In this document: in pieces, positions 1-64,000 of the stretch | Position numbering within the stretch: the stretch's first letter is position 1 | Layout of the letters: each line of letters begins with the position of its first letter | Source of the DNA: Actinomycetota bacterium | GTDB taxonomy: Bacteria > Actinomycetota > Acidimicrobiia > Acidimicrobiales > JAMCPD01 | DNA length: 64,000 nucleotides | Direction of reading: 5' to 3' | Assembly: GCA_023379935.1 (NCBI GenBank) | Contig: JAMCPD010000018.1 | Coordinates: forward strand, 4,567-68,566 | Notes under the pieces: generated by a model | Databases searched by the model: none | The model's input: the letters and a program-made list of their open reading frames with translations, nothing else | Told to the model about the DNA's origin: nothing | Translations under genes and position numbers: made by a program

Positions 1-3000
1 TGGATCACTCCCATTCACCGGATCACCTCCCGCATATACATAAGGCTGGCCACTTATAGCAACTAGCGGATCAACAGAGGTAAACTGTCCTGTAACAGGG
101 TCGTAGTAGCGGTGTATCAGGTAGATAAGACCTGTTGGATCTGTGTAGCCACCGGCATAACCAAATGGGGTAATAGAGGAGACCCCACCTGAGGTCACAT
201 TTCCATAAGCATTATAGGTTGCTTCACCTGTTAGGTTGCCGGAAGAGTTGAAGGTAAATCTTACTCCTTCAGGATCAGAGTAGAGATAAGTGACAGATGT
301 TGATGATGTCGGGCTAGACAGTGATATCTGTTCTGTTGGTGCAGTTCCTTGAGGTCCGTAGATATAGGCATTTGATCCGTCCATCAACAGCTGATCAGAG
401 AGGGTATTCCAAACAAACTGTTGGCCAGTAGCATCGGGTGAAGTCTCAGACATTCTAAGGCCGTCTGCATTGTATGAATAGGTATAAGAAGCTTGAGAGT
501 TTGGGTTTTGACATGTAGCACCAAATTGGTTTCCCGGAGTGAGGCAGTTCATGTTGCCTCGAAGATCATAACCATAGGTAGTGGAAAGAGAAGAGTTGGG
601 GTTTTGACATGTAACACCAAATTGGTTAGCCGGGGTTGCACAGGTTCTTTCTCCTATCTGGTTGTATGAGTAGGTAGGTATAGTATCGGAAGGATAGTTG
701 GGAGGTGATCCAAGTCCACAACCACTCTGAGCTACCCCAGAAGAAGGTTGCACGGAAGATGAATAACATAGCTCACCCGCTGAATCATAAGAGTTGAAAG
801 TAGAAGGTGATGAAGGGTTTGAAGGGACAATTGAGGTTAGTTGAGAAGCGAGTGAATATCCATAGGATGCCTGTGGCCATGAAGAGGTTACCCTAGAAAG
901 TGGATCATAGCTATATCCAGAACTCATCTGGGATTGAAGTTCTCCGTTTATGAGAACTGTATTGGAACTAAAGCGTCCTGTTACATCTTGGTTCCATCCA
1001 TCTTCTATATACCAGTTGAGATTGCCGGGAGTTCCCTCAGAGATCATATCACCGGTATAGTCATTGGCATTGTCGTATCCCAGCCACTGGCTATCTAAGG
1101 AGGGCTGTGTTGAAGCAGGATAGATGACAGATTGTAGATTACCGTTTGGGTCATATGTGTAGCTTGTTGTATTTGAAAGCCAATCTGTCATACTTGTCAT
1201 CTCACCTGTTTGGTTATATGTGTAGTCTAGCACAGTATTAGAAGGCGATGGGGGTGAACTACAAGTTGGATTTGGTGCTATAGGATATGCAACACAGACA
1301 AGGTTGCCATTGTTATCATATCCATAAGAAACTGTCTTTCCTGCTCCGTCAGTTTCAGACACGAGACGGCCAAGCCCATCATAGCTGTAAGTGGTAGTAC
1401 CGGTTGGATCAGTCATTTGTGTGAGCTGCCCACCCTGGTTGTATTGATAGGTTGTGTTGATTGAAGGAACAAGAGCCAGGGCCATTAACCCAGGTTCACA
1501 AAAAGTATTACTTGAAGTAGCAGCGCTACAAGAGGCTGTAGTAGGTGTACCAATTGTAGCTATAACTTTATCTGTTGTAAGGTTGAGTTCCGATACTGTT
1601 GAGTTGGCAGGATTTGTAACCCAAGCGTGGTCTCCCAAAGGTCCAACCACTATATCAAAGGGGTTGTCAAGTACATTATTAGCGCTACCGGTGATTGTGG
1701 TGATTATTGAATCTGTAGTGGTGTTTATTACAGCAACAGCATTGTCAGAAAACTCCGGTACGTAAGCATAGTTTCCGTTTGGACTAAGTGCAACAGTATA
1801 GGCAGGGGATGGAAGTGACACTGAACTTATCTGACCTGTAGTTGTGTTTATTATATCCAAGCTTCCGGAAGTACCGTTTTGAGAAGTATTGGCCACATAA
1901 AGAGTAGAACCATCTGAAGAGATAGCCGAACCCTCAGGAGAGTATATATTTGGACTTGTAAGCGTTCTACATACAGTATACAAAACACAGGATGTACTGT
2001 TAGAAGTTGAAATTACAGCTATATTACCTGGTGTCGGTCCTACTCCAATAACAGGGACAACGACAATATCTGATACATAGAGCCACTTCCCATCGGGACT
2101 TTCAGTCATTAAAATGGGTATTCCCGGCACTTTTATCGTAGTGACAACGGTGTTGGTGGCAGTTGAAACAACAGATACCGTAGCATTGGACGAATCTGTT
2201 ACATATAAATACTGTGCATTTGGGCTAAGTGATAGGGCAAGGCCTACCGGCCCAGCCGGAGGGGCTGAAGGCCCAGCTATTGGAATCGTATCTGTAACTT
2301 GATCTGTTGCTGTATCGATTACAGATACAGTGTTTCCCTTCCCTTGTCCGTAGTTTGCAACGTATGCTTTAGTGCCATCGGCTGAGACAACAATATCTGT
2401 TGGATCTTGTCCAACTGATATGGGAGTACCGGGAGTAGAAGTGCCGTTTTGAAGGTCCACAGGGGTTACTTGTGCGCCGCCCATGTCGCCAACCAACAGT
2501 TGTTTTGACGGAGATATCGCAAGGGAGCGAACAAGACGTCCTGCTGGATCATAAAAAAAGCCTTGTTGGCTTATTGGGGTTGTTTCACCTGTAAGTTGTC
2601 CGGCAATATCATAGGAATAAGAGGTTGTCCTGGCAAGTGGATCTGTGACAGAGGTTGGAAGTGATGGATATGCCGGGTTGTTGTACTGATAGCTTGTGAT
2701 ATTCCCATTTGGATTTGTTGATGACACCACATTGCCGAGTGAGTCATATGAATAATCAGTAATTGCAGCTTGAACAGTCCCCGATCCATCTGTTACAGAT
2801 GCAAGCTGATCATCCTTGTTGTATTGATAAGTAGTTGTTCCGCTAGGAGTTGTAACCGATAGAACGTTTCCATCTTTGTCATAGGTATAGCTTGTGGTTA
2901 TTCCAGAAGGAGAAGCGGGAGTAGGTGGAGTTGTTGTGCTGGCAAGTTCTCCGGCATTATTGTATGTGTATGTGGTTGTATATAAAGATGGAGGGTCAGA

Positions 3001-6000
3001 AGGTGAGGCATGTTTGTCACAAGTTGAGCTCTGATTTGGCCAATGATTGTTCTTTTTGAAACTCTTGGTAAAGTTTCGATTTGCCTTACAGGTTTTAGGG
3101 ATAGCCACAGATGCCAAAGCTATACTTGTTGGGGTCGGTCCAACAAAGATGTTTGGACCAACCTTGGATGTTTTTAGATTGATTGGCACAAGATTTCCTT
3201 GGATATAAGAGGTCACATATCCGTATCTGTTATCTTTTGAAAGTGAGATCCCAAGCGGAGAAGGAACTTTATAAGATGAGACCTCTTTTATATCGTGACT
3301 TGTTGAGCCTTTCAAACCAAAAATAGAAGCCAACCTTTCAAGTGAATGACAGTAAAAGGTTTCATGTGGCAAGCCGGAGCATTTGTTGGCCACTGCAACA
3401 AGGTGCGAAAGCAGTTTACAGTATAATGAAGATAGAGTTAGGCTGCATTTTGAAGGCAGTTTATAAGTATGTATGGTATTGTCTTTTAGCAACAATACCA
3501 GATTGGAAGAGTAAACGCTGACTGCGATCCTATCGCCATCAATGCCAATTCCGGCAGGGTTAGACCCAACTTGAACCGGTGGAGCGGCAGTTAAAGTTGG
3601 TACTCCATTTTTAGTGTCTGGGATAGATATTGAAACCGGCGTAACAGTACCCGAGAACCAGTTTGTCACATAAGCTTCATTTTGAGCTTCCGCCAAAGAT
3701 GGCAAAAGTGCGCCTTGACCTGTTTGAACTGGAGTTCCAACCTGTTTTGTTACAAGGTTTACAGGAGTAAGTGTGCCTTGATCAAAGTTTGTCACATACC
3801 CATATTTGCCGTTCTTGGATACTGTTATTCCAACAGGTGAGTTGCCAACTTGAATTGGTGTCTCTAGAGTCATGGTCTTTAGATTTACAACTATTAGATT
3901 AGATGAACCTAATCCACCTGTTGCATAGAGGGTACTTCCGTTTGGAGACAGTGCCAACATTCCTTTTATCAAAGTTGAACTTTTTACGTCTTCGGTCCCG
4001 ATATACAAACTATGTATGATCTTTTGGGTCTCAGTGTTTATTACAAAAAGCTCACCGGATGAAAAACTTACAACATACAGTTGCTTTCCGTTTCTGCTTG
4101 CAACAAGTGTGTCCGGGGTAACACCTAAAACAATGGGATTGCCGGTAGTGCAGGTTGAAAGATCAACCGGAACTATTGCATCACCTGTTTTGTCTGCAAC
4201 AAATGCTATCTTTTGCTCACGGCTATGGTAAATATAGGCGGTTTTCCCATGAATGTTCGGGCACCCCTTTTGTGGTGTAACAACGGCAGGCGGAAGAAAC
4301 GGTATACAGGGGGAGTTCCCACATGTGGGGCTGGTTGACGGAGTTGGAACTTGTTGTGTGGTTGAGGTTTGAATTGGCGTCTCTGGCATATTGGTTTGAG
4401 TATTGATGGGAAGTATCACAGGGTCAGAACCGTATTCGGTTACATAAACTGTTGCTCCATTTGGAGAAACCGCCACATCAAAAGGTTCAAAGCCAACAGG
4501 TATGGTGTCTACGACAGAAGATGAGGCCGTAGAAATGACACTTACAGTTCCAGAACCCGCATTTGCCACATATAATGCACCTCCTAATGAACCTCCTCCA
4601 TTTGATGAAACGGCTATCCCAATTGGCCAGTTGCCAACTTTAATTGGAGTTTGTGGCTGATTGTTTGCCAAGTCAATCGGGATAACTTCACCGGATCCGG
4701 TAGAGGTATTTGTGACAGTTGTCACATAAGCCATAGTAGGAGTTGCTGTTATCATAATCGGAGTGCCAGGAAGGCTGATGGGATAGCCCGCGCTCCAAGT
4801 GCCACCGGTTTCTGTAAGGGGAGTGACCTCATCAGACCCAGCATCTGTCACATAAGCCCTGTATGTAGATGAGGTGTTGGTGGAGGTGATAGCTACGTCT
4901 ATGGGTTTTGATCCGACATATATTGCTTGGCCGGGTTGATCGTTTGTAAGATTTATCGGAGTCACGGTACCCGGATCAACATTGTTTACAACAAGTGCAG
5001 ATGTTCCATCCGGGGTAGTTGCAATTCCTATAGGGTTTTCTCCAACCGATATGGGAACATCAGAGGATAGTACAGCAGGTGGCGTAGCGGAATCAATGGG
5101 AGTTATAGGGGTGACCTGTCCGCTTAGCACGTTTGAAACATAAAGCTTTTCTCCAAGATTTGGCACATTTGCAAGTGCTATCATAACCGGGGTATCTCCA
5201 ACTTTTAACGGTTGTCCTGGTTGTCCGTTTGTAAGATTTATTGCGGTTACAGTAGACGAAGAAGTGTTTACAACATAAGCATTGTTGTTGCCCACGACAA
5301 TGCCCGTCAAATTTCCCGATAAGGTATCCGGTAAGCCAACAGACATCAGATAGCCTTTTGGTGATGTAGAAGATGTGACCTGTCCGTCTGCATTGTAAGT
5401 ATAGGTGGTGACATCTCCTTTAGGATCAATTGTAGCGACTATATCACCATGGGTGTCATATTCGTAGCGCCAAACTGCACCGTTTGGATCTGTGATTGCG
5501 GTGACATTAGTAGGATAAGCGGGGTCACCATAGGTGTAGGTGGTTGTTGTTTCTCCTCCCGTACCTCCGTCTTGTATAACAGACGTGAGAAGGTCGCTGG
5601 AATCTTGGAGCGTACCATTGACTATCCCAGTCGTCCCCCCGCCATACAAATACGTCGTTTCCGGCAGTGAAGAAGAGGCGGGAGGGATCACGTCTACAAC
5701 TTCATTATATTGATTATAGGTATAAGTGGTTGTTTCACCATCTGGGTTTGTATAAGAGGTAATATTGCCTTCTAGATCGTAGGAAAGATAGGTCACAGAA
5801 CCGTTTGGCGCAACTACTTGGCACGGCTCCATTACAGACAAGCTATTGGTGTTGGTACCGGGTTGGCATATAAAATAGCCGTAAAACCAGGTGGCCATCT
5901 GGGGGGTACCAACCCCGGTTGCCTCTGCTTCTAAAACATTCCCGTCCGCTCTGTAGAGATAGCCTGTCACAGAGCCATTTGGTAAAACCACAAGTGTGGC

Positions 6001-7416
6001 GAATAATGGTTTTTCATTGGTATCAAAAGGGTGGTCTGAATAGTGGTTTTCTTGATAGTAGTTTTCCAGAGACTGATAAATGGACTGTGCATCACCGATA
6101 CCGTTACTAGGACACTCCGTGGAGTTGTTTTCCGTGAAGTTGTTTGTATTTGTATATAAACTGAACTCACCGTTGTAAGGATAGTAGCAGTAATAGGTTG
6201 TATTTCCATTGCCATCAGTTTGAGAGACAATGGGATAGTAACTACTACTGGAGTAAGAACTACCCAATTCTAACGGTGAACTACCATAGGTACTGCTGGT
6301 GAGGGGTGTTGCGGGAAGGGATATTCCGGAACTGGTTGTGATTGGTTGTCCATCAGGATAAGTTATGGAACTGAGGAGACTGGGGAGACTGGGGGAGTTG
6401 TTGGAAGCGGCGGTGTAGGAAAATGAAGTCAGTTTCCCAAGGGGATCAGTAATGCCGGTAAGTTGATCGCTGCTGTTGTAACTGAATTGCTCAGTACGCC
6501 CCATTGGATCTATCGCCTCTATAACTTGAAAATTTGAATTTTTTACCAAAGTAAGACTTTGGCCACTGGTAATATCGGTGATAACGGTACAGCTGGCAAC
6601 TTCAGAACTTTGCGGCGGGCAGGTATTAACACCAGGAGAGACGGTAGTAAAAGTAGTTGTATTGCCATTCCCATCTGTTATTTTAGAAAGAGTTCCCGTG
6701 TAAGTTCCTACGTTAATGGAGCTTATACCGGTAAAGTAGAAGTTTTCTGTTCCATCGTTACGAGAAAGTACAAAGTATGGCTTGGAATAAAGAAAGGTTG
6801 CTGTTGTAATTGTAGTAGGAGTAGATGATGTGTTTACATTAACAGCAGTCCAGGGCTCCCCAGCGCAAGGAGAGGACCCAACACTCCCAATAGGAATACT
6901 AATGCTTGTTGTGTAGGAAACCTCCGAACCGTTCTCCTGAGTAATTGTAGCTGTACAGTTATAGGTAGTAGAAAAAGAGATAATAGAAGAATAGGTACTA
7001 GGTAACGATGAATTGCTAACTGCATTCACCTGTAGCGTAAGTTGCATTGATAAGTTTGACGAAAAACCAATTCCAAAGGGAGAAGTTGGGGGAGGAGTTG
7101 ATGTGGAACTTGTTTGGTTCAAAATATCTTGGGCTTCAAGCGAGTTGTAGTTAAGGGTAAAAGGGAGGTTGATGCCGGCCACAGGGGCGGTCAAAGCAGT
7201 TTTAATCGAATCAGTAAACTCTCCGTTGAAAGGGTCGCAGTAGTTCACTTGTGGCGAAGTTGGTTGTGGAATTGACTTACCTATCTTGTTCAAAGCCCCG
7301 TTGAGATTGGTATTTGAAGGATTACAAGGCCCATCACGAGGTGTACGATAAACTCCATTTACAAATCCAGTTAGTGAAAAGTGTGAATGTGCTATGGGGG
7401 GGGGGGGAGAGAATCC
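1..7416 (-). CDS. RHS/YD-repeat polymorphic-toxin-type protein body with three YVTN-like beta-propeller blocks. The 3' end lies beyond the window, and the body is separated from its signal peptide by the frameshift at 7396-7407.
   Basis: The minus frame with codon first bases at coordinates divisible by 3 is open from 7416 to 1. It is absent from the ORF track because it meets no stop inside the window; the three listed minus ORFs in this span are in another frame. My translation gives YD repeats (RYEYDTHGDIVATIDPKGDVTTYTYNADGQV; YSYDGLGRLVSETDGAGKTVSYGYDNNGNL). It also gives the RHS core end LIHRYYDPVTGQFTSVDPLVAISGQPYVYAGGDPVNGSDP at 1-150. Confidence 0.8.
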
Positions 7417-7586
7417 TTAACGCTTCCAAGAAGTATGGTTACAAGCATTGTGGCCAAAATGCCACGTATTGATATCGATACGAAAAGACGTATACGAGGG
7501 AATAAGCTTCCCCTGTCTGCTTTAGAATAGTATTGGCTTTGAAATAACTGAAATAACATGGCCCTCTCCTTATTATCTATGAGCAT
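7392..7586 (-). CDS. Signal-peptide-like leader ORF of the RHS gene, ending inside the poly-C tract
   Basis: The ORF track lists 64 aa. PRIRLFVSISIRGILATMLVTILLGSV reads as a basic n-region plus a hydrophobic h-region. The ORF ends LPPPP-stop within the C12 run. One extra C (or two fewer) joins it in frame to the RHS body. Confidence 0.6.
   Translation of the reverse strand: MLIDNKERAMLFQLFQSQYYSKADRGSLFPRIRLFVSISIRGILATMLVTILLGSVKDSLPPPP
7396..7407. repeat. Homopolymer G12 (C12 on the coding strand), the longest mononucleotide run I saw in the window
   Basis: Counted directly: gctat + 12 g + aga. Confidence 0.95.
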
Positions 7587-7906
7587 ATTTTTAAACTATT
7601 TATATTCGCCGTTCATACATTGAACCACACGTTAAATAAACATGATTATGTAATCATACAATTAATTGGTTCAGTTATGCAAATTTAAAATATATTTTTT
7701 TTACAGTTGGCGCGTCTTGCTCAGCTCCTAATAATATCCGCTACATGTGCGACACACGTGGGGTTTAAAGCAAGAAGACCAATTGAGTGTTAGCAGCTGA
7801 TATGGAAGAATATTGTCAAGTCACAATCGCCTGAAACTGGCCATTGACAGCGCCTATATGGTCAAGCGTCACCTCTATGGGATCTGTAGCTACTTCTCTA
7901 CAGCTA

Positions 7907-9075
7907 GTGTACTGTCCACCATATCACCACGCGGTTGTGGTATAATGAGGTATGGCTCATCCACCTGCACCCAAATTGAAACTGTCCCCTACTGATAGGC
8001 GTTTTTTAGAAGAGATATCCTCTTTTCCGTCCCGCCCTCACCGAGAAGTTCCTCAGGCCAAGGGTCTACTCATGGCATCTAAAAGGTATTGCCAATATGA
8101 AAATCGCAGATACTCTCGGTGTATCACGCTCAACTGTCATTACCTGGAGAAAGCACTTTTCAGTAGATGGTGTTAAAGGCATTGGGAAGGTTCGCCCAGG
8201 TCGTGGCAGGAAACCCTCCATTGCACCTGAGATAATAGAAAGAGTTGTCAGAGACACTCAACAGACAACTCCTGTCAAATGCTACCCAGTGGTCAGTTCG
8301 AACTATGGCAGCCCATGTAGGGATATCAAAATCCAAGGTGCAAGAGATCTGGGCATCACGTGGACTAAAGCCCCATCTGGTAAAGACTTTCAAACTCTCC
8401 AATGAGCTTAGATTTTGAAGAAAAGCTTGTTGACGTGGTAGGTCTTTATCTTGGACCCACCCGATAATGCTGTAGTCCTATCTGTAGATGATGAAGTCCC
8501 AGATCCAAGCCCTGGATCGTACTCAGCCGTCACTTCCCATGAAAAAAGGTCGAGCTGTGTTAGCAGCTGGGACTATGACTCATGACTACAAGCGTAACGC
8601 CCACCACGACACTCTTTGCCGCTTTAAATATATTGACAGGCATGGTAATTGGAACCTGTATGGAAAGACATCGACATGAAGAGTGGTTGAAGTTCCTGCG
8701 ACTCATTGACAAAAACATCGACAAAGAACTTGATATCCACCTGAATTGCAGACAACTACGCTACCCATAAACACCCCGAAGTAAAAGCATGGCTTAAAAA
8801 GCACCCAAGGTTTCACATACACTTCCGCTTCAACAAGTTCATCATGGCTAAACCTTATAGAATGTTGGTTTAGAGATATAACAACAAAACGTATAAGGCG
8901 TGGAAGCTTTCCAAGCGTCAACAATCTCATAAATGCAATTGAAGACTATATTGCAATCAACAACGAATCACCTACCCCTTTCACGTGGACCAAAACCGCA
9001 AATGTAATTATCGAGAAGGTAAAGCGTGGTCGTGTGGCCCTTGAGCAAGCGCGTATTATTTAATGAACACTACAC
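7907..9075 (+). mobile_element. Decayed IS630-family insertion sequence (~1.17 kb)
   Basis: Imperfect terminal inverted repeats: GTGTACTGTCCA at 7907-7918 and TGAACACTACAC at 9064-9075 (reverse complement GTGTAGTGTTCA). TA precedes the left end. The interior is filled by IS630-type transposase fragments. Confidence 0.65.
7952..9061 (+). pseudogene. IS630-family DDE transposase, broken by several frameshifts
   Basis: The pieces lie in different frames. They include the HTH part IADTLGVSRSTVITWRKHF, then [39 protein letters not shown] and DNYATHKHPEVKAWLKKHPRFHIHF. The last piece is STSSSWLNLIECWFRDITTKRIRRGSF...TWTKTANVIIEKV. Confidence 0.8.
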
Positions 9076-9173
9076 TGGCGCACAGCCAACTGCATTTGCT
9101 ATCGTATAACAAACAGTTCAACAAACAGTATAGTAATCCACAAGAAGATTTGGATATGGGAGATTTAGATACG

Positions 9174-9932
9174 ATGGAATTAAGTCTGGAAGGAAAAATA
9201 GCGTTGATAACGGGTGCTTCAAGAGGAATCGGTAAAGCGACAGCAGAGCGTTTCTCATCGTCTGGGGCAAAAGTTATGATCACATCACGAAAAGCCGAGG
9301 CAATTGAGGCGGTGGCAAAATCATTACCCGGTGAAGCTCATTGGTTTCAAGCTAACGCAGGAGATGAACAACAGGCAAAAGATTGTGTAGCCGCATGCAT
9401 GGACCGTTTCGGCGGACTGGATATACTGGTCAACAATGCAGCCACAAATCCCTACATGGGACCCATGTTGGAGATTGACAAATCACGTGCCGACAAAACT
9501 TATCAGGTCAATCAATGGGGCCCGCTACTGTGGACAAAATTAGCCTGGGAAGCAGCGATGAAGACAAGAGGCGGGGTTGTCGTAAACCTGTCATCCGTAG
9601 GGGGCATAAGCGTTGAGCCCGGTATCGGATGGTACAATGTGTCCAAGGCGGCCGTTATTCATATAACCAAGCAACTGGCTGTTGAAATGGCGCCAAAAGT
9701 TAGGGTAAATGCCGTTGCACCCGGATTGGTTAAAACTTATATGGCAAAAGCAATATGGGAAAATGCCGAAGACTACATATCATCGATACTTGCACTCGGG
9801 CGAATTGGTGAGCCGGATGATATTGCAAAAGCAGTCCTTTTCCTGGCCTCAGACGCCTCCTCTTGGATGACGGGACATATCATGGTAGTGGACGGCGGAG
9901 CACTTCTCGGCATGCGGGGGGGAGTTAGCTAA
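9174..9932 (+). CDS. Short-chain dehydrogenase/reductase (SDR)
   Basis: TGASRGIG cofactor motif, NNAA, and YNVSKAA (YxxxK). The ORF-track start at 9063 lies inside the IS right end, so ATG 9174 (or 9156) is preferred. Confidence 0.85.
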   Translation: MELSLEGKIALITGASRGIGKATAERFSSSGAKVMITSRKAEAIEAVAKSLPGEAHWFQANAGDEQQAKDCVAACMDRFGGLDILVNNAATNPYMGPMLEIDKSRADKTYQVNQWGPLLWTKLAWEAAMKTRGGVVVNLSSVGGISVEPGIGWYNVSKAAVIHITKQLAVEMAPKVRVNAVAPGLVKTYMAKAIWENAEDYISSILALGRIGEPDDIAKAVLFLASDASSWMTGHIMVVDGGALLGMRGGVS

Positions 9933-9986
9933 AATAACCCCCGGCACTTTCTTACTTGGGCGAAAGGACCGTCTTTGATCTGTTTT

Positions 9987-11576
9987 TTAAAGTACCTTGG
10001 TCTGATGAGCGCTCCAGTACTTGTCGCGTAAGAGATGTTTATGAAGCTTGCCGCTCGGGTCTCTTGGTAAAGTATCGGTAAACTCAATAGAACGCGGACA
10101 TTTGTAATGTGCTAAGTTATCGCGACAAAACTTAGTCAGTTCTTCACCGAGAGCATCTAAGATGTCTGAGACGTTCGGTTTGCCATCCAAAACTGTTGGC
10201 ACTACAACAGCTTTTACCTCCTCACCCATTTCAGCATTTGGAACGCCAAATACTGCTGCGTCTGCAACTTTAGGGTGGGTTATAAGCAGGTTTTCGACTT
10301 CTTGGGGGTAGATATTTACACCACCCGATATGATCATATAGCTTGATCGATCAGTCAGATAAAGATAACCTTCCTCGTCCAAGTGCCCTATGTCGCCCAG
10401 TGTTGTCCAACCGTTTTTATGGCGAGTAGGGATGGTGGAACTTCCGAGGTACTCAAAATCGCCCCCGCCTTCAAAATAGACTAACCCATCTTGACCGGCT
10501 GCTAACTCCTCACCTCCCGCTTCAGCTTGTAGATCCTTTTCACCGTTCGGCTCGTCGGAATCTGCTGGAGCGGCTACTATATGAATCTTACCAACCAAAG
10601 CCTTGCCGACTGAACCTGGGTGAGCCAACCACTGCTTAGAGTCGATAGCAACAAAACCATTCCCCTCTGTTCCGGCATAATATTCATGCACAATAGGACC
10701 AAGCCATTCGATCATTGCTTTTTTGATATCTATAGGACAAGGTGCAGCGGCGTGAACAACACACTCAAGGCTGGATAAGTCATAAGAGCGTCGTTTTGCG
10801 GGGTCTAACCTGAGTAGTCGGATAAACATGGTTGGAACGACCTGGGTATGGGTAACCTTGTACTTTTCTATGGTCGCCAAAAAATCCTCAGGATCGAAGT
10901 GCACCATGGATATGAGAGTTGCACCTATGCGTTGTTGCGCCATAGAGAAACGAAGCGGTGCCGCATGATACAAAGGAGCGGGACAAAGGTAAACCGAATC
11001 GGCATTTTCGCCATAAAGTGCCTGACTCAAAAGAGCAATTGCATCAGGTGCGTCCATTGAACGCCCAACCCGAAGAAGCCTAATTCCTTTAGGCTTACCG
11101 GTTGTACCTGACGAATATAACAAGTCAGCACCCTGTAGCTCACCTTCCAATACGGCATCATCGGCTATGTTGGAAATCTTTTCGACAAGTTCATCCACCA
11201 TCTCAAGCTCTCCTGTCAGTCGATCCGCCAGTCTGGCCTCCGGCGTGTTTAGTTGATCGAAGCAAACATCTGATATCACTATCTTGGCTTTGCAGTCGTT
11301 TGCTATGTAAGCGGTTTCTTCGGGACTGAGATGTGTGTTGATTGGTGTGTAGTAAAGTCCGCTGCGTGCACAAGCCCAAGCTATTGAGAAAAACCGGAGA
11401 CTGTTGGGAAGGATAAAAGCCACGTTATCACCTTGTGATACTCCCCGAGAACGCAGCCATAATGCCACTTTTCTTGAGTTTTGTTCCAACTCTTTATAGG
11501 TCAGAGTTTCCCCTGTGTCGGCCATAACGCAAGCGGGGGAGTCAGGTTTTGTTTTTGCATATGTTCCCGGATACAT
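9987..11576 (-). CDS. AMP-dependent synthetase/ligase (acyl-CoA synthetase family)
   Basis: YSSGTTGKPKG AMP-binding motif, and GWTTLGDIGHLDEEGYLYLTDR. Confidence 0.85.
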   Translation of the reverse strand: MYPGTYAKTKPDSPACVMADTGETLTYKELEQNSRKVALWLRSRGVSQGDNVAFILPNSLRFFSIAWACARSGLYYTPINTHLSPEETAYIANDCKAKIVISDVCFDQLNTPEARLADRLTGELEMVDELVEKISNIADDAVLEGELQGADLLYSSGTTGKPKGIRLLRVGRSMDAPDAIALLSQALYGENADSVYLCPAPLYHAAPLRFSMAQQRIGATLISMVHFDPEDFLATIEKYKVTHTQVVPTMFIRLLRLDPAKRRSYDLSSLECVVHAAAPCPIDIKKAMIEWLGPIVHEYYAGTEGNGFVAIDSKQWLAHPGSVGKALVGKIHIVAAPADSDEPNGEKDLQAEAGGEELAAGQDGLVYFEGGGDFEYLGSSTIPTRHKNGWTTLGDIGHLDEEGYLYLTDRSSYMIISGGVNIYPQEVENLLITHPKVADAAVFGVPNAEMGEEVKAVVVPTVLDGKPNVSDILDALGEELTKFCRDNLAHYKCPRSIEFTDTLPRDPSGKLHKHLLRDKYWSAHQTKVL

Positions 11577-11679
11577 AGTATTAATGATAGCCTGGTTTCA
11601 CTATGGTGGTTTTATGGATAAAAATATCGGTATAGGTCGGTGAATACGCTGATGTGCCACATCATGCTATGAGTACACT

Positions 11680-12966
11680 TTGGTGAAGATGGTTTTCGAA
11701 GATTTAGAGTACAGAGGACTCGTTTACCAGTTCAGCGATCCATTGTTGAAGAAACTACTGGACTTAGAACAACTGGTAGTTTATGCCGGTTTTGATCCTA
11801 CCTCCGATTCGTTACATGTTGGTCACCTGCTGCAGATCTGCAACTTGAGACGCTTGGCCGAGAAAGGACACAAGCCCATCGTTGTACTTGGCGGTGCAAC
11901 GGGAATGATAGGTGACCCCTCAGGTAAGACAGAAGAGAGGCCATTGATGGAACCTGAACTGTTGAACCATAACATCAAATCCCTACAGGTACAGTTTGAA
12001 CGGTTATTGGGAGAAAAATACCCGGTGAAAGGTGGCAATTCTCCGATCATAGTAAACAACTTGGACTGGATGAATGACCTGGGATTACTTGATTTCCTTC
12101 GAGATATCGGCAAACATTTTGGCATAGGGCAGATGATAGCGAAAGAGTCAGTCCGCTCCCGTATTGGAGAACATGCTGTCGGTATATCTTTTACCGAGTT
12201 TAGTTATATGTTGTTACAGGCATATGACTTCTTGCACCTGTATGATACCTTCGGTTGTCGTTTACAGATAGGTGCGTCTGATCAGTGGGGGAATATAACT
12301 ATGGGAATAGAGTTGATCGCAAACATGCGCAAAGCCACGGTTTTTGGTTTGACATCGCCGCTTATCGTAAAATCTGACGGTACTAAATTCGGTAAGACCG
12401 AGTCCGGCACTATTTGGCTTGATGAGAAAAAGACCAGCCCATATCGACTGTATCAGTTTTTTTACAATGCCTCCGACACTGAAGTTGCAACCTGGCTTCG
12501 TTATTTTACCGATCTGTCACATCAGGATCTAAGCGAATTAGATAATGAGGTCACAACAGCTCCAGCTGATAGGGTTGCTCAGCGTGAACTTGCCCGCCAA
12601 GTTACAACTATGGTCCATAACAAGCAGGCGGCCGACAGAGCAGAGTTTGCATCAAAGGCCCTCTTTGGAGGTGAGCTATCACTTTTGGACGAAAAAACAC
12701 TCTTAGATGTCTTTTCCGACGTGCCGTCAGTCGTATTTCCCAGAACTAACTTGGGTGAGATGACATTGGTGGATATGATGGTTGAATCCAATATCGCACC
12801 TTCTCGTGGGAGCGCGAGGCGAACTATTGACCAAGGAGGAGTCTATCTGAACAACTTACCAGTAAGGGACACCGAATTACGTATAGATACAAGCAGGCTG
12901 CTCTGCGATGCTTACTTAGTGTTGAAAAAGGGAAAGCGAGAGATTCGGTTACTGCGTTTTGCCTGA
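11680..12966 (+). CDS. tyrS: Tyrosine--tRNA ligase
   Basis: HVGHL (HIGH) and KFGKT (KMSKS-type) motifs, plus a C-terminal S4-like domain. The start could be ATG 11689. Confidence 0.9.
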   Translation: MVKMVFEDLEYRGLVYQFSDPLLKKLLDLEQLVVYAGFDPTSDSLHVGHLLQICNLRRLAEKGHKPIVVLGGATGMIGDPSGKTEERPLMEPELLNHNIKSLQVQFERLLGEKYPVKGGNSPIIVNNLDWMNDLGLLDFLRDIGKHFGIGQMIAKESVRSRIGEHAVGISFTEFSYMLLQAYDFLHLYDTFGCRLQIGASDQWGNITMGIELIANMRKATVFGLTSPLIVKSDGTKFGKTESGTIWLDEKKTSPYRLYQFFYNASDTEVATWLRYFTDLSHQDLSELDNEVTTAPADRVAQRELARQVTTMVHNKQAADRAEFASKALFGGELSLLDEKTLLDVFSDVPSVVFPRTNLGEMTLVDMMVESNIAPSRGSARRTIDQGGVYLNNLPVRDTELRIDTSRLLCDAYLVLKKGKREIRLLRFA

Positions 12967-13650
12967 GGTTATTAGAGTTTTATCTCCCGACTTTCCTTTG
13001 CGGACTTTATCAAGCAACTGTTCAAGGATTAACTGTGGATCTACTCCCTTGATCCAACAGATAATAGTGGCAGTAATTCCTACACAGTCAACAATTGTGA
13101 CAACTATAGGCGGGATGCCGTTTCCATAAGGTTCGGGCAGAGCATGTAGTGAGTAGAACAGTCCTTGTGCTCCAGCCCCCATGTCCCAAAAAAAAGCGGC
13201 AATGACGGAGCCATAAAAATAGTCTGAGTCTTTGAACCACAGCATCGGTCCCAACCATGCAAAGAAGAGTAATGACCAAAGGGGTCCAATGCGAAAAGAG
13301 TCGGGTATCAGCCCCGCGGCAGGGAAAAACAACATACCTATAAGAAACAGCAGAAAAGCAAGCTTGTTGATCGGCACACTTATAGCAGGTAAAAACGCTA
13401 TGCAAAGAAATATCCCGGCAGGTATTGCCAAAAACATGGTTGAAAATCCATGCCAAGACTGCGGTAACAGCAAGATCAGCAGATGTACGGTTGCAACTTT
13501 CGGAATGGCACCAAAAGTCTTGACAAGTGGAATGGTCTCGGAAAATAGAAGCCAAAGTATTAACGAAACCCCACAAAACGCTTTTACCGCTGCATTATTT
13601 ATGAAAGGGTGAGCATCAGGCAAACCGGTTGATTGTTGATTACTTTCCAT
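12949..13650 (-). CDS. Polytopic membrane protein, function unknown
   Basis: 233-aa ORF with multiple hydrophobic segments. Its 3' end overlaps the tyrS 3' end by 18 nt (convergent). Confidence 0.6.
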   Translation of the reverse strand: MESNQQSTGLPDAHPFINNAAVKAFCGVSLILWLLFSETIPLVKTFGAIPKVATVHLLILLLPQSWHGFSTMFLAIPAGIFLCIAFLPAISVPINKLAFLLFLIGMLFFPAAGLIPDSFRIGPLWSLLFFAWLGPMLWFKDSDYFYGSVIAAFFWDMGAGAQGLFYSLHALPEPYGNGIPPIVVTIVDCVGITATIICWIKGVDPQLILEQLLDKVRKGKSGDKTLITSGKTQ

Positions 13651-13947
13651 ATCTTCACGATAACATAGTTTGACCAGTTCTGTATTTTCTCAATCGCGCC
13701 GAGGATCCATTCATCCGGATCATCAGAGCACTTTAACGGCTGGTTGATCCCCAAGTGCCACTAACCGTGAGTGGTCGAGAACACTGCAGAGTGAGCTGGC
13801 TCCAATTTCTCAGCTGCCCCGGCAGACTCGACAACGCAATACAACCCGAGCTTCCCGGCCAACTTCTCCAGATTAGTAATTTCCCAGCCAGATATTCCCA
13901 CTCGTCGTCTTTTTGCCTGACTCACGGTTTAGGAAACAGATAGAGTT

Positions 13948-14020
13948 AGTCCGTCTAGTAGTGTCTAGTATCATTTTGCCTGTTCAGTCGGGGTGTCAGT
14001 CCGTCTAGTATCGTCTCGTA
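13948..14020. repeat. Phased direct repeats GTCT(A/C)GTA x4 (two pairs, 10 bp within a pair, 50 bp between pairs)
   Basis: gtctagta at 13953, 13963 and 14003; gtctcgta at 14013. The 13-mer agtccgtctagta occurs at 13948 and 13998. Confidence 0.8.
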
Positions 14021-14032
14021 TTAGGCAATATC

Positions 14033-14099
14033 GGGAATTTGATTCCCATTTGATTCCCAAAAGTGCCTCCAAATTCCTATCAAATACAGATTTGATAGG
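14033..14099. repeat. ATTTGAT-motif cluster: tandem atttgattccc x2, plus a perfect hairpin/palindrome with 10-bp arms
   Basis: atttgattccc at 14037-14047 and 14048-14058. cctatcaaat-acag-atttgatagg at 14076-14099. Confidence 0.8.
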
Positions 14100-14108
14100 A
14101 AACACATT

Positions 14109-14139
14109 GTGACAGTATACCGTTTTAGTGGTATACTGT
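14109..14139 (+). promoter_or_regulatory. Candidate leaderless promoter with overlapping palindromic operator for the RHH-PIN operon
   Basis: -35 GTGACA (14109-14114), a 17-nt spacer, -10 TATACT (14132-14137), then 6 nt to ATG 14144. Perfect inverted repeat ACAGTATACC-n8-GGTATACTGT at 14112-14139. Confidence 0.45.
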
Positions 14140-14143
14140 TTAT

Positions 14144-14446
14144 ATGGCTAAAAAGAAGATAACACTCTATATAGATGAATCTGTAGCTAAGGCAGCCAAA
14201 GTGTCTGCTATTGCTACAAAGTGTACTGAAAGTGTCTTGGTTGAAAAAGCAATAATTTCGTATCTTGACACTAAGGACATCAAAACCGCTAAAGCCGATC
14301 TTATTAAATTGTTGGATGAAGTCGCTGTATCTTCAAATCTAGTCAATATATCAGAAGACGATATTATTGACCTAGCGGTAAAAGAGACCAAATTAGTCCG
14401 CAAGAATAGACAAGATAAACAACAATCAAAAGCAAACATTAGTTGA
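14144..14446 (+). CDS. Ribbon-helix-helix (CopG-like) antitoxin
   Basis: KITLYIDESVAKAAKVSAIATKCTESVLVEKAIISYL fits a strand-helix-helix pattern. Its stop overlaps the TTG of the downstream PIN frame (TTGA). Confidence 0.6.
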   Translation: MAKKKITLYIDESVAKAAKVSAIATKCTESVLVEKAIISYLDTKDIKTAKADLIKLLDEVAVSSNLVNISEDDIIDLAVKETKLVRKNRQDKQQSKANIS

Positions 14447-14870
14447 CCACTCCATTGCGAGCAATAGCTGACACTAATGTATTCGTTTCAGCTATTTGCT
14501 TTCCTTCGGGTGTTGGTGCCAAATTGCTTTCATTGGGATTGACGGCAGTTGGCCAATAGTTGCATCACCGATATTACTCAATGAACTAAGTGAGGTGCTT
14601 TTGAGAAATAAATTTCGTCGCTACCTTGGAGTAGATCAATGCCAAAGATATATTTCAGATATAGAAACCCTCGCAGAAGTTATCGACGACCCACTATCCG
14701 CTCCTCTTAGGGTTACTCGTGATCCTAAGGACGATTTCCTTATAGCTCTTGCTTACAAAGCATCTGTTGAGATTTTGATTTCTGGTGATAAAGATTTGCA
14801 AGTTCTAAAACTAAATAACTTATTAGTCCAATCTCCCAAAGAATTTCTGTCCGCCGTCAATTCTTCTTAA
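14443..14870 (+). pseudogene. PIN-domain toxin (PIN_3/TIGR00305-like) disrupted by a frameshift
   Basis: The N-terminal frame reads LRAIADTNVFVSAICFPSGVGAKLLSLGL and stops at TAG 14557. The remainder (SPILLNELSEVL...RDPKDDFLIALAYKASVEILISGDKDL) is in the ORF-track frame 14496..14870. Confidence 0.6.
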
Positions 14871-14871
14871 G

Positions 14872-15066
14872 CACCTGGTTAAAAACTATCTTCTTCCAGA
14901 TGAAAATAAGAGAACAGCTTATGCGTGTTTCAGAGAATTTGTTTTCCGCAATAACTACAGTTGGCAAACGGCCACGAGTGATGATACAGAAGTTGATGCT
15001 TCCATACTTATAAAAGCCTCAGGGCCTGAACTTGCCCATGGTGGTACAGCGCGCATCGGATCGTAG
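14872..15066 (+). pseudogene. Doc/Fic-family toxin C-terminal remnant
   Basis: My translation is HLVKNYLLPDENKRTAYACFREFVFRNNYSW...DDTEVDASILIKASG. This looks like a degenerate HxFxDGNKRTA motif plus a helper helix. There is no N-terminal half and no start. Confidence 0.4.
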
Positions 15067-15129
15067 GCTTCAGCCGAAAGTTATACTAGCATCACAGCGC
15101 CGTCGTAACTGTTTTGGTAACATTAGAGT

Positions 15130-16152
15130 ATGACCACCGACATGACGCTCTACCTTGTTGACCCTAGCAACTCAATGCACTCATCGCGAGCAGTCGGTCA
15201 CTACACCATCCGTAAAATCGAGTCCACCGGGCAGACGATCGATTCGATGAAGTGCCTCAGCATCGAGGTGGAGGCGCATGGACCACAGCAAGCACTCACG
15301 GTCGCCGATGAAAGGGGGCAACAGCATTCACTGACGGTCTCGTGGCTCCAGCTTACAGCCGTGATCTCGACGCGGACTACACCCCCCCACCCGGTGGGAC
15401 GAGTGCATATCGACGAGAAGGGCATGCTTCCCCTGGGACCCGGCAACGCCCGGTTCGGGACGTGGACGTGGATGTGGGAGGTCCGCGACGAGGATGTTGA
15501 GCTAGTGGATCAGGCACGGTCCAACCAGCCGAGCGCCCCGCTCTCCTTCCATGTGGACATTTCCGGCATTGCAAAGCTCATCGACGACAGCGGTAAGTTC
15601 CATGACTTCATTGCCGTTCGCAGCGCCGGTCCGCCGCTCCAAGTAGAGCTCTCGCACTGGGATCGACTCCTCCTGGCGCTCGGCTACACCGTGCCTCCAT
15701 CACAGGTGTCGCTCGTCACGCGAGGAACGCTGGAGCATCCAGCGTGGGCGGATGCGACGAAGCGGCTGGAGAACGCCCGCCTGCATCTGCGACACGGGGA
15801 GGGCTACGATGCTCTCCGGGAGTGCCTCAGCGCTCTCGAAGGGTTGGTCTCAGCGCCGTACAACACACCATCTTGGAAGTCCCACTTTACCTCCGTGCAA
15901 GACCAGAAAGCCGACGGCCTTGCCGAGCTGCTGTCAGGCTTCGCCACCTACTGCAACAAGATCGGGCACCACAGGGAGCGTCAGAACCGCGACGCCGCTG
16001 GCGACTTGCCCGCGATGCCCCTGGATCACTGGGAAGCTGATCTTGCTGTAGCAGTTGCCCAGTATCTACTAACCTACGCTTTTCGGCTCCGAAGCAACGG
16101 GGTGCTCACAACGCCGCCTCCACCAGTGACCTCCGCCGAGGGAAGCCAATGA
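15130..16152 (+). CDS. Hypothetical protein on a sharply GC-rich ~1-kb insert, with a helical C-terminal domain
   Basis: The 340-aa ORF has visibly GC-rich codons, and spurious overlapping ORFs appear in other frames. The composition change coincides with the ORF borders. Confidence 0.7.
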   Translation: MTTDMTLYLVDPSNSMHSSRAVGHYTIRKIESTGQTIDSMKCLSIEVEAHGPQQALTVADERGQQHSLTVSWLQLTAVISTRTTPPHPVGRVHIDEKGMLPLGPGNARFGTWTWMWEVRDEDVELVDQARSNQPSAPLSFHVDISGIAKLIDDSGKFHDFIAVRSAGPPLQVELSHWDRLLLALGYTVPPSQVSLVTRGTLEHPAWADATKRLENARLHLRHGEGYDALRECLSALEGLVSAPYNTPSWKSHFTSVQDQKADGLAELLSGFATYCNKIGHHRERQNRDAAGDLPAMPLDHWEADLAVAVAQYLLTYAFRLRSNGVLTTPPPPVTSAEGSQ

Positions 16153-16221
16153 ACAGGTCAGGCAACAAAACATGGACATAGAACTAAAGGGGTGAACAGT
16201 TGCAAATTTTAACTTAACGAA

Positions 16222-16644
16222 TTAAGTCAGAGTACCTGGTGATGTTAACCATTCAATATTCTGGCCAGTAATACTGGCGACAAATTCAAAGTCGTGATCA
16301 TAGTGTATCAATGTCAGTAAATTTCTTTCTGCTATCGCTGCAATAAGAAGATCGGGAATTCCTACTGCTCGATGGTGACCCTGCATGGCCAATTTTCCCA
16401 TTACTTCCACCGATCTATTGAAGTCTGCCTGTTCTATGTCAACTCTTTCAAAAGCTTCATTGCGTTCTTGCTTTATTCGACGAAACTCATCGTAGTTTTT
16501 AGCACTGTAAAGCACTTCTAAATCAACTATCGAACAAGTTGAAACTAATCCTTCAAGAATCAAATTCCTCACCCATTCTGCTTCAGGATACTTGAGGCGC
16601 GAAAGAGCACTTTTGTCAACCAGATATCTGGCTTTCAACGCCAT
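16222..16644 (-). CDS. vapC: PIN-domain ribonuclease toxin VapC
   Basis: YLVDKSAL (N-terminal Asp), IPDLLIAAIA and HYDHDFE motifs. It overlaps the upstream antitoxin by 10 nt. Confidence 0.8.
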   Translation of the reverse strand: MALKARYLVDKSALSRLKYPEAEWVRNLILEGLVSTCSIVDLEVLYSAKNYDEFRRIKQERNEAFERVDIEQADFNRSVEVMGKLAMQGHHRAVGIPDLLIAAIAERNLLTLIHYDHDFEFVASITGQNIEWLTSPGTLT

Positions 16645-16841
16645 GCCTGTTTCATTACATCTTCATTATCAAGTTCTAAACCATTCATGTCCACCATTCG
16701 CAAAATAAACTTCCGCCTCGCCTCATGAGCGATCACTTCCTTAAACGAGAGATCGACAGTTTCAGTCAATGTTTTTGCGCCTAAGACTGCTTTTGCCTTC
16801 TCCGCAGTATTTTCATCAATTACGATACTCGTTTTCTTCAA
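16635..16841 (-). CDS. vapB: Type II antitoxin VapB
   Basis: 68 aa, with MKKTSIVIDENTAEKAKAVLGAKTLTETVDLSFKEVI. Its position and overlap with vapC support the call. Confidence 0.7.
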   Translation of the reverse strand: MKKTSIVIDENTAEKAKAVLGAKTLTETVDLSFKEVIAHEARRKFILRMVDMNGLELDNEDVMKQAWR

Positions 16842-17243
16842 ATCTAACTCACTTTATCCATTTCAAGCTCATTATATAATATAGCACATTATCTCCATAT
16901 TGTATATATAATTATTTAATATTTATATATATAATATCACGTGCCCCAAGAAACCGTAGGTGGATCCATAGGCGTGGCATTTTATAATATCTAAGGGAGA
17001 TGGTTTCGTTTGGGTAAAGAGAAAGCATTATTTTGATCGGGCTCTCAACCCGCACACATGGGTTCTGGCTGGTAGTATACATTGATGAGCCGCAATCCTC
17101 AGACTCCTTGACCTGTTAGCCATAGCCGATTTTGAAGTTTTCGAACTTTAGCTTGCGCACCACAACCAATGATCTAACGGAAAAAAGTCAGGCAACCGAT
17201 TGACAAAATAAGATAACTCGGATAGTATTTAAGTTTAGTTGCC

Positions 17244-17270
17244 GAAACTCTAAAACAGCCGGAAACTCTA
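17244..17270 (+). promoter_or_regulatory. Direct repeat GAAACTCTA x2 (18-bp period) upstream of gltB; candidate regulator site
   Basis: ccGAAACTCTA at 17242-17252 and cgGAAACTCTA at 17260-17270, about 80-100 nt upstream of ATG 17350. Confidence 0.25.
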
Positions 17271-17349
17271 CTAACACCAGGGCCAGCGTCGTCCCTCCAA
17301 GACTTTAATAATAACTATAACTTATAATAATACTGTAACGGAGTATAAG

Positions 17350-20300
17350 ATGATAAATGATGCTGGTCACCCTAGCAATAAAACTACATTCACAGCCGCT
17401 AAAAGACAGGGACTCTATGATCCTCGATTTGAACACGATTCATGCGGTGTTGCTTTTGTTGCGGACCTTTCGGGACATCCGAGTCATGATATAGTGCAAA
17501 AAGGCCTAAGTGCCGTTTGCAACTTAGAACACAGAGGGGCATCCGGTGCAGAACCTGACACCGGCGATGGAGCAGGGATACTCATACAAATGCCACACGA
17601 GTTCTTAGCTGAAATAACCGGCCAATCTTTAGGATTTGAACTGCCGTCGCCAGGAGAATATGCCTCAGGAATCGCATTCTTGCCTAAAGAACAGGACGAC
17701 TATCTAAGGGTTATAGCCGAAGCGGCTCGCTTAGCAAAACAAGAGGGGCTAAAAGTGTTAGGGTGGCGTGAGGTAGAGATTGACGATACACAACCGGGCC
17801 CCAGTGCACGCCGTGTGATGGGACGTTTTGCTCAAGTTTTCATCAGCTGGGATGCAGCCGGTCAAACAAGGTGGAAAGAAAACGACACCACAGATATCAA
17901 AGGGGGTATAGCTTACACCTCAACTCCTTTAGATCGTGCCGCTTGGGTACTGAGAAAGCGTATTGAACATAGCGTCGAGGGAGTTTATTTCCCATCGCTT
18001 TCGACTCGCACTTTAGTATACAAAGGAATGCTCACCTCCAGCCAACTTCCTAATTTCTATGCAGATCTTTCAGATAAGAGACTGAAAAGCGCTCTGGCGT
18101 TGGTGCATTCACGTTTTTCAACAAACACCTTTCCCTCATGGCCTTTGGCGCACCCTTATCGTGTGCTTTGTCACAATGGCGAAATTAATACTCTCATAGG
18201 CAACCGGAACTGGATGACAGCCCGTGAAAATTTACTTAAAACTCAACTGGTGCCGGGTGATCTCTCAAGAATATTTCCTATTTGTACGCCCGGTGCCAGC
18301 GATTCCGCCTCTTTTGATGAGGTACTGGAGCTGCTTTATATGGGGGGGCGTTCGCTTCCTCATTCTGTTTTGATGATGATTCCCGAAGCTTGGGAAAATC
18401 ACACCTCAATGTCTCCGTCAAAACGGGCTTTTTACGAGTTCCACGCTTCAATGATGGAACCTTGGGACGGACCTGCATTTATTGCATTCAGTGATGGCAT
18501 TCTTGTAGGCGCAGTGCTCGACAGAAATGGTCTTCGCCCCGGCCGTTGGTGGCTTACATCAGACGGACTTGTAATTATGGCTTCCGAAACGGGTGTATTA
18601 GAGATTGATCATTCAAAGGTAGTCCAAAAAGGTCGTATGCAGCCGGGTAGAATGTTTCTGGCCAACTTAGAAACCCACCGCATTATTCAAGACGATGAGA
18701 TAAAAAGGGAGCTGGCATCGCAGCATCCATATCAACAATGGTTGGATAAACACCGCATTTACCTTACCGACTTACCTCCCAAGCAGATGCTGGTTCCTGT
18801 CCATTCTGTACTTTTGACCCACAAGCGGCTTTTTGGGTATACTGAAGAGGAGTTGAGGATAATACTTACCCCAATGGCGCAGAATGGGGCAGAGCCAATC
18901 GGCTCAATGGGAAACGACACACCATTGGCGGTTCTTTCCAACCGGCCCAGGATTCTTTTTGACTACTTCACGCAGCTGTTTGCCCAAGTTACCAATCCGC
19001 CGTTGGATGCTATAAGAGAGGAGATGGTAACCTCATTGTGGCCCAGAGTCGGTCCTGAGGGTAATCTGCTTAGAGCCACTGAGACCTCCTGTAAGCAGAT
19101 AGTTCTGCCCCATCCAGTTATCGATACGGATGAATTAGCCAAGTTGGTGTATGTAAATGAAGAAGGAGAACTCCCCGGTTTCAAGCCTTTTGTCATAGAC
19201 GGACTTTTTCCCGTTGGCACCAATCCCCGGGTACTAAGGAGCGAAGAAAGGGAGCCGGCCGACATAGGCACTCTCGGTGCGCGATTGAAAAATGCACTTG
19301 ATGATATCTGTATGAAGATTGACAATGCCATATCGCAAGGTTCGAATGTAATAGTTCTCTCGGATCGTCACTACACAAAAGAGTTGGCCCCCATCCCTTC
19401 ACTGTTGCTTGTAAGTACGGTTCATCATCATCTGACAAGAGAAAAATTGAGGACCAAAGTAGGGCTTATCGTTGAATGCGGCGATGCCAGGGAAGTGCAT
19501 CACATGGCTTTGCTCATAGGATATGGGGCAGCTGCGGTTAACCCATATCTGGCTTGTGACACCATCAGGGATATGGTTCGTTCAGGTCACTTGGGCAAAA
19601 CAGGCAACCGAGATGTGGAAGAGAGAAAAGCTGTTCAGAACTACATCAAAGCCGCTTCAAAGGGGGTGCTCAAAGTTATGTCCAAAATGGGCATATCAAC
19701 CGTACAGTCTTATACCGGCGCTCAGGTATTTGAAGCAATCGGCTTGAAACAAGAGTTGGTAGATGAGTATTTCACCGGCACAACAAGTCGTCTTGGCGGA
19801 ATAGGCTTGGACGAGATAGCAAGGGATATTGAAACTCGCCATAGGTTCGCATATCAGGAGCACCATGAAACCTTACCAACTTTAGAGCTTGCCGAAGGCG
19901 GAGAATATCAGTGGCGCAGAAACGGCGAATACCATTTATTTAACCCTTTTACAATATTTAAACTGCAGTACTCATGCCAGTCGGGCAACTATCAACTGTT
20001 CAAGGAGTACACAAAGGCCATAGATGATCAATCGACCCAGCTTGCCACCCTGCGCGGGCTTATGCGCCTGAGAACAGCCGGAGAGGTCCGTCCCCCGGTG
20101 CCAATAGAAGAGGTGGAACCGGTTTCTGATATTGTAAAGCGTTTTGCCACCGGAGCCATGTCTTACGGGTCTATTTCACAAGAAGCACATGAGACCTTGG
20201 CTATAGCCATGAACCGCATTGGTGCCCGTTCCAATACGGGTGAAGGTGGTGAAGATCCTGATCGTTGGATAACTCTTGAGAGTGGGGGTTTGATGAGAGG

Positions 20301-22143
20301 ATTCGAAGCCAGCGCTAAACATGGGGACTCCAAGCGTAGTGCTATAAAGCAGGTGGCATCCGGACGTTTTGGTGTTACATCTGAATACCTGGTCAACGCT
20401 GATGATTTACAGATAAAAATTGCACAAGGCGCAAAGCCAGGAGAAGGAGGACAGTTACCGGGACACAAAGTGTGGCCGTGGATAGCAAAAACACGGTTTT
20501 CCACTCCCGGAGTTGGCTTGATATCTCCTCCCCCTCATCATGACATTTACTCCATCGAGGATATAGCTCAACTTATATATGACTTGAAAAACGCTAATCC
20601 AAAAGCTCGCATTCATGTAAAGTTGGTGGCGGAAGTTGGGGTTGGAACCGTTGCCGCCGGAGTTGCGAAAGCTCACTCGGATGTGGTGTTGATATCAGGG
20701 CATGACGGAGGAACGGGGGCAAGTCCCCTAACTTCATTAAAGCATGCTGGCGGTCCTTGGGAGCTGGGGCTGGCTGAAACGCAACAAACTCTTATAATGA
20801 ACGGCCTTCGAGATCGCATTGTTGTGCAAGTTGACGGACAGTTGAAAACCGGCAGAGATGTTATAATAGCTGCTTTACTTGGTGCGGAAGAGTTCGGTTT
20901 TGCTACAACTGCGCTCGTGGTAATGGGGTGTGTGATGATGAGAGTATGTCATTTAGACACCTGTCCGGTGGGTATAGCCACCCAAAATCCCGTATTGAGA
21001 AAGCGTTTCAGAGGGAGATCGGAGGATGTTGTGAACTTTTTTGAGTTCATAGCCGCCGAGGTGCGAGAGTACTTAGCCGCTTTAGGTTTTCAAAGCTTAG
21101 AAGAGGCAATCGGTCATGTTGAAATGCTTGATACCATGGGAGCGATTGACCACTACAAAGCCGGTAGTCTTGATCTTTCTCCAATACTGGCCATGCCTGA
21201 CTTTACGCGTGGCTATCCTAAGACACTTCATTGTACACGCTCGCAGGATCACAGGTTGGACTTAGCTTTGGACAACCTGTTCATTGCTCACTGTAAACCC
21301 GCCTTGGAAGATGCCAAACCGGTTAAATTTGAAGCTCAAATTCGAAACGTGAATCGTAGTTTGGGAACTATGCTTGGCTATGAACTGACAAAACGCTATG
21401 GCGGAGATGGCCTGCCCGACGATACGATTAAACTGCACCTGAAAGGGTCTGCGGGGCAAAGCTTTGGCGCTTTTGTGCCAAGGGGCATAACCATGTACTT
21501 GGAGGGTGACGCTAATGACTACTTTGCCAAGGGCCTGTCGGGGGGGAAACTGGTGATGTTTCCGCCGGCTGAAGCACCCTTTGCGCCGGAGGAGAATATC
21601 ATATGCGGGAATGTTGCTCTATATGGTGCAACAAGCGGAGAGGTATATATACAAGGACAAGCGGGAGAACGTTTTTGCGTCCGCAACTCCGGAGCTTTAG
21701 CCGTTGTCGAGGGAGTGGGCGATCACGGATGTGAGTATATGACAGGGGGACGGGTTGTAATACTTGGTAAAGTAGGACGCAATTTTGCAGCCGGTATGTC
21801 GGGTGGAGTGGCTTTTATACTCAACATAAAAGACACTGATAATGCCTTGCTAGATGGCGGTGATGGGAGTTACAACTTAGAGAAAATGCTTAACTATGAG
21901 ATGGTTGACCTTGAAGAACCGGATGAAGATGACAAGATTTTTCTGCTGTCTGCTATCTCAGCTCATACCACTTTTACCGGTTCTGTGGTCGGCAAAAGGT
22001 TACTTGATAACCGAGAATCATCAATCAACAGCTTTCTAAAGGTGATGCCGAAGGACTACCGGAGAGTGATCGCGGCGACTAACCGTGCTATTCAGGAAGG
22101 TATTCCGGTGGAAGAAGCTGTAATGGCGGCCTCTCATGGGTGA
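17350..22143 (+). CDS. gltB: Glutamate synthase large subunit
   Basis: 1,597 aa. It has the N-terminal amidotransferase Cys (HDSCGVAFV), an FMN/Fe-S central domain and a GXGXG C-terminal domain. Confidence 0.95.
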
Positions 22144-23614
22144 ACTTGGCGGCTTTTTAAAATATCCTCGCTATACAAGGCCGCGACGTGATGTAGAAAA
22201 ACGTATACACGATTGGCAAGAGGTATATCAGGAAATTGACAACCAAGCTTACCGTTTCCAAGGAGCACGTTGCATGGACTGCGGTGTACCTTTTTGCCAT
22301 GATGCATGCCCTTTAGGTAATTTAATACCCGAGTGGAATGATCTTGTTTGGCATGATGATTGGCAAGATGCCTCCCAAAGATTACATGCCACCAACAATT
22401 TTCCGGACTTCACAGGAAGACTTTGTCCAGCACCTTGTGAAGCTGCTTGCGTGCTTGGTATTAACTCCGATCCTGTAACTATAGAGCAGATTGAGTATGA
22501 GATAGCGGAAAGAGCTTGGGAGTCCGGGTGGATTATTCCCCATATCTCGAAAGTCCGCACAAATAAGCGGGTGGCGATTGTCGGTTCTGGACCTTCCGGG
22601 ATGGCATGTGCCGAGCAACTTGTGTGTAAAGGGCATGAGGTTACTGTCTTGGAACGAGATATGAAGCCGGGCGGACTCCTTCGTTATGGAATTCCTGAAT
22701 TCAAGTTGGAAAAGCGTATCTTAGATAGACGCATAACCCACCTTGAGGCCGAAGGGGTTGAGTTTCGATGTGCAGTTGAGGTTGGCGGCACCAAGACATT
22801 GGGATCAATGTCGGTGGAAACTTTGCGACAATCTTTTGATGCGATAGTGATTGCGATAGGATCAACCGTTCCGCGTGATCTACCTATCCCAGGTCGCGAC
22901 CTTACCGGAATTTATTTTGCAATTGATTATTTGAAACCGGCCAATCTGGTCCAAGAAGGTGATCTGAAAGAGTCACCCGTAACGGCCGCCAACAAGCATG
23001 TTGTTATAATCGGTGGTGGTGATACCGGTGCCGACTGCCTTGGCACTGCACATCGTCAAGGCGCATCAAGCATCCACCAGTTTGAAATACTGCCTCGTCC
23101 CCCGGATGAACGTTCGTCAGATAATCCTTGGCCTGGTTGGCCTCTGATTTTCAGATCATCTTCATCCCATGAGGAAGGGGGAGAAAGATTATTTGCAGTC
23201 GAAAGCGACGGTTTTATTGGGGACGCTTCCGCTTCGGTGTGCACCATCAAAGCACACCGGGTTGAGATGGCCTTTGAGGATGGGCATCTGAACTTCATCC
23301 AAGTGCCGTCAAGCGAATTTGAGCTTCCCTGCGACATGGTATTGCTTGCAATGGGTTTTACCGGACCGCAAAAAGAGGGGTTGGCCGAAGATCTTGGACT
23401 ACTGTTTGACATGCGGGGAAACTTACGGAGAGATCACAACTTCTCCAGCAATGTAGAGGGAGTTTTTGTTTGCGGAGATGCCGGTAGGGGACAAAGTTTG
23501 ATTGTATGGGCGATTGCAGAAGGTCGTTCTTGTGCGGCAGCTGTTGATCGGTTTTTAATGGGTGAAACTGACCTTCCTTCTCCTATCACACCTGAGCGCA
23601 TGGCAATGCGCTGA
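22136..23614 (+). CDS. gltD: Glutamate synthase small subunit
   Basis: Cys clusters CMDCGVPFC and CPAPCEAAC, and the dinucleotide fold [12 protein letters not shown]. It overlaps the gltB stop by 8 nt. Confidence 0.95.
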
Positions 23615-23720
23615 TATCCAGGGATCTATCTTATCTAGCATATTTGTTTATAAGTTATTAATATATATTTATATTATAAATGTCTTGCTTTCCATTATAA
23701 AAAGGAATAGAGTATACTGT

Positions 23721-24500
23721 ATGTTTAAGTTGAACACTTTTTCTCATCACAATGATTTAGAAATAAAGTCTCTGCCGGTTATTGGCGTTTTGTTACTGGC
23801 GGCGACAGTAGGGTTAGCCTCCTGCTCCTCTTCTAAAGCTGCAGTAAAACCACCTGTTGCTAAGACAACCGTTCCTTACAACATAACTGCAACTGTCAAG
23901 GTTGTTCATAATGCGCTTTATGGTCCGTTGCTTGCCGACGCCTCGGGTCAATTTCTATATGAGTTCAAGAATGACACGCCAACCAAAAGTGCCTGTGCTG
24001 CTTTGACGAGCCCCCCTTGTTTGACGATATGGCACCCTTTAACTGTACTTACCAATCCTCGGGGTGGGGTTGGTGTCGATCAAGCAGAATTAGGTTTGTT
24101 TAAACTACCAAACGGCAAAGAGCAGGTAACCTACTATGGGCACCAGCTTTATGTCTTTTCGGGTGATACAACTGTCGGGCAGATAAACGGAGAGGGCTAC
24201 AGGGGTTTATGGTTTGTTGTTTCACCTACCGGCCAGACGGTGACTCATCCGTTGAGCACGCCCCCTTCATCTACCTCAACTACTGCACCGTACGCGCCTG
24301 GCGGCGTTACATCACATACCGCCACAACAGCTGCCCCAAGTTATAATACGACTACAACAGCTGCCCCAAGTTATAATACGACTACAACAGCACCACCTAC
24401 CACCTCAACTACTGCACCTACCACTACAACTACTGCACCTACTACCACAACTACTGCACCTACCACCACAACGACTTATGGTAGCGGTTGGAAGGGATAA
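23721..24500 (+). CDS. Secreted lipoprotein of the COG4315-type family, with a Thr/Pro-rich repeat tail
   Basis: Lipobox VGLASC. Motifs LYGPLLADASGQFLYEFKND and GHQLYVFSGDTTVGQINGEG...LWFVV. The ORF-track start at 23562 overlaps gltD, so ATG 23721 is preferred. Confidence 0.7.
   Translation: MFKLNTFSHHNDLEIKSLPVIGVLLLAATVGLASCSSSKAAVKPPVAKTTVPYNITATVKVVHNALYGPLLADASGQFLYEFKNDTPTKSACAALTSPPCLTIWHPLTVLTNPRGGVGVDQAELGLFKLPNGKEQVTYYGHQLYVFSGDTTVGQINGEGYRGLWFVVSPTGQTVTHPLSTPPSSTSTTAPYAPGGVTSHTATTAAPSYNTTTTAAPSYNTTTTAPPTTSTTAPTTTTTAPTTTTTAPTTTTTYGSGWKG
24325..24471 (+). repeat. In-frame tandem repeats: 30 bp x2 (TTAAPSYNTT) and 21 bp x3 (TTAPTTT)
   Basis: Read directly: 24325-24354 and 24355-24384 are identical. 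21-bp units start at 24409, 24430 and 24451. Confidence 0.9.
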
Positions 24501-24503
24501 TAC

Positions 24504-25088
24504 CTAGCTGTACCTCCACGCCAACTCCAAAACTTTCGCCACGTAGCTTTGCGAATGGTTGTAGGCAAAGACTGCTTTTACTAAGGTACTTTGATTTGAC
24601 GCACCATTGACGCATAGCATACGAGCGGCTGACCAGATGGCATCTACGGGGTCATAGGGATTGGGCGGTACTGCTCCACCCGGGCCTACCGTCGCATAAG
24701 CAGCAAATGTTCCCGGCTCGAACTGCATGGGGCCCTCTGCACCCGCATAGTTTGTTCCGCTATGAACTCCGGGTGCATACGATTTGCCGTTATCGCTTTC
24801 AACCGTTCCAATGGCTGCTAATACCTTCCATGAAAGTCCTTTGCAACCGGCGGCGGCTTGCCGATATAAGTCAAGGTAGGTTGACGGAATAGTTGTCAAA
24901 GCTAATTGATCCGGTATGTCGGTAGATACCCCACCAAGACTTCCGACAAACTGACCTGCTAACTGTTGGATAACAAGGGTCATCAGCAACATTGCCGTAC
25001 AGGAGGCTATAATGATAACCGGGAATATTACAAAAACAATTATTTTTAAATATTTCTTCATATAATAATATATATTATAGTATTTCAT
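24504..25088 (-). CDS. Membrane-anchored lytic transglycosylase-like protein
   Basis: N-terminal TM segment, then AAIGTVESDNGKS and GPMQFEPGTF (SLT-type motifs). The start may be 25061. Confidence 0.7.
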   Translation of the reverse strand: MKYYNIYYYMKKYLKIIVFVIFPVIIIASCTAMLLMTLVIQQLAGQFVGSLGGVSTDIPDQLALTTIPSTYLDLYRQAAAGCKGLSWKVLAAIGTVESDNGKSYAPGVHSGTNYAGAEGPMQFEPGTFAAYATVGPGGAVPPNPYDPVDAIWSAARMLCVNGASNQSTLVKAVFAYNHSQSYVAKVLELAWRYS

Positions 25089-25161
25089 GCTTGATTGTCA
25101 ACCCTCTATGTGATAAAGTTTATAAAATAGTAGGAAAAGATAGCGTATAAAGAGAGGTAAT

Positions 25162-26871
25162 TTGAACTCCACCATGGGGGATTTTCCCCTTACCATAACG
25201 TCCATAATGCGCCATGGAACTTCAACATATCCTGACAAGCAGGTAGTCACTTATACAGGTGAAGCATTTGTAGGCGTGTCTTTTGCCGAAATTGTCGCAA
25301 GGATTGAGAAGTTGGCCGCAGCTCTGGCGGGATTGGGAGTTGAGGATGGCGACAGAGTTGCCACCTTTTGCTGGAATCACCAACAGCATTTTGAAGCATA
25401 CTTTGCGGTTCCTTGCTTGGGAGCGGTACTTCATACCTTGAATATCAGGTTGTTTCCCGATCAACTTGCGTATGTTATAAGTCATGCAGAAGATAAGGTA
25501 ATAATTGCAGATGTTACCTTGCTTGCGCTGTTGGCAAAAGCCTCATCTGGTTTGGAACGGATAAAGAAACTGATTGTGGTGGGGGAGGGGGATATCGATC
25601 CGCTATTGCTAAAAACGGTAAACGGAAATGTGGTTGGTTATGAAGAGTTCATATCAAGTTACGATGAAGGATTTCCCTGGCCTGACCTCAATGAAAACCA
25701 CCCAGCCGGTATGTGTTATACAACCGGCACTACCGGTGAACCGAAAGGAGTTGTATACAGCCACCGTTCAACTTATTTACATACCATGGCTTTGACGAGC
25801 TCGACTGCTTTTGCGATTGCTGAAGCCGACAGAGTGCTTCCGATAGTTCCGATGTTCCATGCCAACTGCTGGGGAACCCCTTATACTGTATTTATGGCGG
25901 GAGCGGATATCTTGTTGCCCGATCGTTTCCTGCAAGCTCCCCATATAGCACGCATGATGGAGGAGTTCAAGCCAACCTTAGCTTTCGGAGTTCCAACCAT
26001 ATGGAATGACCTGCTCCATTTTTCCGATGACCATAATATAGACATGTCTTCTTTAAGAGGACTGGTTTCAGGCGGTTCAGCAGTTCCTTGGTCACTGATG
26101 CAAGCCTATCAACAACGTTTCGGCATCCCATTGTTCCAAGCCTGGGGAATGACTGAGACCAGTCCGTTGGGATCTGTTGCGCGTGCGCCCTGCAATACAC
26201 CTAAAGAGGAGGAAGCCACCTACAGAGCTACGGCCGGGCGCTTGGTCCCGGGCGTAGAGGGGCGTATAGTCGACGATGAAGGTAACATTCTTCCCAATGA
26301 CGGTAGTTCAGTCGGGGAGTTGGAAGTCAGAGGCCCCTGGATTACAACCTCATACTACGCCCCTGATGCAAATCCCACATCCGCATCAGATGTTGCAGAC
26401 AGGTTTCATGATGGATGGCTTAAGACCGGCGATGTGGGGACACTGGACAGACTGGGTTTTTTCCGTATTACGGATCGCAGTAAAGATGTCATTAAATCCG
26501 GCGGCGAATGGATATCCTCAATTGATCTTGAAAATGCCATTACAGCCCATCCAAAGGTTTATGAAGCGGCAGTGATAGCTGTTCCGGACGAACGTTACCA
26601 AGAGCGTCCATTAGCATGCATCGTGTTAAATCCTGATGATATCAACCCGAATGTCTCATCACCAGCTGAGGCATCACCACTTGACTCATCATCCGACACA
26701 AAACTGTTTTTAGAAATAAACGAGTTTCTCATGAACAAAGTCGCCAGATGGTGGTTACCTGAGCGATGGGCAGTCTTAAATGAAATACCCAAAACCTCTG
26801 TTGGTAAGTTCGATAAAAAATTGTTACGTGCCTGGTATACAGAAGGCAAGCTGACATTACATCAAGTTTAA
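25162..26871 (+). CDS. Fatty-acid--CoA ligase (AMP-binding family)
   Basis: [20 protein letters not shown] and the C-terminal [10 protein letters not shown]. Confidence 0.85.
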
Positions 26872-27180
26872 ACTATTCCGGTGAACGGGAGCGATCCAAG
26901 CAGGCTGTTAGCTACAGAACTATTAGATGCGCTGTTCACCGCTTAGCCAGCGTAGTGTCCACTCAAATAATGCACGCTTGGTGAAGAGCCACATGGCCAC
27001 GTTTAACGGTTCTTCGTGGATGCATGGGATATTGAATGTGTGTAAGTTGCTTCCAAGTCATATTTGGGACGGTTGCATGTAGGAAATTGGAGCAGGTCCA
27101 AACTTAGATGTGAATAACACTAACGGCAGCTACCCAAGTCAGTTCTCGCGATGGCCATTGACACATGGGAAGTTAAAGTT

Positions 27181-27630
27181 TCACCCATACCACCCAACCA
27201 CATCCACAATCACATCTGTTGAACCAAAGTAGTTGTAGATAGATATATATCCCGAAGAAGATATCGGTACTGTTACAAAGTTTGCTACAGCTTTGCTAGA
27301 TTGGGTGAAGTTCAAGTTTGATGAAGCAGGTTTCATGGCTCCGGCGGGATAAACGGTTAGATAAGAAGGTGAGGTAGCGTCCGGCTCTGTAACGTTTAGC
27401 ACAACAGCTTTTGCGCTTTTTCGAACAACACCTGTCGAAGAACCGGCAGCACCTTGATATCCAGATACCTGTACTGACAGAGTTTGACCTGCAAAAATAG
27501 TTTTTCTGGGGCACTGATCTGTTATCCTTGACAGACTCTGTGACCTGGTGTCACATATCCTATTTATTCGTAACTGTTCACCTCCAGACAGATCTTTAGA
27601 TTTGTGGAAAAAATATGCTTTAACTAGGTT
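27181..27630 (-). pseudogene. Solo, diverged copy of the ~125-aa repeat domain of the 28046..31864 protein, with no start or signal peptide
   Basis: The frame is open from the stop at 27631-27633. My translation is ...GEQLRINRICDTRSQSLSRITDQCPRKTIFAGQTLSVQVSG...AVVLNVTEP...SSNLNFTQS...ISIYNYFGSTDVIVDVVGWYG-stop. It carries the same motifs and the same GWYG terminus as the large gene. Confidence 0.55.
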
Positions 27631-27783
27631 TTACAGAACTGGGCTTTCCGGACAGGGCATTCACGCGGATCGCGCGATTAGCCACCACTATTCGTGCAAC
27701 TGGAGTCTTTGTGTTACCGACAATTTTTGAGCTTTTGCAAAAATTTTGTAACCGGTAGATTCCATGGTAGTTTAACATATCAT

Positions 27784-27999
27784 ATGGGCAGTGAACTTCA
27801 CGAACAGCTTGATGAACTGCGCTCAAGCCTGGAAGAAATAGCAGAACATCTGGGGGAGCTTGTTATAAAGAGTTTGCGCGAAGCAGTAGCGCAAGGCATA
27901 AGGGAACGCCCTCTAATTGAGCGCAAGCTTACTCAGGCACGAAGAGCGGTTGAAAAAGCGGCGTGGATCTTGGGCGAAGTTCACAAACCTGATGAGTGA
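27784..27999 (+). CDS. Small helical hypothetical protein (~71 aa)
   Basis: The ORF-track frame runs from ATG 27784: MGSELHEQLDELRSSLEEIAEHLGELV... No recognisable motif. Confidence 0.35.
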   Translation: MGSELHEQLDELRSSLEEIAEHLGELVIKSLREAVAQGIRERPLIERKLTQARRAVEKAAWILGEVHKPDE

Positions 28000-28045
28000 C
28001 TCCTAATATTGGAGTAGCCAATAAAGATTGTCGGCCGATCTTGGT

Positions 28046-31000
28046 TTATCCATACCATCCCTCCACATCTACTATAACGTCGGCAGATCCCGATTTGTTG
28101 TAGATAGATATGGCGCCAGACGATGATAGGGGGACCACAACCAGGTTTGATACCGTAGATCCCGATGCCCAGTTCAAGTTGGATGCTGTCGGTTGGGCAG
28201 TACCTTCAGGCCATACGGTAAGGTAGCTGCTTTGGGTGGTGTCGGTTACCGTTATGTTGGCCACTACTGCGCCGATTGAACCGGTTGGTATACCAGAAAC
28301 CCCCGATACCTGAACGTTTAGCACAGAACCGGTCGATAAGGTCTTTCCCGTACAGGCGGCTGCAGCACCGGTTAGCGCAGAAGGATTCGAGGGACGGGTG
28401 TCGCATATCCTAGTAGGGGAGGTAGAGGTAAACACAGTACCAGAAGGGCTGGTGGAAGAGCTGGAGGTATACCATCCCTCCACATCTACTATAACGTCGA
28501 CAGATCCCGAGTAGTTGTAGATAGATATGGATCCAGACGATGATAGGGGGACCACAACCAGGTTTGATACCGTAGATCCCGATGCCCAGTTCAAGTTGGA
28601 TGCTGTCGGTTGGGCAGTACCTTCGGGCCATACGGTGAGGTAGCTGCTTTGGGTGGTGTTGGTTACCGTTATGTTGGCCACTACTGCGCCGATTGAACCG
28701 GTTGGTATACCAGAAACCCCCGATACCTGAACGTTTAGTACAGAACCGGCCGATAAGGTCTTCCCCGTGCAGGCGGCTGCAGCACCGGTTAGCGCAGAAG
28801 GATTCGAGGGACGGGTGTCGCATATCCTGGTGGGGGATCCAAGAGGATTGTACATTCCCGATGGCGAAGAACCCGGCCCAACCCATCCCTCCACATCTAC
28901 TATCACATCAACAGATCCCGCGTAGTTGTAGATGGATATGGCTCCGGAAGATGATAGACCTATCTCAACCAGAACCGACTTTGTCTTGCCTGACACCCAG
29001 TTCAAGTTGGATGCTGTCGGTTGGGCAGTACCTTCAGGCCATGCGGTGAGGTAGCTGCTTTGGGTGGTGTCGGTTACCGTTATGTTGGCCACCACTGCGC
29101 TGATTGAACCGGTTGGTATACCAGAAACCCCAGATACCTGAACGCTAAGTGTTTCAGGGTTAGGGCCTTTTCCTAACGTGTCACCGGCGCAAGGTTCTCC
29201 TGAACCGGCGCGCGTATCACATATGCGGGTTGGCACAGCCAAGCGGTGATAGGCATTACTCAGGTACGTTGTATACCATCCCTCCACATCTACTATAACG
29301 TCGGCAGATCCCGATTTGTTGTAGATAGATATGGCGCCGGACGATGATAGGGGGACCACAACCAGGTTTGATACCGTAGATCCCGATGCCCAGTTTAAGT
29401 TGGATGCTGTCGGTTGGGCAGTACCTTCGGGCCATACGGTAAGGTAGCTGCTTTGGGTGGTGTTGGTTACCGTTATGTTGACCACTACTGCGCCGATTGA
29501 ACCGGTTGGTATACCAGAAACCCCCGATACCTGAACGTTTAGCACAGAACCGGCCGATAAGGTCTTTCCCGTACAGGCGGCTGCAGCACCGGTTAGCGCA
29601 GAAGGATTCGAGGGACGGGTGTCGCATATCCTAGTAGGGGAGGTAGAGGTGAACACAGTACCAGAAGGGCTGGTGGAAGAGCTGGAGGTATACCATCCCT
29701 CCACATCTACTATAACGTCGACAGATCCCGAGTAGTTGTAGATGGATATGGATCCAGACGATGATAGGGGAACCACAACCAGGTTTGATACCGTAGATCC
29801 CGATGCCCAGTTCAAGTTGGATGCTGTCGGTTGGGCAGTACCTTCGGGCCATACGGTAAGGTAGCTGCTTTGGGTGGTGTTGGTTACCGTTATGTTGGCC
29901 ACTACTGCGCCGATTGAACCGGTTGGTATACCAGAAACCCCCGATACCTGAACGTTTAGCACAGAACCGGCCGATAAGGTCTTTCCCGTGCAGGCGGCTG
30001 CAGCACCGGTTAGCGCAGAAGGATTCGAGGGACGGGTGTCGCATATCCTGGTGGGGGATCCAAGAGGATTGTACATTCCCGATGGCGAAGAACCCGGCCC
30101 AACCCATCCCTCCACATCTACTATCACATCAACAGATCCCGCGTAGTTGTAGATGGATATGGCTCCGCTTGGACCCAGTGGTACTTCAACCAGAACCGAC
30201 TTTGTCTCGCCTGACACCCAGTTCAAGTTGGATGCGGTTGGTTGGGCAGTACCTTCGGGCCATATACTCAAGTAGCTGCTTTGGGTGGTGTTGGTTACCG
30301 TTATGTTTGCCACCACTGCGCTGATTGAACTGGTTGGTATACCAGAAACCCCCGATACCTGAACGTTTAGCACAGAACCGGCCGATAAGGTCTTTCCCGT
30401 GCAGTCTACGGCGGCACCGGTTAGCGCAGAAGGATTCGAGGGACGGGTGTCGCATATCCTGGTAGGAGATCCAAGAGGGGTATACGGACCTAATGCCGGT
30501 TGAGCCAGTTCAAGACTCATATTGCTGGATAGGATCACTCCGCTTGAGCTGTCTTGAACACTGTTTGAGGTTGATGGGTTACCTGTGCCGACAGTCCAAC
30601 AAAACGCTGTTGAGGGACAGCTCAGTGAAGTTGAGGAGTAAAGAGAAACCGAAGTAACTCCTTGCGCCAGCGGTATTTCACTCCAGCTTTTCCCGCTGTC
30701 GGTAGTTGCAAGTGAGATTGGGAGAGATCCGGCAACCCCCGATGATGCCATTGCCCAGCAGTCAACTGAGTTGGGGCAAGATATTGAATATACAGCATCA
30801 ACCGAAGACGGAAGGGGTGTTTCAGTCCATAACGCTCCCGAGTCGTTTGTCGTAAGCATCACAGCGCCCCCTATTGACGTGGAGTTCAGCAGATAACCTC
30901 CGGCCAGGCATACACCAGTTGTGGGACAGTACACAGTAGCGATATCCCCAACCGCAGATGGTATGGTTTGGACGGTCCAAGTTGCACCGGAATTGGAGGT

Positions 31001-31864
31001 TGTCAATACCACTCCCTGCTGATTGTTGGGAGATCCGTTAGTTCCCGATAGCCAACAGGTAGTCGATGTTGGGCAGGAAACAGACTGGGGAGAAAATGAA
31101 GAGATGGGAACGGTCTCAGGCGACCAACTGGCTCCTCCGTTTGTTGTAGACAGTATAAGCGGTGTCCCTTGCCCGTTATTTTCGGTGCCGGCGGCAAAGC
31201 AGTAATCGGGAGTCGGACAGTCTATCGTTTTCAGGGAGATCGGCCAAGAAGAGAAAACGGCCGAAGGAATGGTTTGAGGCGACCAACTGGCTCCTCCGTT
31301 TGTTGTAAAGAGTGCGACGGTAGTCGTACCGTTATTATCCGTACTATAGCCGACAGCCCAACAGTTGAACCCGTTAGCACACCAAACAGCGGAAAGTACG
31401 CTCGGTGCATTGGCGGTAGGTATGGTATCACTGCTCCATGTAGAGCCTGAATTCGAACTTTGTAAAATTACGGGAGCATTGTTAGATGTATCGTAGTTAC
31501 CTACCGCAAAACACGATAGAAATGTTGGACAAGAGATTGAATTCAGTCCAATCCCGGAATTTACGTATTGGATATTCCAACCATATCCGGGTGTAGATAA
31601 GGTTGTGCCAGAATTGACTGCATGGGGGGCAACTGCAGATGGTTTATAGGGCGCGGTGGCAGTATTGGAAGTGACAGTATTGGAAGTGACAGTATTGGAA
31701 GTGACAGTATTGGAAACTGTCGTAGATTGTAAATAGTAAGAGCCGGATAAAAACAGTAATATAAATATGGATCGCAATACCAAGGTTGATATCGATCGGA
31801 AACACCGCAAGTGTAGTTTTTCGGTTATGGCATCACTTTTGGATATACTGCGGTCTTTGGACAC
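28046..31864 (-). CDS. Secreted/anchored surface protein: six-bladed Asp-box (BNR) propeller plus six tandem copies of an uncharacterised ~125-aa domain
   Basis: N-terminal hydrophobic segment. Six SxxxGxxW boxes (SNSGSTW, TNGGASW x2, SNSGATW, NDSGALW, TDSGKSW), each blade with a CPxxxxC pair. Six units carry RICDTR...NITVT...SNLNW...DVIVDVEGW. Confidence 0.85.
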   Translation of the reverse strand: MSKDRSISKSDAITEKLHLRCFRSISTLVLRSIFILLFLSGSYYLQSTTVSNTVTSNTVTSNTVTSNTATAPYKPSAVAPHAVNSGTTLSTPGYGWNIQYVNSGIGLNSISCPTFLSCFAVGNYDTSNNAPVILQSSNSGSTWSSDTIPTANAPSVLSAVWCANGFNCWAVGYSTDNNGTTTVALFTTNGGASWSPQTIPSAVFSSWPISLKTIDCPTPDYCFAAGTENNGQGTPLILSTTNGGASWSPETVPISSFSPQSVSCPTSTTCWLSGTNGSPNNQQGVVLTTSNSGATWTVQTIPSAVGDIATVYCPTTGVCLAGGYLLNSTSIGGAVMLTTNDSGALWTETPLPSSVDAVYSISCPNSVDCWAMASSGVAGSLPISLATTDSGKSWSEIPLAQGVTSVSLYSSTSLSCPSTAFCWTVGTGNPSTSNSVQDSSSGVILSSNMSLELAQPALGPYTPLGSPTRICDTRPSNPSALTGAAVDCTGKTLSAGSVLNVQVSGVSGIPTSSISAVVANITVTNTTQSSYLSIWPEGTAQPTASNLNWVSGETKSVLVEVPLGPSGAISIYNYAGSVDVIVDVEGWVGPGSSPSGMYNPLGSPTRICDTRPSNPSALTGAAAACTGKTLSAGSVLNVQVSGVSGIPTGSIGAVVANITVTNTTQSSYLTVWPEGTAQPTASNLNWASGSTVSNLVVVPLSSSGSISIYNYSGSVDVIVDVEGWYTSSSSTSPSGTVFTSTSPTRICDTRPSNPSALTGAAAACTGKTLSAGSVLNVQVSGVSGIPTGSIGAVVVNITVTNTTQSSYLTVWPEGTAQPTASNLNWASGSTVSNLVVVPLSSSGAISIYNKSGSADVIVDVEGWYTTYLSNAYHRLAVPTRICDTRAGSGEPCAGDTLGKGPNPETLSVQVSGVSGIPTGSISAVVANITVTDTTQSSYLTAWPEGTAQPTASNLNWVSGKTKSVLVEIGLSSSGAISIYNYAGSVDVIVDVEGWVGPGSSPSGMYNPLGSPTRICDTRPSNPSALTGAAAACTGKTLSAGSVLNVQVSGVSGIPTGSIGAVVANITVTNTTQSSYLTVWPEGTAQPTASNLNWASGSTVSNLVVVPLSSSGSISIYNYSGSVDVIVDVEGWYTSSSSTSPSGTVFTSTSPTRICDTRPSNPSALTGAAAACTGKTLSTGSVLNVQVSGVSGIPTGSIGAVVANITVTDTTQSSYLTVWPEGTAQPTASNLNWASGSTVSNLVVVPLSSSGAISIYNKSGSADVIVDVEGWYG
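28049..30490 (-). repeat. Tandem super-repeat of 1,221 bp (3 domain units) x2, near-identical over most of its length
   Basis: ORF-track pairs are offset by exactly 1,221 nt: 28410..28886 vs 29631..30107 (152/158 aa identical) and 28693.. vs 29914.. Protein units 2 and 5 are identical. Confidence 0.9.
31661..31720 (-). repeat. 15-bp in-frame tandem repeat x4 (SNTVT)
   Basis: agtattggaagtgac x3, plus one imperfect copy. Confidence 0.9.
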
Positions 31865-31865
31865 A

Positions 31866-33134
31866 CTACAACCTTAGCAGCTTCCAAAACACTGACGGTG
31901 AATTTATAGGCTTTGCGGCAAGTAAGGGAACCGCATGAGTATGTGACCCTACCGTCAACTTCACCAAGCCGACATCTTCTCCTGCCGTAATTGGAAGTTT
32001 CATATTATGCACCATTATAAGCACAGCATGTAATCTAAGACCGCCCCAACCAAAAAAGCTTGCCGGTGATGCGGCTACCAGGGGAACTACACCACCCCAG
32101 CTGGTATTTATCATGCCTAAAGTCTCCCCCTTGTATATGATGTGGAACTGATTTAAATATGTGGTAACGGAGTTTATTAATGTCACAGCTTCGTTCAGCG
32201 AGGTGGTTAAAGGGCTAACCCCACCCATACCCATCACAACTCCTTCAATCAAAAGAGTGGATCCGGCAATATTGTGCTGCGCTACAAAGGCAAAACAACC
32301 ACCCGCATGTCCCGTAAATCCTGTTTTTGCTCCCACTATTCCGTCTGTTCCCAAGTCGGCATTTACATTGTAAACAAGGCCAGCTACGGGTAAAACTATT
32401 TGAGGTATTGCGACTATATGAGCAAATGTGGGTATTGCCATATCGACCTCTAACAGCTTCAGTTGATCGCTTGGTGTGCTTATAGTGGCCGCGGATGCCC
32501 CTGCGGCGTCGGCATAGGTGGTGTGTGTCATTCCAAGCTGTTTTGCCGTAGAGTTCATTTTGGCTACAAAAGCGGCTTGAGATCCCCCATCCCAGGCTGC
32601 CAACAAGCTTGCTATGTTATTGCCGGATGGTATAAGCATGGCTTCTAATGCCTGTCTTTCGGTTAGTTGCTCCCCCGCGGTAACTGGTACAACGGACTGC
32701 GTGAGAGCTAAATCCGCATTATACGTAGCCACGTCCGCCGGAGTTATTGTGATAGACGGACCAGAAGCTCCCGTCGTCAAAGGATGATCCCTCAGTACGA
32801 CCAAGGCGGTCATCATTTTGGTCATACTCGCGATCTGTGACTGTGTTTGATTGGGCGTTTTTGCTACTATCCCAACTCCTCCTACACCTACAATAAATTC
32901 ACCGCTCGTCGGGGTGGGCACCGTTATTGTAGGACCGGGAAGTTTTAACCTTTGTGCGGCAGGTGTTAAGCTGCCTAAAGCCGGCGGGTAACTTCTTGTC
33001 AATTGAAAGGCACCGATCACAATAACTGCAATGATGACGGCTAATAGAATATATCTACCCTTTAATTTAAAGGGTGAAAACTCTCTGTACTGGGTGTTGT
33101 GTTTGGAACTGGAATGTTTGGGGATATAAGACAT
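31866..33134 (-). CDS. D-alanyl-D-alanine carboxypeptidase (serine-type, S11-like)
   Basis: SMTK (SxxK), SGN and KTG motifs, with an N-terminal TM anchor. Its stop lies 1 nt upstream of the start of the next gene. Confidence 0.85.
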   Translation of the reverse strand: MSYIPKHSSSKHNTQYREFSPFKLKGRYILLAVIIAVIVIGAFQLTRSYPPALGSLTPAAQRLKLPGPTITVPTPTSGEFIVGVGGVGIVAKTPNQTQSQIASMTKMMTALVVLRDHPLTTGASGPSITITPADVATYNADLALTQSVVPVTAGEQLTERQALEAMLIPSGNNIASLLAAWDGGSQAAFVAKMNSTAKQLGMTHTTYADAAGASAATISTPSDQLKLLEVDMAIPTFAHIVAIPQIVLPVAGLVYNVNADLGTDGIVGAKTGFTGHAGGCFAFVAQHNIAGSTLLIEGVVMGMGGVSPLTTSLNEAVTLINSVTTYLNQFHIIYKGETLGMINTSWGGVVPLVAASPASFFGWGGLRLHAVLIMVHNMKLPITAGEDVGLVKLTVGSHTHAVPLLAAKPINSPSVFWKLLRL

Positions 33135-33265
33135 TACAATTTATGAGAATAGATGATTTAATGACAATGGTGGTGGCACATATAAGAAATTCTTGCTAAA
33201 CTACTTTCTGGTAGTTTTCTGTTTCTGATATGGATTGTCAGTTACATAGTTAGAATACGAAATTT

Positions 33266-33844
33266 GTGAGGTATTATATGGGCAACAAACCCAACGGTAT
33301 TTTTGCTGACGGCACTGTGCTTGGCGATAACGCAAACAACATTGGTGCTGTAGACAGTTTTAGCGGACCACAAGTTTGCAAGATAGTCAATATCAGCTAT
33401 CGCCAACTTGATTATTGGGCGACAACGGGACTGCTCACCCCATCTATAAAGGATGCTAACGGCAGTGGATCAAGACGCCTCTACTCCTACGAAGATTTGC
33501 TGGAACTAAAGGTAATAAAGCGGCTTTTGGACGCAGGAATATCCCTTGGATCTTGCAGAAAGGCCATACGCTGCCTAAGAGACAACCTTGGTAATAGTTT
33601 ACGCTCGGCAAGCTTGGTCTTAACCGGCACGAACTCTGTTATGGCAAAAAATGGTAATGAGATTACAGATTTACTAAAAGGTGGACAAGGTGTTTTCAAT
33701 ATAGTTCCGTTAGCCGGTGTGGTGCAAGAGTTGGAAGCAGCCGTTTATGATTTGGCAAAGGCCAGACAGCAGATTGAGAAATCAGCAGATGAAGATCGAC
33801 CAAACTTGGCAGTTCAACCGCCGAATAAAACAGCCGCTCTATAA
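33266..33844 (+). CDS. MerR-family transcriptional regulator
   Basis: VCKIVNISYRQLDYWATTGLLTP...RRLYSYEDLLELKVIKRLLDAG. The probable start is ATG 33278. Confidence 0.75.
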   Translation: MRYYMGNKPNGIFADGTVLGDNANNIGAVDSFSGPQVCKIVNISYRQLDYWATTGLLTPSIKDANGSGSRRLYSYEDLLELKVIKRLLDAGISLGSCRKAIRCLRDNLGNSLRSASLVLTGTNSVMAKNGNEITDLLKGGQGVFNIVPLAGVVQELEAAVYDLAKARQQIEKSADEDRPNLAVQPPNKTAAL

Positions 33845-33946
33845 TCTATACCTTTAGCAAAGATATAAGTTGAGACCTTAGGTATATTCTGTGTAAGCTT
33901 AGACCGTATGATTTCCTTCCCTCTTCACACTTTCGGCCGCCCATAG

Positions 33947-35041
33947 ATGCAAAGGTCTCCGATTGATAGGCTCCATCGTCAGCTTTCAGCAAGAATGGTT
34001 GACTTCGGCGGTTGGGAAATGCCTCTTTCGTATCCAAACGGTGTAGTTGAAGAACATAGACGTTGTAGATCTGCTGCTGCTGTTTTTGATGTGAGTCATC
34101 TTGGTTGTATCCAGCTAAATGACAAAGACTCTTTTGCGAGCTTACAAAAGCTCCTTTCAAATGATTTATCACGTATATCGCCCGGCAAAGCTCAATATAC
34201 GCATCTATTGAATGAAAATGGGGGCGTTATAGACGACTTGATTGTGTGGTGGATAGATGAGAACCGCTTCCACATCATACCAAATGCCGCTAATACGGGG
34301 CTGGTAGCCGATATTTTACAGACCAGAGCCGTTACCCACGAGAATATTACCGCAGAACGCGCACTTTTTGCCATCCAAGGGCCTAACTCACGTACGATGT
34401 TGTCCAAAATTTCAACCAGAGCTGCGGCTGTGTCCAGCTATGAGGTGTTAGACTTTTTGTGGGAAGAACAGACCTGTTTTGCCGCCGGCACAGGTTATAC
34501 AGGCGAAGACGGCGTAGAATGCTACCTGCCGGCCCAAGTTGCCGGAACATTCTGGAGTGCACTGTTAGAAGTTGGCATATTCCCGGCCGGATTGGCAGCC
34601 AGAGATACATTGCGTCTTGAAGCGGGATTGCCGTTATACGGACATGAACTTACCTCTGATATAACACCGCTGGAAGCCGGTTTAGACTGGGTAATAGGAT
34701 GGTCAAAACCGGACTTTGTCGGAAAAAAGGCATTGCAACAACAAAAAGATACCGGTATAGCCAGAATGCTGAAGGGTGTTCTGTTAAAAGATCGTCGCCC
34801 TTTGCATGATGGAGAACGAATTTTCCATAATGGCACTGTAGTGGGTACTATAACTAGTGGAAATTTTTCACCTATACTACAACGAGGAGTTGGGCTTTGC
34901 ATGATAAGCATCGGAATAAAAGACAATGATCGGGTCCTAATAGATGTACGCGGTAACCTTCTGGAGGCTCAAGTGGTCAAACCCCCCTTTGTAACCTTAA
35001 AAGCCGACAAAGCCAAGTCGTCAGGCTTTCCAACAGTTTAA
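33947..35041 (+). CDS. gcvT: Glycine cleavage system aminomethyltransferase (T protein)
   Basis: FGGWEMPLSY, FDVSHLG and GYTGEDG. Confidence 0.9.
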   Translation: MQRSPIDRLHRQLSARMVDFGGWEMPLSYPNGVVEEHRRCRSAAAVFDVSHLGCIQLNDKDSFASLQKLLSNDLSRISPGKAQYTHLLNENGGVIDDLIVWWIDENRFHIIPNAANTGLVADILQTRAVTHENITAERALFAIQGPNSRTMLSKISTRAAAVSSYEVLDFLWEEQTCFAAGTGYTGEDGVECYLPAQVAGTFWSALLEVGIFPAGLAARDTLRLEAGLPLYGHELTSDITPLEAGLDWVIGWSKPDFVGKKALQQQKDTGIARMLKGVLLKDRRPLHDGERIFHNGTVVGTITSGNFSPILQRGVGLCMISIGIKDNDRVLIDVRGNLLEAQVVKPPFVTLKADKAKSSGFPTV

Positions 35042-35048
35042 CCGTATC

Positions 35049-36395
35049 ATGCATAATGCGCCTTATGTCCCCCATACTGAACAGGATATCCAACAGATGT
35101 TGGATTTTTTGGGTTGTGAAAGCTTAGATCAGCTGTTTGATACAGTTGCTGAACCGCTGCGTTTTAACGGTAGCCTGAAGCTGGATAAAGCCTATTCAGA
35201 ACCTGATCTACTGACCAAAATGACCGAAATATCCAATGAAAATCATACGGTCGACGAACTGGTCTGTTTTGCTGGCGGTGGGGCATATGATCATGACATA
35301 CCCGCTGTAACTAAGGCTCTCGCTTCACGCTCGGAGTTTGTTACGGCATACACTCCATATCAACCGGAAGTATCACAGGGAATACTGCAAGCCTTGTTTG
35401 AATTTCAGACTTTTATCTCCCGCATCACAGGTTTAGATGTTGCCAACTCTTCACTATATGACGGGGCAACTGCTTTGACGGAAGCTGTTAATATGGCCGC
35501 ATCCTTCACAAAACGTTCGGTGCTATTTATTTCCGACGGCATCAATCCGGCCTGGCGTGAAGTTCTGACAACCTTTACACGAGGTACGTCTTTGACGATT
35601 GTAAATTTCCCCCTAAAAGACGGTATAACCGACTGGGAGGCTTCGCCGCCTGGTTACTCAGAGAGCGAACAGCCCCCGGCCGGATTAGTGGTTGGATATC
35701 CCAACTATCTGGGGTGCTTGGAGGAGTTGTCGGTTGCCAGAAAAATTGCCACTTCACTTGGTGCCGCCCTGATTGTCGCATTTGATCCAATAGCAATGGG
35801 AATACTTAAAACACCGGGTGAATGGGGTGGAGATATTGCTGTAGCGGAAGGGCAATCCTTGGGTATTCCGCTTAGTTTCGGCGGTCCTTACTTGGGTCTG
35901 ATTGCCTGCAAAGCTCAGTATATGCGATACCTGCCTGGTCGTATCGTCGGCCAAAGTAAGGATGTTTATGGCAAAAAAGCATATGTAACCACTCTTAGAG
36001 CCAGGGAACAAGATATTCGCAGAGAAAAGGCCTCTTCTAACATATGCACCAATCAAACTCTTATGGCTATTACTGCTGCAATCCAACTCTCCTGGTTGGG
36101 TACGGTTGGTTTCAAAGAACTGGCACTGCGTTGTGCGGCGGCGGCAAAATACACCAAACAACTTTTACTCAATATTCACGGGGTGGAACCAATGGTTTCA
36201 TCTCCGACCTTTAGAGAGTTTGCCCTAAAGGTTCCGTTAGATCCAGAACTGCTCTTAGAACGTTTAATAGGGGAAGGCTTTTTGGGGGGTATTCCTTTGG
36301 GCAAAGAGGGCATATTGATAGCTTTGACAGAAAAACGTACACGTGGCGAAATAGATGCCTTCGCTCAAGCGTTTGAAAAGGCACTTAAGCGATGA
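35049..36395 (+). CDS. gcvPA: Glycine dehydrogenase (decarboxylating) subunit 1
   Basis: YVPHTEQDIQQMLDFLG, TAYTPYQPEVSQG and SNICTNQ. Confidence 0.9.
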   Translation: MHNAPYVPHTEQDIQQMLDFLGCESLDQLFDTVAEPLRFNGSLKLDKAYSEPDLLTKMTEISNENHTVDELVCFAGGGAYDHDIPAVTKALASRSEFVTAYTPYQPEVSQGILQALFEFQTFISRITGLDVANSSLYDGATALTEAVNMAASFTKRSVLFISDGINPAWREVLTTFTRGTSLTIVNFPLKDGITDWEASPPGYSESEQPPAGLVVGYPNYLGCLEELSVARKIATSLGAALIVAFDPIAMGILKTPGEWGGDIAVAEGQSLGIPLSFGGPYLGLIACKAQYMRYLPGRIVGQSKDVYGKKAYVTTLRAREQDIRREKASSNICTNQTLMAITAAIQLSWLGTVGFKELALRCAAAAKYTKQLLLNIHGVEPMVSSPTFREFALKVPLDPELLLERLIGEGFLGGIPLGKEGILIALTEKRTRGEIDAFAQAFEKALKR

Positions 36396-37990
36396 AACAA
36401 CGAGAAGTTATCACACCCGCCGAAGATGATATCCCAAAAAGCTCCGGTGGTAACGGATCTAGCGCACCACTGCTTGGGTCTTTGGCGGAACCAACTATTT
36501 TTGAGCTATCTAAGCCTGGAAGAAGAGCCTTTTCCTTTCGCAGTACCAACATACCGGAATACAGCTTGGATGAGTTGGTTCCACCCCAACACTTGCCAGA
36601 AAAACAGTTGCGTCTTGTAGAGGTATCAGAGCGCGATATAGTTGCTCACTTTACCAGACTTAGTATGCGCCAATATGGGGTGGATGTCGGGGTATATCCG
36701 CTTGGATCGTGCACCATGAAGTACAATCCTAAAGTATGTGACACCGTGGCATCTTTGAGCGGATTAACCAACATGCATCCCGCTTCGGATCCTAAGCTAT
36801 CCCAAGGTTGGCTAAAAATCTTGCTTTGTCTGGAAGAAGCAATCTGTGAAATTACCGGAATGGATAGCGCTACACTGCAACCGTCTGCCGGTGCTTCAGC
36901 CGAGTTAACCGGGTTACTGATAATGAAGGCTTGGCATTCTTCTAAAACAACCGGCTTTTTTGAAAAGGGGAGGGGATACGAGACTCGCCATAAAGTTCTT
37001 ATACCCGATTCATCTCACGGCACCAATCCCGCATCTGTAGCCTTAAGTGGTTATGATATCGTCACGGTTCCATCCAATTCAAAGGGTTTAATTGATATAG
37101 AGGCACTTAAAAGTCTTCTTGGGGATGACATAGCGGGTATTATGTTAACCAACCCCAATACATTGGGACTGTTTGAAGAAGAGATAGCACAGATTGCAGA
37201 AATGGTGCACGAAGTAGGTGGGTTGTTGTACTATGACGGAGCAAACTTGAATGCGATTTTAGGTGTTACACGCCCGGGTGATATGGGTTTTGACATAGTG
37301 CACACAAACCTGCACAAGACTTTTGCTACTCCCCATGGAGGGGGCGGTCCGGGTGCTGCACCTTTGGCCGTTACGAGTCGTCTTGCCCCCTTTTTGCCGG
37401 GACCGCGTCCTTACCGCTTAGATAACGGTTCTTACGGCTGGACTACCCCCGCACAATCAATCGGTCGTGTGCATTCATGGCATGGAAATGCACTGGTGGT
37501 AGCTCGCGCTTGGGCGTATATCCTTCTAAACGGTCCAAAAGGCTTGAAGCAAGTATCTCAAGCGGCCGTATTGAATGCCAACTGGTTAAAGAAGAGCCTC
37601 CAAGATACTTACGATGTCCCTTACGATAACTTTTGCATGCACGAATTCGTACTTTCCTGTGAAACTTTAAAAAAGGCTAAAGGGCTTAGCGCCCTTGATG
37701 TCGCAAAATGTCTTTTACAAAAAGGGTTTCATCCCCCCACAATCTACTTCCCGCTGATAGTGCATGAGGCTTTGATGATAGAACCAACGGAAACAGAAAG
37801 CTTAGAAACCCTGAAGGAACTGTCCCAAGCCTTGAAAGATATTGCCCGGGCAACACCGGAGGAGTTCGGTAGCGCTCCTTCAACTACCGTAGTCCAAAGG
37901 GTTGACGAGGTTCAAGCGGCAAGATCTCCCCTTTTGACCTGGGACGCTGTTTCAAATGCCGCTATAGGTCAAGACACCCGAAACGCTTAA
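36392..37990 (+). CDS. gcvPB: Glycine dehydrogenase (decarboxylating) subunit 2
   Basis: GSCTMKYNPK, and HTNLHKTFATPHGGGGPG (PLP lysine). ATGA overlap with gcvPA. Confidence 0.9.
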   Translation: MKQREVITPAEDDIPKSSGGNGSSAPLLGSLAEPTIFELSKPGRRAFSFRSTNIPEYSLDELVPPQHLPEKQLRLVEVSERDIVAHFTRLSMRQYGVDVGVYPLGSCTMKYNPKVCDTVASLSGLTNMHPASDPKLSQGWLKILLCLEEAICEITGMDSATLQPSAGASAELTGLLIMKAWHSSKTTGFFEKGRGYETRHKVLIPDSSHGTNPASVALSGYDIVTVPSNSKGLIDIEALKSLLGDDIAGIMLTNPNTLGLFEEEIAQIAEMVHEVGGLLYYDGANLNAILGVTRPGDMGFDIVHTNLHKTFATPHGGGGPGAAPLAVTSRLAPFLPGPRPYRLDNGSYGWTTPAQSIGRVHSWHGNALVVARAWAYILLNGPKGLKQVSQAAVLNANWLKKSLQDTYDVPYDNFCMHEFVLSCETLKKAKGLSALDVAKCLLQKGFHPPTIYFPLIVHEALMIEPTETESLETLKELSQALKDIARATPEEFGSAPSTTVVQRVDEVQAARSPLLTWDAVSNAAIGQDTRNA

Positions 37991-37991
37991 A

Positions 37992-39365
37992 GTGCAAAAG
38001 TCACTCAATGCGCTTGGTCCAATGGGGAAAAGTGGTCGACTGCTTCTTGGGGCACGCCTTTTGGTGAGTACTGTCAGAAGCTTAGCCGGAATAGTTGTTC
38101 CAATCTATCTTGCCTTATCGGGATTTTCCGCTCTGGAGCTGGGGGTACTGTTTGTAGTGGTTGGATTGACCTCTGCTCTCTTTTCTATAACGGTCGCTGC
38201 ATTTGTCAATAAACTTGGATGTAAGTTCTTTCTGATACTTTTCCCAATTTTGCTGGCGTTAGCTGCCGGCGGTTTCGCTGTGACTACTTTACCTCCTCTG
38301 TTATTTATTTTTGCCGCCATCGGTACGTTTGGTAGGGGAGCGGGAGCAGGAGCGGGAGCAGTCGGCCCTTATCAACCGGCTGAACAGACATATATAACCC
38401 AACTGGTAGCTCCGACACTTCGTAATCAAGTGTTCGGGCTTTTTGGGTCGGCAAGCGCACTCGGAGGAGTGCTAGGTGGGCTGCTGGCACTATTCTTCCG
38501 TGCCACCCCTCATACGGCTGTATTGAGCTTCTTTAGACCGGGCTTTATTGTAATTGCAACCGTTTCCTTCACAGCGGGATTATTGGCTGTATTTATTGTC
38601 GGGCACAAAGATGCATCACTTATACAAGATATTGGGGATTCTACCGGTCCAACTTCTACCGGTCCAACTTCTACCGGTCCAGCCAATCTTCCAAGTAAAA
38701 CCAGACCGCCGGTGCGGTACAGCTCGGATGGACTTTTTTCTCTCTCTAAGAGCGCCCGCTCTTTAACCTTAAAGCTGTTTTTCACCAATGCCGTAAATGG
38801 GGTGGCCATCGGAATGTTCGCTCCATTCTTATCCTACTGGCTTTACCTGCGTTTTCATGCAAATCCAGCCGAGATAGGTATACTGTTTGTTTTCATCAAC
38901 TTAATTTCGGTTGTATCGACACTATCGGCTGCTAATATAGCAAACCGGTTCGGATTGTTGCGTGCAATAGTGATGACAAGGATTGTGCAGTCTGTTTTGC
39001 TGATTCCATTTGCTTTTTCCCCAAACCTGTTAATTGCAGGACTTATACTTGGGTGTCGTATGTTGGTTCAAAGAATCGGAATGCCGCTTCGCCAGTCATA
39101 TGTAATGGGAGTCCTCAATCCGGATGAACGTGCACGCGTTAGTGCTCTCTCCAACTTGGGATCTCAGTTGATGATGACCCTAAGCCCGCTGTTATCGGGT
39201 GAAATATTGGCGGAGATGGCTCTGAGCTTACCTTTTGGGATAGCCGGAGTTGTCCAGTTGATCAATGCGGTTATGTTCTACATCTTCTTTCATAAAATCT
39301 TGCCGGAAGATGAACGCCAAGAGGTATCAGAGCAAGAAGAACGGTATACTTTAGACTACCCATGA
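37992..39365 (+). CDS. MFS-type transporter
   Basis: About 12 hydrophobic segments in two halves, separated by a central loop that carries the STGPT repeat. Confidence 0.6.
   Translation: MQKSLNALGPMGKSGRLLLGARLLVSTVRSLAGIVVPIYLALSGFSALELGVLFVVVGLTSALFSITVAAFVNKLGCKFFLILFPILLALAAGGFAVTTLPPLLFIFAAIGTFGRGAGAGAGAVGPYQPAEQTYITQLVAPTLRNQVFGLFGSASALGGVLGGLLALFFRATPHTAVLSFFRPGFIVIATVSFTAGLLAVFIVGHKDASLIQDIGDSTGPTSTGPTSTGPANLPSKTRPPVRYSSDGLFSLSKSARSLTLKLFFTNAVNGVAIGMFAPFLSYWLYLRFHANPAEIGILFVFINLISVVSTLSAANIANRFGLLRAIVMTRIVQSVLLIPFAFSPNLLIAGLILGCRMLVQRIGMPLRQSYVMGVLNPDERARVSALSNLGSQLMMTLSPLLSGEILAEMALSLPFGIAGVVQLINAVMFYIFFHKILPEDERQEVSEQEERYTLDYP
38640..38684 (+). repeat. 15-bp in-frame tandem repeat x3 (STGPT)
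   Basis: tctaccggtccaact x2, plus tctaccggtccagcc. Confidence 0.9.
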
Positions 39366-42307
39366 TAAACTGTTTCAAAAGAGTTTATACCTTTCGTGTC
39401 GGCCTAATCATCTCAGCCTATACCGTTATAGCATTGGCCACTTATGGGATCCCCATAGTTCTCGGTAACCCTATCTTGCGGAACTCCAACTTAATCCAGA
39501 ACTACCCTTTGCGAGCTTTGGTCGGCATCGATCTTGCCCATGGTCATCTTCCACTTTGGAATCCGTACATTTGGAGTGGCACGCCACTGTTGGCGGGGTT
39601 TAATGCCGGAGCAGCTTATCCGCTTACATGGCTGTTTGCGGTGTTGCCCGCCAAAATAGCTTGGGTGGTGAACCAGGCCTCCGGTCAGGTTGTAGCTGCC
39701 GTCGGAATGCTGGTCTATGCGCGTCTTCGCGGGCGTTGTTGGTGGGCGGGGTTCCTTGCCGGGCTGGCATATGGATTCGGCGGATTCATAGTTGCTCAAA
39801 ACGTTCATATCGGCTTGGTGCTCTCAGCGGCATGGTTGCCTTGGTGTATAGTGGCCTTGGACCGATTGGCATATCGGCCGCAAGAGCAGAAAAAGGGTTG
39901 GGCGGAGATTCGCTCGCTATCTCCTTGGGTAGCACTGCTCGCTGCTTCATTCGCGATGATGATTCTCGCTGCTTCACCCGGACCGATACTCGACTCAATA
40001 CCGGTAATTGCTGCGATTATCTGTGTAAGCGCTATACGCGTGCCAAAACGAAGATATCAGATTATCTTTGGTGCTTTTGCTGCACTATGCTTAAGTGCGC
40101 TTGCTTCATCCGTCCAGTGGTTGCCCGGTGCACTATTTCAGGCTTCATCGCAGCGTAAAACTGTAACGTATGCTTATTTTACATCGGGGTCTTTTCCAAA
40201 AGGACTGACTTTTTTGGGTGTAGACCCTGTTCTTGTCGGTAGCGCACATAGTAAGGTAATAGGCTTTCTGGGATCCGGAGGACTGCAGGGAATCCCTGAA
40301 ATATCCTTTTATGTCGGTATTGGCGCGGCTGTGGCGGTATTCGGGTTACTTTCGTATCGCTACCGCCATACGTTACAAGGTAGGGAACGTTGGTTGTGGT
40401 ATGGGATATTGATGGGGGGACTTCTCCTTGCTTTCGGGTCACTTACACCACTTAGCCATTTGGAATACCTGATTCCCTTTTATAACACCCAACGTATGTT
40501 GAACAGGAATTTAATGGAGGTTGACTTGGCCTTGGCTGTCTTGTTGGCGGATTGGACAGACATAGTCCTCGGGCGTTGTAGGGATGGGCTGCAATCGGGC
40601 GTTGTTGGGACAACTTATCCCACTCCATCCTCCGACAAAAAAACCAAGCAACATAAATGGGTTGATTTTTTCCATCAAAATGACCACTTACTGCTTCCAG
40701 CGCTGCCAATCATAATCGTAGTCATACTCCTCTTACTAATTGTATTTATAGGATCGGATGTTATAGGAACATTGGGAGGAGGACATTCACCGGTAAACAG
40801 TTCGGATATTTGGCGTATTGTGTTGGCATCTCTAATTCCTTTTGCTGTTGGGGTTGGCTGGTGGACACTTTACTTTAGGGCGCCACATTGGCGCCGTAGG
40901 CGCTTGGGGATAGTTCTTGTCCTTATGACTATTGTCGATTTGGGTTACTATGGGTTCATGGTAACCCCTTCTCCCATGCCTAACTCGATTACTCAACCTA
41001 AAGGCAGTTTCGTCAGTCAGCTTAAGCACACCTTGCAAGCCGAAACCGCGAAGAACGGTAGCGTTGCGCCACGCATTGTTATCTATGACCCGTTGATACT
41101 TCATTTGCCCAGCCTCAATCGTTTGGGCCAACCCGACCTTACCTTACTTCAGGGTTTACAAACTGCGGGAGGCTATGGCGCTTTGGTTGAGCGGTCATAC
41201 CAGAACGCAACAGATTCTCATTCACAGCTGGACTTTTCCCCATCAGCACTAGCCGGTAGTTTGGCAACAGCGCTGGATATTGGCGTGCTTATAACATTAC
41301 CGCAGTACTTCTTGCATCGCATTACTGTCCAAAGCGGTAGCACTAGTAATTCCAGTAATTCCAGTAATTCCAGCTACCTTACACCTCCACCTCCTACACA
41401 AACTACCTTATCACAAAAAGCCTCACATACGTGGTTTTTCGGGAGCAACCTGACTTTACGTAAAGTCGTGTTTCCACTCCTCTCCTTTAGGGCACACTCT
41501 TTACGTACTGGAACAAACCGCAGTTTGCCCAAGTTCAACGTCGGACTGTTATCCGCTGATTCCGCTTCAATCGCTTGGTTACCATCATCTGCATACTCCG
41601 TTCAAACAAAAAATGAATCTGAAATCGTACACTTCTTCCACCCGGTCTCTGCCGCCGGAATTGCAGTTCGCCTGATGTCCAACACCACCCATGAGGCAAT
41701 AAAGGTAGGTTATCTTAGTATTTATACAACGATACAAGGTTCAAAAGCCCAAGCCGTATATAGGTTGGACGGCTCACTCATTGATTCTGTTACCTCTCCC
41801 CACTGGTACTTTGCCGGTGAGATTGGGGCATTTTCCCTATTCCGTAACTCCTATCTTCAAGCTCCTGTGCATATTGTCAACAAGCTCAACGGTCAACCGG
41901 TTCAAAAAAGCTCATCACGGGTGATTGAACAGATGCCATGGGGAACGACTGCGGTGGAGGTCAATACACCCAAACCCGCCTTACTTGTTCGATCCGCCAC
42001 TACATCAGCAGGATGGACGGCAGCGTTGTATCACATACCACCCAACACCGACCGGCAGTTGCCGTCGAAGCCATTATCCTATACCGCAGAGGTTCACAGC
42101 TTCGGCCTCCTCCAAGCGGTTTCACTGCCGAAAGGGCACTTCATTGTGGTCTTTCGCTTCTTCCCGCAGGTTGTAAAGGTAACTTTGTTTATTTCAGTAC
42201 TCGGTTGGTTCTTATTGGCACTCCTTGTGGGTTGGCAAACCTGTTGGATTTTGATGCAACGTAGCCAGTCTTGGTCACTCTATCGGAGTACTAAGAAACC
42301 CTCCTGA
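39362..42307 (+). CDS. YfhO-like large polytopic membrane protein (putative GT-C-type glycosyltransferase)
   Basis: The N-terminal DLAHGHLPLWNPYIWSGTPLLAGFNAGAAYP resembles the YfhO signature. There are many TM segments and a large C-terminal extracytoplasmic part. Confidence 0.5.
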   Translation: MINCFKRVYTFRVGLIISAYTVIALATYGIPIVLGNPILRNSNLIQNYPLRALVGIDLAHGHLPLWNPYIWSGTPLLAGFNAGAAYPLTWLFAVLPAKIAWVVNQASGQVVAAVGMLVYARLRGRCWWAGFLAGLAYGFGGFIVAQNVHIGLVLSAAWLPWCIVALDRLAYRPQEQKKGWAEIRSLSPWVALLAASFAMMILAASPGPILDSIPVIAAIICVSAIRVPKRRYQIIFGAFAALCLSALASSVQWLPGALFQASSQRKTVTYAYFTSGSFPKGLTFLGVDPVLVGSAHSKVIGFLGSGGLQGIPEISFYVGIGAAVAVFGLLSYRYRHTLQGRERWLWYGILMGGLLLAFGSLTPLSHLEYLIPFYNTQRMLNRNLMEVDLALAVLLADWTDIVLGRCRDGLQSGVVGTTYPTPSSDKKTKQHKWVDFFHQNDHLLLPALPIIIVVILLLLIVFIGSDVIGTLGGGHSPVNSSDIWRIVLASLIPFAVGVGWWTLYFRAPHWRRRRLGIVLVLMTIVDLGYYGFMVTPSPMPNSITQPKGSFVSQLKHTLQAETAKNGSVAPRIVIYDPLILHLPSLNRLGQPDLTLLQGLQTAGGYGALVERSYQNATDSHSQLDFSPSALAGSLATALDIGVLITLPQYFLHRITVQSGSTSNSSNSSNSSYLTPPPPTQTTLSQKASHTWFFGSNLTLRKVVFPLLSFRAHSLRTGTNRSLPKFNVGLLSADSASIAWLPSSAYSVQTKNESEIVHFFHPVSAAGIAVRLMSNTTHEAIKVGYLSIYTTIQGSKAQAVYRLDGSLIDSVTSPHWYFAGEIGAFSLFRNSYLQAPVHIVNKLNGQPVQKSSSRVIEQMPWGTTAVEVNTPKPALLVRSATTSAGWTAALYHIPPNTDRQLPSKPLSYTAEVHSFGLLQAVSLPKGHFIVVFRFFPQVVKVTLFISVLGWFLLALLVGWQTCWILMQRSQSWSLYRSTKKPS
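41345..41371 (+). repeat. 9-bp in-frame tandem repeat x3 (SNS)
   Basis: agtaattcc x3. Confidence 0.9.
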
Positions 42308-44169
42308 TGCAAAAAACCCGCATACAACCACAAAAGGATGATCGGCGGACCTTAGAGTTCACTGTCGCTGTGGTAGTTTATTTTTGTTTCTCCCTCTTAG
42401 CGTATCTTCCGGCATGGATCGGCGGTCCGACAAAAACAATGACCTGTGGATGTGAAGACCCCGCGCAAGCGGTTTGGTTTTTGACCTGGTTTCCTTTTGC
42501 CCTCTTGCACGGCCATAATCCTTTAATGACAACCTGGATAGAGCATCCCTTAGGAGCTAACCTAATGGATAATACGGCCATCCAACTTCCCGCCTTGTTG
42601 GATATGCCTGTCACGCTTTTGATAGGACCGATCCTAAGCTGGAATATAACGGTATTGGCTGCATTCTTCTCCTCTGCTCTTGTTGCATTTCGGGTATTTC
42701 GCCAGTTTGTCACCTGGTGGCCGGCGGCGCTTTTTGGCGGATGGTTGTATGCATTCGGACCTTACATGGCGGGTCAGGGATACTTGCATCTCAACCTGTT
42801 TTTGGTGCCCTTCCCCCCGCTTATACTACTGCTGTGTTATAAGATAATAGTACAACAAAACCACAATCCGTTTCGTTGGGGCATATTATTAGGTGTTGCT
42901 ACTCTTCTTCAGCTGTTCATCTCTTCTGAAATTTTGGTAACAACCGCACTGATGGCGGTTATCGGCGTACTGGTACTTGTGATATCTGCCGGTATATCTG
43001 CTATATCTACATGGAAGGATACCTTAATTGAACTAAAATCCCGTATTATCTGGGCTTTCAAGGCCATAATGGTTTCATTGGGGGTATTTGTTATCGGAGC
43101 GGGTTATCCCCTCTGGGTGACGCTAAGGGGGACAAGACATATATCCGGGGCAGAAACCGTTCACCCGAGCTATCTCAGTGCCAACCTGCTTGGATTGATA
43201 ATCCCAACCAGCAACCAGTTGGTAGCCCCTATGTTCGCGCGCCATATTGCCAACGGTTTTGTGGGAGCGCCGGACTTTATCGCCGAGAACGGTACATATC
43301 TAGGTGTACCGTTGCTGATAATACTTGGTATTATCATCTGGAAGAACAGAAGAGCCGTCATGGTGCAAACTTTGGCAGCTGTTATGATTATAGCCGTTAT
43401 CTTATCGCTGGGCGACTATCTAAAGATAGGCTCATTACAACTTACATGGTTCAAGTTGCCTTATTTGTGGCTCCACCATCTGCCAGTCTTGGAAAACATC
43501 ATTCCGGTACGGTTTGCATTATATGCGGCGTTATGTGCGGGACTGTTGCTCGCGATTGGAATGGACAAAATACATGAAGGAATGCCTCTTTTCCCTAAAC
43601 ATTACAGATCGGCCGCATCTTCACCCAGCGAACATCACAGTAAAAATCGGCATTTTGCTTGGACTATTGGTATCATCGCACTCCTGCCACTGTGGCCTGC
43701 ATGGCCTTATCATATGCACAATGTTGACATTCCCGCTTACTTTACTTCCGCCTATGTCAAGCAAATTCCGCCCGGCAGTACTGCGCTTATTTATCCGTTT
43801 CCTCGCGTTACCCACGCTGAAGGCATGTTATGGCAGGCGGTCACCGATATGCGCTTTCGTATAGCCGGCGGATTTATACTCACTCCGGATAAAGTGGGTA
43901 ACGGTACTGAATTTGGATCAAACAGTTTTACTGAAGGGTTGCTCAGAAGCTGTTTTTGGGGACATCCTCATTTCAAGTTTACACCGCTACTCGACACAAG
44001 AGTGCGAAACCAGCTGCGATTTTGGGGTGTAAGCACAGTTATAATAGCCAACAGGGGAAAGGACCCCGCCGCTTGTGTTGAACTGTTCAGTCATGTATTT
44101 AGCTCGCGCCCCTTACATCAAGGCGGAGTGTGGATATTCTATAAGATTAATACGAAAGTGAGCGGCTAA
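42307..44169 (+). CDS. Large polytopic membrane protein, function unknown (possibly GT-C-like)
   Basis: 620 aa with many TM segments. TGATG overlap with the preceding gene. Confidence 0.4.
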   Translation: MQKTRIQPQKDDRRTLEFTVAVVVYFCFSLLAYLPAWIGGPTKTMTCGCEDPAQAVWFLTWFPFALLHGHNPLMTTWIEHPLGANLMDNTAIQLPALLDMPVTLLIGPILSWNITVLAAFFSSALVAFRVFRQFVTWWPAALFGGWLYAFGPYMAGQGYLHLNLFLVPFPPLILLLCYKIIVQQNHNPFRWGILLGVATLLQLFISSEILVTTALMAVIGVLVLVISAGISAISTWKDTLIELKSRIIWAFKAIMVSLGVFVIGAGYPLWVTLRGTRHISGAETVHPSYLSANLLGLIIPTSNQLVAPMFARHIANGFVGAPDFIAENGTYLGVPLLIILGIIIWKNRRAVMVQTLAAVMIIAVILSLGDYLKIGSLQLTWFKLPYLWLHHLPVLENIIPVRFALYAALCAGLLLAIGMDKIHEGMPLFPKHYRSAASSPSEHHSKNRHFAWTIGIIALLPLWPAWPYHMHNVDIPAYFTSAYVKQIPPGSTALIYPFPRVTHAEGMLWQAVTDMRFRIAGGFILTPDKVGNGTEFGSNSFTEGLLRSCFWGHPHFKFTPLLDTRVRNQLRFWGVSTVIIANRGKDPAACVELFSHVFSSRPLHQGGVWIFYKINTKVSG

Positions 44170-44173
44170 CGAC

Positions 44174-44214
44174 AGGTGAACCTCCCCGCACTTGACGTAA
44201 GGGGAGGTTCACCT
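44174..44214. terminator. Bidirectional stem-loop between convergent genes
   Basis: aggtgaacctcccc - 13-nt loop - ggggaggttcacct (14-bp perfect stem). It lacks a clear U-tract. Confidence 0.6.
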
Positions 44215-44243
44215 AAGGTCATATCACAATCTTTACTTGAACC

Positions 44244-46018
<1,775 letters not shown>

Positions 46019-46139
46019 GCTCCTTTTTGCTAATTTTCCATTTTAGATGCCGATAAGGATTACCTCATCGGTTGATTATTAGCGTAGTGATATGATGTTT
46101 CGCATTGATTGCTTATATGTAAAAAGTTTGCTAAACAAT

Positions 46140-46156
46140 GTTAACTGCGTGTTAAC
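46140..46156 (-). promoter_or_regulatory. Direct repeat GTTAAC-n5-GTTAAC (11-bp period) upstream of amtB-glnK; candidate response-regulator (GlnR-like) site
   Basis: gttaac at 46140-46145 and 46151-46156. On the gene strand the 11-bp register continues with TTAGCA and TTTACA. Confidence 0.3.
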
Positions 46157-46211
46157 TCAGGCTATTGCCCGACTGGACGTGTGACGGAGGCAGGCCTGGG
46201 ATTGGGGAGGT

Positions 46212-46892
46212 CTATTTTTTGGCCGGTTCGTAATAGGGGTTGGTTCCGTTTGCATGATCGGTTACATCTATTACAGCTTTAATGCGGGGAACCGCCTCTT
46301 TTAATGCAACCTCTATGCCCTGAGAGAGGGTGACCCTTGCTAAGCCACATCCTTGACATCCACCGCCTAAGCGTAAGTAAACGATATCATTTTCAACAGC
46401 CACCAACTGTGCATATCCACCATGTGCGGCTATAGCCGGGTTTATCTCATCGTCCAGTACTTTAGCTACGGTGATCCCAAATTCAGTGTCCGCCCCTTGC
46501 CCTTCTGAAACCTGATCACCTAAGGGAGAAGCGGGTGATGCCGACAAACCGGATGAGGGGGTGTTCGGATTCAATATAACCAGGCCCCCGTCTGTCCCGT
46601 CTTGGCCATCATTTGAAAAGTCCAAGGTGGCCCCTCGCAGCTTTTCTCTGCTTGGTGCCGGCAGTACTATGGGAAGCTCACCCACAAATTGAACGGCATC
46701 GTTTCCGGTTGCATCTTTTATACTTTGGAAATACAGATTGTAAGCATAGGCACCATTTGAGACACCGTTTATATCGATCCACAGCGCGAGATCATCCGCA
46801 TCAGGCTCTGTTGACCGAGCTGTCATTATGACATCTGCCGCATTTTCGGTAACTGTAAGGTACTGCTCTTCGTTGGTGATTTGTGTAGACAT
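46212..46892 (-). CDS. NfuA-like Fe-S cluster carrier (degenerate A-type domain plus Nfu domain)
   Basis: C-terminal PAIAAHGGYAQLVAVENDIVYLRLGGGCQGCG (CxxC Nfu motif). Confidence 0.75.
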   Translation of the reverse strand: MSTQITNEEQYLTVTENAADVIMTARSTEPDADDLALWIDINGVSNGAYAYNLYFQSIKDATGNDAVQFVGELPIVLPAPSREKLRGATLDFSNDGQDGTDGGLVILNPNTPSSGLSASPASPLGDQVSEGQGADTEFGITVAKVLDDEINPAIAAHGGYAQLVAVENDIVYLRLGGGCQGCGLARVTLSQGIEVALKEAVPRIKAVIDVTDHANGTNPYYEPAKK

Positions 46893-46920
46893 TCTATACC
46901 TCGCTTATAATCTTGTTTAA

Positions 46921-48252
46921 ATGGCTTTAACATCTAAACTACTACAATATGCGAGTGAACGCACCAACATAGCCATAATTTTACCGTCTGATACCTATAA
47001 AGCTGCCGGCTTTATGGAAGCAACAGCCAAAATGGGGCTTGGTGCTTTGATAATAACAAACAACCCAACCGGCGGTGATCCACATCCAATCAGCCGTATG
47101 GCAGCTGACAAGCTGATTGCGGTTGATTTAACAGATACCGAAAATGCCGCAATTGAAGTGGTGGACTTCATAAACAACAGTCCAGTGAAAGACAGCCTTA
47201 AAGCTATAATTGCCGCAGACGAACAAGGGGTCATGCTGGCATCTTTGATTGGCTTTACCCTTGGCCAGCCCGCTCTTAGGACAAATCCTCCTTCAGCCGT
47301 TGCGCTAAGCAAAAACAAGCTGGCCATGCGTAAAGCTCTCCGGGATGCCAACGTAACCCAACCTGATTGGAGGAGAGCTTACACGCATGACGATATCATC
47401 AAAGCGGCAAATGAAATCGGATTTCCAGTAGTTATCAAACCTATAGGACTGTCAGGGAGTAAGGGAGTCATACGCGCCGACAACAACGAAGAGGCCGCCA
47501 ATGCCTGCGTGCGTATATACAAGATGTTGAATACAAAATCATCGTCAACAGAACCGTTACTGGTTGAAAAGTTTATTTCGGGTACGGAGGTTGCGCTGGA
47601 AGGGATTTTGAACAACGGTCAACTTACGGTGCTTGCCATTTTTGACAAACCTGATCCGTTGAACGGGCCTTGGTTTGAAGAGACCTTATACGTAACACCG
47701 TCGCGCCTTGAAACTCAAGTTATAGACTGTGTTGTCGAGGTAACCAAAAAGGCGGTTTCAGCTTTTGGATTAACCGACGGCCCTCTACATGCGGAGTTGA
47801 GAGTTGATGCCGACGGTTCAACCGGACCTCGTCCCACCTGCTATTTTATAGAGGCGGCGACTCGCAGTATAGGAGGGCTATGTTCAAAATGCCTGGCATT
47901 CGTCCAAGATAAGAATTCATCAGATCAACTTAGCCTTGAAGAGGTTATAATACGCCAGGCGTTGGGTCTTTCAATTGATAAATTAACCCTAAAATGGCAT
48001 GCCTCGGGAGTTTTAATGATACCAATACCCAAAGCGGGTATCTTCAAAGGAGTTGAAAACAAACTGGGAGCTCTTAAAACAGATAACATAGTCGGCATAG
48101 ATATATCGGTGCCACCGGGACATCTGTTACAACCACTGCCCGAAGGAGATAGATATCTTGGATTTATATTTGCAAAAGCCGAAACTCCCACCCAAGTGGA
48201 GAACTCTTTGAGGTCGGCATTGGCGAAGTTGGAGGTTAGAATAGAAACATGA
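46921..48252 (+). CDS. ATP-grasp domain protein, substrate unknown
   Basis: NKLAMRKAL, FPVVIKPIGLSGSKGV, LLVEKFISGTEVALEG and HAELRV...YFIEAATRSIGG. Confidence 0.75.
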   Translation: MALTSKLLQYASERTNIAIILPSDTYKAAGFMEATAKMGLGALIITNNPTGGDPHPISRMAADKLIAVDLTDTENAAIEVVDFINNSPVKDSLKAIIAADEQGVMLASLIGFTLGQPALRTNPPSAVALSKNKLAMRKALRDANVTQPDWRRAYTHDDIIKAANEIGFPVVIKPIGLSGSKGVIRADNNEEAANACVRIYKMLNTKSSSTEPLLVEKFISGTEVALEGILNNGQLTVLAIFDKPDPLNGPWFEETLYVTPSRLETQVIDCVVEVTKKAVSAFGLTDGPLHAELRVDADGSTGPRPTCYFIEAATRSIGGLCSKCLAFVQDKNSSDQLSLEEVIIRQALGLSIDKLTLKWHASGVLMIPIPKAGIFKGVENKLGALKTDNIVGIDISVPPGHLLQPLPEGDRYLGFIFAKAETPTQVENSLRSALAKLEVRIET

Positions 48253-49748
48253 AAGTTCTACTTGTATCTACCTATGAGTTGGGGCACCAACCATTCCATC
48301 TGGCATCTTCAGCGCAAGTGCTTCTTGAAGGCGGCCATCAGGTAATATGCCACGACCTGGCAGTTCGGGAGTGGGAACCCGACCTGATAGAACAGGTGGA
48401 TTTGGTTGCCATAGCCGTGCCTATGCATACGGCAATGAGACTCGGGGTCGAGTTGGCCAAACAGATAAACAGACAAAAACCCCTTTTACCGTTATGCCTC
48501 TACGGTCTTTATGCCCATATAGCTGTCGACGATGATATATGGGTTGAACATTGTATAGTCGGTGAGTATGAACAACCGTTATTGGCCTGGGTAAACAGTC
48601 ACGCTTATCCCAACAAGCCTACCGAGGTTGTCCATCCTCTTAGGACAACCAAACTTGTAGTAAACATTGAGCGCCATCCCCACCCAATTCCGGCGCGGAG
48701 TCTCTTGAACCCTATACAAGGCTATGCAAGGCTACTGTCAAATCAACGAACACCACCAAATCAACAGATACCGGCGTATCTTCCCACCCAAACCTGCCCG
48801 GGCGACACCAACGGTTCCTTGGCGGGCTATACAGAGGCATCGAGGGGATGTTCTCACAAGTGCAGACACTGTCCGGTGCCGGTGGTTTACAACGGCCGTG
48901 TGCGAAGTATAGAAACGGATGTGGTTATGGCCGATATTGATAACCAAGTTCAAATGGGAGCCACCCATATAACCTTTGGTGATCCAGACTTTTTAAACCT
49001 ACCCCACCATGCTGTAACGGTGGTAGAAGAGTTAGCCCGATCATTTCCCCGACTCAGCTTCGACATAACGGCAAAAGTTTCTCACATCATCAAGTATGAA
49101 CATTTATGGCCAAAAATGTCAGACGCGGGATGCTTGTTCGTAGTGTCAGCCTTTGAATCACTGAACGATATGATCTTGGAAAAGTTAGACAAAGGGCATA
49201 CCGCCAAAGATGAAATCACAGCTGTGGAGATACTGCGGCGAAGTCAAATAGAACCGAGACCATCTTTTTTGCCCTTTACTCCTTGGAGCACAGTTGATGA
49301 CATAGCTGACATAGTGGACTTTATAGGTGAGTGCGATTTAGTGGGAAATGTCGATCCCGTCCAATATACAATCTGGCTTTTACTGCCACCGGGCTCGTTA
49401 CTGTTGGATAAACTAACGGAAGAAATGCCGCAATGCCTGGGCTCATATTCCCGAGAAAAACTAACCACTGAATGGAAACCCAAGGACACACGCCTCTATG
49501 GATTGCATAAGCAGCTTGGAAAGCTGGTAACTGAGTACGCCTCAAATCCGACTCCTTTGGCAAAAGTATATGAACAGATTAAATCCGTTGTTTATGATGA
49601 GACAACCAGAAAATATCCGCCGATGTTTACCAACCCATTACAACAAGTGTCGTTGCGTTCGAACATTCCGGTTGATGACCGCCCGCGACTTAGCGAACCA
49701 TGGTTCTGTTGCGCAGAACCCACACAGTATCAACTAGCCATGATTTGA
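48249..49748 (+). CDS. B12-binding-like / radical SAM enzyme with a C-terminal CCAEP motif
   Basis: CSHKCRHC (CxxxCxxC) at 48849-48872. N-terminal Rossmann-like MKVLLVSTYELGH...VDLVAIAV. WFCCAEPT at 49707-49721, 9 codons before the stop. ATGA overlap with the ATP-grasp gene. Confidence 0.8.
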   Translation: MKVLLVSTYELGHQPFHLASSAQVLLEGGHQVICHDLAVREWEPDLIEQVDLVAIAVPMHTAMRLGVELAKQINRQKPLLPLCLYGLYAHIAVDDDIWVEHCIVGEYEQPLLAWVNSHAYPNKPTEVVHPLRTTKLVVNIERHPHPIPARSLLNPIQGYARLLSNQRTPPNQQIPAYLPTQTCPGDTNGSLAGYTEASRGCSHKCRHCPVPVVYNGRVRSIETDVVMADIDNQVQMGATHITFGDPDFLNLPHHAVTVVEELARSFPRLSFDITAKVSHIIKYEHLWPKMSDAGCLFVVSAFESLNDMILEKLDKGHTAKDEITAVEILRRSQIEPRPSFLPFTPWSTVDDIADIVDFIGECDLVGNVDPVQYTIWLLLPPGSLLLDKLTEEMPQCLGSYSREKLTTEWKPKDTRLYGLHKQLGKLVTEYASNPTPLAKVYEQIKSVVYDETTRKYPPMFTNPLQQVSLRSNIPVDDRPRLSEPWFCCAEPTQYQLAMI

Positions 49749-49780
49749 CCAATGCCTGCCCAGTTGTAGCCAAAACTCCC

Positions 49781-49831
49781 AACCGCACCGGACTTTTACA
49801 ACCGCACCGGGCTTTTACAACCGCACCGGGC
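49781..49831. repeat. 19-bp tandem repeat x2.7 (aaccgcaccggRcttttac)
   Basis: Read directly. It lies between the radical SAM stop (49748) and the stop of the minus-strand small gene (49847). Confidence 0.9.
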
Positions 49832-49846
49832 TAGGGCGTTCCTGGA

Positions 49847-50047
49847 TCAGGGAAGATCCGTATGGCTATCTGCTTGCGGTAAGCTTTCATCCGCCAAACA
49901 CCATGACGCATGTGTTGCCCCTGATACCGCATTGCACTCAGGACAACGCTTAGCAGATTTTGGTGTAAAAAGCTGAGCTGGCGACAACTGTATGCTGCGC
50001 TTTAAGCTTCGTGCCTCTTCGAATCGCCTATGTCGTCCTTTTTTCAA
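49847..50047 (-). CDS. Small basic protein with a Zn-ribbon-like CxxC...HxxWC
   Basis: 66 aa, with KRCPECNAVSGATHASWC. TTG start preceded by GGAG at a 5-nt spacing. Confidence 0.45.
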   Translation of the reverse strand: MKKGRHRRFEEARSLKRSIQLSPAQLFTPKSAKRCPECNAVSGATHASWCLADESLPQADSHTDLP

Positions 50048-50087
50048 TGTTACTCCAAACTGCTACCTTAAATTAAAATAATAAACA

Positions 50088-50129
50088 CTATCTAAAACCG
50101 CCTATCTAAAACCGCCTATCTAAAACCGC
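50088..50129. repeat. 14-bp perfect tandem repeat x3 (ctatctaaaaccgc)
   Basis: Read directly, 41-82 nt upstream of the small Zn-ribbon gene start. Confidence 0.9.
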
Positions 50130-50234
50130 ACTGTTCACGAGAGAGCTTTTGGCTGCTATCAATGATCAACGCCACGGATTGAATACTACGGTTCAACTTG
50201 TACAATACTACCACAATATGAAGTCACTCATAAG

Positions 50235-50681
50235 TCAAGTGGGCTTCTCCAAATTGACCAACAGTGACGATCCTAAATTGAACTGGTGGAATGCAGTTTT
50301 TAACTGTATCAACTGTGATGAAGAAAGACGACCGGAACTGTGATAGCAAGAAAGTGAAAACTTGAAAAGTCCTTTATAGGAGTTCACCAGGTAGTTGGTA
50401 AGGCTATCCACGGGAGTCGGCAGTTCATCATTGGCCTTTGCGGAGTCTTCACCCAGCAACACGCAGACTGTTTTCACTCCGAGAAAATTTTTTCTCTTGT
50501 TTAGCAGTTCTATCTTACTTATATCTCCTGTTATATACTCTCGGGTGAGGGAAAACCCGGATGAGGTGTCCCAGATATGCGCCCGGGTTGATATGGGCCC
50601 ACTGGTATCAGCTCCGAGCGAACAGGCGGACAGGAAAGCACCAAACACTAAAACCGATGCAAAGCAGATAATACGGTTCAT
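50235..50681 (-). CDS. Lipoprotein, function unknown
   Basis: Signal peptide plus lipobox FLSAC. Confidence 0.6.
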   Translation of the reverse strand: MNRIICFASVLVFGAFLSACSLGADTSGPISTRAHIWDTSSGFSLTREYITGDISKIELLNKRKNFLGVKTVCVLLGEDSAKANDELPTPVDSLTNYLVNSYKGLFKFSLSCYHSSGRLSSSQLIQLKTAFHQFNLGSSLLVNLEKPT

Positions 50682-50707
50682 CTGTCAGTGTACTGAGAGA
50701 AAATAAA

Positions 50708-51235
50708 TCATACGACAGAAAATAGCAGAACCAGGACTACAGTCACCAGCAAAATAACCGCGATACCAAGCCATATACCGCCTCGTGAGACCAGGTTGTC
50801 ACCGGGAGCGAGAGGGCGAACAAAGTCGGGGTAGGCTTCACGCGGATTACGGTGCGGCTCGGTAAGTTGTTGAATTTGTCGCCAACTGAGAAAGTTGCCC
50901 AACAAAACCGCAATATTTGAAACAAACGCTATCAACCCCCACCAGCCTGTTTTACAAGTTCCGTCTACCATATCCCTAAATGTGGCTGTAGCACAACTAC
51001 GGCAGTATGGACCTTCTGAGGATCTTATCTCCGGCCAACCAATAAGCCTGTCAAAGAGGAATGTAAACAGATTGTCATAACCGGATCCTACCCATTGCTG
51101 GCTAAAGGTTATCTTTTTAGCGGGAGTCGACCAGCAGTATTTACATTCATTCGGGTTATAAACATGTTCGACAACCGGCTCATATTTGGCACTGTACTCG
51201 GATTGACTGTTCTGCGAATCGCTCATTAAATTCAA
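50708..51235 (-). CDS. Membrane protein with two CxxC pairs, function unknown
   Basis: CKYC ... CRSC, one central and one C-terminal TM segment. Confidence 0.5.
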   Translation of the reverse strand: MNLMSDSQNSQSEYSAKYEPVVEHVYNPNECKYCWSTPAKKITFSQQWVGSGYDNLFTFLFDRLIGWPEIRSSEGPYCRSCATATFRDMVDGTCKTGWWGLIAFVSNIAVLLGNFLSWRQIQQLTEPHRNPREAYPDFVRPLAPGDNLVSRGGIWLGIAVILLVTVVLVLLFSVV

Positions 51236-51265
51236 AATAATACCACAAAGATTGCCGCAATCCGT

Positions 51266-52447
51266 TTGATTGCTGATATATTGTTGACTAAGGACGTGAA
51301 CACAATCTCAACCTCCGATACAACCGATGTCTGCATCATAGGGGCAGGGGTTATAGGTCTATCTTCCGCTTGGCGGCTGAGCAACGCCGGCTTTAGGGTA
51401 TCAATCATTGATCCCGCAATCGGACATGGCGCATCTTGGGTTGCCGCAGGAATGATAGCCCCGGTAACAGAGGCTTACTACGGTGAAGAGTCGTTACTTA
51501 AGTTATCGCTTGTGAGCGCAGACAGTTGGCCTGATTTTGCCGAGGAGTTACAACAGGCAACATCAATGTCGATACAGTACTTACAATCAGGTATCTTAAT
51601 GGTGGGCAAGGACGCTGATGACATGGCTGTAATAAACGAGTTGGCAGAGTTTCAACAGTCTTTGGGACTCCAATCGGAGCGCCTCTCCGCAAGAGAGGTC
51701 CACAAAGCCGAACCCCTACTTGCTTCTGATGTCCAGGGGGGCATACTTACCAAAGTGGATGCACAGGTGGATAACAGGCTATTGGTTCAGGCTCTTGTAT
51801 CAGCATGCAACAGATCCAAAGTCAGCTTTATTCACCAAATGGTACGGGAGATCAAATCCGTCAAGGGTCGTGTTGAGCGTCTTTTACTCCAAGATGGAAC
51901 AGAGATTCTTGCAGACAAGGTCGTATTAGCAGCCGGCAGCTGGTCATCGTCCATTCAAGGTGTACCCAGCGAGCTTTGGGATTTGATACGACCAGTAAAA
52001 GGAGAGATACTGCGCCTAAAGGTTCCGGATCCGCTTAGTGTCCTTTCTCATATCGTACGCGGTGTGGCCAAAGGTGGGGTTATCTATGTAGTGCCTCGTC
52101 AAAGTAGAGAGATAGTAGTTGGTGCCACCACTTATGAAAAGGGGTTTGACACTTCCGTGCAGGCAGAGTCTGTCTATACCCTCCTTCGTGATGCCCGCAT
52201 GCTGGTTCCCTCAGTCTGTCAAGCTCAATTCAACCAGGCAGCAGCAGGTTTTCGTCCCGGGACCCCCGACAACGCTCCAATTGTAGGGAGAACAAGCATT
52301 GAAGGGGTTTTTGTTGCAACGGGGCATTACAGAAGCGGTATTTTGCTCACGCCTTTGAGCGCCATGGCGGTAACGGAACTACTGACTACCGGAACAATAA
52401 ACGGAGCGATGTCGTCCTTTTCACCACAACGATTTGAAAAGCACTAA
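51266..52447 (+). CDS. thiO: Glycine oxidase ThiO-like FAD oxidoreductase
   Basis: VCIIGAGVIGLSSAWRL (GxGxxG) and GHYRSGILLTP. Confidence 0.7.
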   Translation: MIADILLTKDVNTISTSDTTDVCIIGAGVIGLSSAWRLSNAGFRVSIIDPAIGHGASWVAAGMIAPVTEAYYGEESLLKLSLVSADSWPDFAEELQQATSMSIQYLQSGILMVGKDADDMAVINELAEFQQSLGLQSERLSAREVHKAEPLLASDVQGGILTKVDAQVDNRLLVQALVSACNRSKVSFIHQMVREIKSVKGRVERLLLQDGTEILADKVVLAAGSWSSSIQGVPSELWDLIRPVKGEILRLKVPDPLSVLSHIVRGVAKGGVIYVVPRQSREIVVGATTYEKGFDTSVQAESVYTLLRDARMLVPSVCQAQFNQAAAGFRPGTPDNAPIVGRTSIEGVFVATGHYRSGILLTPLSAMAVTELLTTGTINGAMSSFSPQRFEKH

Positions 52448-52513
52448 AAGTGGGTTGATAATTTCCATATCCAAAAACTACGGTAAAAATGTGCTGTGAT
52501 ACACTGGACACTA

Positions 52514-52960
52514 ATGGAAGTTCTGATAGTAAACGGTCCGAATTTAAATACACTCGGAACTCGTGAACCTGATATATACGGTCAAGTTACTTTTTCTGAA
52601 ATTGAAGACTCTCTTTTGGCCGAGGCCGCGCGCCTTGGCGTCAACCTCACGTTTTTTCAGTCAAACTCTGAAGGTGAACTGATTGATAAACTGCAGGAAG
52701 CGGGAGTTGGCGGCACCCAAGGCATTATTATTAATGCCGGAGCACTCACCCATTACAGCTACTCACTTGCCGATGCCGTAAAAGCGCTCAAGATACCCGT
52801 TGTGGAGGTACATATATCCAATATATTCGCACGTGAAGAGTTTCGGCATACTTCAGTTATTGCACCCTTTGTGGCTGGGGTTATAGCTGGATTTGGCCCA
52901 GCGGTTTATAGCTTGGCACTTCAAGCATTGGTCGGCGATATTGGTCAAGACATTGTCTAG
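52514..52960 (+). CDS. aroQ: Type II 3-dehydroquinate dehydratase
   Basis: VNGPNLNTLGTREPDIYG and HISNIFAREEFRH. Confidence 0.9.
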   Translation: MEVLIVNGPNLNTLGTREPDIYGQVTFSEIEDSLLAEAARLGVNLTFFQSNSEGELIDKLQEAGVGGTQGIIINAGALTHYSYSLADAVKALKIPVVEVHISNIFAREEFRHTSVIAPFVAGVIAGFGPAVYSLALQALVGDIGQDIV

Positions 52961-53516
52961 CGCTATTACCCAAGGCAGAGATAATCGTCCGATTGCTCTT
53001 GTCGGCTTCACGGGTGTCGGTAAGTCACAAACAGGTAGGTTTCTCAGTTCAGAGCTTAAGTGCAGTTTCATCGACACAGACAGCTACATACAAAATATGA
53101 CCGGGCGCTTGGTGGATGACTTTTTTGAAAAGGGTAAAGAAGACCTGTTTAGACGATATGAACGGGGAGTTGCCCAACAACTTATACAGTTGAAAAATAC
53201 TGTTATTGCACTTGGTGGAGGGGCGTTTATAGATGATTTCACCAGAAAACTTTTTCTCGCTCGTGCTCTCGTTATCCATCTATATGTACCTTGGGATGAG
53301 TATGAAAAACTGCTGCCGGAGTTGGCAAACTCACGACCAACATTGAAATATAAATCCACTCAGGAAGTGTCCGAACTGTACTCAAACCGCATGCCGTTTT
53401 ATGCCCAGGCTCATATACAACTCACCGTTTTTCCCGCAAACCTATCCAAAACCGTCGACTTGTGCCTGGAGGCGTTAGCAGTTGAGACGGAGAGACCAAA
53501 GGAGGCATTCACATAG
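52941..53516 (+). CDS. aroK: Shikimate kinase
   Basis: GFTGVGKSQTG (P-loop), IDTDSYI and LGGGAF. The start is uncertain: in-frame TTG at 52941 or 52953, whereas the ORF-track start at 52893 overlaps aroQ heavily. Confidence 0.8.
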   Translation: MVKTLSSAITQGRDNRPIALVGFTGVGKSQTGRFLSSELKCSFIDTDSYIQNMTGRLVDDFFEKGKEDLFRRYERGVAQQLIQLKNTVIALGGGAFIDDFTRKLFLARALVIHLYVPWDEYEKLLPELANSRPTLKYKSTQEVSELYSNRMPFYAQAHIQLTVFPANLSKTVDLCLEALAVETERPKEAFT

Positions 53517-54242
53517 ATGTGGTTGGAAATTACACTTGGACTTATAGGGCTTGTTGTCGGGTGGTTCCTGGTTGAACTGATAATAACAGTCCCCGAACGT
53601 AAGATGCCTCACCTCAAGGTGACCCTACGGAATAGTTCCATGCCTTTCCTTAATCAGATACTCATACAACTGTTGACGGCAGCGCTTTTTGTTTCCCTGG
53701 GATTTAGATTTGGTGTGCACTCGGTGGCAACATCAACTGCCTCCTCTATCCTGGTATTGATAGCTTGGTGCGTATTTTTTGCCGGTCTTGTATGCATTAC
53801 CTTTATCGACTTGTCACACCGTATAGTGCCGATTAGAATTTTATACCCAACACTGCTAATCAGCATAATACTCCTTGGCCTGGCCGTAACTCTAGGAGCA
53901 GGTATTCACCCTATTGAAAGAGCTGCTATTAGCGGGCTGGTTGCTTTCGGAGCATTTTTTACAATACACTTTATCTCGCCTTCCGGCATGGGTTTTGGCG
54001 ATGTGCGGCTTGCAGGACTGATCGGTCTTTTTTTGGGGTGGATATCCTTTCCTGTCGCCTTCATTGGCTTTATATTAACTTTTTTCAGCGGTGCACTGAT
54101 TGGAGTGGCATTTATGATCTTTCGCGGCTACTCACGCAAGTCCGCTTTGCCCTTCGCCCCTTTTATGGCACTTGGGGCATTTCTTGCCGTCATGTGGGGT
54201 AAGGAACTGGCTAATATATACCTTCATGCCGGAATAAAGTAG
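53517..54242 (+). CDS. Prepilin peptidase (A24 family)
   Basis: FIDLSHRIVP and GMGFGDVRLAGLIGLFLGW, polytopic. Confidence 0.8.
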   Translation: MWLEITLGLIGLVVGWFLVELIITVPERKMPHLKVTLRNSSMPFLNQILIQLLTAALFVSLGFRFGVHSVATSTASSILVLIAWCVFFAGLVCITFIDLSHRIVPIRILYPTLLISIILLGLAVTLGAGIHPIERAAISGLVAFGAFFTIHFISPSGMGFGDVRLAGLIGLFLGWISFPVAFIGFILTFFSGALIGVAFMIFRGYSRKSALPFAPFMALGAFLAVMWGKELANIYLHAGIK

Positions 54243-54253
54243 AGTTTAATAGT

Positions 54254-55408
54254 ATGTTGCGTTTTTTGACCGCCGGTGAATCTCATGGTCAGGCTTTAGT
54301 GGTTATAATCGAAGGGTTGCCCGCAGGCCTGCCCATAGGTATCGAAGAGATACAAGAAGAGCTTGCCCGCAGGCGCTTGGGCTTTGGTCGCGGACCGCGT
54401 ATGCGTATTGAACGCGATGAGGTTACTATATTGGCAGGCGTGCGTTTTGCGAAGACCTTGGGATCACCCGTAGCCATTGAAATCAAAAACAGTGAATGGC
54501 AAAAGTGGGAAAAAGAGATGTCACCTTTCCCGGGTGTTTCCGCCAATCCTCTCACCAAACCCCGACCGGGCCATGCTGACTTGGCTGGTATGCAAAAATA
54601 CGGTTTTGACGATGCCCGAAATGTACTTGAGCGTGCTTCAGCAAGGGAAACCGCCGCCAGGGTTGTGGCGGGCTGTTTGGCAAAGGCTTTGTGCAAACAG
54701 TTGGACATTCGGATCATAAGCCATGTAGTGGCACTGGGAGATGTTTCATCTGTAAGAGATGCGCTTCCGGTTCCAGATGATTTGGAAAAAATAGATTCTT
54801 CACCTGTGCGTTGCCTAAACAAAGCCGAAGAAGCCAAAATGGTCGCCTTAATCAAAAAAGTAGCAAAAGCTGGCGACTCCCTTGGGGGGGTGGCCGAAAT
54901 ACTAGCATGGGGTGTCCCCGTTGGACTCGGTAGCTACGTTCATTGGGACAGAAAGCTAGACGGGCTGTTGGCAAAGGCCTTGATGAGTATACCTGCGATA
55001 AAGGCCGTAGAGATTGGGGAGGGTATTGAAGTTGCGACTTTAACCGGATCGGTGGCACATGACGCTATCTATATCGACACCGAAACCTTAGCCTATCGCC
55101 GTCGCAGTGCTAAAGCGGGTGGTATTGAGGGAGGAGTTTCAAACGGTGAAGTTATCGTCGCACGGGTATACATGAAACCATTGGCAACCCTCTCCAAGCC
55201 GGTGCTTGAAACGGTTGACACTGCAACAGGTGCGACAACCGTTTCCTTCAAAGAGCGCACAGATGTGACTGCCGTTCCCGCTATGGGAGTAGTCGCCGAG
55301 GCTATGACGGCACTGGTGTTGGCCGGAGAAATAGTGAGAAAATTTGGAGGGGATTCGTTGACAGAGACTTTACACAACTGGGATAACTGGCGTAAAGCAG
55401 TGCATTAA
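54254..55408 (+). CDS. aroC: Chorismate synthase
   Basis: MLRFLTAGESHG, RPGHADL and ERASARETAARV. Confidence 0.95.
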   Translation: MLRFLTAGESHGQALVVIIEGLPAGLPIGIEEIQEELARRRLGFGRGPRMRIERDEVTILAGVRFAKTLGSPVAIEIKNSEWQKWEKEMSPFPGVSANPLTKPRPGHADLAGMQKYGFDDARNVLERASARETAARVVAGCLAKALCKQLDIRIISHVVALGDVSSVRDALPVPDDLEKIDSSPVRCLNKAEEAKMVALIKKVAKAGDSLGGVAEILAWGVPVGLGSYVHWDRKLDGLLAKALMSIPAIKAVEIGEGIEVATLTGSVAHDAIYIDTETLAYRRRSAKAGGIEGGVSNGEVIVARVYMKPLATLSKPVLETVDTATGATTVSFKERTDVTAVPAMGVVAEAMTALVLAGEIVRKFGGDSLTETLHNWDNWRKAVH

Positions 55409-55424
55409 CTATGTCGATAGGGGC

Positions 55425-55766
55425 CTAGCGACTCACAGAAGCTGGGGGGTTGTGAACACGCAAGTGTTCTTCCAGCCGTCCGTCAATGCGCCCTACGGTC
55501 TGAGCAATGCCTGTTATTTCAGAGTGCATACCGTTTAGCTCTTCCCTCAATCCTTTGATATCACCTTTTAGCTCTTCCCTTAATCCTTTGATATCACCTT
55601 TTAGCTCTTCCCTTAATCCTTTGATATCACCTTTTAGCTCTTCCCTCAATCCTTTGATATCACCTTTTAGAGAGCTGGCAAGATTATTATTGCCATAAAA
55701 TATCGCAACTATTACGGCTAAAAAGCCAACCGCTAACATCACTTCATTGAAGTCGAAGCCTTTCAT
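55425..55766 (-). CDS. Small N-terminally anchored protein with four 11-residue repeats (LKGDIKGLREE)
   Basis: 113 aa. TM segment VMLAVGFLAVIVAIFYG, followed by the perfect repeats. Confidence 0.6.
   Translation of the reverse strand: MKGFDFNEVMLAVGFLAVIVAIFYGNNNLASSLKGDIKGLREELKGDIKGLREELKGDIKGLREELKGDIKGLREELNGMHSEITGIAQTVGRIDGRLEEHLRVHNPPASVSR
55535..55670 (-). repeat. 33-bp tandem repeat x4.1
   Basis: Units start at 55535, 55568, 55601 and 55634. They differ only at one synonymous c/t position (outer copies c, inner copies t). Confidence 0.95.
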
Positions 55767-55947
55767 ATGTTCTCCTTTTTTGATTTTAGCACAAACTTTT
55801 CAGCTGTGCTGTTTCCAATTTATAGTAATAATATTATAGATGAGATACTATGAAAATACAAGAAAAGTAATTTAAATATTTTTGTTCCTTGACCTATCAT
55901 TATGTTGTACAAAATATTTTGATGATAAACTGTAAAAGCGAGCATCA

Positions 55948-57135
55948 ATGGATAAAATAGCAACAGTTCCGGTTACCTTATCACCCAATATCATGAAGAA
56001 GCGTTCGTATAATGTAATAGTTGGTACCGGTATAAGGAGTCTGGCTGGAAGCTTGATTGAAAATGAGATTGTGGGTAGGGAAGAAAGCGTACCTTCAAAC
56101 GAAAATTTGGATGGGGGATTGAGCAAAGTTTCTAAAGTAGCAGTGGTAACACAAGGCACGATTCCTGTTGACATTGAAGATTTGAAGTTGCCCGTTCGAC
56201 ACGATCGTTTTTTGGTGCCCGAAGGTGAAGGTGGGAAGTCATTTGAGGTAGTGGAACAGCTGTGTCGAGGGTTTGCTCGTTTTGGTCTCTCACGTAATGA
56301 TATTGTAATAGCGCTGGGTGGGGGAGTGGTATGTGATGTCGGGGGTTTTGCGAGTTCTTGCTATATGCGGGGAGTACGCTTGATCAACATACCTACAACC
56401 TTGCTGTCCCAGGTTGATGCCGCAATTGGAGGAAAAACGGGAGTTAATTTACCGGAAGGAAAGAACTTGGCTGGTGCTTTTTTTCAACCTACTGCTGTTT
56501 TATGCGATACGCAGACTTTAGATACCTTACCTGAAGAACATTGGCGCAACGGGTATGGAGAGATTGCTAAATATATTTTGTTGGGTGCTTTTATCGGCAC
56601 CGAATCGGCGTTAATGGCAGAGCCGGCATTAATGCCCATAGAAGAACAGATAATTGCTTGTGTTTCCTATAAAGCTGGGATTGTCGAGTCGGATGAAACC
56701 GAAGCAGGAAAACGTATGGTTTTAAACTATGGTCATACTTTGGCACACGCTTTGGAAGCAGTAGGTTTCACCGACACTGTGAGTGCAATGTCAACTGGTG
56801 GGATACATGGTGAAAGTAGGGGAGTGTCACACGGTGAAGCCGTTGGAATTGGGTTGGTGTTTGCCGCCCAACTGGCATATCAGCTTGGACGAATTGATTC
56901 TGCACGTCTTGAGTATCATAAGAAAGTTGTAAAGTCACTTAAGTTGCCAACCTCTATCCCACAAGGTATTGATGTTGATGCACTTTTACCCTTTATGTAC
57001 AGAGATAAAAAACTGCGCAAGGGAGCCGAAGAGGATGTTTTGACCTTTGTACTTGACGGCCCTTGTGGCCCTGAACCGGTTTTTGATATTCGACAAGTTG
57101 AAGTGATAAAGGCGTTGCATGAGTTCAATCACTGA
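55948..57135 (+). CDS. aroB: 3-dehydroquinate synthase
   Basis: GGGVVCDVGGFASSCYMRGVRLINIPTTLLSQVDAAIGGKTGVN. Confidence 0.9.
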   Translation: MDKIATVPVTLSPNIMKKRSYNVIVGTGIRSLAGSLIENEIVGREESVPSNENLDGGLSKVSKVAVVTQGTIPVDIEDLKLPVRHDRFLVPEGEGGKSFEVVEQLCRGFARFGLSRNDIVIALGGGVVCDVGGFASSCYMRGVRLINIPTTLLSQVDAAIGGKTGVNLPEGKNLAGAFFQPTAVLCDTQTLDTLPEEHWRNGYGEIAKYILLGAFIGTESALMAEPALMPIEEQIIACVSYKAGIVESDETEAGKRMVLNYGHTLAHALEAVGFTDTVSAMSTGGIHGESRGVSHGEAVGIGLVFAAQLAYQLGRIDSARLEYHKKVVKSLKLPTSIPQGIDVDALLPFMYRDKKLRKGAEEDVLTFVLDGPCGPEPVFDIRQVEVIKALHEFNH

Positions 57136-58327
57136 GTTGTCAGCACTGCCCAGTATTGACACAGGCTCACGCATTGAACGGTTGCGAGACAAACTATCTG
57201 AAGCCGGGTATGACGCTATTTTGATAACGTCGTTAACCAATATCCGTTATCTAACAGGTTTTAGCGGCTCTGCCGCTATGTTGCTGCTCAGTGCTGAAAA
57301 TAGCGGTGTTGATAGCATAGGGGGTAACATTTTCTGCACTGACGGGCGTTATAAACTTCAAGCAAGCCAAGAATTGGAATCACATGGTGTAGGCGGGATA
57401 GAGATAGTAGTTGGCGGGATAGCCGAGCAGATGGATGCATTGTTGAAGTGCGCACCAAAAAAACCGAAAAAAGTTGCGTTGGAAGCTTCTCAAGTTTCTT
57501 GGGAACAACAGCGCAGGTTCGCTAAACGCTTTAGTGGATGCAAGCTCGTACCAAGTCAAGATATTGTAGCTCAACTCCGTATTGTAAAAGACCAAAGCGA
57601 AATAGAACATATGCGACTGGCCGCTCAGATTGCCGATACTGCACTGGCTGATATAAAAAAATTACTTATTGATACGGCTGAAAAGGGTATAAGCGAGATA
57701 GATTTAGCTATAGAGTTGGATTTTTCTATGCGCCGAGGTGGTTCGCAAATGACAGCCTTTGATACCATCGTTGCTTCAGGCGAAAATGCGGCTAAGCCCC
57801 ACGCGCGACCTACTAAAAGAATCATAAGACCTGCTGAATTGGTGATTATTGATTTTGGAGCTGTGGTTGATGGCTATCGCTCAGATATGACAAGGACTTT
57901 GTGCTTGGGAGAACCAAACACAAAAATGGCAAAAAAAGTTCTGGAGATCGTCTCTATGAGCCAACTTGCCGGTTTAGCGGCTATAGCAGCCGGCGAAGCT
58001 GCTTCTACAATTGATGCAGCCTGTAGGGATATAATTGATCAAGCTGGTTGGGGAGAAAATTTTCTTCACGGAACAGGTCATGGCGTAGGGCTTGATATTC
58101 ATGAACAGCCTTTTATCGGAAAAACCTCTAAAGACATACTGCAGGAAGGTTCTGTGGTGACAGTCGAACCGGGAGTTTATCTAGACTCCACAGATGATGG
58201 TTCCGATATTGCAGGCAGTGATACTGATGGTATATACAGTTGTGGTGCCCGCATTGAAGATATGGTTGTGGTCACAAAGAAAGGGTACATCTCTTTGACA
58301 TCGGCTCCAAGGGATGTCTTGTTGTGA
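57119..58327 (+). CDS. pepP: Xaa-Pro aminopeptidase/dipeptidase (M24B)
   Basis: HGTGHGVGLDIHEQP and VTVEPGVY. Overlaps aroB by 17 nt. Confidence 0.85.
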   Translation: MSSITELSALPSIDTGSRIERLRDKLSEAGYDAILITSLTNIRYLTGFSGSAAMLLLSAENSGVDSIGGNIFCTDGRYKLQASQELESHGVGGIEIVVGGIAEQMDALLKCAPKKPKKVALEASQVSWEQQRRFAKRFSGCKLVPSQDIVAQLRIVKDQSEIEHMRLAAQIADTALADIKKLLIDTAEKGISEIDLAIELDFSMRRGGSQMTAFDTIVASGENAAKPHARPTKRIIRPAELVIIDFGAVVDGYRSDMTRTLCLGEPNTKMAKKVLEIVSMSQLAGLAAIAAGEAASTIDAACRDIIDQAGWGENFLHGTGHGVGLDIHEQPFIGKTSKDILQEGSVVTVEPGVYLDSTDDGSDIAGSDTDGIYSCGARIEDMVVVTKKGYISLTSAPRDVLL

Positions 58328-58362
58328 ATAAGTGTCATACCCATACTATATACTCATAACAT

Positions 58363-59643
58363 ATGAAACCGTTTAAGTTTGTGCATACGGCTGACTTACA
58401 TCTGGGTAGTCCTTTTATTGGGATTGGGCAGAAGATAAACGAGGACATTTCCAAAACACTGCGCAACGCTACATTTGATGCTTTTGAAAAGATAGTCAAT
58501 ATTACGATAGAGGAAAAGGCTAATTTTCTCCTTATTGCCGGAGATATTTACGACAGTGATAAGCCAAATTTGAAAGCACAACTTTTTTTTCATGAACAAC
58601 TGCTACGACTGGCAAACGCCGATATTGACAGCTTCATAGTACATGGTAACCATGATCCTCTAGACAGTAAGTTTATCAACGGACTGGAGCAATCAGATCA
58701 TATCCATGAGTTTGGCCGAGAGGTGGAGCTACAACAAAGTAGTGACCAAAATGGTGATCCGATTGCGAATATATACGGAATAAGTCATCCGACAAAAGGC
58801 GTTAGAGAAAACTTGGCAAAAAAATTTAATCGCAGTGATAATCCCGGCGAATGTTTTGCTATTGGTTTGCTTCACTGCAATTTAGGTACTAATACAGGAC
58901 ATGATAACTATGCCCCATGTAACATCGGTGATCTTAAAAATGCAAACATGGACTACTGGGCATTGGGACATATTCATAAAAGCGAAATCCTCAACAGCCA
59001 ATCTCCTCTTGTGATATACCCGGGAACTCCTCAGGCCTTGCACTCAAAAGAACAGGGTAGCCATGGTTGCTATGTTGTTAATGTTGATCTTGAGGGGCGA
59101 CCAAGCCCATCGTTTGTCGCCACTGATGTGGTCAGATGGGAAAAGATATCAGTTTCAATTGATCAGCTTGGAAGTGAAGGTGAAGTTATTTCGGCACTGG
59201 AAACGGCTTGTGAGGACCTGCGGGCAAATGGGGATGATCGCAATGTAATAGGGGAGATAACTCTTGAAGGTCGTGGATATGTACACAAGTTTGTTGCAGA
59301 TTTTAATAAAAGATCTGAACTGAAGGATTCCCTAAACGAAACAGAGGGCAGTAAAAGCCCCTTCGTTTGGATCACCAGCATTGACATACAAACAGGTTTG
59401 CCGTGGGATATTGACACGCTTAGATCTCGTGAGGATTTTGTAGGCGACTTGTTATCTATTGTTGATTCACCGAACACCTTAGCCTCTTTACGAAGTGAGA
59501 TACAACCTGTGTTGGATAAGTGGGGGAAGTATGATATCAAACAGCCGACCGACGATGAGCTTAAAAAATGGCTAACACAAGCACGGGATCTTTTACTTAC
59601 ATATTTGGAAGATAACGTCGAGGAGAATACCGATGCGTATTGA
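58363..59643 (+). CDS. Metallophosphoesterase DNA-repair exonuclease (SbcD/YhaO-like)
   Basis: VHTADLHLGSPF, AGDIYDS, GNHD and GHIH. Confidence 0.8.
   Translation: MKPFKFVHTADLHLGSPFIGIGQKINEDISKTLRNATFDAFEKIVNITIEEKANFLLIAGDIYDSDKPNLKAQLFFHEQLLRLANADIDSFIVHGNHDPLDSKFINGLEQSDHIHEFGREVELQQSSDQNGDPIANIYGISHPTKGVRENLAKKFNRSDNPGECFAIGLLHCNLGTNTGHDNYAPCNIGDLKNANMDYWALGHIHKSEILNSQSPLVIYPGTPQALHSKEQGSHGCYVVNVDLEGRPSPSFVATDVVRWEKISVSIDQLGSEGEVISALETACEDLRANGDDRNVIGEITLEGRGYVHKFVADFNKRSELKDSLNETEGSKSPFVWITSIDIQTGLPWDIDTLRSREDFVGDLLSIVDSPNTLASLRSEIQPVLDKWGKYDIKQPTDDELKKWLTQARDLLLTYLEDNVEENTDAY

Positions 59644-64000: not shown

Follow-up and report, generated by a model that had tools for sequence, protein, structure and literature searches.

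The data support the finding that the left end of the window (the whole 64,000-nucleotide stretch of DNA analysed here) encodes a giant protein of the RHS/YD type, and that three genuine YVTN β-propellers break up the sequence of its shell. The main open frame (1–7416, minus strand) comprises 2,472 codons free of stops and is truncated by the left edge. A sequence-only reading of this DNA had described a single minus-strand frame open for about 7.4 kb, and translation bore this out, with zero in-frame stops from 7416 to 1 and all three of its quoted peptides found in the main frame. The extent that it gave (1–7586) needs correction, in that the single open frame stops at 7416. We consider it likely that the gene encodes an exported polymorphic toxin of the RHS/YD type from an uncultured Acidimicrobiia-like actinomycete, in which one shell carries three inserted propellers.

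The open frame and its YD shell

The leftward extension of the frame was taken from a sister protein, P0121, and a sister contig, L007, which is 99.993% identical to this stretch across 14 kb. P0121 and P0001 are identical proteins that supply the continuation to the left of the window; P0001 (2,592 residues) shows 100% identity to the main frame product, and this identical sister protein places 176 residues of the full product beyond the window edge. An exact DNA search with the left-edge 60-mer against genome and metagenome contigs returned no match. At 99.993% identity, the two assemblies may not be independent of each other. The coding stretch of the body (about 7.9 kb) contains no stops or further frameshifts.

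The Pfam RHS_repeat model (PF05593) matched the frame in 13 stretches (E 4e-66) and TIGR01643 in nine (E 1e-53), while segment scans and a YD HMM located the YD repeats at ORF residues ~303–690, 1479–1632 and 1987–2410. The first shell block (residues 57–690; 5347–7248, minus strand), which includes a putative plug equivalent and degenerate N-terminal repeats, has RHS_repeat matches in both halves and aligns colinearly with ordinary RHS shells over their N-terminal halves. Its N-terminal plug equivalent (residues ~60–140; 6997–7239, minus strand; DPFNGEF...LNYNS...FGIGF) was recognised as DUF6531-like by colinear alignment with the DUF6531 domains of P0064 (residues 418–500) and P0007 (521–594); the Pfam DUF6531 model itself gave no match. 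The second block (residues 1446–1632; 2521–3081, minus strand) matched RHS_repeat in seven stretches (E 1.6e-36) and is continuous with blocks 1 and 3 after propeller removal. RHS_repeat matches were also found in the third block, which includes the RHS core (residues 1986–2472; 1–1461, minus strand); many RHS proteins have C-terminal shells that match this whole block at 30–40% identity, and a PDB sequence search with it placed the Rhs protein 7Q97 first (E 1e-22).

The RHS repeat-associated core with its autoprotease region (1–216, minus strand; ...HRYYDPVTGQFTSVDP...GGDPVNGSDP) scored 58.5 bits against a TIGR03696 cutoff of 32.5, in agreement with the earlier placement of an RHS core at the window edge; residues 2401–2472 cover profile positions 1–73 of 76, at which point the match is cut by the edge. 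Bases 1–6 encode the DP of DPSGL, and the edge falls within this motif. The continuation SGLAWYD... and a PxxxxDPxGL core ending (...QPYVYAGGDPVNGSDPSGL) are present in P0001/P0121. The DPxGL motif expected just to the left of the edge is thus in place, with GGDPVNGSDP running on into SGL in P0001/P0121 and L007.

A propeller-deleted construct of 1,296 residues (57–690, 1466–1632 and 1986–2480) aligned with continuous RHS shells as a single BLASTP HSP spanning both junctions. This was the case for P0064 (query 4–1295, E 8e-81) and P0045 (query 182–1296, E 6e-94), and likewise for P0070, P0059, P0061, P0071 and P0102; indels at the junctions were mostly 0–17 residues, reaching 31 in P0061. These alignments show, at the level of sequence, that the three YD blocks together make up a single standard shell. 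The insertions are clean and lie at two points: a tandem pair of propellers interrupts the shell about 49% of the way along its length, and the remaining propeller does so at about 62%.

Three YVTN propellers and their conserved layout

Each propeller block was scored alone against TIGR02276, and all three exceeded its curated cutoff of 27.85 bits. Propeller 1 (residues 691–1031; 4324–5346, minus strand) scored 74.6 bits, carries about seven YV[TV]N-type blade signatures and found its best stand-alone YVTN match at E 1e-26. Propeller 2 (residues 1051–1445; 3082–4266, minus strand) scored 45.5 bits, matched PQQ_ABC_repeats (E 4.5e-19) and matched over its full length the second propeller of P0256, which is encoded by a second genome (E 4e-87). 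A degenerate stretch of propeller 2 (residues ~1324–1400) is rich in Cys, His and Lys; a hidden frameshift as the source of this stretch was rejected, the other frames carrying stops. Propeller 3 (residues 1633–1985; 1462–2520, minus strand) scored 77.8 bits, and its AlphaFold model has seven blades, with pLDDT mostly >90 over model residues 47–372, about 28 strands and a pTM of 0.77. This model covers propeller 3 and short flanks only, the flanks being of low confidence. Its top Foldseek match was the archaeal S-layer YVTN propeller 1L0Q (E 2.6e-22, 31% identity, rmsd 2.6 Å, 321 columns). Block 3 is predicted to form a closed seven-bladed propeller, and the roughly seven blade motifs in each of blocks 1 and 2 suggest the same fold there.

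A profile built from the three blocks retrieved 1,679 proteins, the best 120 of which were all stand-alone YVTN/YncE/lactonase propellers (to E 5e-47). MAFFT alignments of mixed RHS and propeller homologues, full-length or trimmed, misaligned the two repeat types, and a two-propeller alignment straddled the domain boundary. The three YVTN-type propeller blocks between YD segments that the sequence-only reading had described were upheld by the TIGR02276 scores, with block coordinates correct within about 60 bases. The doubt attached to them, namely that the blocks are merely divergent YD repeats, was answered in the negative, since they pass the YVTN cutoffs, the best 120 matches of their profile are all propellers and the model of block 3 best matches 1L0Q. 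An origin of the three propellers as recent tandem copies was rejected as well, because each is nearer to stand-alone YVTN proteins than to its siblings.

The full ORF aligned with P0256 as a single HSP (query 38–1927 to subject 1–1833, 36% identity, 895 bits), and the map of this second-genome protein reads YD, propeller, propeller, YD, propeller, YD. This colinearity at 36% identity indicates that the layout is a conserved design. A mine-drainage fragment (P0277) spans the junction between YD block 2 and propeller 3 at 69% identity. As the two kinds of domain are repetitive and the sequence comes from a metagenome-assembled genome, pieces of YVTN genes might in principle have been mis-joined into an RHS gene during assembly. 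The chance of such a chimera is close to negligible, as the two assemblies agree over 14 kb at 99.993%, the reading frame is intact through all junctions, a gene in another genome has the same block order and the separate mine-drainage fragment crosses one junction.

Other blocks were seen in relatives of this protein. Database relatives carry NHL or FG-GAP blocks mid-shell or after the plug, and LamG/FN3-like, PKD-like or FG-GAP blocks were noted in others by inspection or Pfam. P0007 has an unrelated domain pair within about 25 residues of the insertion site at junction 1. A shared insertion hotspot can be entertained only as speculation, since P0007 alone maps near junction 1, and in P0049 that domain type is found elsewhere.

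As to what the propellers do, one precedent is the Tc toxin, in which a propeller caps the cocoon and gates release (PMC8765631), and another is SGS1, in which propeller 2 extends the chamber (PMC9935623). By analogy, the propellers here might close the cocoon like the TcB propeller and attach to a separate translocator, through which the tip would be injected. We regard this as quite improbable. The N-terminus holds a putative plug equivalent, as in ordinary Rhs proteins; the insertion points are about 49% and 62% along the shell rather than at its N-terminal mouth; the propellers are canonical symmetric YVTN domains; and no TcA-like or other translocator gene was found among the ORFs of the window or downstream in L007. 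We favour an external position instead: judging from precedent and the insertion sites, the propellers may sit on the shell exterior like the inserted receptor domains of SGS1, where they would bind a surface structure on the target or producer cell.

Leader, C12 tract and putative toxin tip

A Shine-Dalgarno-like AAGGAG (7566–7571, minus strand) was read directly 6 nt upstream of an ATG at 7559, which opens a leader ORF of 55 codons plus TAG (7392–7559, minus strand) ending in ...SLPPPP. Translation and hydropathy revealed basic residues followed by a hydrophobic core at residues 25–45, so that the leader resembles a Sec signal or a signal anchor. The earlier reading had missed this true start and the frame difference between leader and body. 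The leader is homologous to the in-frame leader of a related gene on L092 (39% identity, 109 residues, E 4e-22), and the alignment crosses the C tract. In addition, 32 of the 33 cysteines fall in 16 close pairs, which fits disulfides and an exported protein.

Leader and body are joined by a Pro run encoded by a homopolymer of 12 C on the coding strand (7396–7407; G12 on the plus strand). It is the sole such run in the window, and none arose in 100 shuffles. By tract arithmetic, 12 bases put the leader out of frame, whereas 13 or 10 would give a leader-body fusion. All four Pro codons in the tract are CCC, which accounts for 18% of the Pro codons of the ORF (chance ~0.001). As in contingency genes, a long homopolymer lies near the 5' end of the coding sequence here, and the number of its bases decides the reading frame. 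As for tract-length variants, the leader ORF was not on record, a variable-run pattern search gave none and both assemblies, including sister contig L007, have C12; a literature search for Rhs genes under homopolymer slippage returned no direct precedent. Because both assemblies carry C12, with the leader one base out of frame, the sequenced copy would be the OFF state. Alternatively, the tract length may have been mis-assembled, or slippage may restore the frame.

The same out-of-frame C12 in two assemblies would also be expected of a decaying pseudogene, in which the frameshift has permanently cut off the leader and left a relic locus that has ceased to yield or export its protein. The remnant of an IS is found about 500 bases upstream, and the homologous L092 gene is itself cut by a transposase-like ORF. 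However, the body of about 7.9 kb has remained open, the sole lesion is a one-base length change in a slippage-prone run, and this run is made of four copies of the less-used CCC. Moreover, two assemblies so nearly identical may not be independent, and long G/C runs are error-prone in sequencing. We therefore judge decay to be unlikely.

To the left of the window, P0001/P0121 and L007 continue after DP-SGL with a tip of 173 residues, where a variable C-terminal toxin had been expected. It contains a conserved module of about 75 residues with invariant His/Arg/Gln/Asn/Thr positions, and the same module is C-terminal in a PT-HINT protein and in other RHS-core fragments. The AlphaFold model of the module (pLDDT >90) has the strand and helix order β-α-α-β-β-β-β. 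Its Foldseek matches were weak (best E 0.06, probability 0.92, TM 0.50 on target; none ≤0.001), the best PDB folds being the CdiA-CT NC101 tRNase, colicin D and RelE. Searches of Pfam, NCBIfam and PDB sequences gave no family for the tips or the immunity candidates. In L007, an 89-residue ORF shares an ATGA overlap with the stop codon of the toxin gene, and in L008 and L010 homologues of this ORF (53% and 24% identity) immediately follow those of the tip. A toxin and immunity pair had been predicted on this side of the window; the tip is there, and its partner is represented by this overlapping candidate ORF, which co-travels with the tip family. Three orphan core-plus-tip cassettes follow in L007, which have 316–559 bases in common with the 3' end of the main gene and differ in their tips.

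The tip also bears on whether the protein is mainly a teneurin-like surface adhesion scaffold with a vestigial toxin. The presence of three propellers hints at binding functions, the leader might serve as an anchor that is not cleaved, and teneurins retain an inactive toxin (PMC8765631). Nevertheless, the protein has an intact cleavage motif and a conserved tip module with invariant positions, an immunity-type partner travels with the tip and orphan cassettes are maintained, all of which make an adhesin with a vestigial tip very improbable.

We propose that the protein works as an exported toxin as follows. The leader would direct it through Sec, the shell would enclose the tip, and the aspartyl autoprotease of the core would free the tip after DPSGL. 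To judge from the fold matches, the tip may be an RNase, probably a tRNase, with a barnase/EndoU/colicin/RelE fold; the 89-residue protein would be its immunity protein, and recombination with the orphan cassettes could swap tips. A broader and more tentative idea, which we hold to be possible but doubtful, is that these actinobacterial RHS shells act as display scaffolds, in which mid-shell loops take up whole receptor-binding domains, insert swaps set the target range and tip swaps the toxin type, with a poly-C on/off switch in this lineage.

Significance and comparison with known systems

RHS toxins are usually pictured as a sealed, featureless cocoon, with specificity residing in an N-terminal delivery module and a C-terminal tip. 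This locus and its 36%-identical relative point to a conserved design with three binding-type propellers in the shell wall of a toxin, probably exported by Sec, from an actinobacterial lineage about which little is known. Should the propellers bind receptors, they would offer a route to understanding target choice by Gram-positive RHS proteins as well as the tolerance of the shell for engineered insertions. The locus also adds a candidate toxin/immunity pair without family annotation and a candidate on/off switch in a toxin gene.

The nearest likeness is to the WapA-type contact-dependent toxins of Gram-positive bacteria. WapA of Bacillus subtilis combines a Sec-type leader and a YD shell with a DPxGL-bearing RHS core, a variable toxin at the C-terminus, a downstream immunity gene and orphan cassettes. 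The present locus has this layout too, with a Sec-like leader and a candidate immunity gene, and neither has a T6SS/PAAR module. WapA, however, has N-terminal wall-binding repeats and a continuous shell, whereas the shell here takes in three YVTN propellers and a wall-binding domain was not found. The protein does not fit the T6SS Rhs effectors: the query gave no PAAR match, its N-terminus is a Sec-like leader and the host is an actinomycete.

At the level of single domains, 1L0Q and YncE are the closest relatives of the inserts in structure and sequence, but they occur on their own or as surface domains at an N-terminus and do not interrupt an RHS shell. The tRNase domain of colicin D and CdiA-CT of E. 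coli NC101 provide the top tip folds (17–21% identity, E 0.06–0.3) with no common sequence family.

Tc TcB-TcC resembles the present protein in its RHS cocoon with a propeller and, on the mechanism proposed above, also in its aspartyl autoprotease and encapsulated tip, the Tc cocoon being closed by the propeller of TcB (PMC8765631). It differs in that its cocoon is made of two chains and its single propeller gates and docks onto TcA, whereas here one chain bears three mid-shell propellers and neither the window nor L007 has a TcA-like gene. Teneurins and bacterial teneurin-like proteins combine a plug, an NHL propeller at the plug and a YD shell, and Gram-positive members use Sec (PMC8765631, PMC13018210; PDB 9IFO/9PT5). 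The C-terminal shell here is 35–40% identical to the teneurin-like relatives P0007, P0053 and P0082, of which P0007 and P0082 do carry teneurin-like plug/NHL domains. In contrast to the one six-blade NHL propeller at the FN-plug of such proteins, three YVTN propellers, predicted to be seven-bladed, occupy two mid-shell sites here, and NHL and TEN_NHL models gave nothing significant on the query segments (sub-threshold NHL E 0.12–0.29).

SGS1 likewise has a YD shell with inserted external domains, four of its five decorating domains, including the second propeller, being insertions in YD repeats, and it too contains a seven-bladed propeller (PMC9935623). Yet SGS1 is a eukaryotic salivary protein of mosquitoes, its inserted propeller is a distorted nine-blade one that extends the chamber, a CBM, a lectin domain and a wedge domain are inserted besides, and its insertion sites and domain types differ from those found here (PMC9935623). 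The sequence-only reading did not recognise an architecture with propellers between YD segments; it is indeed unusual, but SGS1, TcB and the teneurin-like proteins are precedents, and the insertion of domains into Rhs shells, propellers included, is already documented.

Domain layout of the RHS/YD gene

Translation of the minus strand from window position 7416 to 1 yielded 2,472 codons without a stop, running out of the window, which bears out the giant open RHS/YD frame proposed by the sequence-only reading. RHS/YD repeats were recognised in this ORF by Pfam (E 4e-66) and NCBIfam (E 1e-53), and its last 72 residues form the RHS-associated core (58.5 bits against an NCBIfam cutoff of 32.5). 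Segment scans, motif scans and the YD HMM placed the repeats in three minus-strand blocks, at residues ~303-690, 1479-1632 and 1987-2410 (numbered from 7416). The YVTN repeat model (curated cutoff 27.85 bits) was exceeded separately by each of the three intervening minus-strand blocks, namely propeller 1 (window 4324-5346, 74.6 bits), propeller 2 (3082-4266, 45.5 bits) and propeller 3 (1462-2520, 77.8 bits). A profile built from these blocks retrieved 1,679 proteins, the best 120 of which are all stand-alone YVTN/YncE/lactonase propellers. Furthermore, an AlphaFold model of block 3 (100 homologues) had a pLDDT mostly above 90 and about 28 strands; in the PDB it was matched best by the founding YVTN propeller, 1L0Q (E 2.6e-22, 31% identity, 2.6 A). 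The three blocks are thus real propellers rather than degenerate YD repeats, as had been claimed from their repeats. About seven blade signatures can be seen per propeller, and none of the three is as close to its two siblings as to stand-alone YVTN proteins, indicating that the propellers are old acquisitions. Propeller 2 also contains a degenerate stretch (window ~3217-3447, minus strand; residues ~1324-1400), rich in Lys, Cys, His and Leu and unlike the remainder of the protein; its four Cys and several His could form a metal-binding or disulfide loop. A hidden frameshift was rejected here, because the other frames are closed.

To relate the YD blocks to continuous RHS shells, a propeller-deleted construct of 1,296 residues (57-690, 1466-1632 and 1986-2480; junctions at 634 and 801) was aligned with them, and a single HSP crossed both junctions. 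This was the case for the related RHS proteins P0064 (q4-1295, E 8e-81) and P0045 (q182-1296, E 6e-94), and likewise for P0070, P0059, P0061, P0071 and P0102, with junction indels of 0-17 residues in most and up to 31 in P0061. The three YD blocks therefore make up one standard shell into which the propellers are cleanly inserted, with a tandem pair at about 49% of its length and the third propeller at about 62%. The construct alignment begins at the DUF6531 plug domains of P0064 and P0007, so ORF residues ~60-140 probably represent the plug equivalent; the Pfam DUF6531 model gave no score on these residues.

The layout is not confined to this contig. When 1.84 billion representative proteins were scanned with HMMER (query residues 1281-2472), two of the best 150 matches had junctions in common with the ORF. 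One, P0256, shows the same block order (YD, propeller, propeller, YD, propeller, YD) and aligns colinearly with the entire ORF as a single HSP (q38-1927 to s1-1833, 36% identity, 895 bits); its gene lies in a different genome and context, downstream of pheST on contig L092. The other, P0277, a 285-residue fragment from a mine-drainage metagenome, crosses the junction from the second YD block to propeller 3 at 69% identity. The layout is thus conserved within a small family, which also rules out an assembly chimera. The L092 copy itself appears to be interrupted: the P0256 gene ends at the start of YD block 3, followed by a transposase-like ORF and the contig end (11724-12258).

Gene start and genomic neighbourhood

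In the body frame, whose annotated starts are GTG or TTG, there is no credible start codon preceded by a ribosome-binding site. Upstream of it, an AAGGAG box precedes ATG 7559, which opens an ORF of 55 codons; this encodes a basic stretch followed by a hydrophobic core and ends just past a run of 12 C at 7396-7407. Hence, of the single frame previously read across 1-7586, the body stands and the leader lies in another frame. By frame arithmetic, a run of 13 or 10 C would join the two. The homologous leader on L092 is in frame, with GCA CCG CCA CCT as its Pro run. When leader and body of the window are fused, their alignment with the L092 sequence spans the tract, with 39% identity in 109 residues (E 4e-22). 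The gene therefore starts at 7559, and the copy sequenced here is out of frame by one base. The C12 run is the sole one in the window and occurred in none of 100 shuffles; since CCC makes up only 18% of the Pro codons in the ORF, four in a row are unlikely by chance (expected about 0.001). The frame offset may reflect a slippage-based switch, slippage during transcription, an artefact of sequencing or a recent inactivation; the run is present in both assemblies, which are near-identical and may have the same error. The cysteines likewise support export of the protein, with 32 of 33 falling into 16 close pairs.

The window neighbours are housekeeping genes (glutamate synthase, glycine cleavage, TyrRS, acyl-CoA synthetases), the TyrRS sharing 51-58% identity with its counterparts in Acidimicrobiales MAGs. 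Searches of the neighbourhood of the toxin gene for T6SS, T7SS or TcA-like genes, tRNAs and Rfam elements gave no match. About 500 bases upstream of it, a 102-residue HTH_29 ORF (8097-8405, plus strand) is what remains of the N-terminus of an IS630-like transposase, with no DDE part after it; four short Logan contigs carry identical copies. Elsewhere, a 1,272-residue ORF (28046-31864, minus strand; G+C 0.50-0.53 versus about 0.46) adjoins a D-Ala-D-Ala carboxypeptidase gene and has only weak BNR/YCF48-like and DUF7709 matches. Two adjacent plus-strand ORFs of 981 and 620 residues (39362-42307 and 42307-44169) are without a Pfam match, in a stretch of markedly negative AT skew (-0.11 to -0.20). 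Neither a glycine riboswitch nor another Rfam family was detected at 33266-33946, upstream of the glycine-cleavage genes.

Tip, orphans and immunity candidate beyond the left edge

The ORF has a 100%-identical match in the database protein P0001, whose cluster mate P0121 continues GGDPVNGSDP with SGLAWYD, which places the window edge inside DPSGL. A sister contig, L007 (GCA_023489215.1; 99.993% identical to window 1-14000, ungapped), reaches 6.1 kb further. After DPSGL it encodes a 173-residue tip, an 89-residue ORF overlapping the stop codon, a 219-residue ORF and three orphans, so the cleavage motif and a putative C-terminal toxin, expected to the left, are indeed present. Each orphan combines an RHS core and a DPxGL motif with a different tip, with small ORFs in between, and has 559, 413 or 316 bases in common with the main gene's 3' end (85-97% identity), the classic arrangement for tip swapping via recombination. 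In the third orphan tip (L007 22037-23239), which is without a Pfam match, an HExxH-like motif (HETKH) hints at a metallopeptidase-type toxin.

None of the tips and small ORFs matched Pfam, NCBIfam or PDB sequences. Among 5.8 billion proteins the main tip has only 13 relatives, and they have in common a ~75-residue C-terminal module that is also C-terminal in a PT-HINT protein and in other RHS-core fragments, a distribution as would be expected of a polymorphic-toxin domain. AlphaFold predicted this module with pLDDT above 90 (beta-alpha-alpha-beta-beta-beta-beta), preceded by ~95 disordered residues. Its best Foldseek matches, the CdiA-CT NC101 tRNase, the colicin D tRNase and RelE, were weak (E 0.06-0.5) but coherent, and with moderate confidence the modelled fold suggests an RNase, probably a tRNase. 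Homologues of the 89-residue ORF lie directly downstream of tip homologues at two unrelated loci (53% and 24% identity), one of them also 89 residues long with a 4-base overlap. Of the toxin and immunity pair anticipated here, the tip and its overlapping ORF are therefore in place, and gene neighbourhood supports the latter as a putative immunity protein. The nearest tip homologue (84% identical) and an immunity homologue form an orphan pair (L008/L009 4001-5091) between two phage-integrase genes, adjoining a primase and a TrwC relaxase, which indicates an integrative or conjugative element.

Comparison with known systems

The toxin gene resembles the Rhs paradigm of cocoon, plug, autoprotease and tip (PMC8765631). 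In mosquito SGS1, four of five surface domains, a propeller among them, are inserted in the YD sequence, and its solved structure provides a precedent for decorating domains in a YD shell (PMC9935623). From the insertion sites, the plug equivalent and this precedent, the present propellers would be expected to decorate the shell rather than plug it. In TcB a propeller serves as gate (PMC8765631), and teneurins and bacterial teneurin-like proteins have an NHL propeller at the plug, with Gram-positive members using Sec (PMC13018210).

Among related RHS proteins, an unannotated domain of ~190 residues occurs twice within the YD shell of both P0007 (residues 939-1378) and P0049 (1048-1502), at different shell positions. 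In P0007 it forms an unrelated insert of 436 residues that lies within about 25 residues of ORF junction 1. NHL blocks follow the plug and the first YD repeats in P0082, FG-GAP repeats occur in mid-shell in P0038, and in P0102 a YVTN-type propeller precedes the plug. Given SGS1, TcB, the teneurins and these relatives, the principle of propellers or other inserted domains is already known. In the literature searched, we found no description of three YVTN propellers in mid-shell; what is new is the specific solution of placing three such propellers at two mid-shell positions of a Sec-type actinobacterial toxin.

Follow-up and report, generated by a model that had tools for sequence, protein, structure and literature searches.

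A poly(C) tract separates a signal-like leader from the body of a predicted RHS toxin and may be a slippage-prone switch in an uncultured actinobacterium

Results

The window, i.e., the whole 64-kb stretch of DNA analysed here, contains a leader open reading frame (ORF) and a very large RHS/YD-repeat frame that are separated by a run of 12 cytosines. Comparison with a single homologue indicates that both belong to one gene, encoding a predicted exported RHS/YD-repeat toxin of approximately 2,695 aa. In the sequenced allele the N-terminal secretion determinant is out of frame with the RHS repeats, and the explanation we tentatively favour is that the tract is a slippage-prone, phase-variable site, sampled in a majority OFF state. 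The C12 homopolymer (G12 on the plus strand) lies at 7396..7407 on the minus strand, exactly as a preliminary description of this DNA had it. This frameshift site corresponds to codons 51-55 of the approximately 2,695 of the repaired gene, i.e., it is a long mononucleotide tract in the 5' coding region, and it encodes (L)PPPP. The leader ORF (7392..7559, minus strand) has 55 codons plus a TAG at 7394-7392, and its frame ends GTT AAG GAT TCT CTC CCC CCC CCC CCA TAG, confirming the reported reading ...KDSL PPPP stop. The body frame is -1 relative to the leader (in the sequenced allele the leader is +1 relative to the body); it runs from ATA 7395 and, in agreement with the earlier account, is closed upstream by a TAA at 7417..7419 (minus strand), 8 codons before that ATA.

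To follow the frame logic of the tract, we translated lengths of 9 to 15 C in silico. The earlier proposal that 13 or 10 C would join the frames is borne out: C10 and C13 each give one ORF, of 2,695 and 2,696 aa, with LPPPI (10 C) or LPPPPI (13 C) at the re-fused junction. All other lengths give 54-75 aa from ATG 7559, with a stop right after the prolines for C9, C12 and C15 and approximately 20 codons past them for C11 and C14. One length in three joins leader and body, and tract length toggles between a full-length and a truncated product with the downstream ORF otherwise intact. The leader-body junction sequence of the repaired product is DSLPPPPIAHSHF, and the junction peptide expected from the repaired frame reads ...VKDSLPPPPIAHSHFSLTGF....

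The likely start of the leader is ATG 7559-7557, with an alternative ATG at 7586. A strong Shine-Dalgarno-like AAGGAGAG (7571-7564, minus strand) was read from the sequence 4 nt before ATG 7559-7557. The encoded peptide consists of a basic N-region and a hydrophobic core (GILATMLVTILLGSV; Kyte-Doolittle mean 2.2) and has the look of a Sec-type signal or membrane anchor. Above the leader's AAGGAGAG lies an AT-rich intergenic stretch (7590-7700).

Searched exhaustively with phmmer, 1.84 billion representative proteins yielded only one homologue for the first approximately 290 aa of the N-terminus. This protein, P0029, comes from a MAG (GCA_021801795.1; contig JAJYXR010000037.1, locus L013, 65% GC). 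The L013 ORF opens at ATG 9800 and continues in a single frame through a signal-like leader, AAPPPF and ...SPREGPCNPS...KIGK...CDPFNG. In the N-terminal region P0029 is 37-39% identical to the window RHS protein, and the two proteins agree in the succession of leader, PPP, GPCNPS, CDPFNG, YD repeats and propeller blocks. Unlike in the window, leader and body share one frame in P0029, its PPP is encoded by CCG CCA CCT and holds no homopolymer, and no run of 7 nt or more is present in the 16-kb locus. A further difference is that the P0029 frame ends prematurely, at aa 1,974 from ATG 9800 and 0.5 kb before the contig end. By BLASTP, the repaired window N-terminus aligns to P0029 across the junction (E = 8e-23), and the residues upstream of the annotated starts are by themselves enough for a match to the P0029 locus (E = 1e-8). 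Since leader, PPP and body are uninterrupted in P0029, we conclude that the predicted toxin is the product of one gene, as the preliminary description had supposed when it took the leader for the signal-like N-terminus of the RHS protein. Word-indexed searches with the repaired N-terminus or a two-sequence profile gave only YD-repeat matches below 1,000 aa or nothing, and also missed the window's own protein and P0029. Searches with the N-terminus yielded only distant YD-repeat matches in GTDB genome contigs and, with either single sequence or profile, no match in JGI metagenome contigs; look-ups of the leader ORF gave no record.

The first ATG, GTG or TTG in the body frame is TTG 7293-7291, 102 nt after the ATA, which agrees with the earlier statement that candidate starts lie more than 100 nt downstream of the tract; the next is GTG 7248-7246. 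Both serve as annotated starts: TTG 7291..7293 (minus strand), with no convincing RBS, in GCA_023489215.1 (2,607 aa), and GTG 7246..7248 (minus strand) in the second NCBI MAG (P0151, 2,592 aa). From the tract to the first possible start, the body frame has 34 codons (7294..7395, minus strand) that are conserved with L013 at the protein level: R-x-P-R-D/E-G-P-C-N-P-S is kept, with 8 synonymous third-base differences, which marks this stretch as coding and not 5' UTR. With leader and body as one gene, we judge the annotated TTG and GTG starts to be gene-caller artefacts. Because both public annotations begin at these internal codons, the frameshift and the signal peptide have been hidden.

The RHS/YD-repeat body frame (1..7395, minus strand) is stop-free for 2,465 codons in the window, consistent with the 2,400+ codons first reported, and extends a further 176 codons past window position 1 (2,641 codons in total, no stop). 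It contains multiple YD repeats (PF05593, 13 stretches, E = 3.8e-66; TIGR01643, 9 stretches, E = 1e-53), with YVTN/YncE-like beta-propeller blocks among them. The RHS-associated core (TIGR03696, aa 2394-2465 of the body frame, E = 7e-16) ends ...GGDPVNGSDPSGLAW, a cleavage-type motif of the DPxGL type, and is followed by a variable tip of approximately 170 aa, as in RHS/YD-repeat toxins. An 89-aa immunity-like ORF overlaps the RHS stop by 4 nt, and no Pfam family was matched by it or by the tip. The order along the gene is thus signal or anchor, short proline linker, DUF6531-like region, YD repeats with beta-propeller inserts, RHS core and tip, followed by the immunity-like gene. Core motif, tip and immunity-like ORF are all intact, and where a decayed pseudogene should have several lesions, the frameshift is the only one in approximately 2,640 codons. 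By comparison, the IS630 remnant that adjoins the RHS gene (7900-9060) has at least 6 frameshifts or stops in approximately 1.1 kb. Given the stop-free body, the intact core, tip and immunity-like ORF, and the contrast with this remnant, the RHS gene is not decayed. Orphan RHS tips are present downstream of the RHS gene. Genes near the locus include an AMP-ligase, an SDR and an IS fragment, and Rfam and tRNA scans of the 64-kb window gave no match.

Bacillus subtilis WapA is an example of the Sec-signal RHS/YD-repeat toxins of monoderm bacteria. The window protein is like WapA in its signal-like N-terminus, YD/RHS repeats and RHS-associated core ending ...DPxGL, and in the variable C-terminal tip that is followed by a small immunity-like gene, with orphan tips downstream. 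It is unlike WapA in being much larger (approximately 2,695 aa), in having YVTN/YncE-like beta-propeller blocks between its repeat blocks, in its N-terminus of approximately 290 aa with one homologue and its tip and immunity-like protein without a Pfam match, and in having its signal out of frame in the sequenced state.

We then asked how unusual the tract is. G/C runs in the window comprise 11 of 6 nt, 5 of 7 nt and the single run of 12 nt, with no other longer than 7 nt. A/T homopolymers of 8 nt are present as A8 at 13188-13195 and as T8 at 7695-7702 and 58583-58590. A first-order Markov model predicts approximately 0.008 runs of at least 12 nt per 64 kb and approximately 0.4 per 3 Mb, making C12 a local outlier, yet chance alone could produce a single run of this length in a genome. 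CCC accounts for only 18-25% of proline codons. Since the PPP of L013 contains no homopolymer, CCC is a minority codon and no other G/C run in 64 kb exceeds 7 nt, the tract appears derived and non-random. That C12 arose simply from the need to encode PPPP was also considered, but proline codon usage argues against it, as the other PPP and PPPP runs in the window use mixed codons.

Tract length could be compared between two near-identical NCBI MAG assemblies (including GCA_023489215.1), the only ones that reach C12. Both carry 12 C, and there is no tract-length polymorphism between them; they differ by one SNP in 21.6 kb. Contigs from approximately 13 SRA/ENA runs, found via the AMP-ligase, the SDR, the IS fragment and the immunity gene, are all at most 5.2 kb long and end before the tract, the short-read contigs breaking at the IS remnant or the RHS core repeat. 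Runs that contain this organism include SRR10278331, SRR10201746, SRR10252151, SRR10267473, SRR10244963, SRR10238610, SRR10276728, SRR22746145, SRR22746114 and SRR22746127, in addition to the reads underlying ERZ27237364. Over stretches of 5.0, 3.0 and 1.9 kb the assembly matches independent short-read contigs base for base, and the overlap with independent k-mer assemblies of other runs, approximately 12 kb in total, is identical throughout. The agreement of the two assemblies, together with the identity to independent short-read contigs, makes it unlikely that the C12 length is a generic error. With 100% identity across runs, the population looks clonal. The host is an actinobacterium, labelled 'Actinobacteria bacterium' at NCBI, and the closest named matches of its TyrRS come from Acidimicrobiales. 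The 90% cluster of the RHS protein consists of two truncated calls only and thus contains no ON allele. Exact look-ups of ten leader variants (9, 11, 12, 14 and 15 C) found none of them, the real 12-C variant included.

Discussion

Our preferred explanation, held tentatively, is that C12 is a phase-variable site prone to slippage and sampled in its majority state, OFF. Since the tract sits in the proline linker, C12 leaves the body in the -1 frame; with this consensus genotype only the 55-aa leader peptide is expected to be made, and the body has neither a start codon nor an export signal. A 12-nt G/C homopolymer would be a hot spot for slipped-strand mispairing during replication, and in an actinobacterial host MutS/MutL are expected to be absent and the NucS pathway would leave indels uncorrected, so that the tract should change by a base at high frequency. 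A gain of one base (13 C) or a loss of two (10 C) would re-fuse the signal to the toxin (ON), while other lengths would be OFF. The population would then mix toxin-exporting and silent cells, i.e., show stochastic phase variation of an antagonism weapon, with OFF predominating in the communities sampled. Such a site could be either an evolved contingency device or an incidentally hypermutable one.

Almost all Actinobacteria are reported to be without MutS-MutL (PMC5290159), and homopolymer phase variation is documented in Mycobacterium tuberculosis (PMC10334774). Actinobacterial tracts of this kind include the 7C tract of M. tuberculosis glpK and ESX-1-associated tracts (PMC10334774, PMC11898584, bioRxiv 10.1101/717272). 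Like these, the window tract resides in an actinobacterium, where indel mismatch repair is expected to be missing; unlike the mycobacterial tracts, which are scored from 7 nt upward, it is longer (12 nt). Poly-G/C contingency tracts are found in surface genes of Campylobacter, Neisseria and Haemophilus. The window locus resembles such contingency loci in having a G/C homopolymer in the 5' part of an ORF, the length of which sets the frame (one length in three ON) upstream of an intact ORF, and in its predicted surface or secreted product. It differs from them in that both assemblies have the same length, 12 C, in that the host is an uncultured environmental MAG and not a host-adapted pathogen, and in that the tract-bearing gene is an RHS polymorphic toxin.

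If tract length does vary, the locus would be a phase-variable RHS polymorphic toxin, a class for which no poly-C switch turned up in our searches of the literature. It would also represent phase variation in an environmental actinobacterium, a group barely explored in this respect outside Mycobacterium, and would point to bet-hedging, given what a 2,700-aa toxin costs to carry and export. A more specific claim, that C12 is an evolved contingency switch gating an inter-bacterial RHS weapon via Sec-signal coupling in a free-living, uncultured Acidimicrobiia-like actinobacterium, is possible but doubtful. Under such an arrangement a clonal population would keep producing a minority of armed cells, with most cells spared the cost, and homopolymer phase variation would affect not only host-pathogen surface antigens and mycobacterial drug tolerance but also polymorphic-toxin warfare in environmental communities. 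A tract fixed at 12 C, or one created by a consensus error, would make this an ordinary finding.

What speaks against a switch is the identical length in both tract-reaching assemblies, with no length polymorphism in a clonal-looking population, and a 90% protein cluster that contains no ON allele. Moreover, C12 is the sole long G/C tract in the 64-kb window, so that nothing in it points to a genome-wide contingency-locus strategy, and with approximately 0.4 runs of 12 expected per approximately 3 Mb, one per genome is near chance, which weighs against design. As frameshifts naturally arise at homopolymers, the position of the lesion is no proof of design either. The preliminary description had left the choice between a switch, a fixed pseudogene and a sequencing error. 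The 12 C in both assemblies makes a random consensus error less likely but, by the criterion of that description, offers nothing positive in favour of switching, and long-standing decay is argued against by the single lesion and the intact immunity-like gene.

The same data could be explained by a recent, effectively fixed pseudogene, in which the RHS gene was lost to slippage (e.g., from 13 to 12 or from 10 to 12) and the OFF state either spread through the population or is neutral, with decay under way and switching of no importance. We regard this as unlikely, even though both assemblies share the out-of-frame length, the population is clonal across runs, the protein collection holds no ON variant, and the region is in flux, with a decayed IS630 adjoining and orphan RHS tips downstream. 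True decay at this locus looks different, with the IS630 remnant having accumulated at least 6 lesions in approximately 1.1 kb, whereas the RHS gene has a single one in approximately 2,640 codons and its immunity-like gene is intact. In addition, no G/C run of 12 nt can be mutationally stable, and it should revert irrespective of being 'used'.

A homopolymer consensus error, with a true tract of 13 or 10 C and an intact gene, is decidedly less probable. Homopolymers of 12 G/C are error-prone on all platforms, and the MAG contigs of approximately 150 kb cross the IS remnant that breaks short-read contigs, suggesting that long reads may have been involved. However, two separate assemblies have 12 C, independent k-mer assemblies of other runs are identical wherever they overlap (approximately 12 kb), and three further long genes of the window (1,597, 1,272 and 981 aa) are unbroken, arguing against a general indel problem.

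Alternatively, the 12-C allele could be recoded, by RNA polymerase slippage on G12 or by a -1 ribosomal slip of tRNA-Pro (C CCC CCC/CCA), to yield some full-length signal-RHS protein from unchanged DNA; polyproline stalling and the adjacent TAG would favour the ribosomal slip. On runs of C, tRNA-Pro is prone to frameshifting, and ribosomes that lack EF-P stall at PPPP. In formal terms C CCC CCC is a slippery sequence of the X XXY YYZ type, a stop codon immediately follows the four prolines, and the required shift is -1, straight into the body frame. Nevertheless, we consider recoding very improbable. Folds of the 106 nt downstream of the tract and of the 101 nt around it are no better than shuffles (MFE z = +0.6 and +1.7), indicating no stimulatory structure, and the two-frame arrangement is not conserved, the sole homologue being in one frame with mixed proline codons. 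Transcriptional slippage in bacteria is established for A/T runs rather than for G/C runs.

Finally, two separate genes as annotated, with the body starting at TTG 7293 or GTG 7248 and an unrelated small or non-coding leader ORF, are hardly credible: gene callers picked internal starts in both MAGs, and also began the L013 homologue at an internal ATG with GAGG upstream, but protein conservation covers at least the 34 codons before TTG 7293 and extends further upstream, across the proline motif and into the hydrophobic leader, arguing against the body as an independent gene from either codon, TTG 7293 has no credible RBS whereas ATG 7559 has AAGGAGAG, and we know of no route out of a monoderm cell for an RHS toxin without an export signal. 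The mis-annotated starts in both public records are worth correcting.

A C12 tract between a signal-like leader and the RHS body

The tract is a run of exactly 12 C residues on the minus strand (7407-7396), where the surrounding sequence reads GGA AGC GTT AAG GAT TCT CTC CCC CCC CCC CCA TAG CAC ATT. The 55-codon leader ORF most plausibly starts at ATG 7559-7557 (-), 4 nt 3' of AAGGAGAG; a second in-frame ATG upstream, at 7586 (-), is its mechanical start, and it ends at TAG 7394-7392 (-). The -1 frame, which is that of the body, is shut by TAA 7419-7417 (-) and then runs open from ATA 7395 to window position 1 (2,465 codons, no stop), with no ATG, GTG or TTG between that ATA and TTG 7293. The preliminary description had placed the tract between leader and body, the body-frame stop at this TAA and the first candidate body start more than 100 nt past the tract, and every factual element is borne out: the feature is real and its anatomy was read correctly. 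Its expectation that 10 or 13 C would join the two frames also holds in silico, giving a single ORF of 2,695 aa (10 C, LPPPI) or 2,696 aa (13 C, LPPPPI). With 9, 12 or 15 C a stop directly follows the prolines, and with 11 or 14 C it comes ~20 codons past them.

Apart from C12, no G/C run in the 64 kb exceeds 7 nt; those of 5, 6 and 7 nt number 62, 11 and 5. Runs of at least 12 are expected (first-order) ~0.008 times per window and ~0.4 times per 3 Mb. CCC is a minority proline codon (25% of Pro codons in other genes, 18% in the RHS body), and PPP/PPPP runs elsewhere in the window use mixed codons in every case.

Leader and body form a single gene

The key test of leader and body as one gene is homology of the ~290-aa N-terminal region. 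No relatives were found in GTDB genomes or JGI metagenomes, nor by a word-indexed search, which returned no protein >1,000 aa; it overlooked even the 2,607-aa protein of the window itself, as well as P0029, the RHS protein of MAG GCA_021801795.1, and its negatives for long RHS proteins are untrustworthy. An exhaustive phmmer search with the repaired N-terminus (leader and body joined in silico) against 1.84 billion representatives retrieved exactly one homologue, P0029 (E=3.6e-14), from a 65% GC MAG. The N-terminus is thus almost orphan.

At the P0029 locus (L013), an ORF open from ATG 9800 reads MTQPPRRRGHGLLRPSLVSLIGAAVLVASLGGLVRIVAAPPPFHPELAWYRSMRSPREGPCNPSEARMNAKVAKIGK; its basic N-region leads into a hydrophobic core, and PPP and the body follow without any change of frame. 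Residues 34-145 of the repaired window N-terminus align with this ORF across the junction (BLASTP, E=8e-23), and residues upstream of the annotated starts alone give E=1e-8. The hydrophobic cores score 2.2 (window leader) and 2.4 (L013 leader) on the Kyte-Doolittle scale. Between the tract and TTG 7293, the amino acids of the block R-x-P-R-D/E-G-P-C-N-P-S are conserved with L013, whereas at the nucleotide level 8 codons show third-base differences only, all synonymous; this stretch is therefore translated.

The one-frame homologue, the alignment across the junction and the translated upstream block together show a single gene, in line with the earlier proposal that the leader is the signal part of the RHS protein, split off by the tract. 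It also follows that C12 is a lineage-specific homopolymer within a conserved proline linker, which L013, a locus lacking any homopolymer of at least 7 nt, encodes as CCG CCA CCT, and that the public starts at TTG 7293 (2,607 aa) and GTG 7248 (2,592 aa) are artefacts. The P0029 gene call, too, begins at an internal ATG (10001), omitting a 67-codon in-frame N-terminus with the signal-like leader (L013 9800-10001). Both members of this small family are therefore mis-started in public gene calls.

A possible switch and its alternatives

As the most likely reading, held at somewhat less than an even chance, we propose that a slippage-prone tract toggles the export signal in and out of frame with the toxin, here seen in the OFF phase; such a switch is plausible but unproven. 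The comparisons and translations show the single gene, the frame logic, the otherwise intact gene and the derived homopolymer. A high slippage rate at C12 would follow from the tract length and the actinobacterial repair background: MutS/L are described as missing from nearly all Actinobacteria in PMC5290159, and indels are not repaired by NucS in vivo (PMC7015689). Homopolymer phase variation in mycobacteria is a precedent (PMC10334774). The tract resembles homopolymer contingency loci in its position, frame toggling and intact ORF, making it a candidate for this class, whose defining trait is observed length variation. Literature searches returned no RHS or polymorphic toxin under poly-C tract control.

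A recent, non-functional pseudogene is a serious, if unlikely, alternative. The frameshift at the tract is the sole lesion in ~2,640 codons, whereas the adjoining IS630-like transposase remnant (7900-9060, +; HTH_29/HTH_32 and DDE_3), between the RHS promoter region and an SDR gene, has at least six frameshifts or stops and illustrates how prolonged decay shows itself in this genome.

We consider it doubtful that the tract length is a consensus error. Among public contigs found through neighbouring genes, JAMDDC010000005.1 of GCA_023489215.1 differs from the window by one SNP (position 8664) in 21,576 bp and also has 12 C; the two assemblies are separate at NCBI (contigs of 149,221 and 150,324 bp, different protein accessions). 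Independent k-mer assemblies of other runs are 100% identical over overlaps of 5.0, 3.0, 1.9, 1.5, 0.9 and 0.8 kb, and no other long gene in the window is interrupted, so a generic indel-error problem is unlikely. Contigs from ~13 other runs all stop short of the tract, breaking at the IS remnant or the repeated RHS core, and the 90% protein cluster of the RHS protein holds two truncated calls only. To date, the sampled population is essentially clonal.

Recoding, by transcriptional or -1 ribosomal slippage at the poly-C/poly-Pro-stop context, is very improbable, as there is no downstream RNA structure and the two-frame arrangement is not conserved in P0029. That leader and body are two independent genes is the least credible explanation; the conserved sequence 5' of the internal starts contradicts it.

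The RHS locus

Along with 13 Pfam RHS and 9 TIGR01643 YD repeats, the body contains an RHS-associated core (aa 2394-2465) and beta-propeller blocks of the YVTN/YncE type. In JAMDDC010000005.1 it extends 176 codons past the window, via GGDPVNGSDPSGLAW into a ~170-aa toxin tip with no Pfam match. Beyond window position 1 (L018, the continuing contig region, 10001-15584), an 89-aa immunity-like ORF overlaps the RHS stop by 4 nt. Next come a 219-aa ORF, three orphan RHS-tip ORFs of 307, 258 and 354 aa with weak TEN_YD-shell matches, and a 70-aa ORF, after which the contig stops. This series looks like an orphan toxin/immunity array. The layout appears standard for an RHS toxin-immunity locus and, with the repeats and core, marks the gene as a probable bona fide RHS/YD toxin.

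Large YVTN/YncE/lactonase-type beta-propeller blocks are inserted between YD-repeat blocks at body aa ~690-1480 and ~1600-1960 (window 1-7395, -). These inserts are unusual for RHS toxins, and the architecture is shared by P0029, the only homologue. In L013 (15724-16260), the RHS frame ends early, at aa 1,974 from ATG 9800, and an unrelated 166-aa ORF without Pfam match occupies the remainder of the contig; an insertion or an assembly break may account for this.

Host and remaining window

The MAG is labelled 'Actinobacteria bacterium' at NCBI, and its TyrRS has at most 57-58% identity to anything else, with Acidimicrobiales MAGs as nearest named matches. Both agree with the actinobacterial host named earlier and mark it as a deep-branching actinobacterium, with a GC content of ~46%. 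The rest of the window is ordinary chromosomal DNA; its genes include gltBD, those of the glycine cleavage system, aro genes, amtB and tyrS. Three large ORFs have no or sub-threshold Pfam matches: 28046-31864 (-; 1,272 aa, weak BNR/Ycf48-like and DUF7709), 39362-42307 (+; 981 aa) and 42307-44169 (+; 620 aa).

The lone SNP against GCA_023489215.1 falls inside the IS630 remnant. Short-read contigs of other runs break at the remnant's edges and carry 1-4 SNPs; the element is therefore probably repeated or polymorphic. At 16222-16841 (-), a 68-aa ORF overlaps the gene downstream of it, which codes for a 140-aa PIN-domain protein (PF01850, E=1e-11); the two form a VapBC-like toxin-antitoxin pair.

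What the first reader, a model, noticed from the sequence alone, without database searches (positions are those of the whole stretch)
15130..16152. Sharply GC-rich 1-kb orphan gene embedded among toxin-antitoxin modules: candidate novel defence/abortive-infection gene
The 340-codon ORF is far more GC-rich than everything around it, with strongly G/C-ending codons. It spawns the false overlapping ORFs typical of high-GC DNA (15377..15574, 15744..16040, 15752..16051). The compositional step coincides almost exactly with its start and stop. The gene therefore looks like a single foreign cassette dropped between a Doc remnant and vapBC. I recognise no family for the N-terminal ~200 aa. The C-terminal ~130 aa is helical. 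It contains RLHLRH (an Rx4H pattern, 15778-15795) and NKIGHH followed by an amphipathic helix (EADLAVAVAQYLLTYAF). This is reminiscent of HEPN/Abi_C-type abortive-infection C-terminal domains, but that is a weak impression by eye. Location in a TA cluster fits the usual guilt-by-association pattern for defence genes.
Basis: partly seen in the sequence, partly recalled or inferred. Interest (0 to 1): 0.72.

Follow-up and report, generated by a model that had tools for sequence, protein, structure and literature searches.

The report
Foreign orphan gene, probable defence protein
A 1.1-kb high-GC gene with its own promoter was recently transferred into a low-GC actinobacterial genome; it belongs to a rare, unnamed protein family that sits almost always in defence islands or mobile elements, and its tail end weakly resembles an abortive-infection RNase domain that lacks the usual catalytic arginine.

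Summary
ORF 15130-16152 (340 aa) has GC 0.615 and GC3 0.72 in a 0.46-GC window (z = 4.5). Homology to donor-type loci defines a 1,114-bp insert, 15070-16183, carrying only a promoter, the gene and 31 nt of spacer. The protein matches no Pfam, NCBIfam, PADLOC, PHROG or PDB entry. It belongs to a rare family (about 130 clusters at 50% identity), all from uncultured bacteria, mostly high-GC Actinomycetota. It is under purifying selection. It has a new β-rich N-domain and a more conserved helical C-domain.

In 19 distinct loci the neighbours are almost all defence or mobile-element genes, and 9 loci have a DNA methyltransferase within three genes. All 20 loci tested have a TAnnnT box at -12 to -7 of the start codon, which indicates a leaderless single-gene unit.

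The HEPN/Abi_C idea gets only suggestive support: hhalign P = 0.0067, HEPN entries among non-significant fold hits, and the motif at the helix-3 end. The canonical Rx4-6H motif is not intact.

Best reading: a single-gene Abi-like defence protein with a divergent, arginine-less HEPN-like effector. The function is inferred, not shown.

The parts
15070..16183 (+). Horizontally acquired segment: promoter region, ORF and 31 nt of 3' spacer
   Evidence: blastn gives 84.5% identity to L027 over window 15070-16183 and 87.6% to L004-L007 over 15117-16183. GC segmentation gives 15015-16163. No repeats or IS ends flank it.
15115..15123 (+). Extended -10-like promoter element TGGTAACAT (hexamer TAACAT at 15118-15123), ending 6 nt before the ATG. 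This implies a leaderless mRNA.
   Evidence: TAnnnT lies at -12 to -7 of the start codon in 20 of 20 distinct family loci, against a background of 0.0043 per position, and there is no Shine-Dalgarno sequence. Function is inferred from the known actinobacterial leaderless-promoter layout. The sigma-70 scan found no canonical -35/-10 pair.
15130..16152 (+). 340-aa ORF, identical to MCL4449099.1 (hypothetical protein, Actinomycetota MAG)
   Evidence: There are 73 close homologues and 128 representative clusters. dN/dS is 0.15-0.33.
15130..15687 (+). N-terminal β-rich domain (residues 1 to about 186) with no detectable relatives. It is the faster-evolving half and the proposed recognition or regulatory module.
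   Evidence: AF2 model with pLDDT mostly 81-96 and long antiparallel strands. Fold searches gave only weak Ig-like β-sandwich hints. dN/dS is 0.31-0.36, against 0.06-0.15 for the C-domain among close relatives.
15715..16107 (+). C-terminal helical domain (residues about 196-326), a divergent HEPN/Abi_C-like four-helix core with an insert
   Evidence: Domain model with pLDDT 80 and pTM 0.73. HEPN entries 1o3u, 2q00, 3c18, 1wol and 4nqf are among the top 10 fold hits, none significant. hhalign against the Abi_C family gives P = 0.0067 and exceeds 81 of 81 nulls.
15955..15975 (+). NKIGHHR motif (N276...H281, R282) at the end of the long helix 258-279. H281 is invariant family-wide.
   Evidence: H281 is present in 73 of 73 sequences and N276 in 62 of 73. 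An Arg occurs at position 280 or 282 in 57 of 74, with both present in only 2. [quoted passage not shown]
16018..16038 (+). PLDHWEA motif starting the last helix. E302 is present in 71 of 74 sequences.
15750..15775 (+). 26-bp mosaic patch that differs from the otherwise near-identical copy in L013 (aa 207-216)
   Evidence: 10 of the roughly 17 differences cluster here, while the flanks are about 100% identical.

Best explanation
The gene encodes a stand-alone, two-domain, abortive-infection-type defence protein from a previously undescribed family.

Proposed mechanism (inferred). The fast-evolving N-terminal β-rich domain senses an invader component, or the inactivation of a co-resident restriction-modification system, and holds the C-terminal domain in check. 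The conserved C-terminal domain is a highly divergent HEPN/AbiJ(Abi_C)-like helical bundle and acts as the effector, most likely an RNase. Its active centre is built around the invariant H281. The canonical HEPN arginine is missing and may be replaced by a neighbouring Arg (position 280 or 282) and/or by R217, K260 or R319.

Gene organisation. The gene is a self-sufficient unit transcribed as a leaderless mRNA from a -10 box that abuts the start codon. It travels with R-M operons and other defence genes on conjugative or integrative elements of high-GC Actinomycetota.

In this window. A 1,114-bp promoter-plus-gene piece was cut out of a Type III R-M-linked locus and recently inserted into a decaying toxin-antitoxin island of a 46%-GC actinobacterial genome.

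Shown: foreign origin, insert limits, family conservation and selection, domain layout, conserved promoter, neighbourhoods.
Inferred: defence role, sensor/effector split, RNase chemistry.
For: Foreign origin and unit structure:
- GC 0.615 and GC3 0.72 against 0.39-0.52 and 0.37-0.50 for other window ORFs.
- Homologues match their own 0.54-0.68 GC loci.
- Homology is limited to 15070-16183.
- The donor-type loci L004 and L027 continue directly into Type III mod and res.

Real, maintained protein:
- Full-length conservation in 73 close homologues and 128 representative clusters.
- dN/dS is 0.15-0.33. The C-domain (0.06-0.15) is more constrained than the N-domain (0.31-0.36).
- Confident AF2 models.

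Context in 19 distinct loci:
- A DNA methyltransferase lies within ±3 genes in 9 loci. In 5 of these it lies downstream on the same strand: directly adjacent in L003, L004 and L027, and after one intervening gene in L021 and L023/24.
- Other neighbours are SIR2 with Ymh, CBASS, Mrr with OLD, TIR-WD40 with Schlafen, HepT/MNT, Abi_C, TA modules, ArdC, relaxases or T4SS genes, and integrases.

HEPN-like C-domain:
- hhalign against an Abi_C family covers 108 co-linear columns with score 23.6 and P = 0.0067. The reversed template scores 16.0 and 80 shuffled templates reach at most 21.9.
- 5 of the top 10 fold hits are HEPN entries, including 2q00, an arginine-less PaREP1 HEPN.
- The only NCBIfam hit (E = 0.23) is to the STM4504/CBY_0614 family, at the start of our C-domain (residues 200-251) and just past the ~165-residue AbiJ-NTD4 span that PMC3710099 gives for CBY_0614; that paper describes CBY_0614 as AbiJ-NTD4 fused to an AbiJ HEPN domain.
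- The conserved motif sits at the helix-3 end, as in HEPN.
- PMC3710099 documents HEPN families with 'conserved H but lacks R', and frequent embedding of AbiJ, Ymh and DUF4145 HEPN genes in R-M operons.

Autonomy: TAnnnT at -12 to -7 in 20 of 20 loci.
Against: - No statistically secure homology to any HEPN family. The hhalign probability is 5.7%, the Foldseek best E is 0.34, single-sequence comparisons give 1.2% or less, and PDB and 5.8-billion-protein profile searches find only family members.
- The canonical Rx4-6H dyad is not intact. The hhalign register and the by-eye register disagree on whether H281 corresponds to the HEPN His or to the HEPN Arg.
- No PADLOC hit.
- Guilt by association cannot separate a defence gene from an anti-defence gene or other mobile-element cargo.
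- Several loci place the gene next to ArdC and SSB, which are typical of leading regions that carry anti-defence genes.
- In the window the gene is alone, without R-M partners.
- There is no experimental evidence of any kind.
Confidence: 0.45

Rival explanations
1. It is an anti-defence (for example anti-restriction) or establishment gene of conjugative or integrative elements. It would be expressed early from its own leaderless promoter on entering a new host, and would bind or neutralise host immunity proteins. The HEPN-like domain would be a non-catalytic binding or decoy module.
For: - The gene lies between SSB and ArdC in L019, next to ArdC in L027 and L036, and between T4SS genes and the relaxase in L008, L009 and L003.
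- The catalytic Arg of HEPN is missing.
- The gene is a self-contained promoter-plus-gene unit.
- 12 of 33 members give a weak, sub-threshold Barstar (RNase inhibitor) match over GEDYDALxxCL.
Against: - In 5 loci a DNA methyltransferase gene lies downstream on the same strand: directly adjacent (Type III mod, L003, L004, L027) or after one intervening gene (L021, L023/24). Inhibiting an R-M system in cis makes little sense.
- A pI of 5.4-6.2 is not that of a DNA mimic.
- The family is absent from 50,697 phage genomes, IMG/VR and 72,556 plasmids.
- Invariant His, Glu and Arg residues with a strongly constrained C-domain look more like an enzyme.
- The Barstar hits are below threshold, and the domain is all-helical, unlike barstar.
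Confidence: 0.2
2. It is an accessory or guard subunit of R-M-type systems with no independent activity. It would monitor or regulate the adjacent methyltransferase/restriction complex, in the way PrrC is linked to EcoprrI. The window copy, separated from mod and res, would then be a non-functional hitchhiker that has not yet decayed.
For: - A methyltransferase lies within ±3 genes in 9 of 19 loci, with a 46-bp gap to Type III mod in L003, L004 and L027.
- The window's right breakpoint lies inside the gene-mod spacer.
- PMC3710099 describes HEPN proteins coupled to R-M operons.
Against: - The linked R-M systems are of unrelated types (I, II, III and DUF1156/HmaB-like), and about half of the loci have none nearby (L008, L019, L025, L026, L028, L038). 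A specific physical partnership is therefore unlikely.
- The gene always has its own promoter.
- Both sampled copies of this insertion, the window (exact sequence recorded under two NCBI accessions) and the L013 contig, are intact and differ by 8 synonymous and 8 non-synonymous changes, dN/dS 0.33.
Confidence: 0.2
3. It is mobile-element cargo unrelated to immunity, for example a regulatory, stress or maintenance protein. Its defence-island neighbours would simply reflect that all accessory genes accumulate in the same variable regions.
For: - No homology-based functional assignment is possible.
- The N-domain is novel.
- Some loci, such as L025, L028 and L038, show mostly unannotated small ORFs.
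Against: - The density and diversity of bona fide defence genes immediately adjacent is high across unrelated loci.
- There are suggestive HEPN signals.
- No housekeeping context was seen in any locus.
Confidence: 0.15

Closest known systems
AbiJ-type abortive-infection proteins (Pfam Abi_C PF14355; NCBIfam STM4504/CBY_0614 family, which is AbiJ-NTD4 plus an AbiJ HEPN domain, PMC3710099)
   Same: - Two-domain layout: a variable N-terminal domain of about 160-190 aa and a C-terminal helical domain of about 130 aa.
[quoted passage not shown]
- Solo genes that are often embedded in or next to R-M operons and defence islands.
- The best, though weak, profile-profile match is to this family.
   Different: - No significant sequence or fold match.
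- The canonical Arg of RNxxxxH is Leu or Cys.
- The loop after the motif is longer.
- The N-domain is β-rich and unrelated to the described AbiJ-NTD1-5 as far as could be tested.
- No member has been tested experimentally.
Arginine-less HEPN families: PaREP1/8 HEPN-T (PDB 2q00) and the c2405 family (PMC3710099)
   Same: The His is conserved while the motif Arg is absent. Other conserved basic residues could substitute for it. 2q00 is the fourth-ranked fold hit, with probability 0.77 and target-normalised TM 0.50.
   Different: PaREP1/8 is archaeal and linked to MNT. c2405 is fused to AbiTii. There is no detectable sequence similarity to either. The Foldseek E-value of 0.85 is not significant.
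Ymh / Hypoth_Ymh (PF09509) and PrrC/RloC-type R-M-linked HEPN proteins
   Same: Genomic habit: a HEPN protein in or beside Type I or Type III R-M operons. A true Ymh gene lies in the same island in L004. The '...RNPDAHEQFKPLDEEE...' layout resembles '...CNKIGHHR...PLDHWE...' by eye.
   Different: Ymh keeps Rx4H. The hhalign probability is 0.1%. PrrC and RloC have ABC-ATPase N-domains and a known trigger mechanism, and nothing comparable is seen here.

Membership tests
HEPN superfamily (as defined in PMC3710099) | [quoted passage not shown] | tested here: inconclusive
   The AF2 C-domain model is all-helical. The candidate core is helices 204-221, 225-237, 258-279 and 300-322, with an insert at 238-257. 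Foldseek puts the HEPN entries 1o3u, 2q00, 3c18, 1wol and 4nqf in the top 10, but the best E is 0.34 and the target-normalised TM is at most 0.53. Model coordinates could not be inspected.
HEPN superfamily (as defined in PMC3710099) | [quoted passage not shown] | tested here: not met
The position and the polar Asn fit: N276 is present in 62 of 73 sequences, H281 in 73 of 73, and the motif lies at the end of helix 258-279. However, the residue before N276 is Leu in 50 sequences, Cys in 9, and never Arg. An Arg flanks H281 at position 280 or 282 in 57 of 74 sequences, so an arginine-less variant like PaREP1/8 or c2405 remains possible.
HEPN superfamily (as defined in PMC3710099) | Second conserved acidic residue in helix-2, typically within Ex3[KR] | tested here: inconclusive
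   Acidic E237 (E in 50 and D in 11 of 74) ends helix 225-237, and E224 lies in the GE(D)Y turn. No Ex3[KR] pattern is conserved.
HEPN superfamily (as defined in PMC3710099) | Metal-independent RNase activity that depends on the motif His and Arg | not testable with these tools
   This requires biochemistry.
Abi_C / AbiJ (Pfam PF14355) | Significant match to the family profile | tested here: not met
   No Pfam hit even at E <= 10 in 33 close and 74 divergent members. hhalign against a 112-sequence Abi_C alignment gives E = 0.0067 and probability 5.7%. This is above all 81 nulls but below any accepted threshold.
Known anti-phage defence systems (PADLOC-DB v2.0.0) | Match to any defence-protein model | tested here: not met
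   0 families at E <= 10.
Barstar (PF01337) RNase-inhibitor family | Profile match above the gathering score, and an α/β barstar fold | tested here: not met
   12 of 33 members give sub-threshold hits (best E = 0.0041, 17.5 bits against a cut-off of 23.4), centred on GEDYDALxxCL. The modelled domain has no β-sheet.
Leaderless actinobacterial transcription unit | A -10 hexamer (TANNNT) ending about 6-7 nt upstream of the start codon, with no Shine-Dalgarno sequence | tested here: met
   20 of 20 distinct loci have it, against a background of 0.0043 per position. The window has TGGTAACAT, then 6 nt, then ATG. The transcription start itself was not measured.

The most novel reading that the evidence does not exclude
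The family is a new kind of single-gene immune effector. A HEPN-derived nuclease has moved its catalytic arginine next to the invariant histidine (HHR or RHP in place of Rx4-6H). It is fused to a previously unseen β-sandwich sensor and packaged as a leaderless one-gene cassette that moves between R-M islands and can be captured on its own by distant hosts. It may act as a guard that fires when the neighbouring R-M system is disabled.
Probability: 0.2. Interest if true: 0.7.

Novelty: new variant of a known kind. Interest (0 to 1): 0.5.

Why it matters
If the family is a working defence protein, it would add an uncharacterised single-gene system from Actinomycetota, a phylum under-represented in defence catalogues. 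None of the four libraries scanned here (Pfam, NCBIfam, PADLOC-DB v2.0.0, PHROGs) recognises it. It would also give a third, independent example of a HEPN-type domain that works without the canonical arginine, which bears on how that active site evolves.

The locus also shows a clean case of a 1.1-kb promoter-plus-gene unit excised from an R-M operon and fixed in a genome of very different base composition. That is a small but clear illustration of how defence islands exchange single genes.

None of this is yet shown experimentally. As it stands, this is a well-supported candidate and not a discovery.

Tried and rejected
- Whole-protein fold searches against PDB and BFVD gave only noise, with TM at most 0.28.
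- Profile searches of PDB sequences with A1, A4 and A5 hit nothing, or only designed helical bundles and myoglobin.
- A C-domain profile search of 5.8 billion proteins found only family members, with no bridging or alternative architectures.
- Single-sequence hhalign against Abi_C, Ymh, HepT and the small adjacent partners gave probabilities of 1.2% or less.
- The zf-C2H2_10 hits (17 of 33 members) are an artefact of the C-x4-HH string. The Cys is Leu in most of the wider family.
- The Barstar and DUF6415 hits are below threshold.
- A DNA-mimic anti-restriction protein is unlikely, given a pI of 5.4-6.2.
- A conserved two-gene system was rejected. The directly adjacent genes are unrelated across loci, except L008-142aa ~ L019-199aa ~ L036-200aa and the L001/L023 methyltransferases.
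- Transposon, integron or att-type mobility is not supported: no flanking repeats and no tRNA or Rfam element nearby.
- DGR-type diversification of the 26-bp patch is unlikely, because the substitutions are not adenine-specific.
- The metagenome scan with the divergent alignment A4 failed for lack of a conserved stretch.
- There were no hits in plasmids, phages or IMG/VR.
Full report
**1.

Its GC is 0.615 and its GC3 is 0.721. The other 28 ORFs of 200 aa or more in the window have GC 0.39-0.52 and GC3 0.37-0.50. The 300-nt profile reads 0.60-0.64 inside the gene and 0.35-0.47 around it.

A maximum-likelihood two-breakpoint fit places the GC-rich block at 15015-16163 (0.606 against 0.388). The segment lies 4.5 SD above every other 1,114-bp window of the 64 kb. 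The right edge is abrupt. The left edge rises over about 150 nt.

**2. It is a recent single-gene transfer, and its limits can be defined.**

The exact protein is on record as MCL4449099.1 / MCL6104202.1, a 'hypothetical protein' from uncultured Actinomycetota MAGs. A Logan contig (L013) carries the same locus with practically identical flanks.

In other loci the homologues sit in DNA of GC 0.54-0.68 and match it. Only the window and L013 show a mismatch.

DNA similarity to the nearest high-GC relatives covers only the gene and its immediate borders. It is 87.6% over 15117-16183 with L004-L007 and 84.5% over 15070-16183 with L027. In those loci the next gene, 46 bp downstream, is a Type III R-M mod followed by res. 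The window keeps only 31 nt of that spacer.

So a 1,114-bp promoter-plus-gene unit was taken out of an R-M-linked locus. No direct or inverted repeats, IS ends, tRNA or Rfam elements mark the junctions. The mechanism of insertion is unexplained.

**3. The landing site is a decaying toxin-antitoxin island.**

- Downstream lies an intact vapBC pair: PIN at E = 1e-11 and VapB at E = 2.7e-5.
- Upstream there is an RHH-like ORF and a PIN_3 gene that is frameshifted. Stitching the two frames restores a match to the whole PIN_3 profile, positions 1-115, E = 8.8e-13.
It has no Pfam support at E <= 0.1, so it remains only a plausible reading.

**4. The protein belongs to a rare, unnamed but well-conserved family.**

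- No Pfam, NCBIfam, PADLOC or PHROG model matches, and no PDB sequence matches.
- The 5.8-billion-protein collection holds 73 close homologues of 40-98% identity, nearly all 317-361 aa and full length.
- An exhaustive phmmer scan of 1.84 billion cluster representatives finds 128.
- Among 185,579 species-representative genomes only five carry it, all MAGs: two Actinomycetes, a Binatia, a Dormibacterota and an Opitutaceae bin.
- It is absent from 72,556 plasmids, 50,697 phage genomes and IMG/VR.
- dN/dS against relatives is 0.15-0.33. Among the closer relatives the C-terminal half is far more constrained (0.06-0.15) than the N-terminal half (0.31-0.36).

**5. Anatomy.**

AlphaFold2 with the family alignment gives a confident model (mean pLDDT 83) with two domains. 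The first is a β-rich N-domain of residues 1 to about 186, with long antiparallel strands. The second is an all-helical C-domain of residues about 196-326. Modelled alone, the C-domain gives pLDDT 80 and pTM 0.73.

In a 74-sequence divergent alignment the absolutely or nearly invariant residues are G90, W116, W177, W206, A216, G223, A228, Y244, W249, H281, E302 and R319. K260, N276 and R217 are also strongly conserved.

The most conspicuous motif is ...TY[L/C]NK[IV]GHH[R] at the C-terminal end of the long helix 258-279. It is followed by a 10-15-residue loop and then PLDHWEAEL at the start of the last helix.

The N-domain has no detectable relative. Fold searches gave only weak Ig-like β-sandwich hints.

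**6. Is the C-domain HEPN/Abi_C-like?**

The HEPN reference analysis (PMC3710099) defines the domain by these features:
- a four-helix up-down bundle with frequent helix-2/helix-3 inserts;
- an Rx4-6H motif at the end of helix-3 running into the loop to helix-4;
- a polar residue (N, D or H) after the R;
- often an acidic residue in helix-2.

Measured against this, the location of NK[IV]GHH, the conserved Asn and the invariant His all fit. So do the insert at 238-257 and an acidic residue (E237) at the end of helix 225-237. The Arg does not fit. The residue before N276 is Leu in 50 sequences or Cys in 9, and never Arg.

An Arg flanks H281 at position 280 or 282 in 57 of 74 sequences, and the two positions are almost mutually exclusive. 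This hints at a relocated basic residue. The same paper documents two HEPN families (PaREP1/8 with PDB 2q00, and c2405) that 'lack R but H is conserved'.

Statistical evidence for homology is only suggestive:
- Foldseek with the C-domain model gives no significant hit (best E = 0.34). Even so, five of the ten best are HEPN entries: 1o3u, 2q00, 3c18, 1wol and 4nqf.
- The only NCBIfam hit (E = 0.23) is to the STM4504/CBY_0614 family. It falls at the start of our C-domain (residues 200-251, profile 152-203 of 281), just beyond the ~165-residue AbiJ-NTD4 span that the paper gives for CBY_0614. The paper describes CBY_0614 as AbiJ-NTD4 fused to an AbiJ HEPN domain.
- hhalign of the C-domain profile against a 112-sequence alignment of genuine Abi_C proteins gives a co-linear alignment of 108 columns across all core helices. 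The alignment was built from a neighbour in L024. The score is 23.6 and the pairwise P is 0.0067.
- That score exceeds the reversed template (16.0) and all 80 shuffled templates (mean about 13, maximum 21.9). However, hhalign's own probability is 5.7%.
- The hhalign register puts H281 on the HEPN Arg, whereas my by-eye register puts N276 on the HEPN Asn.

I therefore treat 'HEPN-like' as the best available structural hypothesis. Membership is not demonstrated.

**7. Genomic company.**

From 19 distinct loci:

*A DNA methyltransferase within three genes (9 loci):*

| Locus | Methyltransferase context |
|---|---|
| L003, L004, L027 | Type III mod and res directly downstream on the same strand |
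| L010, L021, L039 | Type I hsdMSR |
| L014 | Type II MTase, E = 1e-114 |
| L001, L023/24 | DUF1156/HmaB/PglX-like MTases |

- L016 and L018 have HsdR or HsdS a few genes away.

*Other defence neighbours:*
- SIR2_2 with Hypoth_Ymh (L004) and SIR2_2 (L001).
- A CBASS operon (L019).
- Mrr with an OLD-family ATPase and PemK/PhD (L010).
- HepT/MNT and Abi_C (L023, L024).
- A TIR-WD40 protein, a Schlafen/AlbA protein and a GHKL ATPase (L026), and a GHKL ATPase (L017).

*Mobile-element markers:*
- TrwC relaxases and T4SS genes (L003, L008).
- SSB, ArdC and a relaxase (L019).
- Prim-Pol, ArdC and a dNMP kinase (L027).
- ArdC (L036).
- Integrases on both sides (L025).
- IS transposases (L004-L006).

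No locus showed a housekeeping context for the gene. The directly adjacent small genes are not conserved across loci, apart from a 142-200-aa protein in L008, L019 and L036. So the family is not part of a fixed multi-gene system.

**8. The gene is an autonomous, leaderless unit.**

In all 20 distinct loci with a well-defined start codon, a TAnnnT hexamer occupies exactly -12 to -7 relative to the first base of the ATG or GTG. The background frequency is 0.0043 per position, and no Shine-Dalgarno sequence is present. This is the established layout of leaderless genes in Actinomycetota. That interpretation rests on my own knowledge of mycobacterial and streptomycete transcriptomics, not on a measurement here.

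The window retains it as TGGTAACAT, then 6 nt, then ATG (15115-15132). So the transferred piece probably remains expressible.

**9. Interpretation.**

The best-supported reading (confidence about 0.45) is a single-gene, Abi-type defence protein. A variable N-terminal recognition or autoinhibitory domain is fused to a conserved, divergent, arginine-less HEPN-like effector. The gene is carried in defence islands on actinobacterial mobile elements and is often coupled to R-M operons.

This matches the general model that PMC3710099 proposes for AbiJ-like proteins, with N-terminal domains as sensors or antitoxins and HEPN as a suicidal RNase. It also matches that paper's observation that HEPN genes embed in R-M operons.

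The rivals are:
- an anti-defence or establishment gene of conjugative elements (0.2);
- a dependent guard or accessory of R-M systems, orphaned in this window (0.2);
- unrelated mobile-element cargo (0.15).

The data do not separate these decisively. Co-orientation directly upstream of R-M operons, the absence from phages, the non-acidic composition and the enzyme-like conservation pattern all argue against the anti-defence reading. The variety of R-M types, and the loci without any R-M, argue against a specific partnership.

**10. Novelty and verdict.**

The family is undescribed in the four libraries and the literature searched here. If the HEPN link holds, it is a new variant of a known kind: an Abi/HEPN-type effector with a non-canonical active site and a novel N-domain. 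It is not a categorically new system.

The foreign-cassette and defence-context inferences are supported and extended. The HEPN/Abi_C impression is weakly supported in general, but it is wrong in the specific motif proposed. Interest is moderate: this is a good candidate for experimental testing, and no function has yet been shown.

Noticed in passing
window 14380-14870: The PIN_3 toxin gene upstream is a frameshifted pseudogene. Its N-terminal part (AIADTNVFVSAI...) is in a different frame from ORF 14496-14870. Stitching the two frames restores a match to the full PIN_3 profile, positions 1-115, E = 8.8e-13. The RHH-like partner at 14144-14446 looks intact.
   Followed up: partly
window 14815-15066: A start-less Doc/Fic-like frame (...LLPDENKRTAYACFREF...) ends at 15066, immediately before the left junction of the insert at 15070. 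It has no Pfam hit at E <= 0.1, and the His of the Fic motif appears to be replaced.
   Followed up: partly
window 15750-15775 vs L013 cols 968-993: The window and a near-identical metagenomic copy differ mainly in one 26-bp patch (aa 207-216, ADATKRLENA against AAATGALKNA), while their flanks are about 100% identical. It looks like a short gene-conversion tract. The substitutions are not adenine-specific, so it is not DGR-like.
   Followed up: no
L041:304-654: A 116-aa fragment matching only residues 246-335 of the family lies near the end of a 119-kb contig of GC 0.37. This may be a second, degraded, capture by a low-GC host.
   Followed up: no
L008:9162-9590, L019:9042-9641, L036:631-1233: In three conjugative-element loci the gene is followed by a related small protein of 142-200 aa. 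The L008 version has a canonical RNLAAH (Rx4H) motif and weak DUF4145/HepT-like_2/Ymh hits. The L019 and L036 versions have an N-terminal hydrophobic segment and lack the His.
   Followed up: partly
upstream of the family gene in L003, L004, L008, L014, L023, L024, L029: A second conserved element, GTCAC(A/G)CC, lies about 10 nt upstream of the -10 box in many loci and may be an operator. It is not retained in the window or in L027, which instead share CGTCGTA(A)CTGTTTTGG.
   Followed up: no
L017:6932-8899 and L026:690-2687: In two distant loci a GHKL/HATPase_c-type protein of about 660 aa lies just upstream of the family gene. Neither matches a PADLOC model. Their relatedness to each other was not tested.
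   Followed up: no
window 58363-62371: Two long ORFs near the 3' end of the window have distinctly lower GC (0.39-0.42, GC3 about 0.37) than the rest (about 0.46-0.49). This may be another acquired segment, of the opposite composition.
   Followed up: no
window 13700-14000: There is a small GC bump (0.51) in the intergenic stretch between the 233-aa membrane-protein ORF (12949-13650, minus strand, no Pfam hit) and the RHH gene. No Rfam or tRNA match explains it.
   Followed up: partly

Follow-up and report, generated by a model that had tools for sequence, protein, structure and literature searches.

By sequence comparison, the closest characterised relative of the radical SAM enzyme described here is ArsL, the RCCLKC-tail enzyme (NF040542) of the first arsinothricin step. 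ArsL converts SAM to methylthioadenosine (MTA) and a 3-amino-3-carboxypropyl (ACP) species and moves the ACP group to arsenite on a Cys-rich tail, whose CCxxC motif is needed for arsenite binding (10.1101/2024.02.01.577332; 10.64898/2026.04.29.721666). The L-amino-acid ligase BL00235, a solved relative of the ATP-grasp partner, makes Met-Gly and Met-Met (PMC6920838), while NfuA and NFU1 renew the clusters of radical SAM enzymes that use up their own (PMC9585516). An operon with radical SAM and Nfu genes has not been described for known ligases of the BL00235/BacD type. In the window (the whole 64,000-nucleotide stretch of DNA analysed here), genes for all three kinds of protein lie side by side. 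We propose, with a probability of roughly 0.4, that the tail of this radical SAM enzyme presents a soft heteroatom, that ArsL-type chemistry turns it into a new amino acid, that the ligase converts this amino acid to a dipeptide and that the Nfu-type protein services the cluster.

The ATP-grasp gene (46921..48252, plus strand, 443 aa) and the radical SAM gene (48249..49748, plus strand, 499 aa) are joined by an ATGA in which the stop of the first overlaps the start of the second (48249..48252, plus strand), with a GGAGG 13 nt 5' of the overlap. The NfuA-like gene (46212..46892, minus strand, 226 aa) diverges from the ATP-grasp start across a spacer of 28 bp (46893..46920). This spacer contains a TATAAT at 46906-46911, 9 nt 5' of the ATP-grasp ATG, and a minus-strand TAGAAT that touches the Nfu start codon. 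The arrangement might be of the leaderless-transcript type, but the promoter evidence is weak because consensus scan matches occur at chance frequency. All sequence features listed in the preliminary description were found in the window, including the ATGA joint and the 28-bp gap. The sole slip was one distance: the tail motif WFCCAEPT, correctly given in its Cys-Cys form (TGT TGC), is followed by seven residues (QYQLAMI) rather than nine, placing the second Cys 11 residues from the C-terminus.

That description treated the locus as a two-gene cassette. The pairing of ATP-grasp and radical SAM genes stands, but the unit comprises three genes, as the Nfu gene is equally conserved, and this three-gene module is kept in hundreds of soil and water bacteria. 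Of 66 assessable species loci, 52 place the ATP-grasp gene directly 5' of the radical SAM gene and 57 have it within the locus, so the linkage is conserved in homologues; a divergent Nfu gene lies beside the ATP-grasp gene in 50 of 65. Among 78 co-directional ATP-grasp/radical SAM pairs, 13 overlap (10 of those by 4 nt), 32 are separated by 0-30 nt and 33 by more than 30 nt, mostly no more than 62 nt. Several loci have the co-directional order radical SAM, Nfu, ATP-grasp instead, and one encodes an ATP-grasp/radical SAM fusion protein with NifU adjoining, which could be an indel artefact at the 4-nt overlap. Neighbours of the module are housekeeping genes (gcv, amtB-glnK, thiO, aro), indicative of a core-genome setting, and no conserved exporter, regulator or resistance gene was found within it. 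Such a setting is unusual for an antimetabolite pathway and counts against our proposal.

The ATP-grasp protein matched Pfam ATP-grasp_4 (96.7 bits) and LAL_C2 (45.2 bits), and its homologues share the ATPgrasp_N, ATP-grasp_4 and LAL_C2 architecture of BL00235 and BacD/YwfE. The family profile (A2) aligned end to end with BL00235 (PDB model 3VOT; E = 2e-54) and also matched BacD (E = 5e-31). On these matches the protein is of the L-amino-acid-ligase type, with BL00235 as its best solved relative, although identity between the window protein and these ligases is only about 25%.

The Nfu protein comprises a Cys-free N-terminal A-type-carrier-like domain (TIGR00049, 23.7 bits, residues 12-112) and, beyond a long linker, a C-terminal Nfu domain (Pfam NifU, 77.6 bits) with a CxxC (C179, C182), the only Cys conserved in 96 module-linked homologues. 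NfuA and NFU1 likewise pair a C-terminal CxxC Nfu domain with a Cys-less A-type-like domain. In contrast to them, the window protein has the long linker, scored far under the NfuA equivalog cut-off (TIGR03341, 83.8 against 269 bits, over the C-terminal 82 residues only) and belongs to a type whose gene stays linked to that of the ATP-grasp ligase even at loci with no radical SAM gene close by. It had been suggested to be a dedicated Fe-S donor for the radical SAM enzyme. Such a role is not the whole story because the Nfu/ATP-grasp pairing extends past the radical SAM gene: of 49 assessable metagenome loci, 12 have the pair on its own, and whole ATP-grasp clades lack a radical SAM gene. One radical SAM clade, in turn, has neither partner nearby. 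An alternative hypothesis is that Nfu and ATP-grasp form the primary unit, active in Fe-S cluster or thiol handling, with the radical SAM enzyme as a common client of it or addition to it; the ligase might then make a small thiol peptide that ligates or protects clusters, or modify the carrier. The housekeeping gene context would suit this hypothesis. We nevertheless regard it as unlikely, as the ATP-grasp clade of the window is almost uniformly linked to a radical SAM gene, ligases of a Catenulispora operon score 297 bits against the module profile and accompany a radical SAM gene but no Nfu, a radical SAM gene may sit elsewhere in the genomes of loci without one, and an L-amino-acid ligase in Fe-S biogenesis is without known precedent.

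The radical SAM protein matched NF040546 (rSAM_CUAEP) at 493.6 bits (E = 5e-148) against a curated cut-off of 500. The 6.4-bit shortfall likely results from an insert of about 21 residues (~167-186, ..PPNQQIPAYLPTQTCPGDTNG..; 48747..48806, plus strand) directly before the cluster motif. This insert is missing in all 26 aligned homologues, and thus lineage-specific, and its residues 167-186 are predicted to be disordered in the AlphaFold model (pLDDT < 50). Every family-invariant residue is retained in the same alignment, and the protein belongs, with slight divergence, to the CUAEP/CCAEP-tail family, where it is of the WFCCAEP subfamily and in Cys-Cys form. Like the matches to ATP-grasp_4, LAL_C2 and NifU, its match to NF040546 is far beyond chance. 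Family membership and the absence of an assigned function for the family, both put forward in the preliminary description, held up, and we found no characterised pathway matching the module.

From the N-terminus, the protein consists of a Rossmann (B12-binding-like) domain, a radical SAM core matched by PF04055, a helical segment and the tail. The [4Fe-4S]/SAM motif CxxxCxxC was found as CSHKCRHC at residues 201-208, as first described (C201, C205, C208; 48849..48872, plus strand), and its Cys are invariant in the CUAEP and ArsL families alike. The AlphaFold (AF2) model (pLDDT 86.7) had its best PDB fold matches in AprD4 (6FD2; TM 0.63-0.69, same two-domain layout), TsrM and OxsB, which, together with weak PF02310 hits among homologues, back the earlier assignment of a B12-binding-like N-terminal domain. 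The Rossmann domain, the PF02310 hits and fold matches that include TsrM, OxsB, MgmA, TokK and CysS might suggest a cobalamin-dependent (class B) radical SAM methyltransferase. This is highly improbable: the best fold match, AprD4, does not to our knowledge use cobalamin, sequence similarity to AprD4 and class B enzymes is marginal (no more than 44 bits, for all B12 radical SAM models), and these enzymes lack the tail and carry out other chemistry. Sister-branch operons bring separate class I methyltransferases where methylation is needed, and the reconstitution of ArsL used SAM, dithionite and arsenite, cobalamin not being mentioned (10.1101/2024.02.01.577332). "B12-like" is therefore to be taken as a statement about fold, with cobalamin use not indicated.

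Similarity to ArsL is far closer. The NF040542 model matched residues 3-423 of the window protein at 258 bits (cut-off 450), spanning the entire ArsL model bar its tail, and the protein and ArsL are 30% identical across 416 residues (E = 2e-62). The CUAEP and ArsL families have 42 invariant positions in common; the cluster Cys, the first vicinal Cys and an N-terminal S..E.G.QP motif are among them. The Cys pair of the window tail lines up with the CC of the CCxxC tail by which ArsL binds arsenite. Both enzymes have a two-domain body, with a Rossmann-like N-terminal domain and a radical SAM core, and a functional Cys-rich C-terminal tail that opens with vicinal CC. They differ in that the window family tail ([WY][FY]C[C/U]AEP) offers two chalcogen ligands where CCxxC offers three, is preceded by about 65 extra helical residues, frequently contains selenocysteine and comes with an Nfu-type partner; module loci are also without ArsM, ArsQ, ArsN or an ars island. 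Could the window enzyme simply be an ArsL (arsinothricin) orthologue acting on arsenite? Homology to ArsL, the ability of a vicinal Cys pair to bind As(III) and the existence of Sec-containing arsenite methyltransferase models in NCBIfam would all be in keeping with this. We give it very little credence, given a score of 258 against a cut-off of 450, a tail without the third Cys and the RCCLKC motif, and true ArsL loci that are embedded in ars islands while no module locus has ars genes: homologues of ArsM, ArsN, ArsC, Acr3, ArsD, aquaporin, CobW and MerB were found neither in 160-170 module loci nor in the window. Kinship with ArsL does supply a concrete mechanistic model, which the preliminary description lacked, and the enzyme is ArsL-like and probably non-canonical.

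The C-terminal arm (RPRLSEPWFCCAEPT, residues 478-492; 49680..49724, plus strand) includes the vicinal Cys487-Cys488, encoded by TGT TGC at 49707-49712. P479, L481 and E483 as well as WFCCAEP are invariant in the alignment of homologues, and the arm is modelled as ordered, with pLDDT of 76-90. Conservation of the tail extends to 112 of the 120 best homologues; of the eight without it, at least three break off where the Sec codon lies. In 30 of 78 species loci (~40%), TGA (Sec) stands in place of the second tail Cys codon, with at least 14 Cys/Sec switches on the tree. Downstream of this codon, a perfectly paired SECIS stem of 7 bp, with compensatory changes, was present in 34 of 47 distinct Sec-form sequences and in none of 55 Cys forms, the outcome that the proposed SECIS check had looked for. 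The radical SAM enzyme of the module is thus often a selenoprotein, and invariance, an ordered model and Cys/Sec replacement with SECIS elements together mark the tail as functional. MerA, HgcB, ArsD and thioredoxin reductase also have a vicinal chalcogen pair (Cys-Cys or Cys-Sec) near the C-terminus, but the window arm is part of a radical SAM enzyme, with an invariant AEP after the pair. In known cases, C-terminal vicinal arms fetch a soft metal(loid) or shuttle electrons. The CU motif itself has been discussed (bioRxiv 10.1101/2022.07.06.499078).

In another hypothesis, the protein is a radical SAM enzyme of the canonical type whose 5'-deoxyadenosyl radical modifies the dipeptide or amino acid of the ligase, with a redox or H-donating arm and a cluster supplied by Nfu. 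Possible reactions include epimerisation, dehydration and C-S or C-Se bond formation, and comparable arms are the GCUG tail of thioredoxin reductase and the H-donor Cys of radical SAM epimerases. The standard CxxxCxxC motif and PF04055 core, the top structural match to AprD4 (a diol dehydratase of the 5'-dA type that shares the two-domain layout), the classical redox role of Sec and a two-residue tail unlike the three-Cys metalloid site of ArsL all speak for it. However, ArsL, the only characterised close relative, has the canonical motif and yet performs ACP chemistry, similarity to ArsL reaches 258 bits compared to 44 at most for any 5'-dA enzyme, and the MerB, MerR and ArsR associations of sister branches favour a soft atom bound by the arm over a pure redox arm. 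We therefore view canonical chemistry as possible but doubtful.

Under our preferred ArsL-like hypothesis, the [4Fe-4S] cluster would first cut the C-gamma-S bond of SAM, giving methylthioadenosine and cluster-bound ACP; the regiochemistry of SAM cleavage is not readable from sequence, and ACP and 5'-deoxyadenosyl are not told apart here. The ordered arm, through its Cys-Cys or Cys-Sec pair, would hold a soft heteroatom in the active site, either S or Se in persulfide- or trisulfide-like form or a metal(loid), and ACP would be moved onto the held atom to yield a methionine-like gamma-substituted 2-aminobutyrate. The ATP-grasp enzyme, of demonstrated class and encoded on the same message, would then activate a carboxylate with ATP and join a second amino acid to form the dipeptide. 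The Nfu-type protein would install or repair the [4Fe-4S] cluster, and may also donate the atom that is alkylated. In outline, the probable task of the module is to make an unusual amino acid and couple it to a second one. Heteroatom and product are kept general because arsenic gene context is absent; the product might serve as an antimetabolite, a thiol/selenol cofactor or a detoxification product.

Operons in other branches of the family combine one or two such ligases and an MFS exporter with further enzymes, namely a class I/II aminotransferase, one resembling 2-ketoarginine methyltransferase and a HilA-like dioxygenase; in Thermomicrobium roseum, an aminotransferase and an MFS gene lie beside the radical SAM gene. 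These partners are enzymes of free amino acids, which counts in favour of an amino acid product. MerB domains are fused (5 distinct clusters) or adjacent in other branches, which also have MerR regulators, and the Catenulispora operon includes a gene for an ArsR that carries a CVCDL site. Such soft-metal signals speak for our proposal. Against it, they come from the WYCCAEP branch only, not the WFCCAEP branch of the window, whose module loci have neither ars nor MerB homologues and whose tail offers one ligand fewer than that of ArsL. Trojan-horse peptide antimetabolites (e.g., bialaphos/phosphinothricin tripeptide, bacilysin, tabtoxin, dapdiamide) are made by a similar logic: an unusual amino acid is built, ATP-dependent ligases extend it by one or two others, and the product is exported. 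WYCCAEP-branch operons with two ligases and an MFS gene fit this pattern, whereas the window module, in its core-genome setting, has no exporter, resistance gene or regulator.

In Catenulispora rubra, the last genes of the operon encode an ABC exporter with a C39 peptidase and a 47-aa peptide that has a double-glycine leader and a core rich in Cys. Since ATP-grasp and radical SAM enzymes are commonly paired in RiPP pathways, both enzymes could be imagined to tailor a precursor peptide encoded nearby or elsewhere. For the window module we judge this very unlikely: free amino acids are the substrates of the partner enzymes in other branches, the ATP-grasp belongs with the ligases of free amino acids and not with the graspetide type, and HMM searches of the window proteins found no RRE or SPASM domain. 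As the preliminary description had noted for this locus, there is no precursor-peptide ORF, and 160 module loci share no conserved small ORF within the module or next to it. The small Zn-ribbon ORF to which it had drawn attention is present on the opposite strand (49847..50047, minus strand, 66 aa) but is conserved in Acidimicrobiales loci only, about 1.1 kb off the module.

ATP-grasp proteins of ligase architecture also occur in ArsL islands on plasmids of Bacillus, Priestia, Alicyclobacillus and Klebsiella, a recurrence of the pairing in the sister family that speaks for our preferred hypothesis. They scored 66-135 bits, compared to 188 for BL00235, and thus share the class of the module ATP-grasp without being its specific orthologues, a result that counts against the hypothesis. 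Small CMD-family proteins of the ArsL islands likewise end in a vicinal pair (..CCK or ..CCE).

The three genes of the module lie exactly where the preliminary description had placed them, with an Nfu-type gene on the minus strand (46212..46892), an ATP-grasp ligase gene on the plus strand (46921..48252) and a radical SAM gene on the same plus strand (48249..49748), as reading the open reading frames confirmed. The sequence likewise bears out the ATGA overlap between the ligase and radical SAM genes, with GGAGG 13 nt upstream, the 28-bp divergent spacer between the Nfu-type and ligase genes (46893-46920), the CSHKCRHC cluster motif at residues 201-208 of the radical SAM protein, and the tail Cys codons TGT TGC at 49707-49712. 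The WFCCAEPT tail is also present, at residues 485-492, and only its distance from the C terminus had been misjudged: 7 residues follow it (..RPRLSEPWFCCAEPTQYQLAMI), not 9, the sole inaccuracy in the earlier account. Within the spacer, the -10-like hexamer TATAAT precedes the ATG of the ATP-grasp gene by 9 nt, and a second, TAGAAT, ends at the Nfu ATG; their placement suggests putative leaderless transcripts running both ways. Consensus matches in a promoter and terminator scan of the window were no commoner than chance, and Rfam and tRNA scans of the whole window returned no matches.

A one-genome-per-species scan with the radical SAM protein found at least 574 species loci of its family, NF040546, which forms about 290 clusters at the 50% identity level; 80 loci were kept for neighbourhood analysis. 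Gene content was called with tblastn and a GC3-guided caller; naive high-GC ORF calls lost real genes to antisense ORFs. The pairing noticed in the window is conserved among these loci, with the ATP-grasp gene immediately upstream and co-directional at 52 of the 66 loci that had enough upstream sequence, within about 6 kb at a further five and absent from nine. Spacing is operonic, 13 of 78 co-directional pairs overlapping and 32 lying 0-30 nt apart, and the Nfu-type gene is divergent from the ligase gene at 50 of 65 assessable loci. Some lineages have another, co-directional order (radical SAM, short Nfu, ATP-grasp), and one genome carries an ATP-grasp/radical SAM fusion with NifU adjoining, which could be an indel artefact. 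Partnerless radical SAM genes group as one clade of the tree.

The reverse test, with the ATP-grasp protein as bait against metagenome contigs, gave 49 loci assessable on both sides, of which 30 had the radical SAM gene, 12 only Nfu and 7 neither. On the ATP-grasp tree the window copy sits in a large clade almost uniformly tied to both partners, and copies unaccompanied by a radical SAM gene fall into deeper clades. At loci of the Nfu-only kind one could picture the Nfu/ATP-grasp pair at the centre of a role in Fe-S or thiol handling; for the window, whose ligase belongs to the clade tied to both partners, we consider such a role rather improbable. RiPP tailoring, in which the radical SAM enzyme would act on a precursor peptide, is very unlikely: the absence of a precursor gene from the window, remarked on earlier, holds more widely, with no conserved small ORF across 160 loci, and NCBIfam and Pfam scans detected neither RRE nor SPASM domains in module proteins.

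The radical SAM protein scores 493.6 bits (E = 5e-148) on NF040546, the model for CUAEP/CCAEP-tail radical SAM (seleno)proteins, which is 6.4 bits below the curated cut-off of 500, and residues 3-497 align with positions 1-467 of the 468 in the model. Alignment with 26 homologues revealed a private insert of 21 residues just before the cluster motif, predicted by AlphaFold to be disordered, and the shortfall is likely due to this insert. All of the 80-odd columns that are invariant across the 27 aligned sequences, including the C[C/U]AEP tail motif, are matched by the window protein. Because every invariant residue is kept and the insert is private, we treat the protein as a slightly divergent true member of NF040546, although its nearest database relatives share only 46-48% identity with it. 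The family comprises two subfamilies, WFCCAEP, to which the window protein belongs and whose partners are Nfu and ligase genes, and WYCCAEP, which scores 620-650 bits on the model. The N-terminal domain is a Rossmann domain of the B12-binding type, with PF02310 matches among homologues and a fold like that of TsrM, OxsB and MgmA. The overall fold is class-B-like, with AprD4 the best match in structure comparison, and a search of solved structures yielded no close relative. We know of no reported cobalamin requirement for AprD4 or ArsL, and B12-dependent methylation, the activity to which the N-terminal domain might point, is scarcely credible.

Selenocysteine is used widely at the tail. Of 78 species loci, 30 have TGA as the codon of the second tail Cys, beyond which the conserved peptide resumes (AEPTEGQFGPL..); selenoproteins make up roughly 40% of the window-type branch. 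SECIS elements, raised as a question in the preliminary description, were found in the Sec forms: a fully paired 7-bp stem spans positions +16 to +34 relative to the UGA in 34 of 47 distinct sequences, with compensatory changes at several pairs, and the loop reads AGUUN in 44 of the 47; the stem occurred in 0 of 55 Cys-form sequences. The window copy is a Cys form and has no hairpin. At least 14 switches between Cys and Sec were counted on the tree. Together, the use of Sec, the SECIS elements and the repeated switching mean that the tail position is functionally critical and that sulfur and selenium are interchangeable there. A redox arm acting alongside canonical 5'-dA chemistry would suit such a position; we hold this reading unlikely but not negligible, and it competes with the one drawn from likeness to ArsL. 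Thermomicrobium roseum DSM 5159 carries a copy on megaplasmid NC_011961.1 (7935-9371 of L163, one of the loci collected from other genomes, numbered locally), beside a PLP aminotransferase, an MFS transporter and a GNAT-ABC fusion. Its annotated product, WP_012643191.1, ends at ..ESWFC, and reading through the TGA restores AEPLEDPSGPV..; the annotation thus truncates a selenoprotein.

ArsL, the radical SAM enzyme of the first step of arsinothricin synthesis, is to our knowledge so far the only one with the canonical motif shown to cleave SAM non-canonically and to make a carbon-metalloid bond. Its model, NF040542, is the second-best NCBIfam match of the window protein, at 258.2 bits where the cut-off is 450, and the match spans the whole model except the ArsL tail. 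The window protein is 30% identical over 416 residues to ArsL of the Pseudomonas amygdali ars island, and 42 positions are invariant across the two families. ArsL splits SAM into methylthioadenosine and a 3-amino-3-carboxypropyl (ACP) species and moves the ACP group onto arsenite that is bound at its C-terminal CCxxC tail (10.1101/2024.02.01.577332; 10.64898/2026.04.29.721666). Whereas that tail has three Cys (KRCC[LI]KC at the end of five ArsL sequences), the CUAEP tail has a vicinal Cys pair only, preceded by about 65 helical residues that ArsL lacks. Genomic context differs too: true ArsL loci carry arsM, arsQ or arsN and ars resistance genes, none of which has a homologue in 160 module loci, and CobW, CMD-family and MerB homologues are likewise absent from module loci. 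Plain arsinothricin synthesis, which would make the window protein an ArsL, is hardly tenable in the face of this score, tail and context, yet the trio plausibly works like ArsL.

The ligase matches PF13535 (ATP-grasp_4; 96.7 bits) and PF18603 (LAL_C2; 45.2 bits), aligns with the solved L-amino-acid ligase BL00235 (PDB 3VOT) at E = 1.6e-24 as a single sequence and, end to end, at E = 2e-54 as a family profile, and as a profile matches BacD, another L-amino-acid ligase, at E = 5e-31. On this basis it is assigned to the L-amino-acid ligase type, and dipeptide formation is predicted; BL00235 itself makes Met-Gly and Met-Met (PMC6920838). A tblastn search of plasmids with the ligase retrieved distant relatives only (<30% identity). 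The Nfu-type protein scores 83.8 bits on TIGR03341 (cut-off 269.35) and 62.6 on NF008392 (cut-off 268), far below both NfuA equivalog cut-offs, with the Nfu domain alone aligning. It has a weak TIGR00049 match at residues 12-112 and PF01106 at residues 142-208, which gives it an NfuA-like architecture; C179 and C182 (CxxC) are its sole conserved Cys, the A-type-like N-domain being Cys-free.

The best-supported model, to which we give a probability of roughly two in five, combines an ArsL-like enzyme, a heteroatom on the tail arm, dipeptide formation by the ligase and cluster upkeep by Nfu. By homology with ArsL, the radical SAM enzyme would cleave SAM at the C-gamma-S bond. The ordered Cys-Cys or Cys-Sec arm would hold and present a soft heteroatom, to which ACP from SAM would be added to give a methionine-like amino acid, and the co-translated ligase would then join this new amino acid, its inferred substrate, to a second one. 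The Nfu protein would maintain the cluster and might also supply the atom; the analogy here is NfuA acting on lipoyl synthase, a precedent for cluster maintenance by Nfu (PMC9585516). Because the window's branch has no arsenic or mercury context and lies among housekeeping neighbours, a metalloid is no more plausible there than sulfur or selenium supplied via Nfu.

Somewhat more tentatively, we suggest that ACP transfer of the ArsL type may have a second and far bigger branch in the CUAEP/CCAEP-tail enzymes, which would join carbon not to arsenic but to another arm-held atom (a C-S, C-Se or C-metal(loid) bond), with a dedicated ligase making a dipeptide and Nfu serving as cluster or atom donor in the window's branch. 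If so, an unseen, widespread and partly selenium-dependent metabolite would exist in Acidimicrobiia, Thermoleophilia and Chloroflexota; it might be an organo-element peptide, or else a thiol or selenol of low molecular weight. It would represent organo-element amino acids and peptides of a new class, which might act as antimetabolites or cofactors, in soil and aquatic phyla that are abundant but little studied, and related chemistry on another element in this far larger sister family would make non-canonical radical SAM chemistry widespread and not a curiosity. The model is directly testable, with defined partner enzymes and a conserved arm repeatedly switched between Cys and Sec, and named organisms carry family members (the type strain T. 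roseum DSM 5159, Catenulispora rubra and a Nonomuraea strain). The CUAEP family is already catalogued without an assigned function, and the one paper found to mention it calls it uncharacterised; we found no paper on its function, nor any describing the conserved trio, the ligase assignment, quantified Sec usage with SECIS, or the sister-branch partners (MerB, aminotransferase, methyltransferase).

Operons of the WYCCAEP branch resemble small-molecule pathways. That of Nonomuraea sp. (L175:7001-13573) encodes the radical SAM protein, a 2-ketoarginine-methyltransferase-like protein, an aminotransferase, a HilA-like dioxygenase, MerB, DUF169 and a second MerB, and that of a 7.3-Mb genome (L176:5512-15476) has the same set with two L-amino-acid ligases and an MFS transporter in addition; each looks like an uncharacterised natural-product pathway for an amino acid or peptide. 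In C. rubra the order is radical SAM, DUF169, ArsR (CVCDL site), ligase, then a decarboxylase and an exporter, with MerR and MerB beside the operon, and the ligase scores 297 bits on the module ATP-grasp profile. Five distinct 90% clusters of proteins (P0276 and P0390-P0393 of our collection) are fusions with a C-terminal MerB alkylmercury-lyase domain, whose radical SAM part is bona fide CUAEP family at 623 bits. ATP-grasp proteins of L-amino-acid ligase architecture also occur on ArsL plasmid islands of Alicyclobacillus (L166:436-1668), Priestia (L165:741-1964), Bacillus cereus (L167:1444-2667) and Klebsiella (L168:7709-8773), next to ArsM, MFS, ArsN/GNAT, aquaporin and CobW-like GTPase genes. 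The recurrent partners in WYCCAEP operons and ArsL islands are thus of two kinds, enzymes of free alpha-amino acids and soft-metal items. This gene content hints that ATP-grasp-bearing ArsL islands may make peptide derivatives of arsinothricin, and we found no paper linking ArsL with ATP-grasp. The module ATP-grasp was rejected as a specific orthologue of the island proteins, with which it has only the enzyme class in common.

Several observations on these loci stand apart from the argument. Small CMD-family (AhpD-like) proteins lie directly upstream of ArsL-island ATP-grasp genes (L166:118-423, L167:1139-1432) and end in vicinal Cys (..SSCCK, ..STCCE), and possibly serve as carrier arms for a metalloid. 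P0384 is a triple fusion of ArsN2 (GNAT), ArsM and ArsL, 853 aa with an RCCLRC tail, and puts the whole arsinothricin pathway plus self-resistance into one polypeptide. The last genes of the C. rubra operon encode a C39-peptidase ABC exporter and a double-glycine leader peptide of 47 aa (L174:12152-12295; ..DITGG followed by AYAPTCTNAVCCVNQ), which has a vicinal CC in its core and is a possible member of the same pathway, and the MerB fusion at L171:4792-6921 has a second, stand-alone MerB gene nearby on its contig.

A search for a fourth conserved module gene found none above about 15% of loci. The most recurrent candidate, DUF169 (PF02596, with several conserved Cys), lies beside the module at 25 of about 166 loci (L047:5259-5954, L081:2027-2743, L024, L031, L056, L066, L153, L115, L125 and others) and also in WYCCAEP operons, and may be an optional fourth component. 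In Solirubrobacterales/Thermoleophilia loci (L006, L008, L009, L013, L015, L017, L018, L021, L022, L032, L036, L060) a small DsrE/DsrF-like (sulfur-relay) gene, just below the Pfam cut-off at 21.2 bits, directly follows the radical SAM gene on the minus strand, about +1.4 to +1.8 kb from its start; this could be lineage synteny or a hint of sulfur transfer. At L010:1941-2909 and 11 other Acidimicrobiales loci, the gene directly downstream encodes a Cys-rich protein of about 250-320 aa without a Pfam match.

The remaining neighbours in the window appear to lie outside the module. The amtB-glnK pair, thiO, the aro genes and two large membrane proteins were rejected as parts of it, being unlinked in the 80 species loci. 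The amtB (479 aa) and glnB/glnK-like PII (112 aa) genes, named from their translations alone, overlap by 4 nt at 44244-46018 on the minus strand, just upstream of the Nfu gene. Two large abutting ORFs on the plus strand (39362-42307, 981 aa; 42307-44169, 620 aa) come after gcvT/gcvPA/gcvPB and an MFS-like gene; neither has an NCBIfam match, and the 620-aa product is a polytopic membrane protein without a Pfam match. The aro genes (aroQ), a Zn-ribbon ORF and a lipoprotein gene are syntenic with Acidimicrobiales only, which suggests that the window comes from an Acidimicrobiia-like organism of unusually low GC content (about 47%). The Zn-ribbon ORF (49847-50047, minus strand), in the window the gene directly after the radical SAM gene, encodes a basic protein of 66 aa, with a zinc-knuckle (CPEC...H..WC) and strong conservation at its N terminus (KKGRHRRFEEARSLKRS), and it matches no NCBIfam or Pfam family. 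Homologues occur at 9 of 80 loci, all Acidimicrobiales, where they follow the radical SAM gene at a distance of 1-1.2 kb; with so few loci and no adjacency in them, it was rejected as a precursor or carrier and looks like a lineage-specific neighbour outside the module. The convergent intergenic region between its stop and that of the radical SAM gene holds a 19-bp tandem repeat, CAACCGCACCGGGCTTTTA, at 49780-49832 (2.8 copies, 97% matches).
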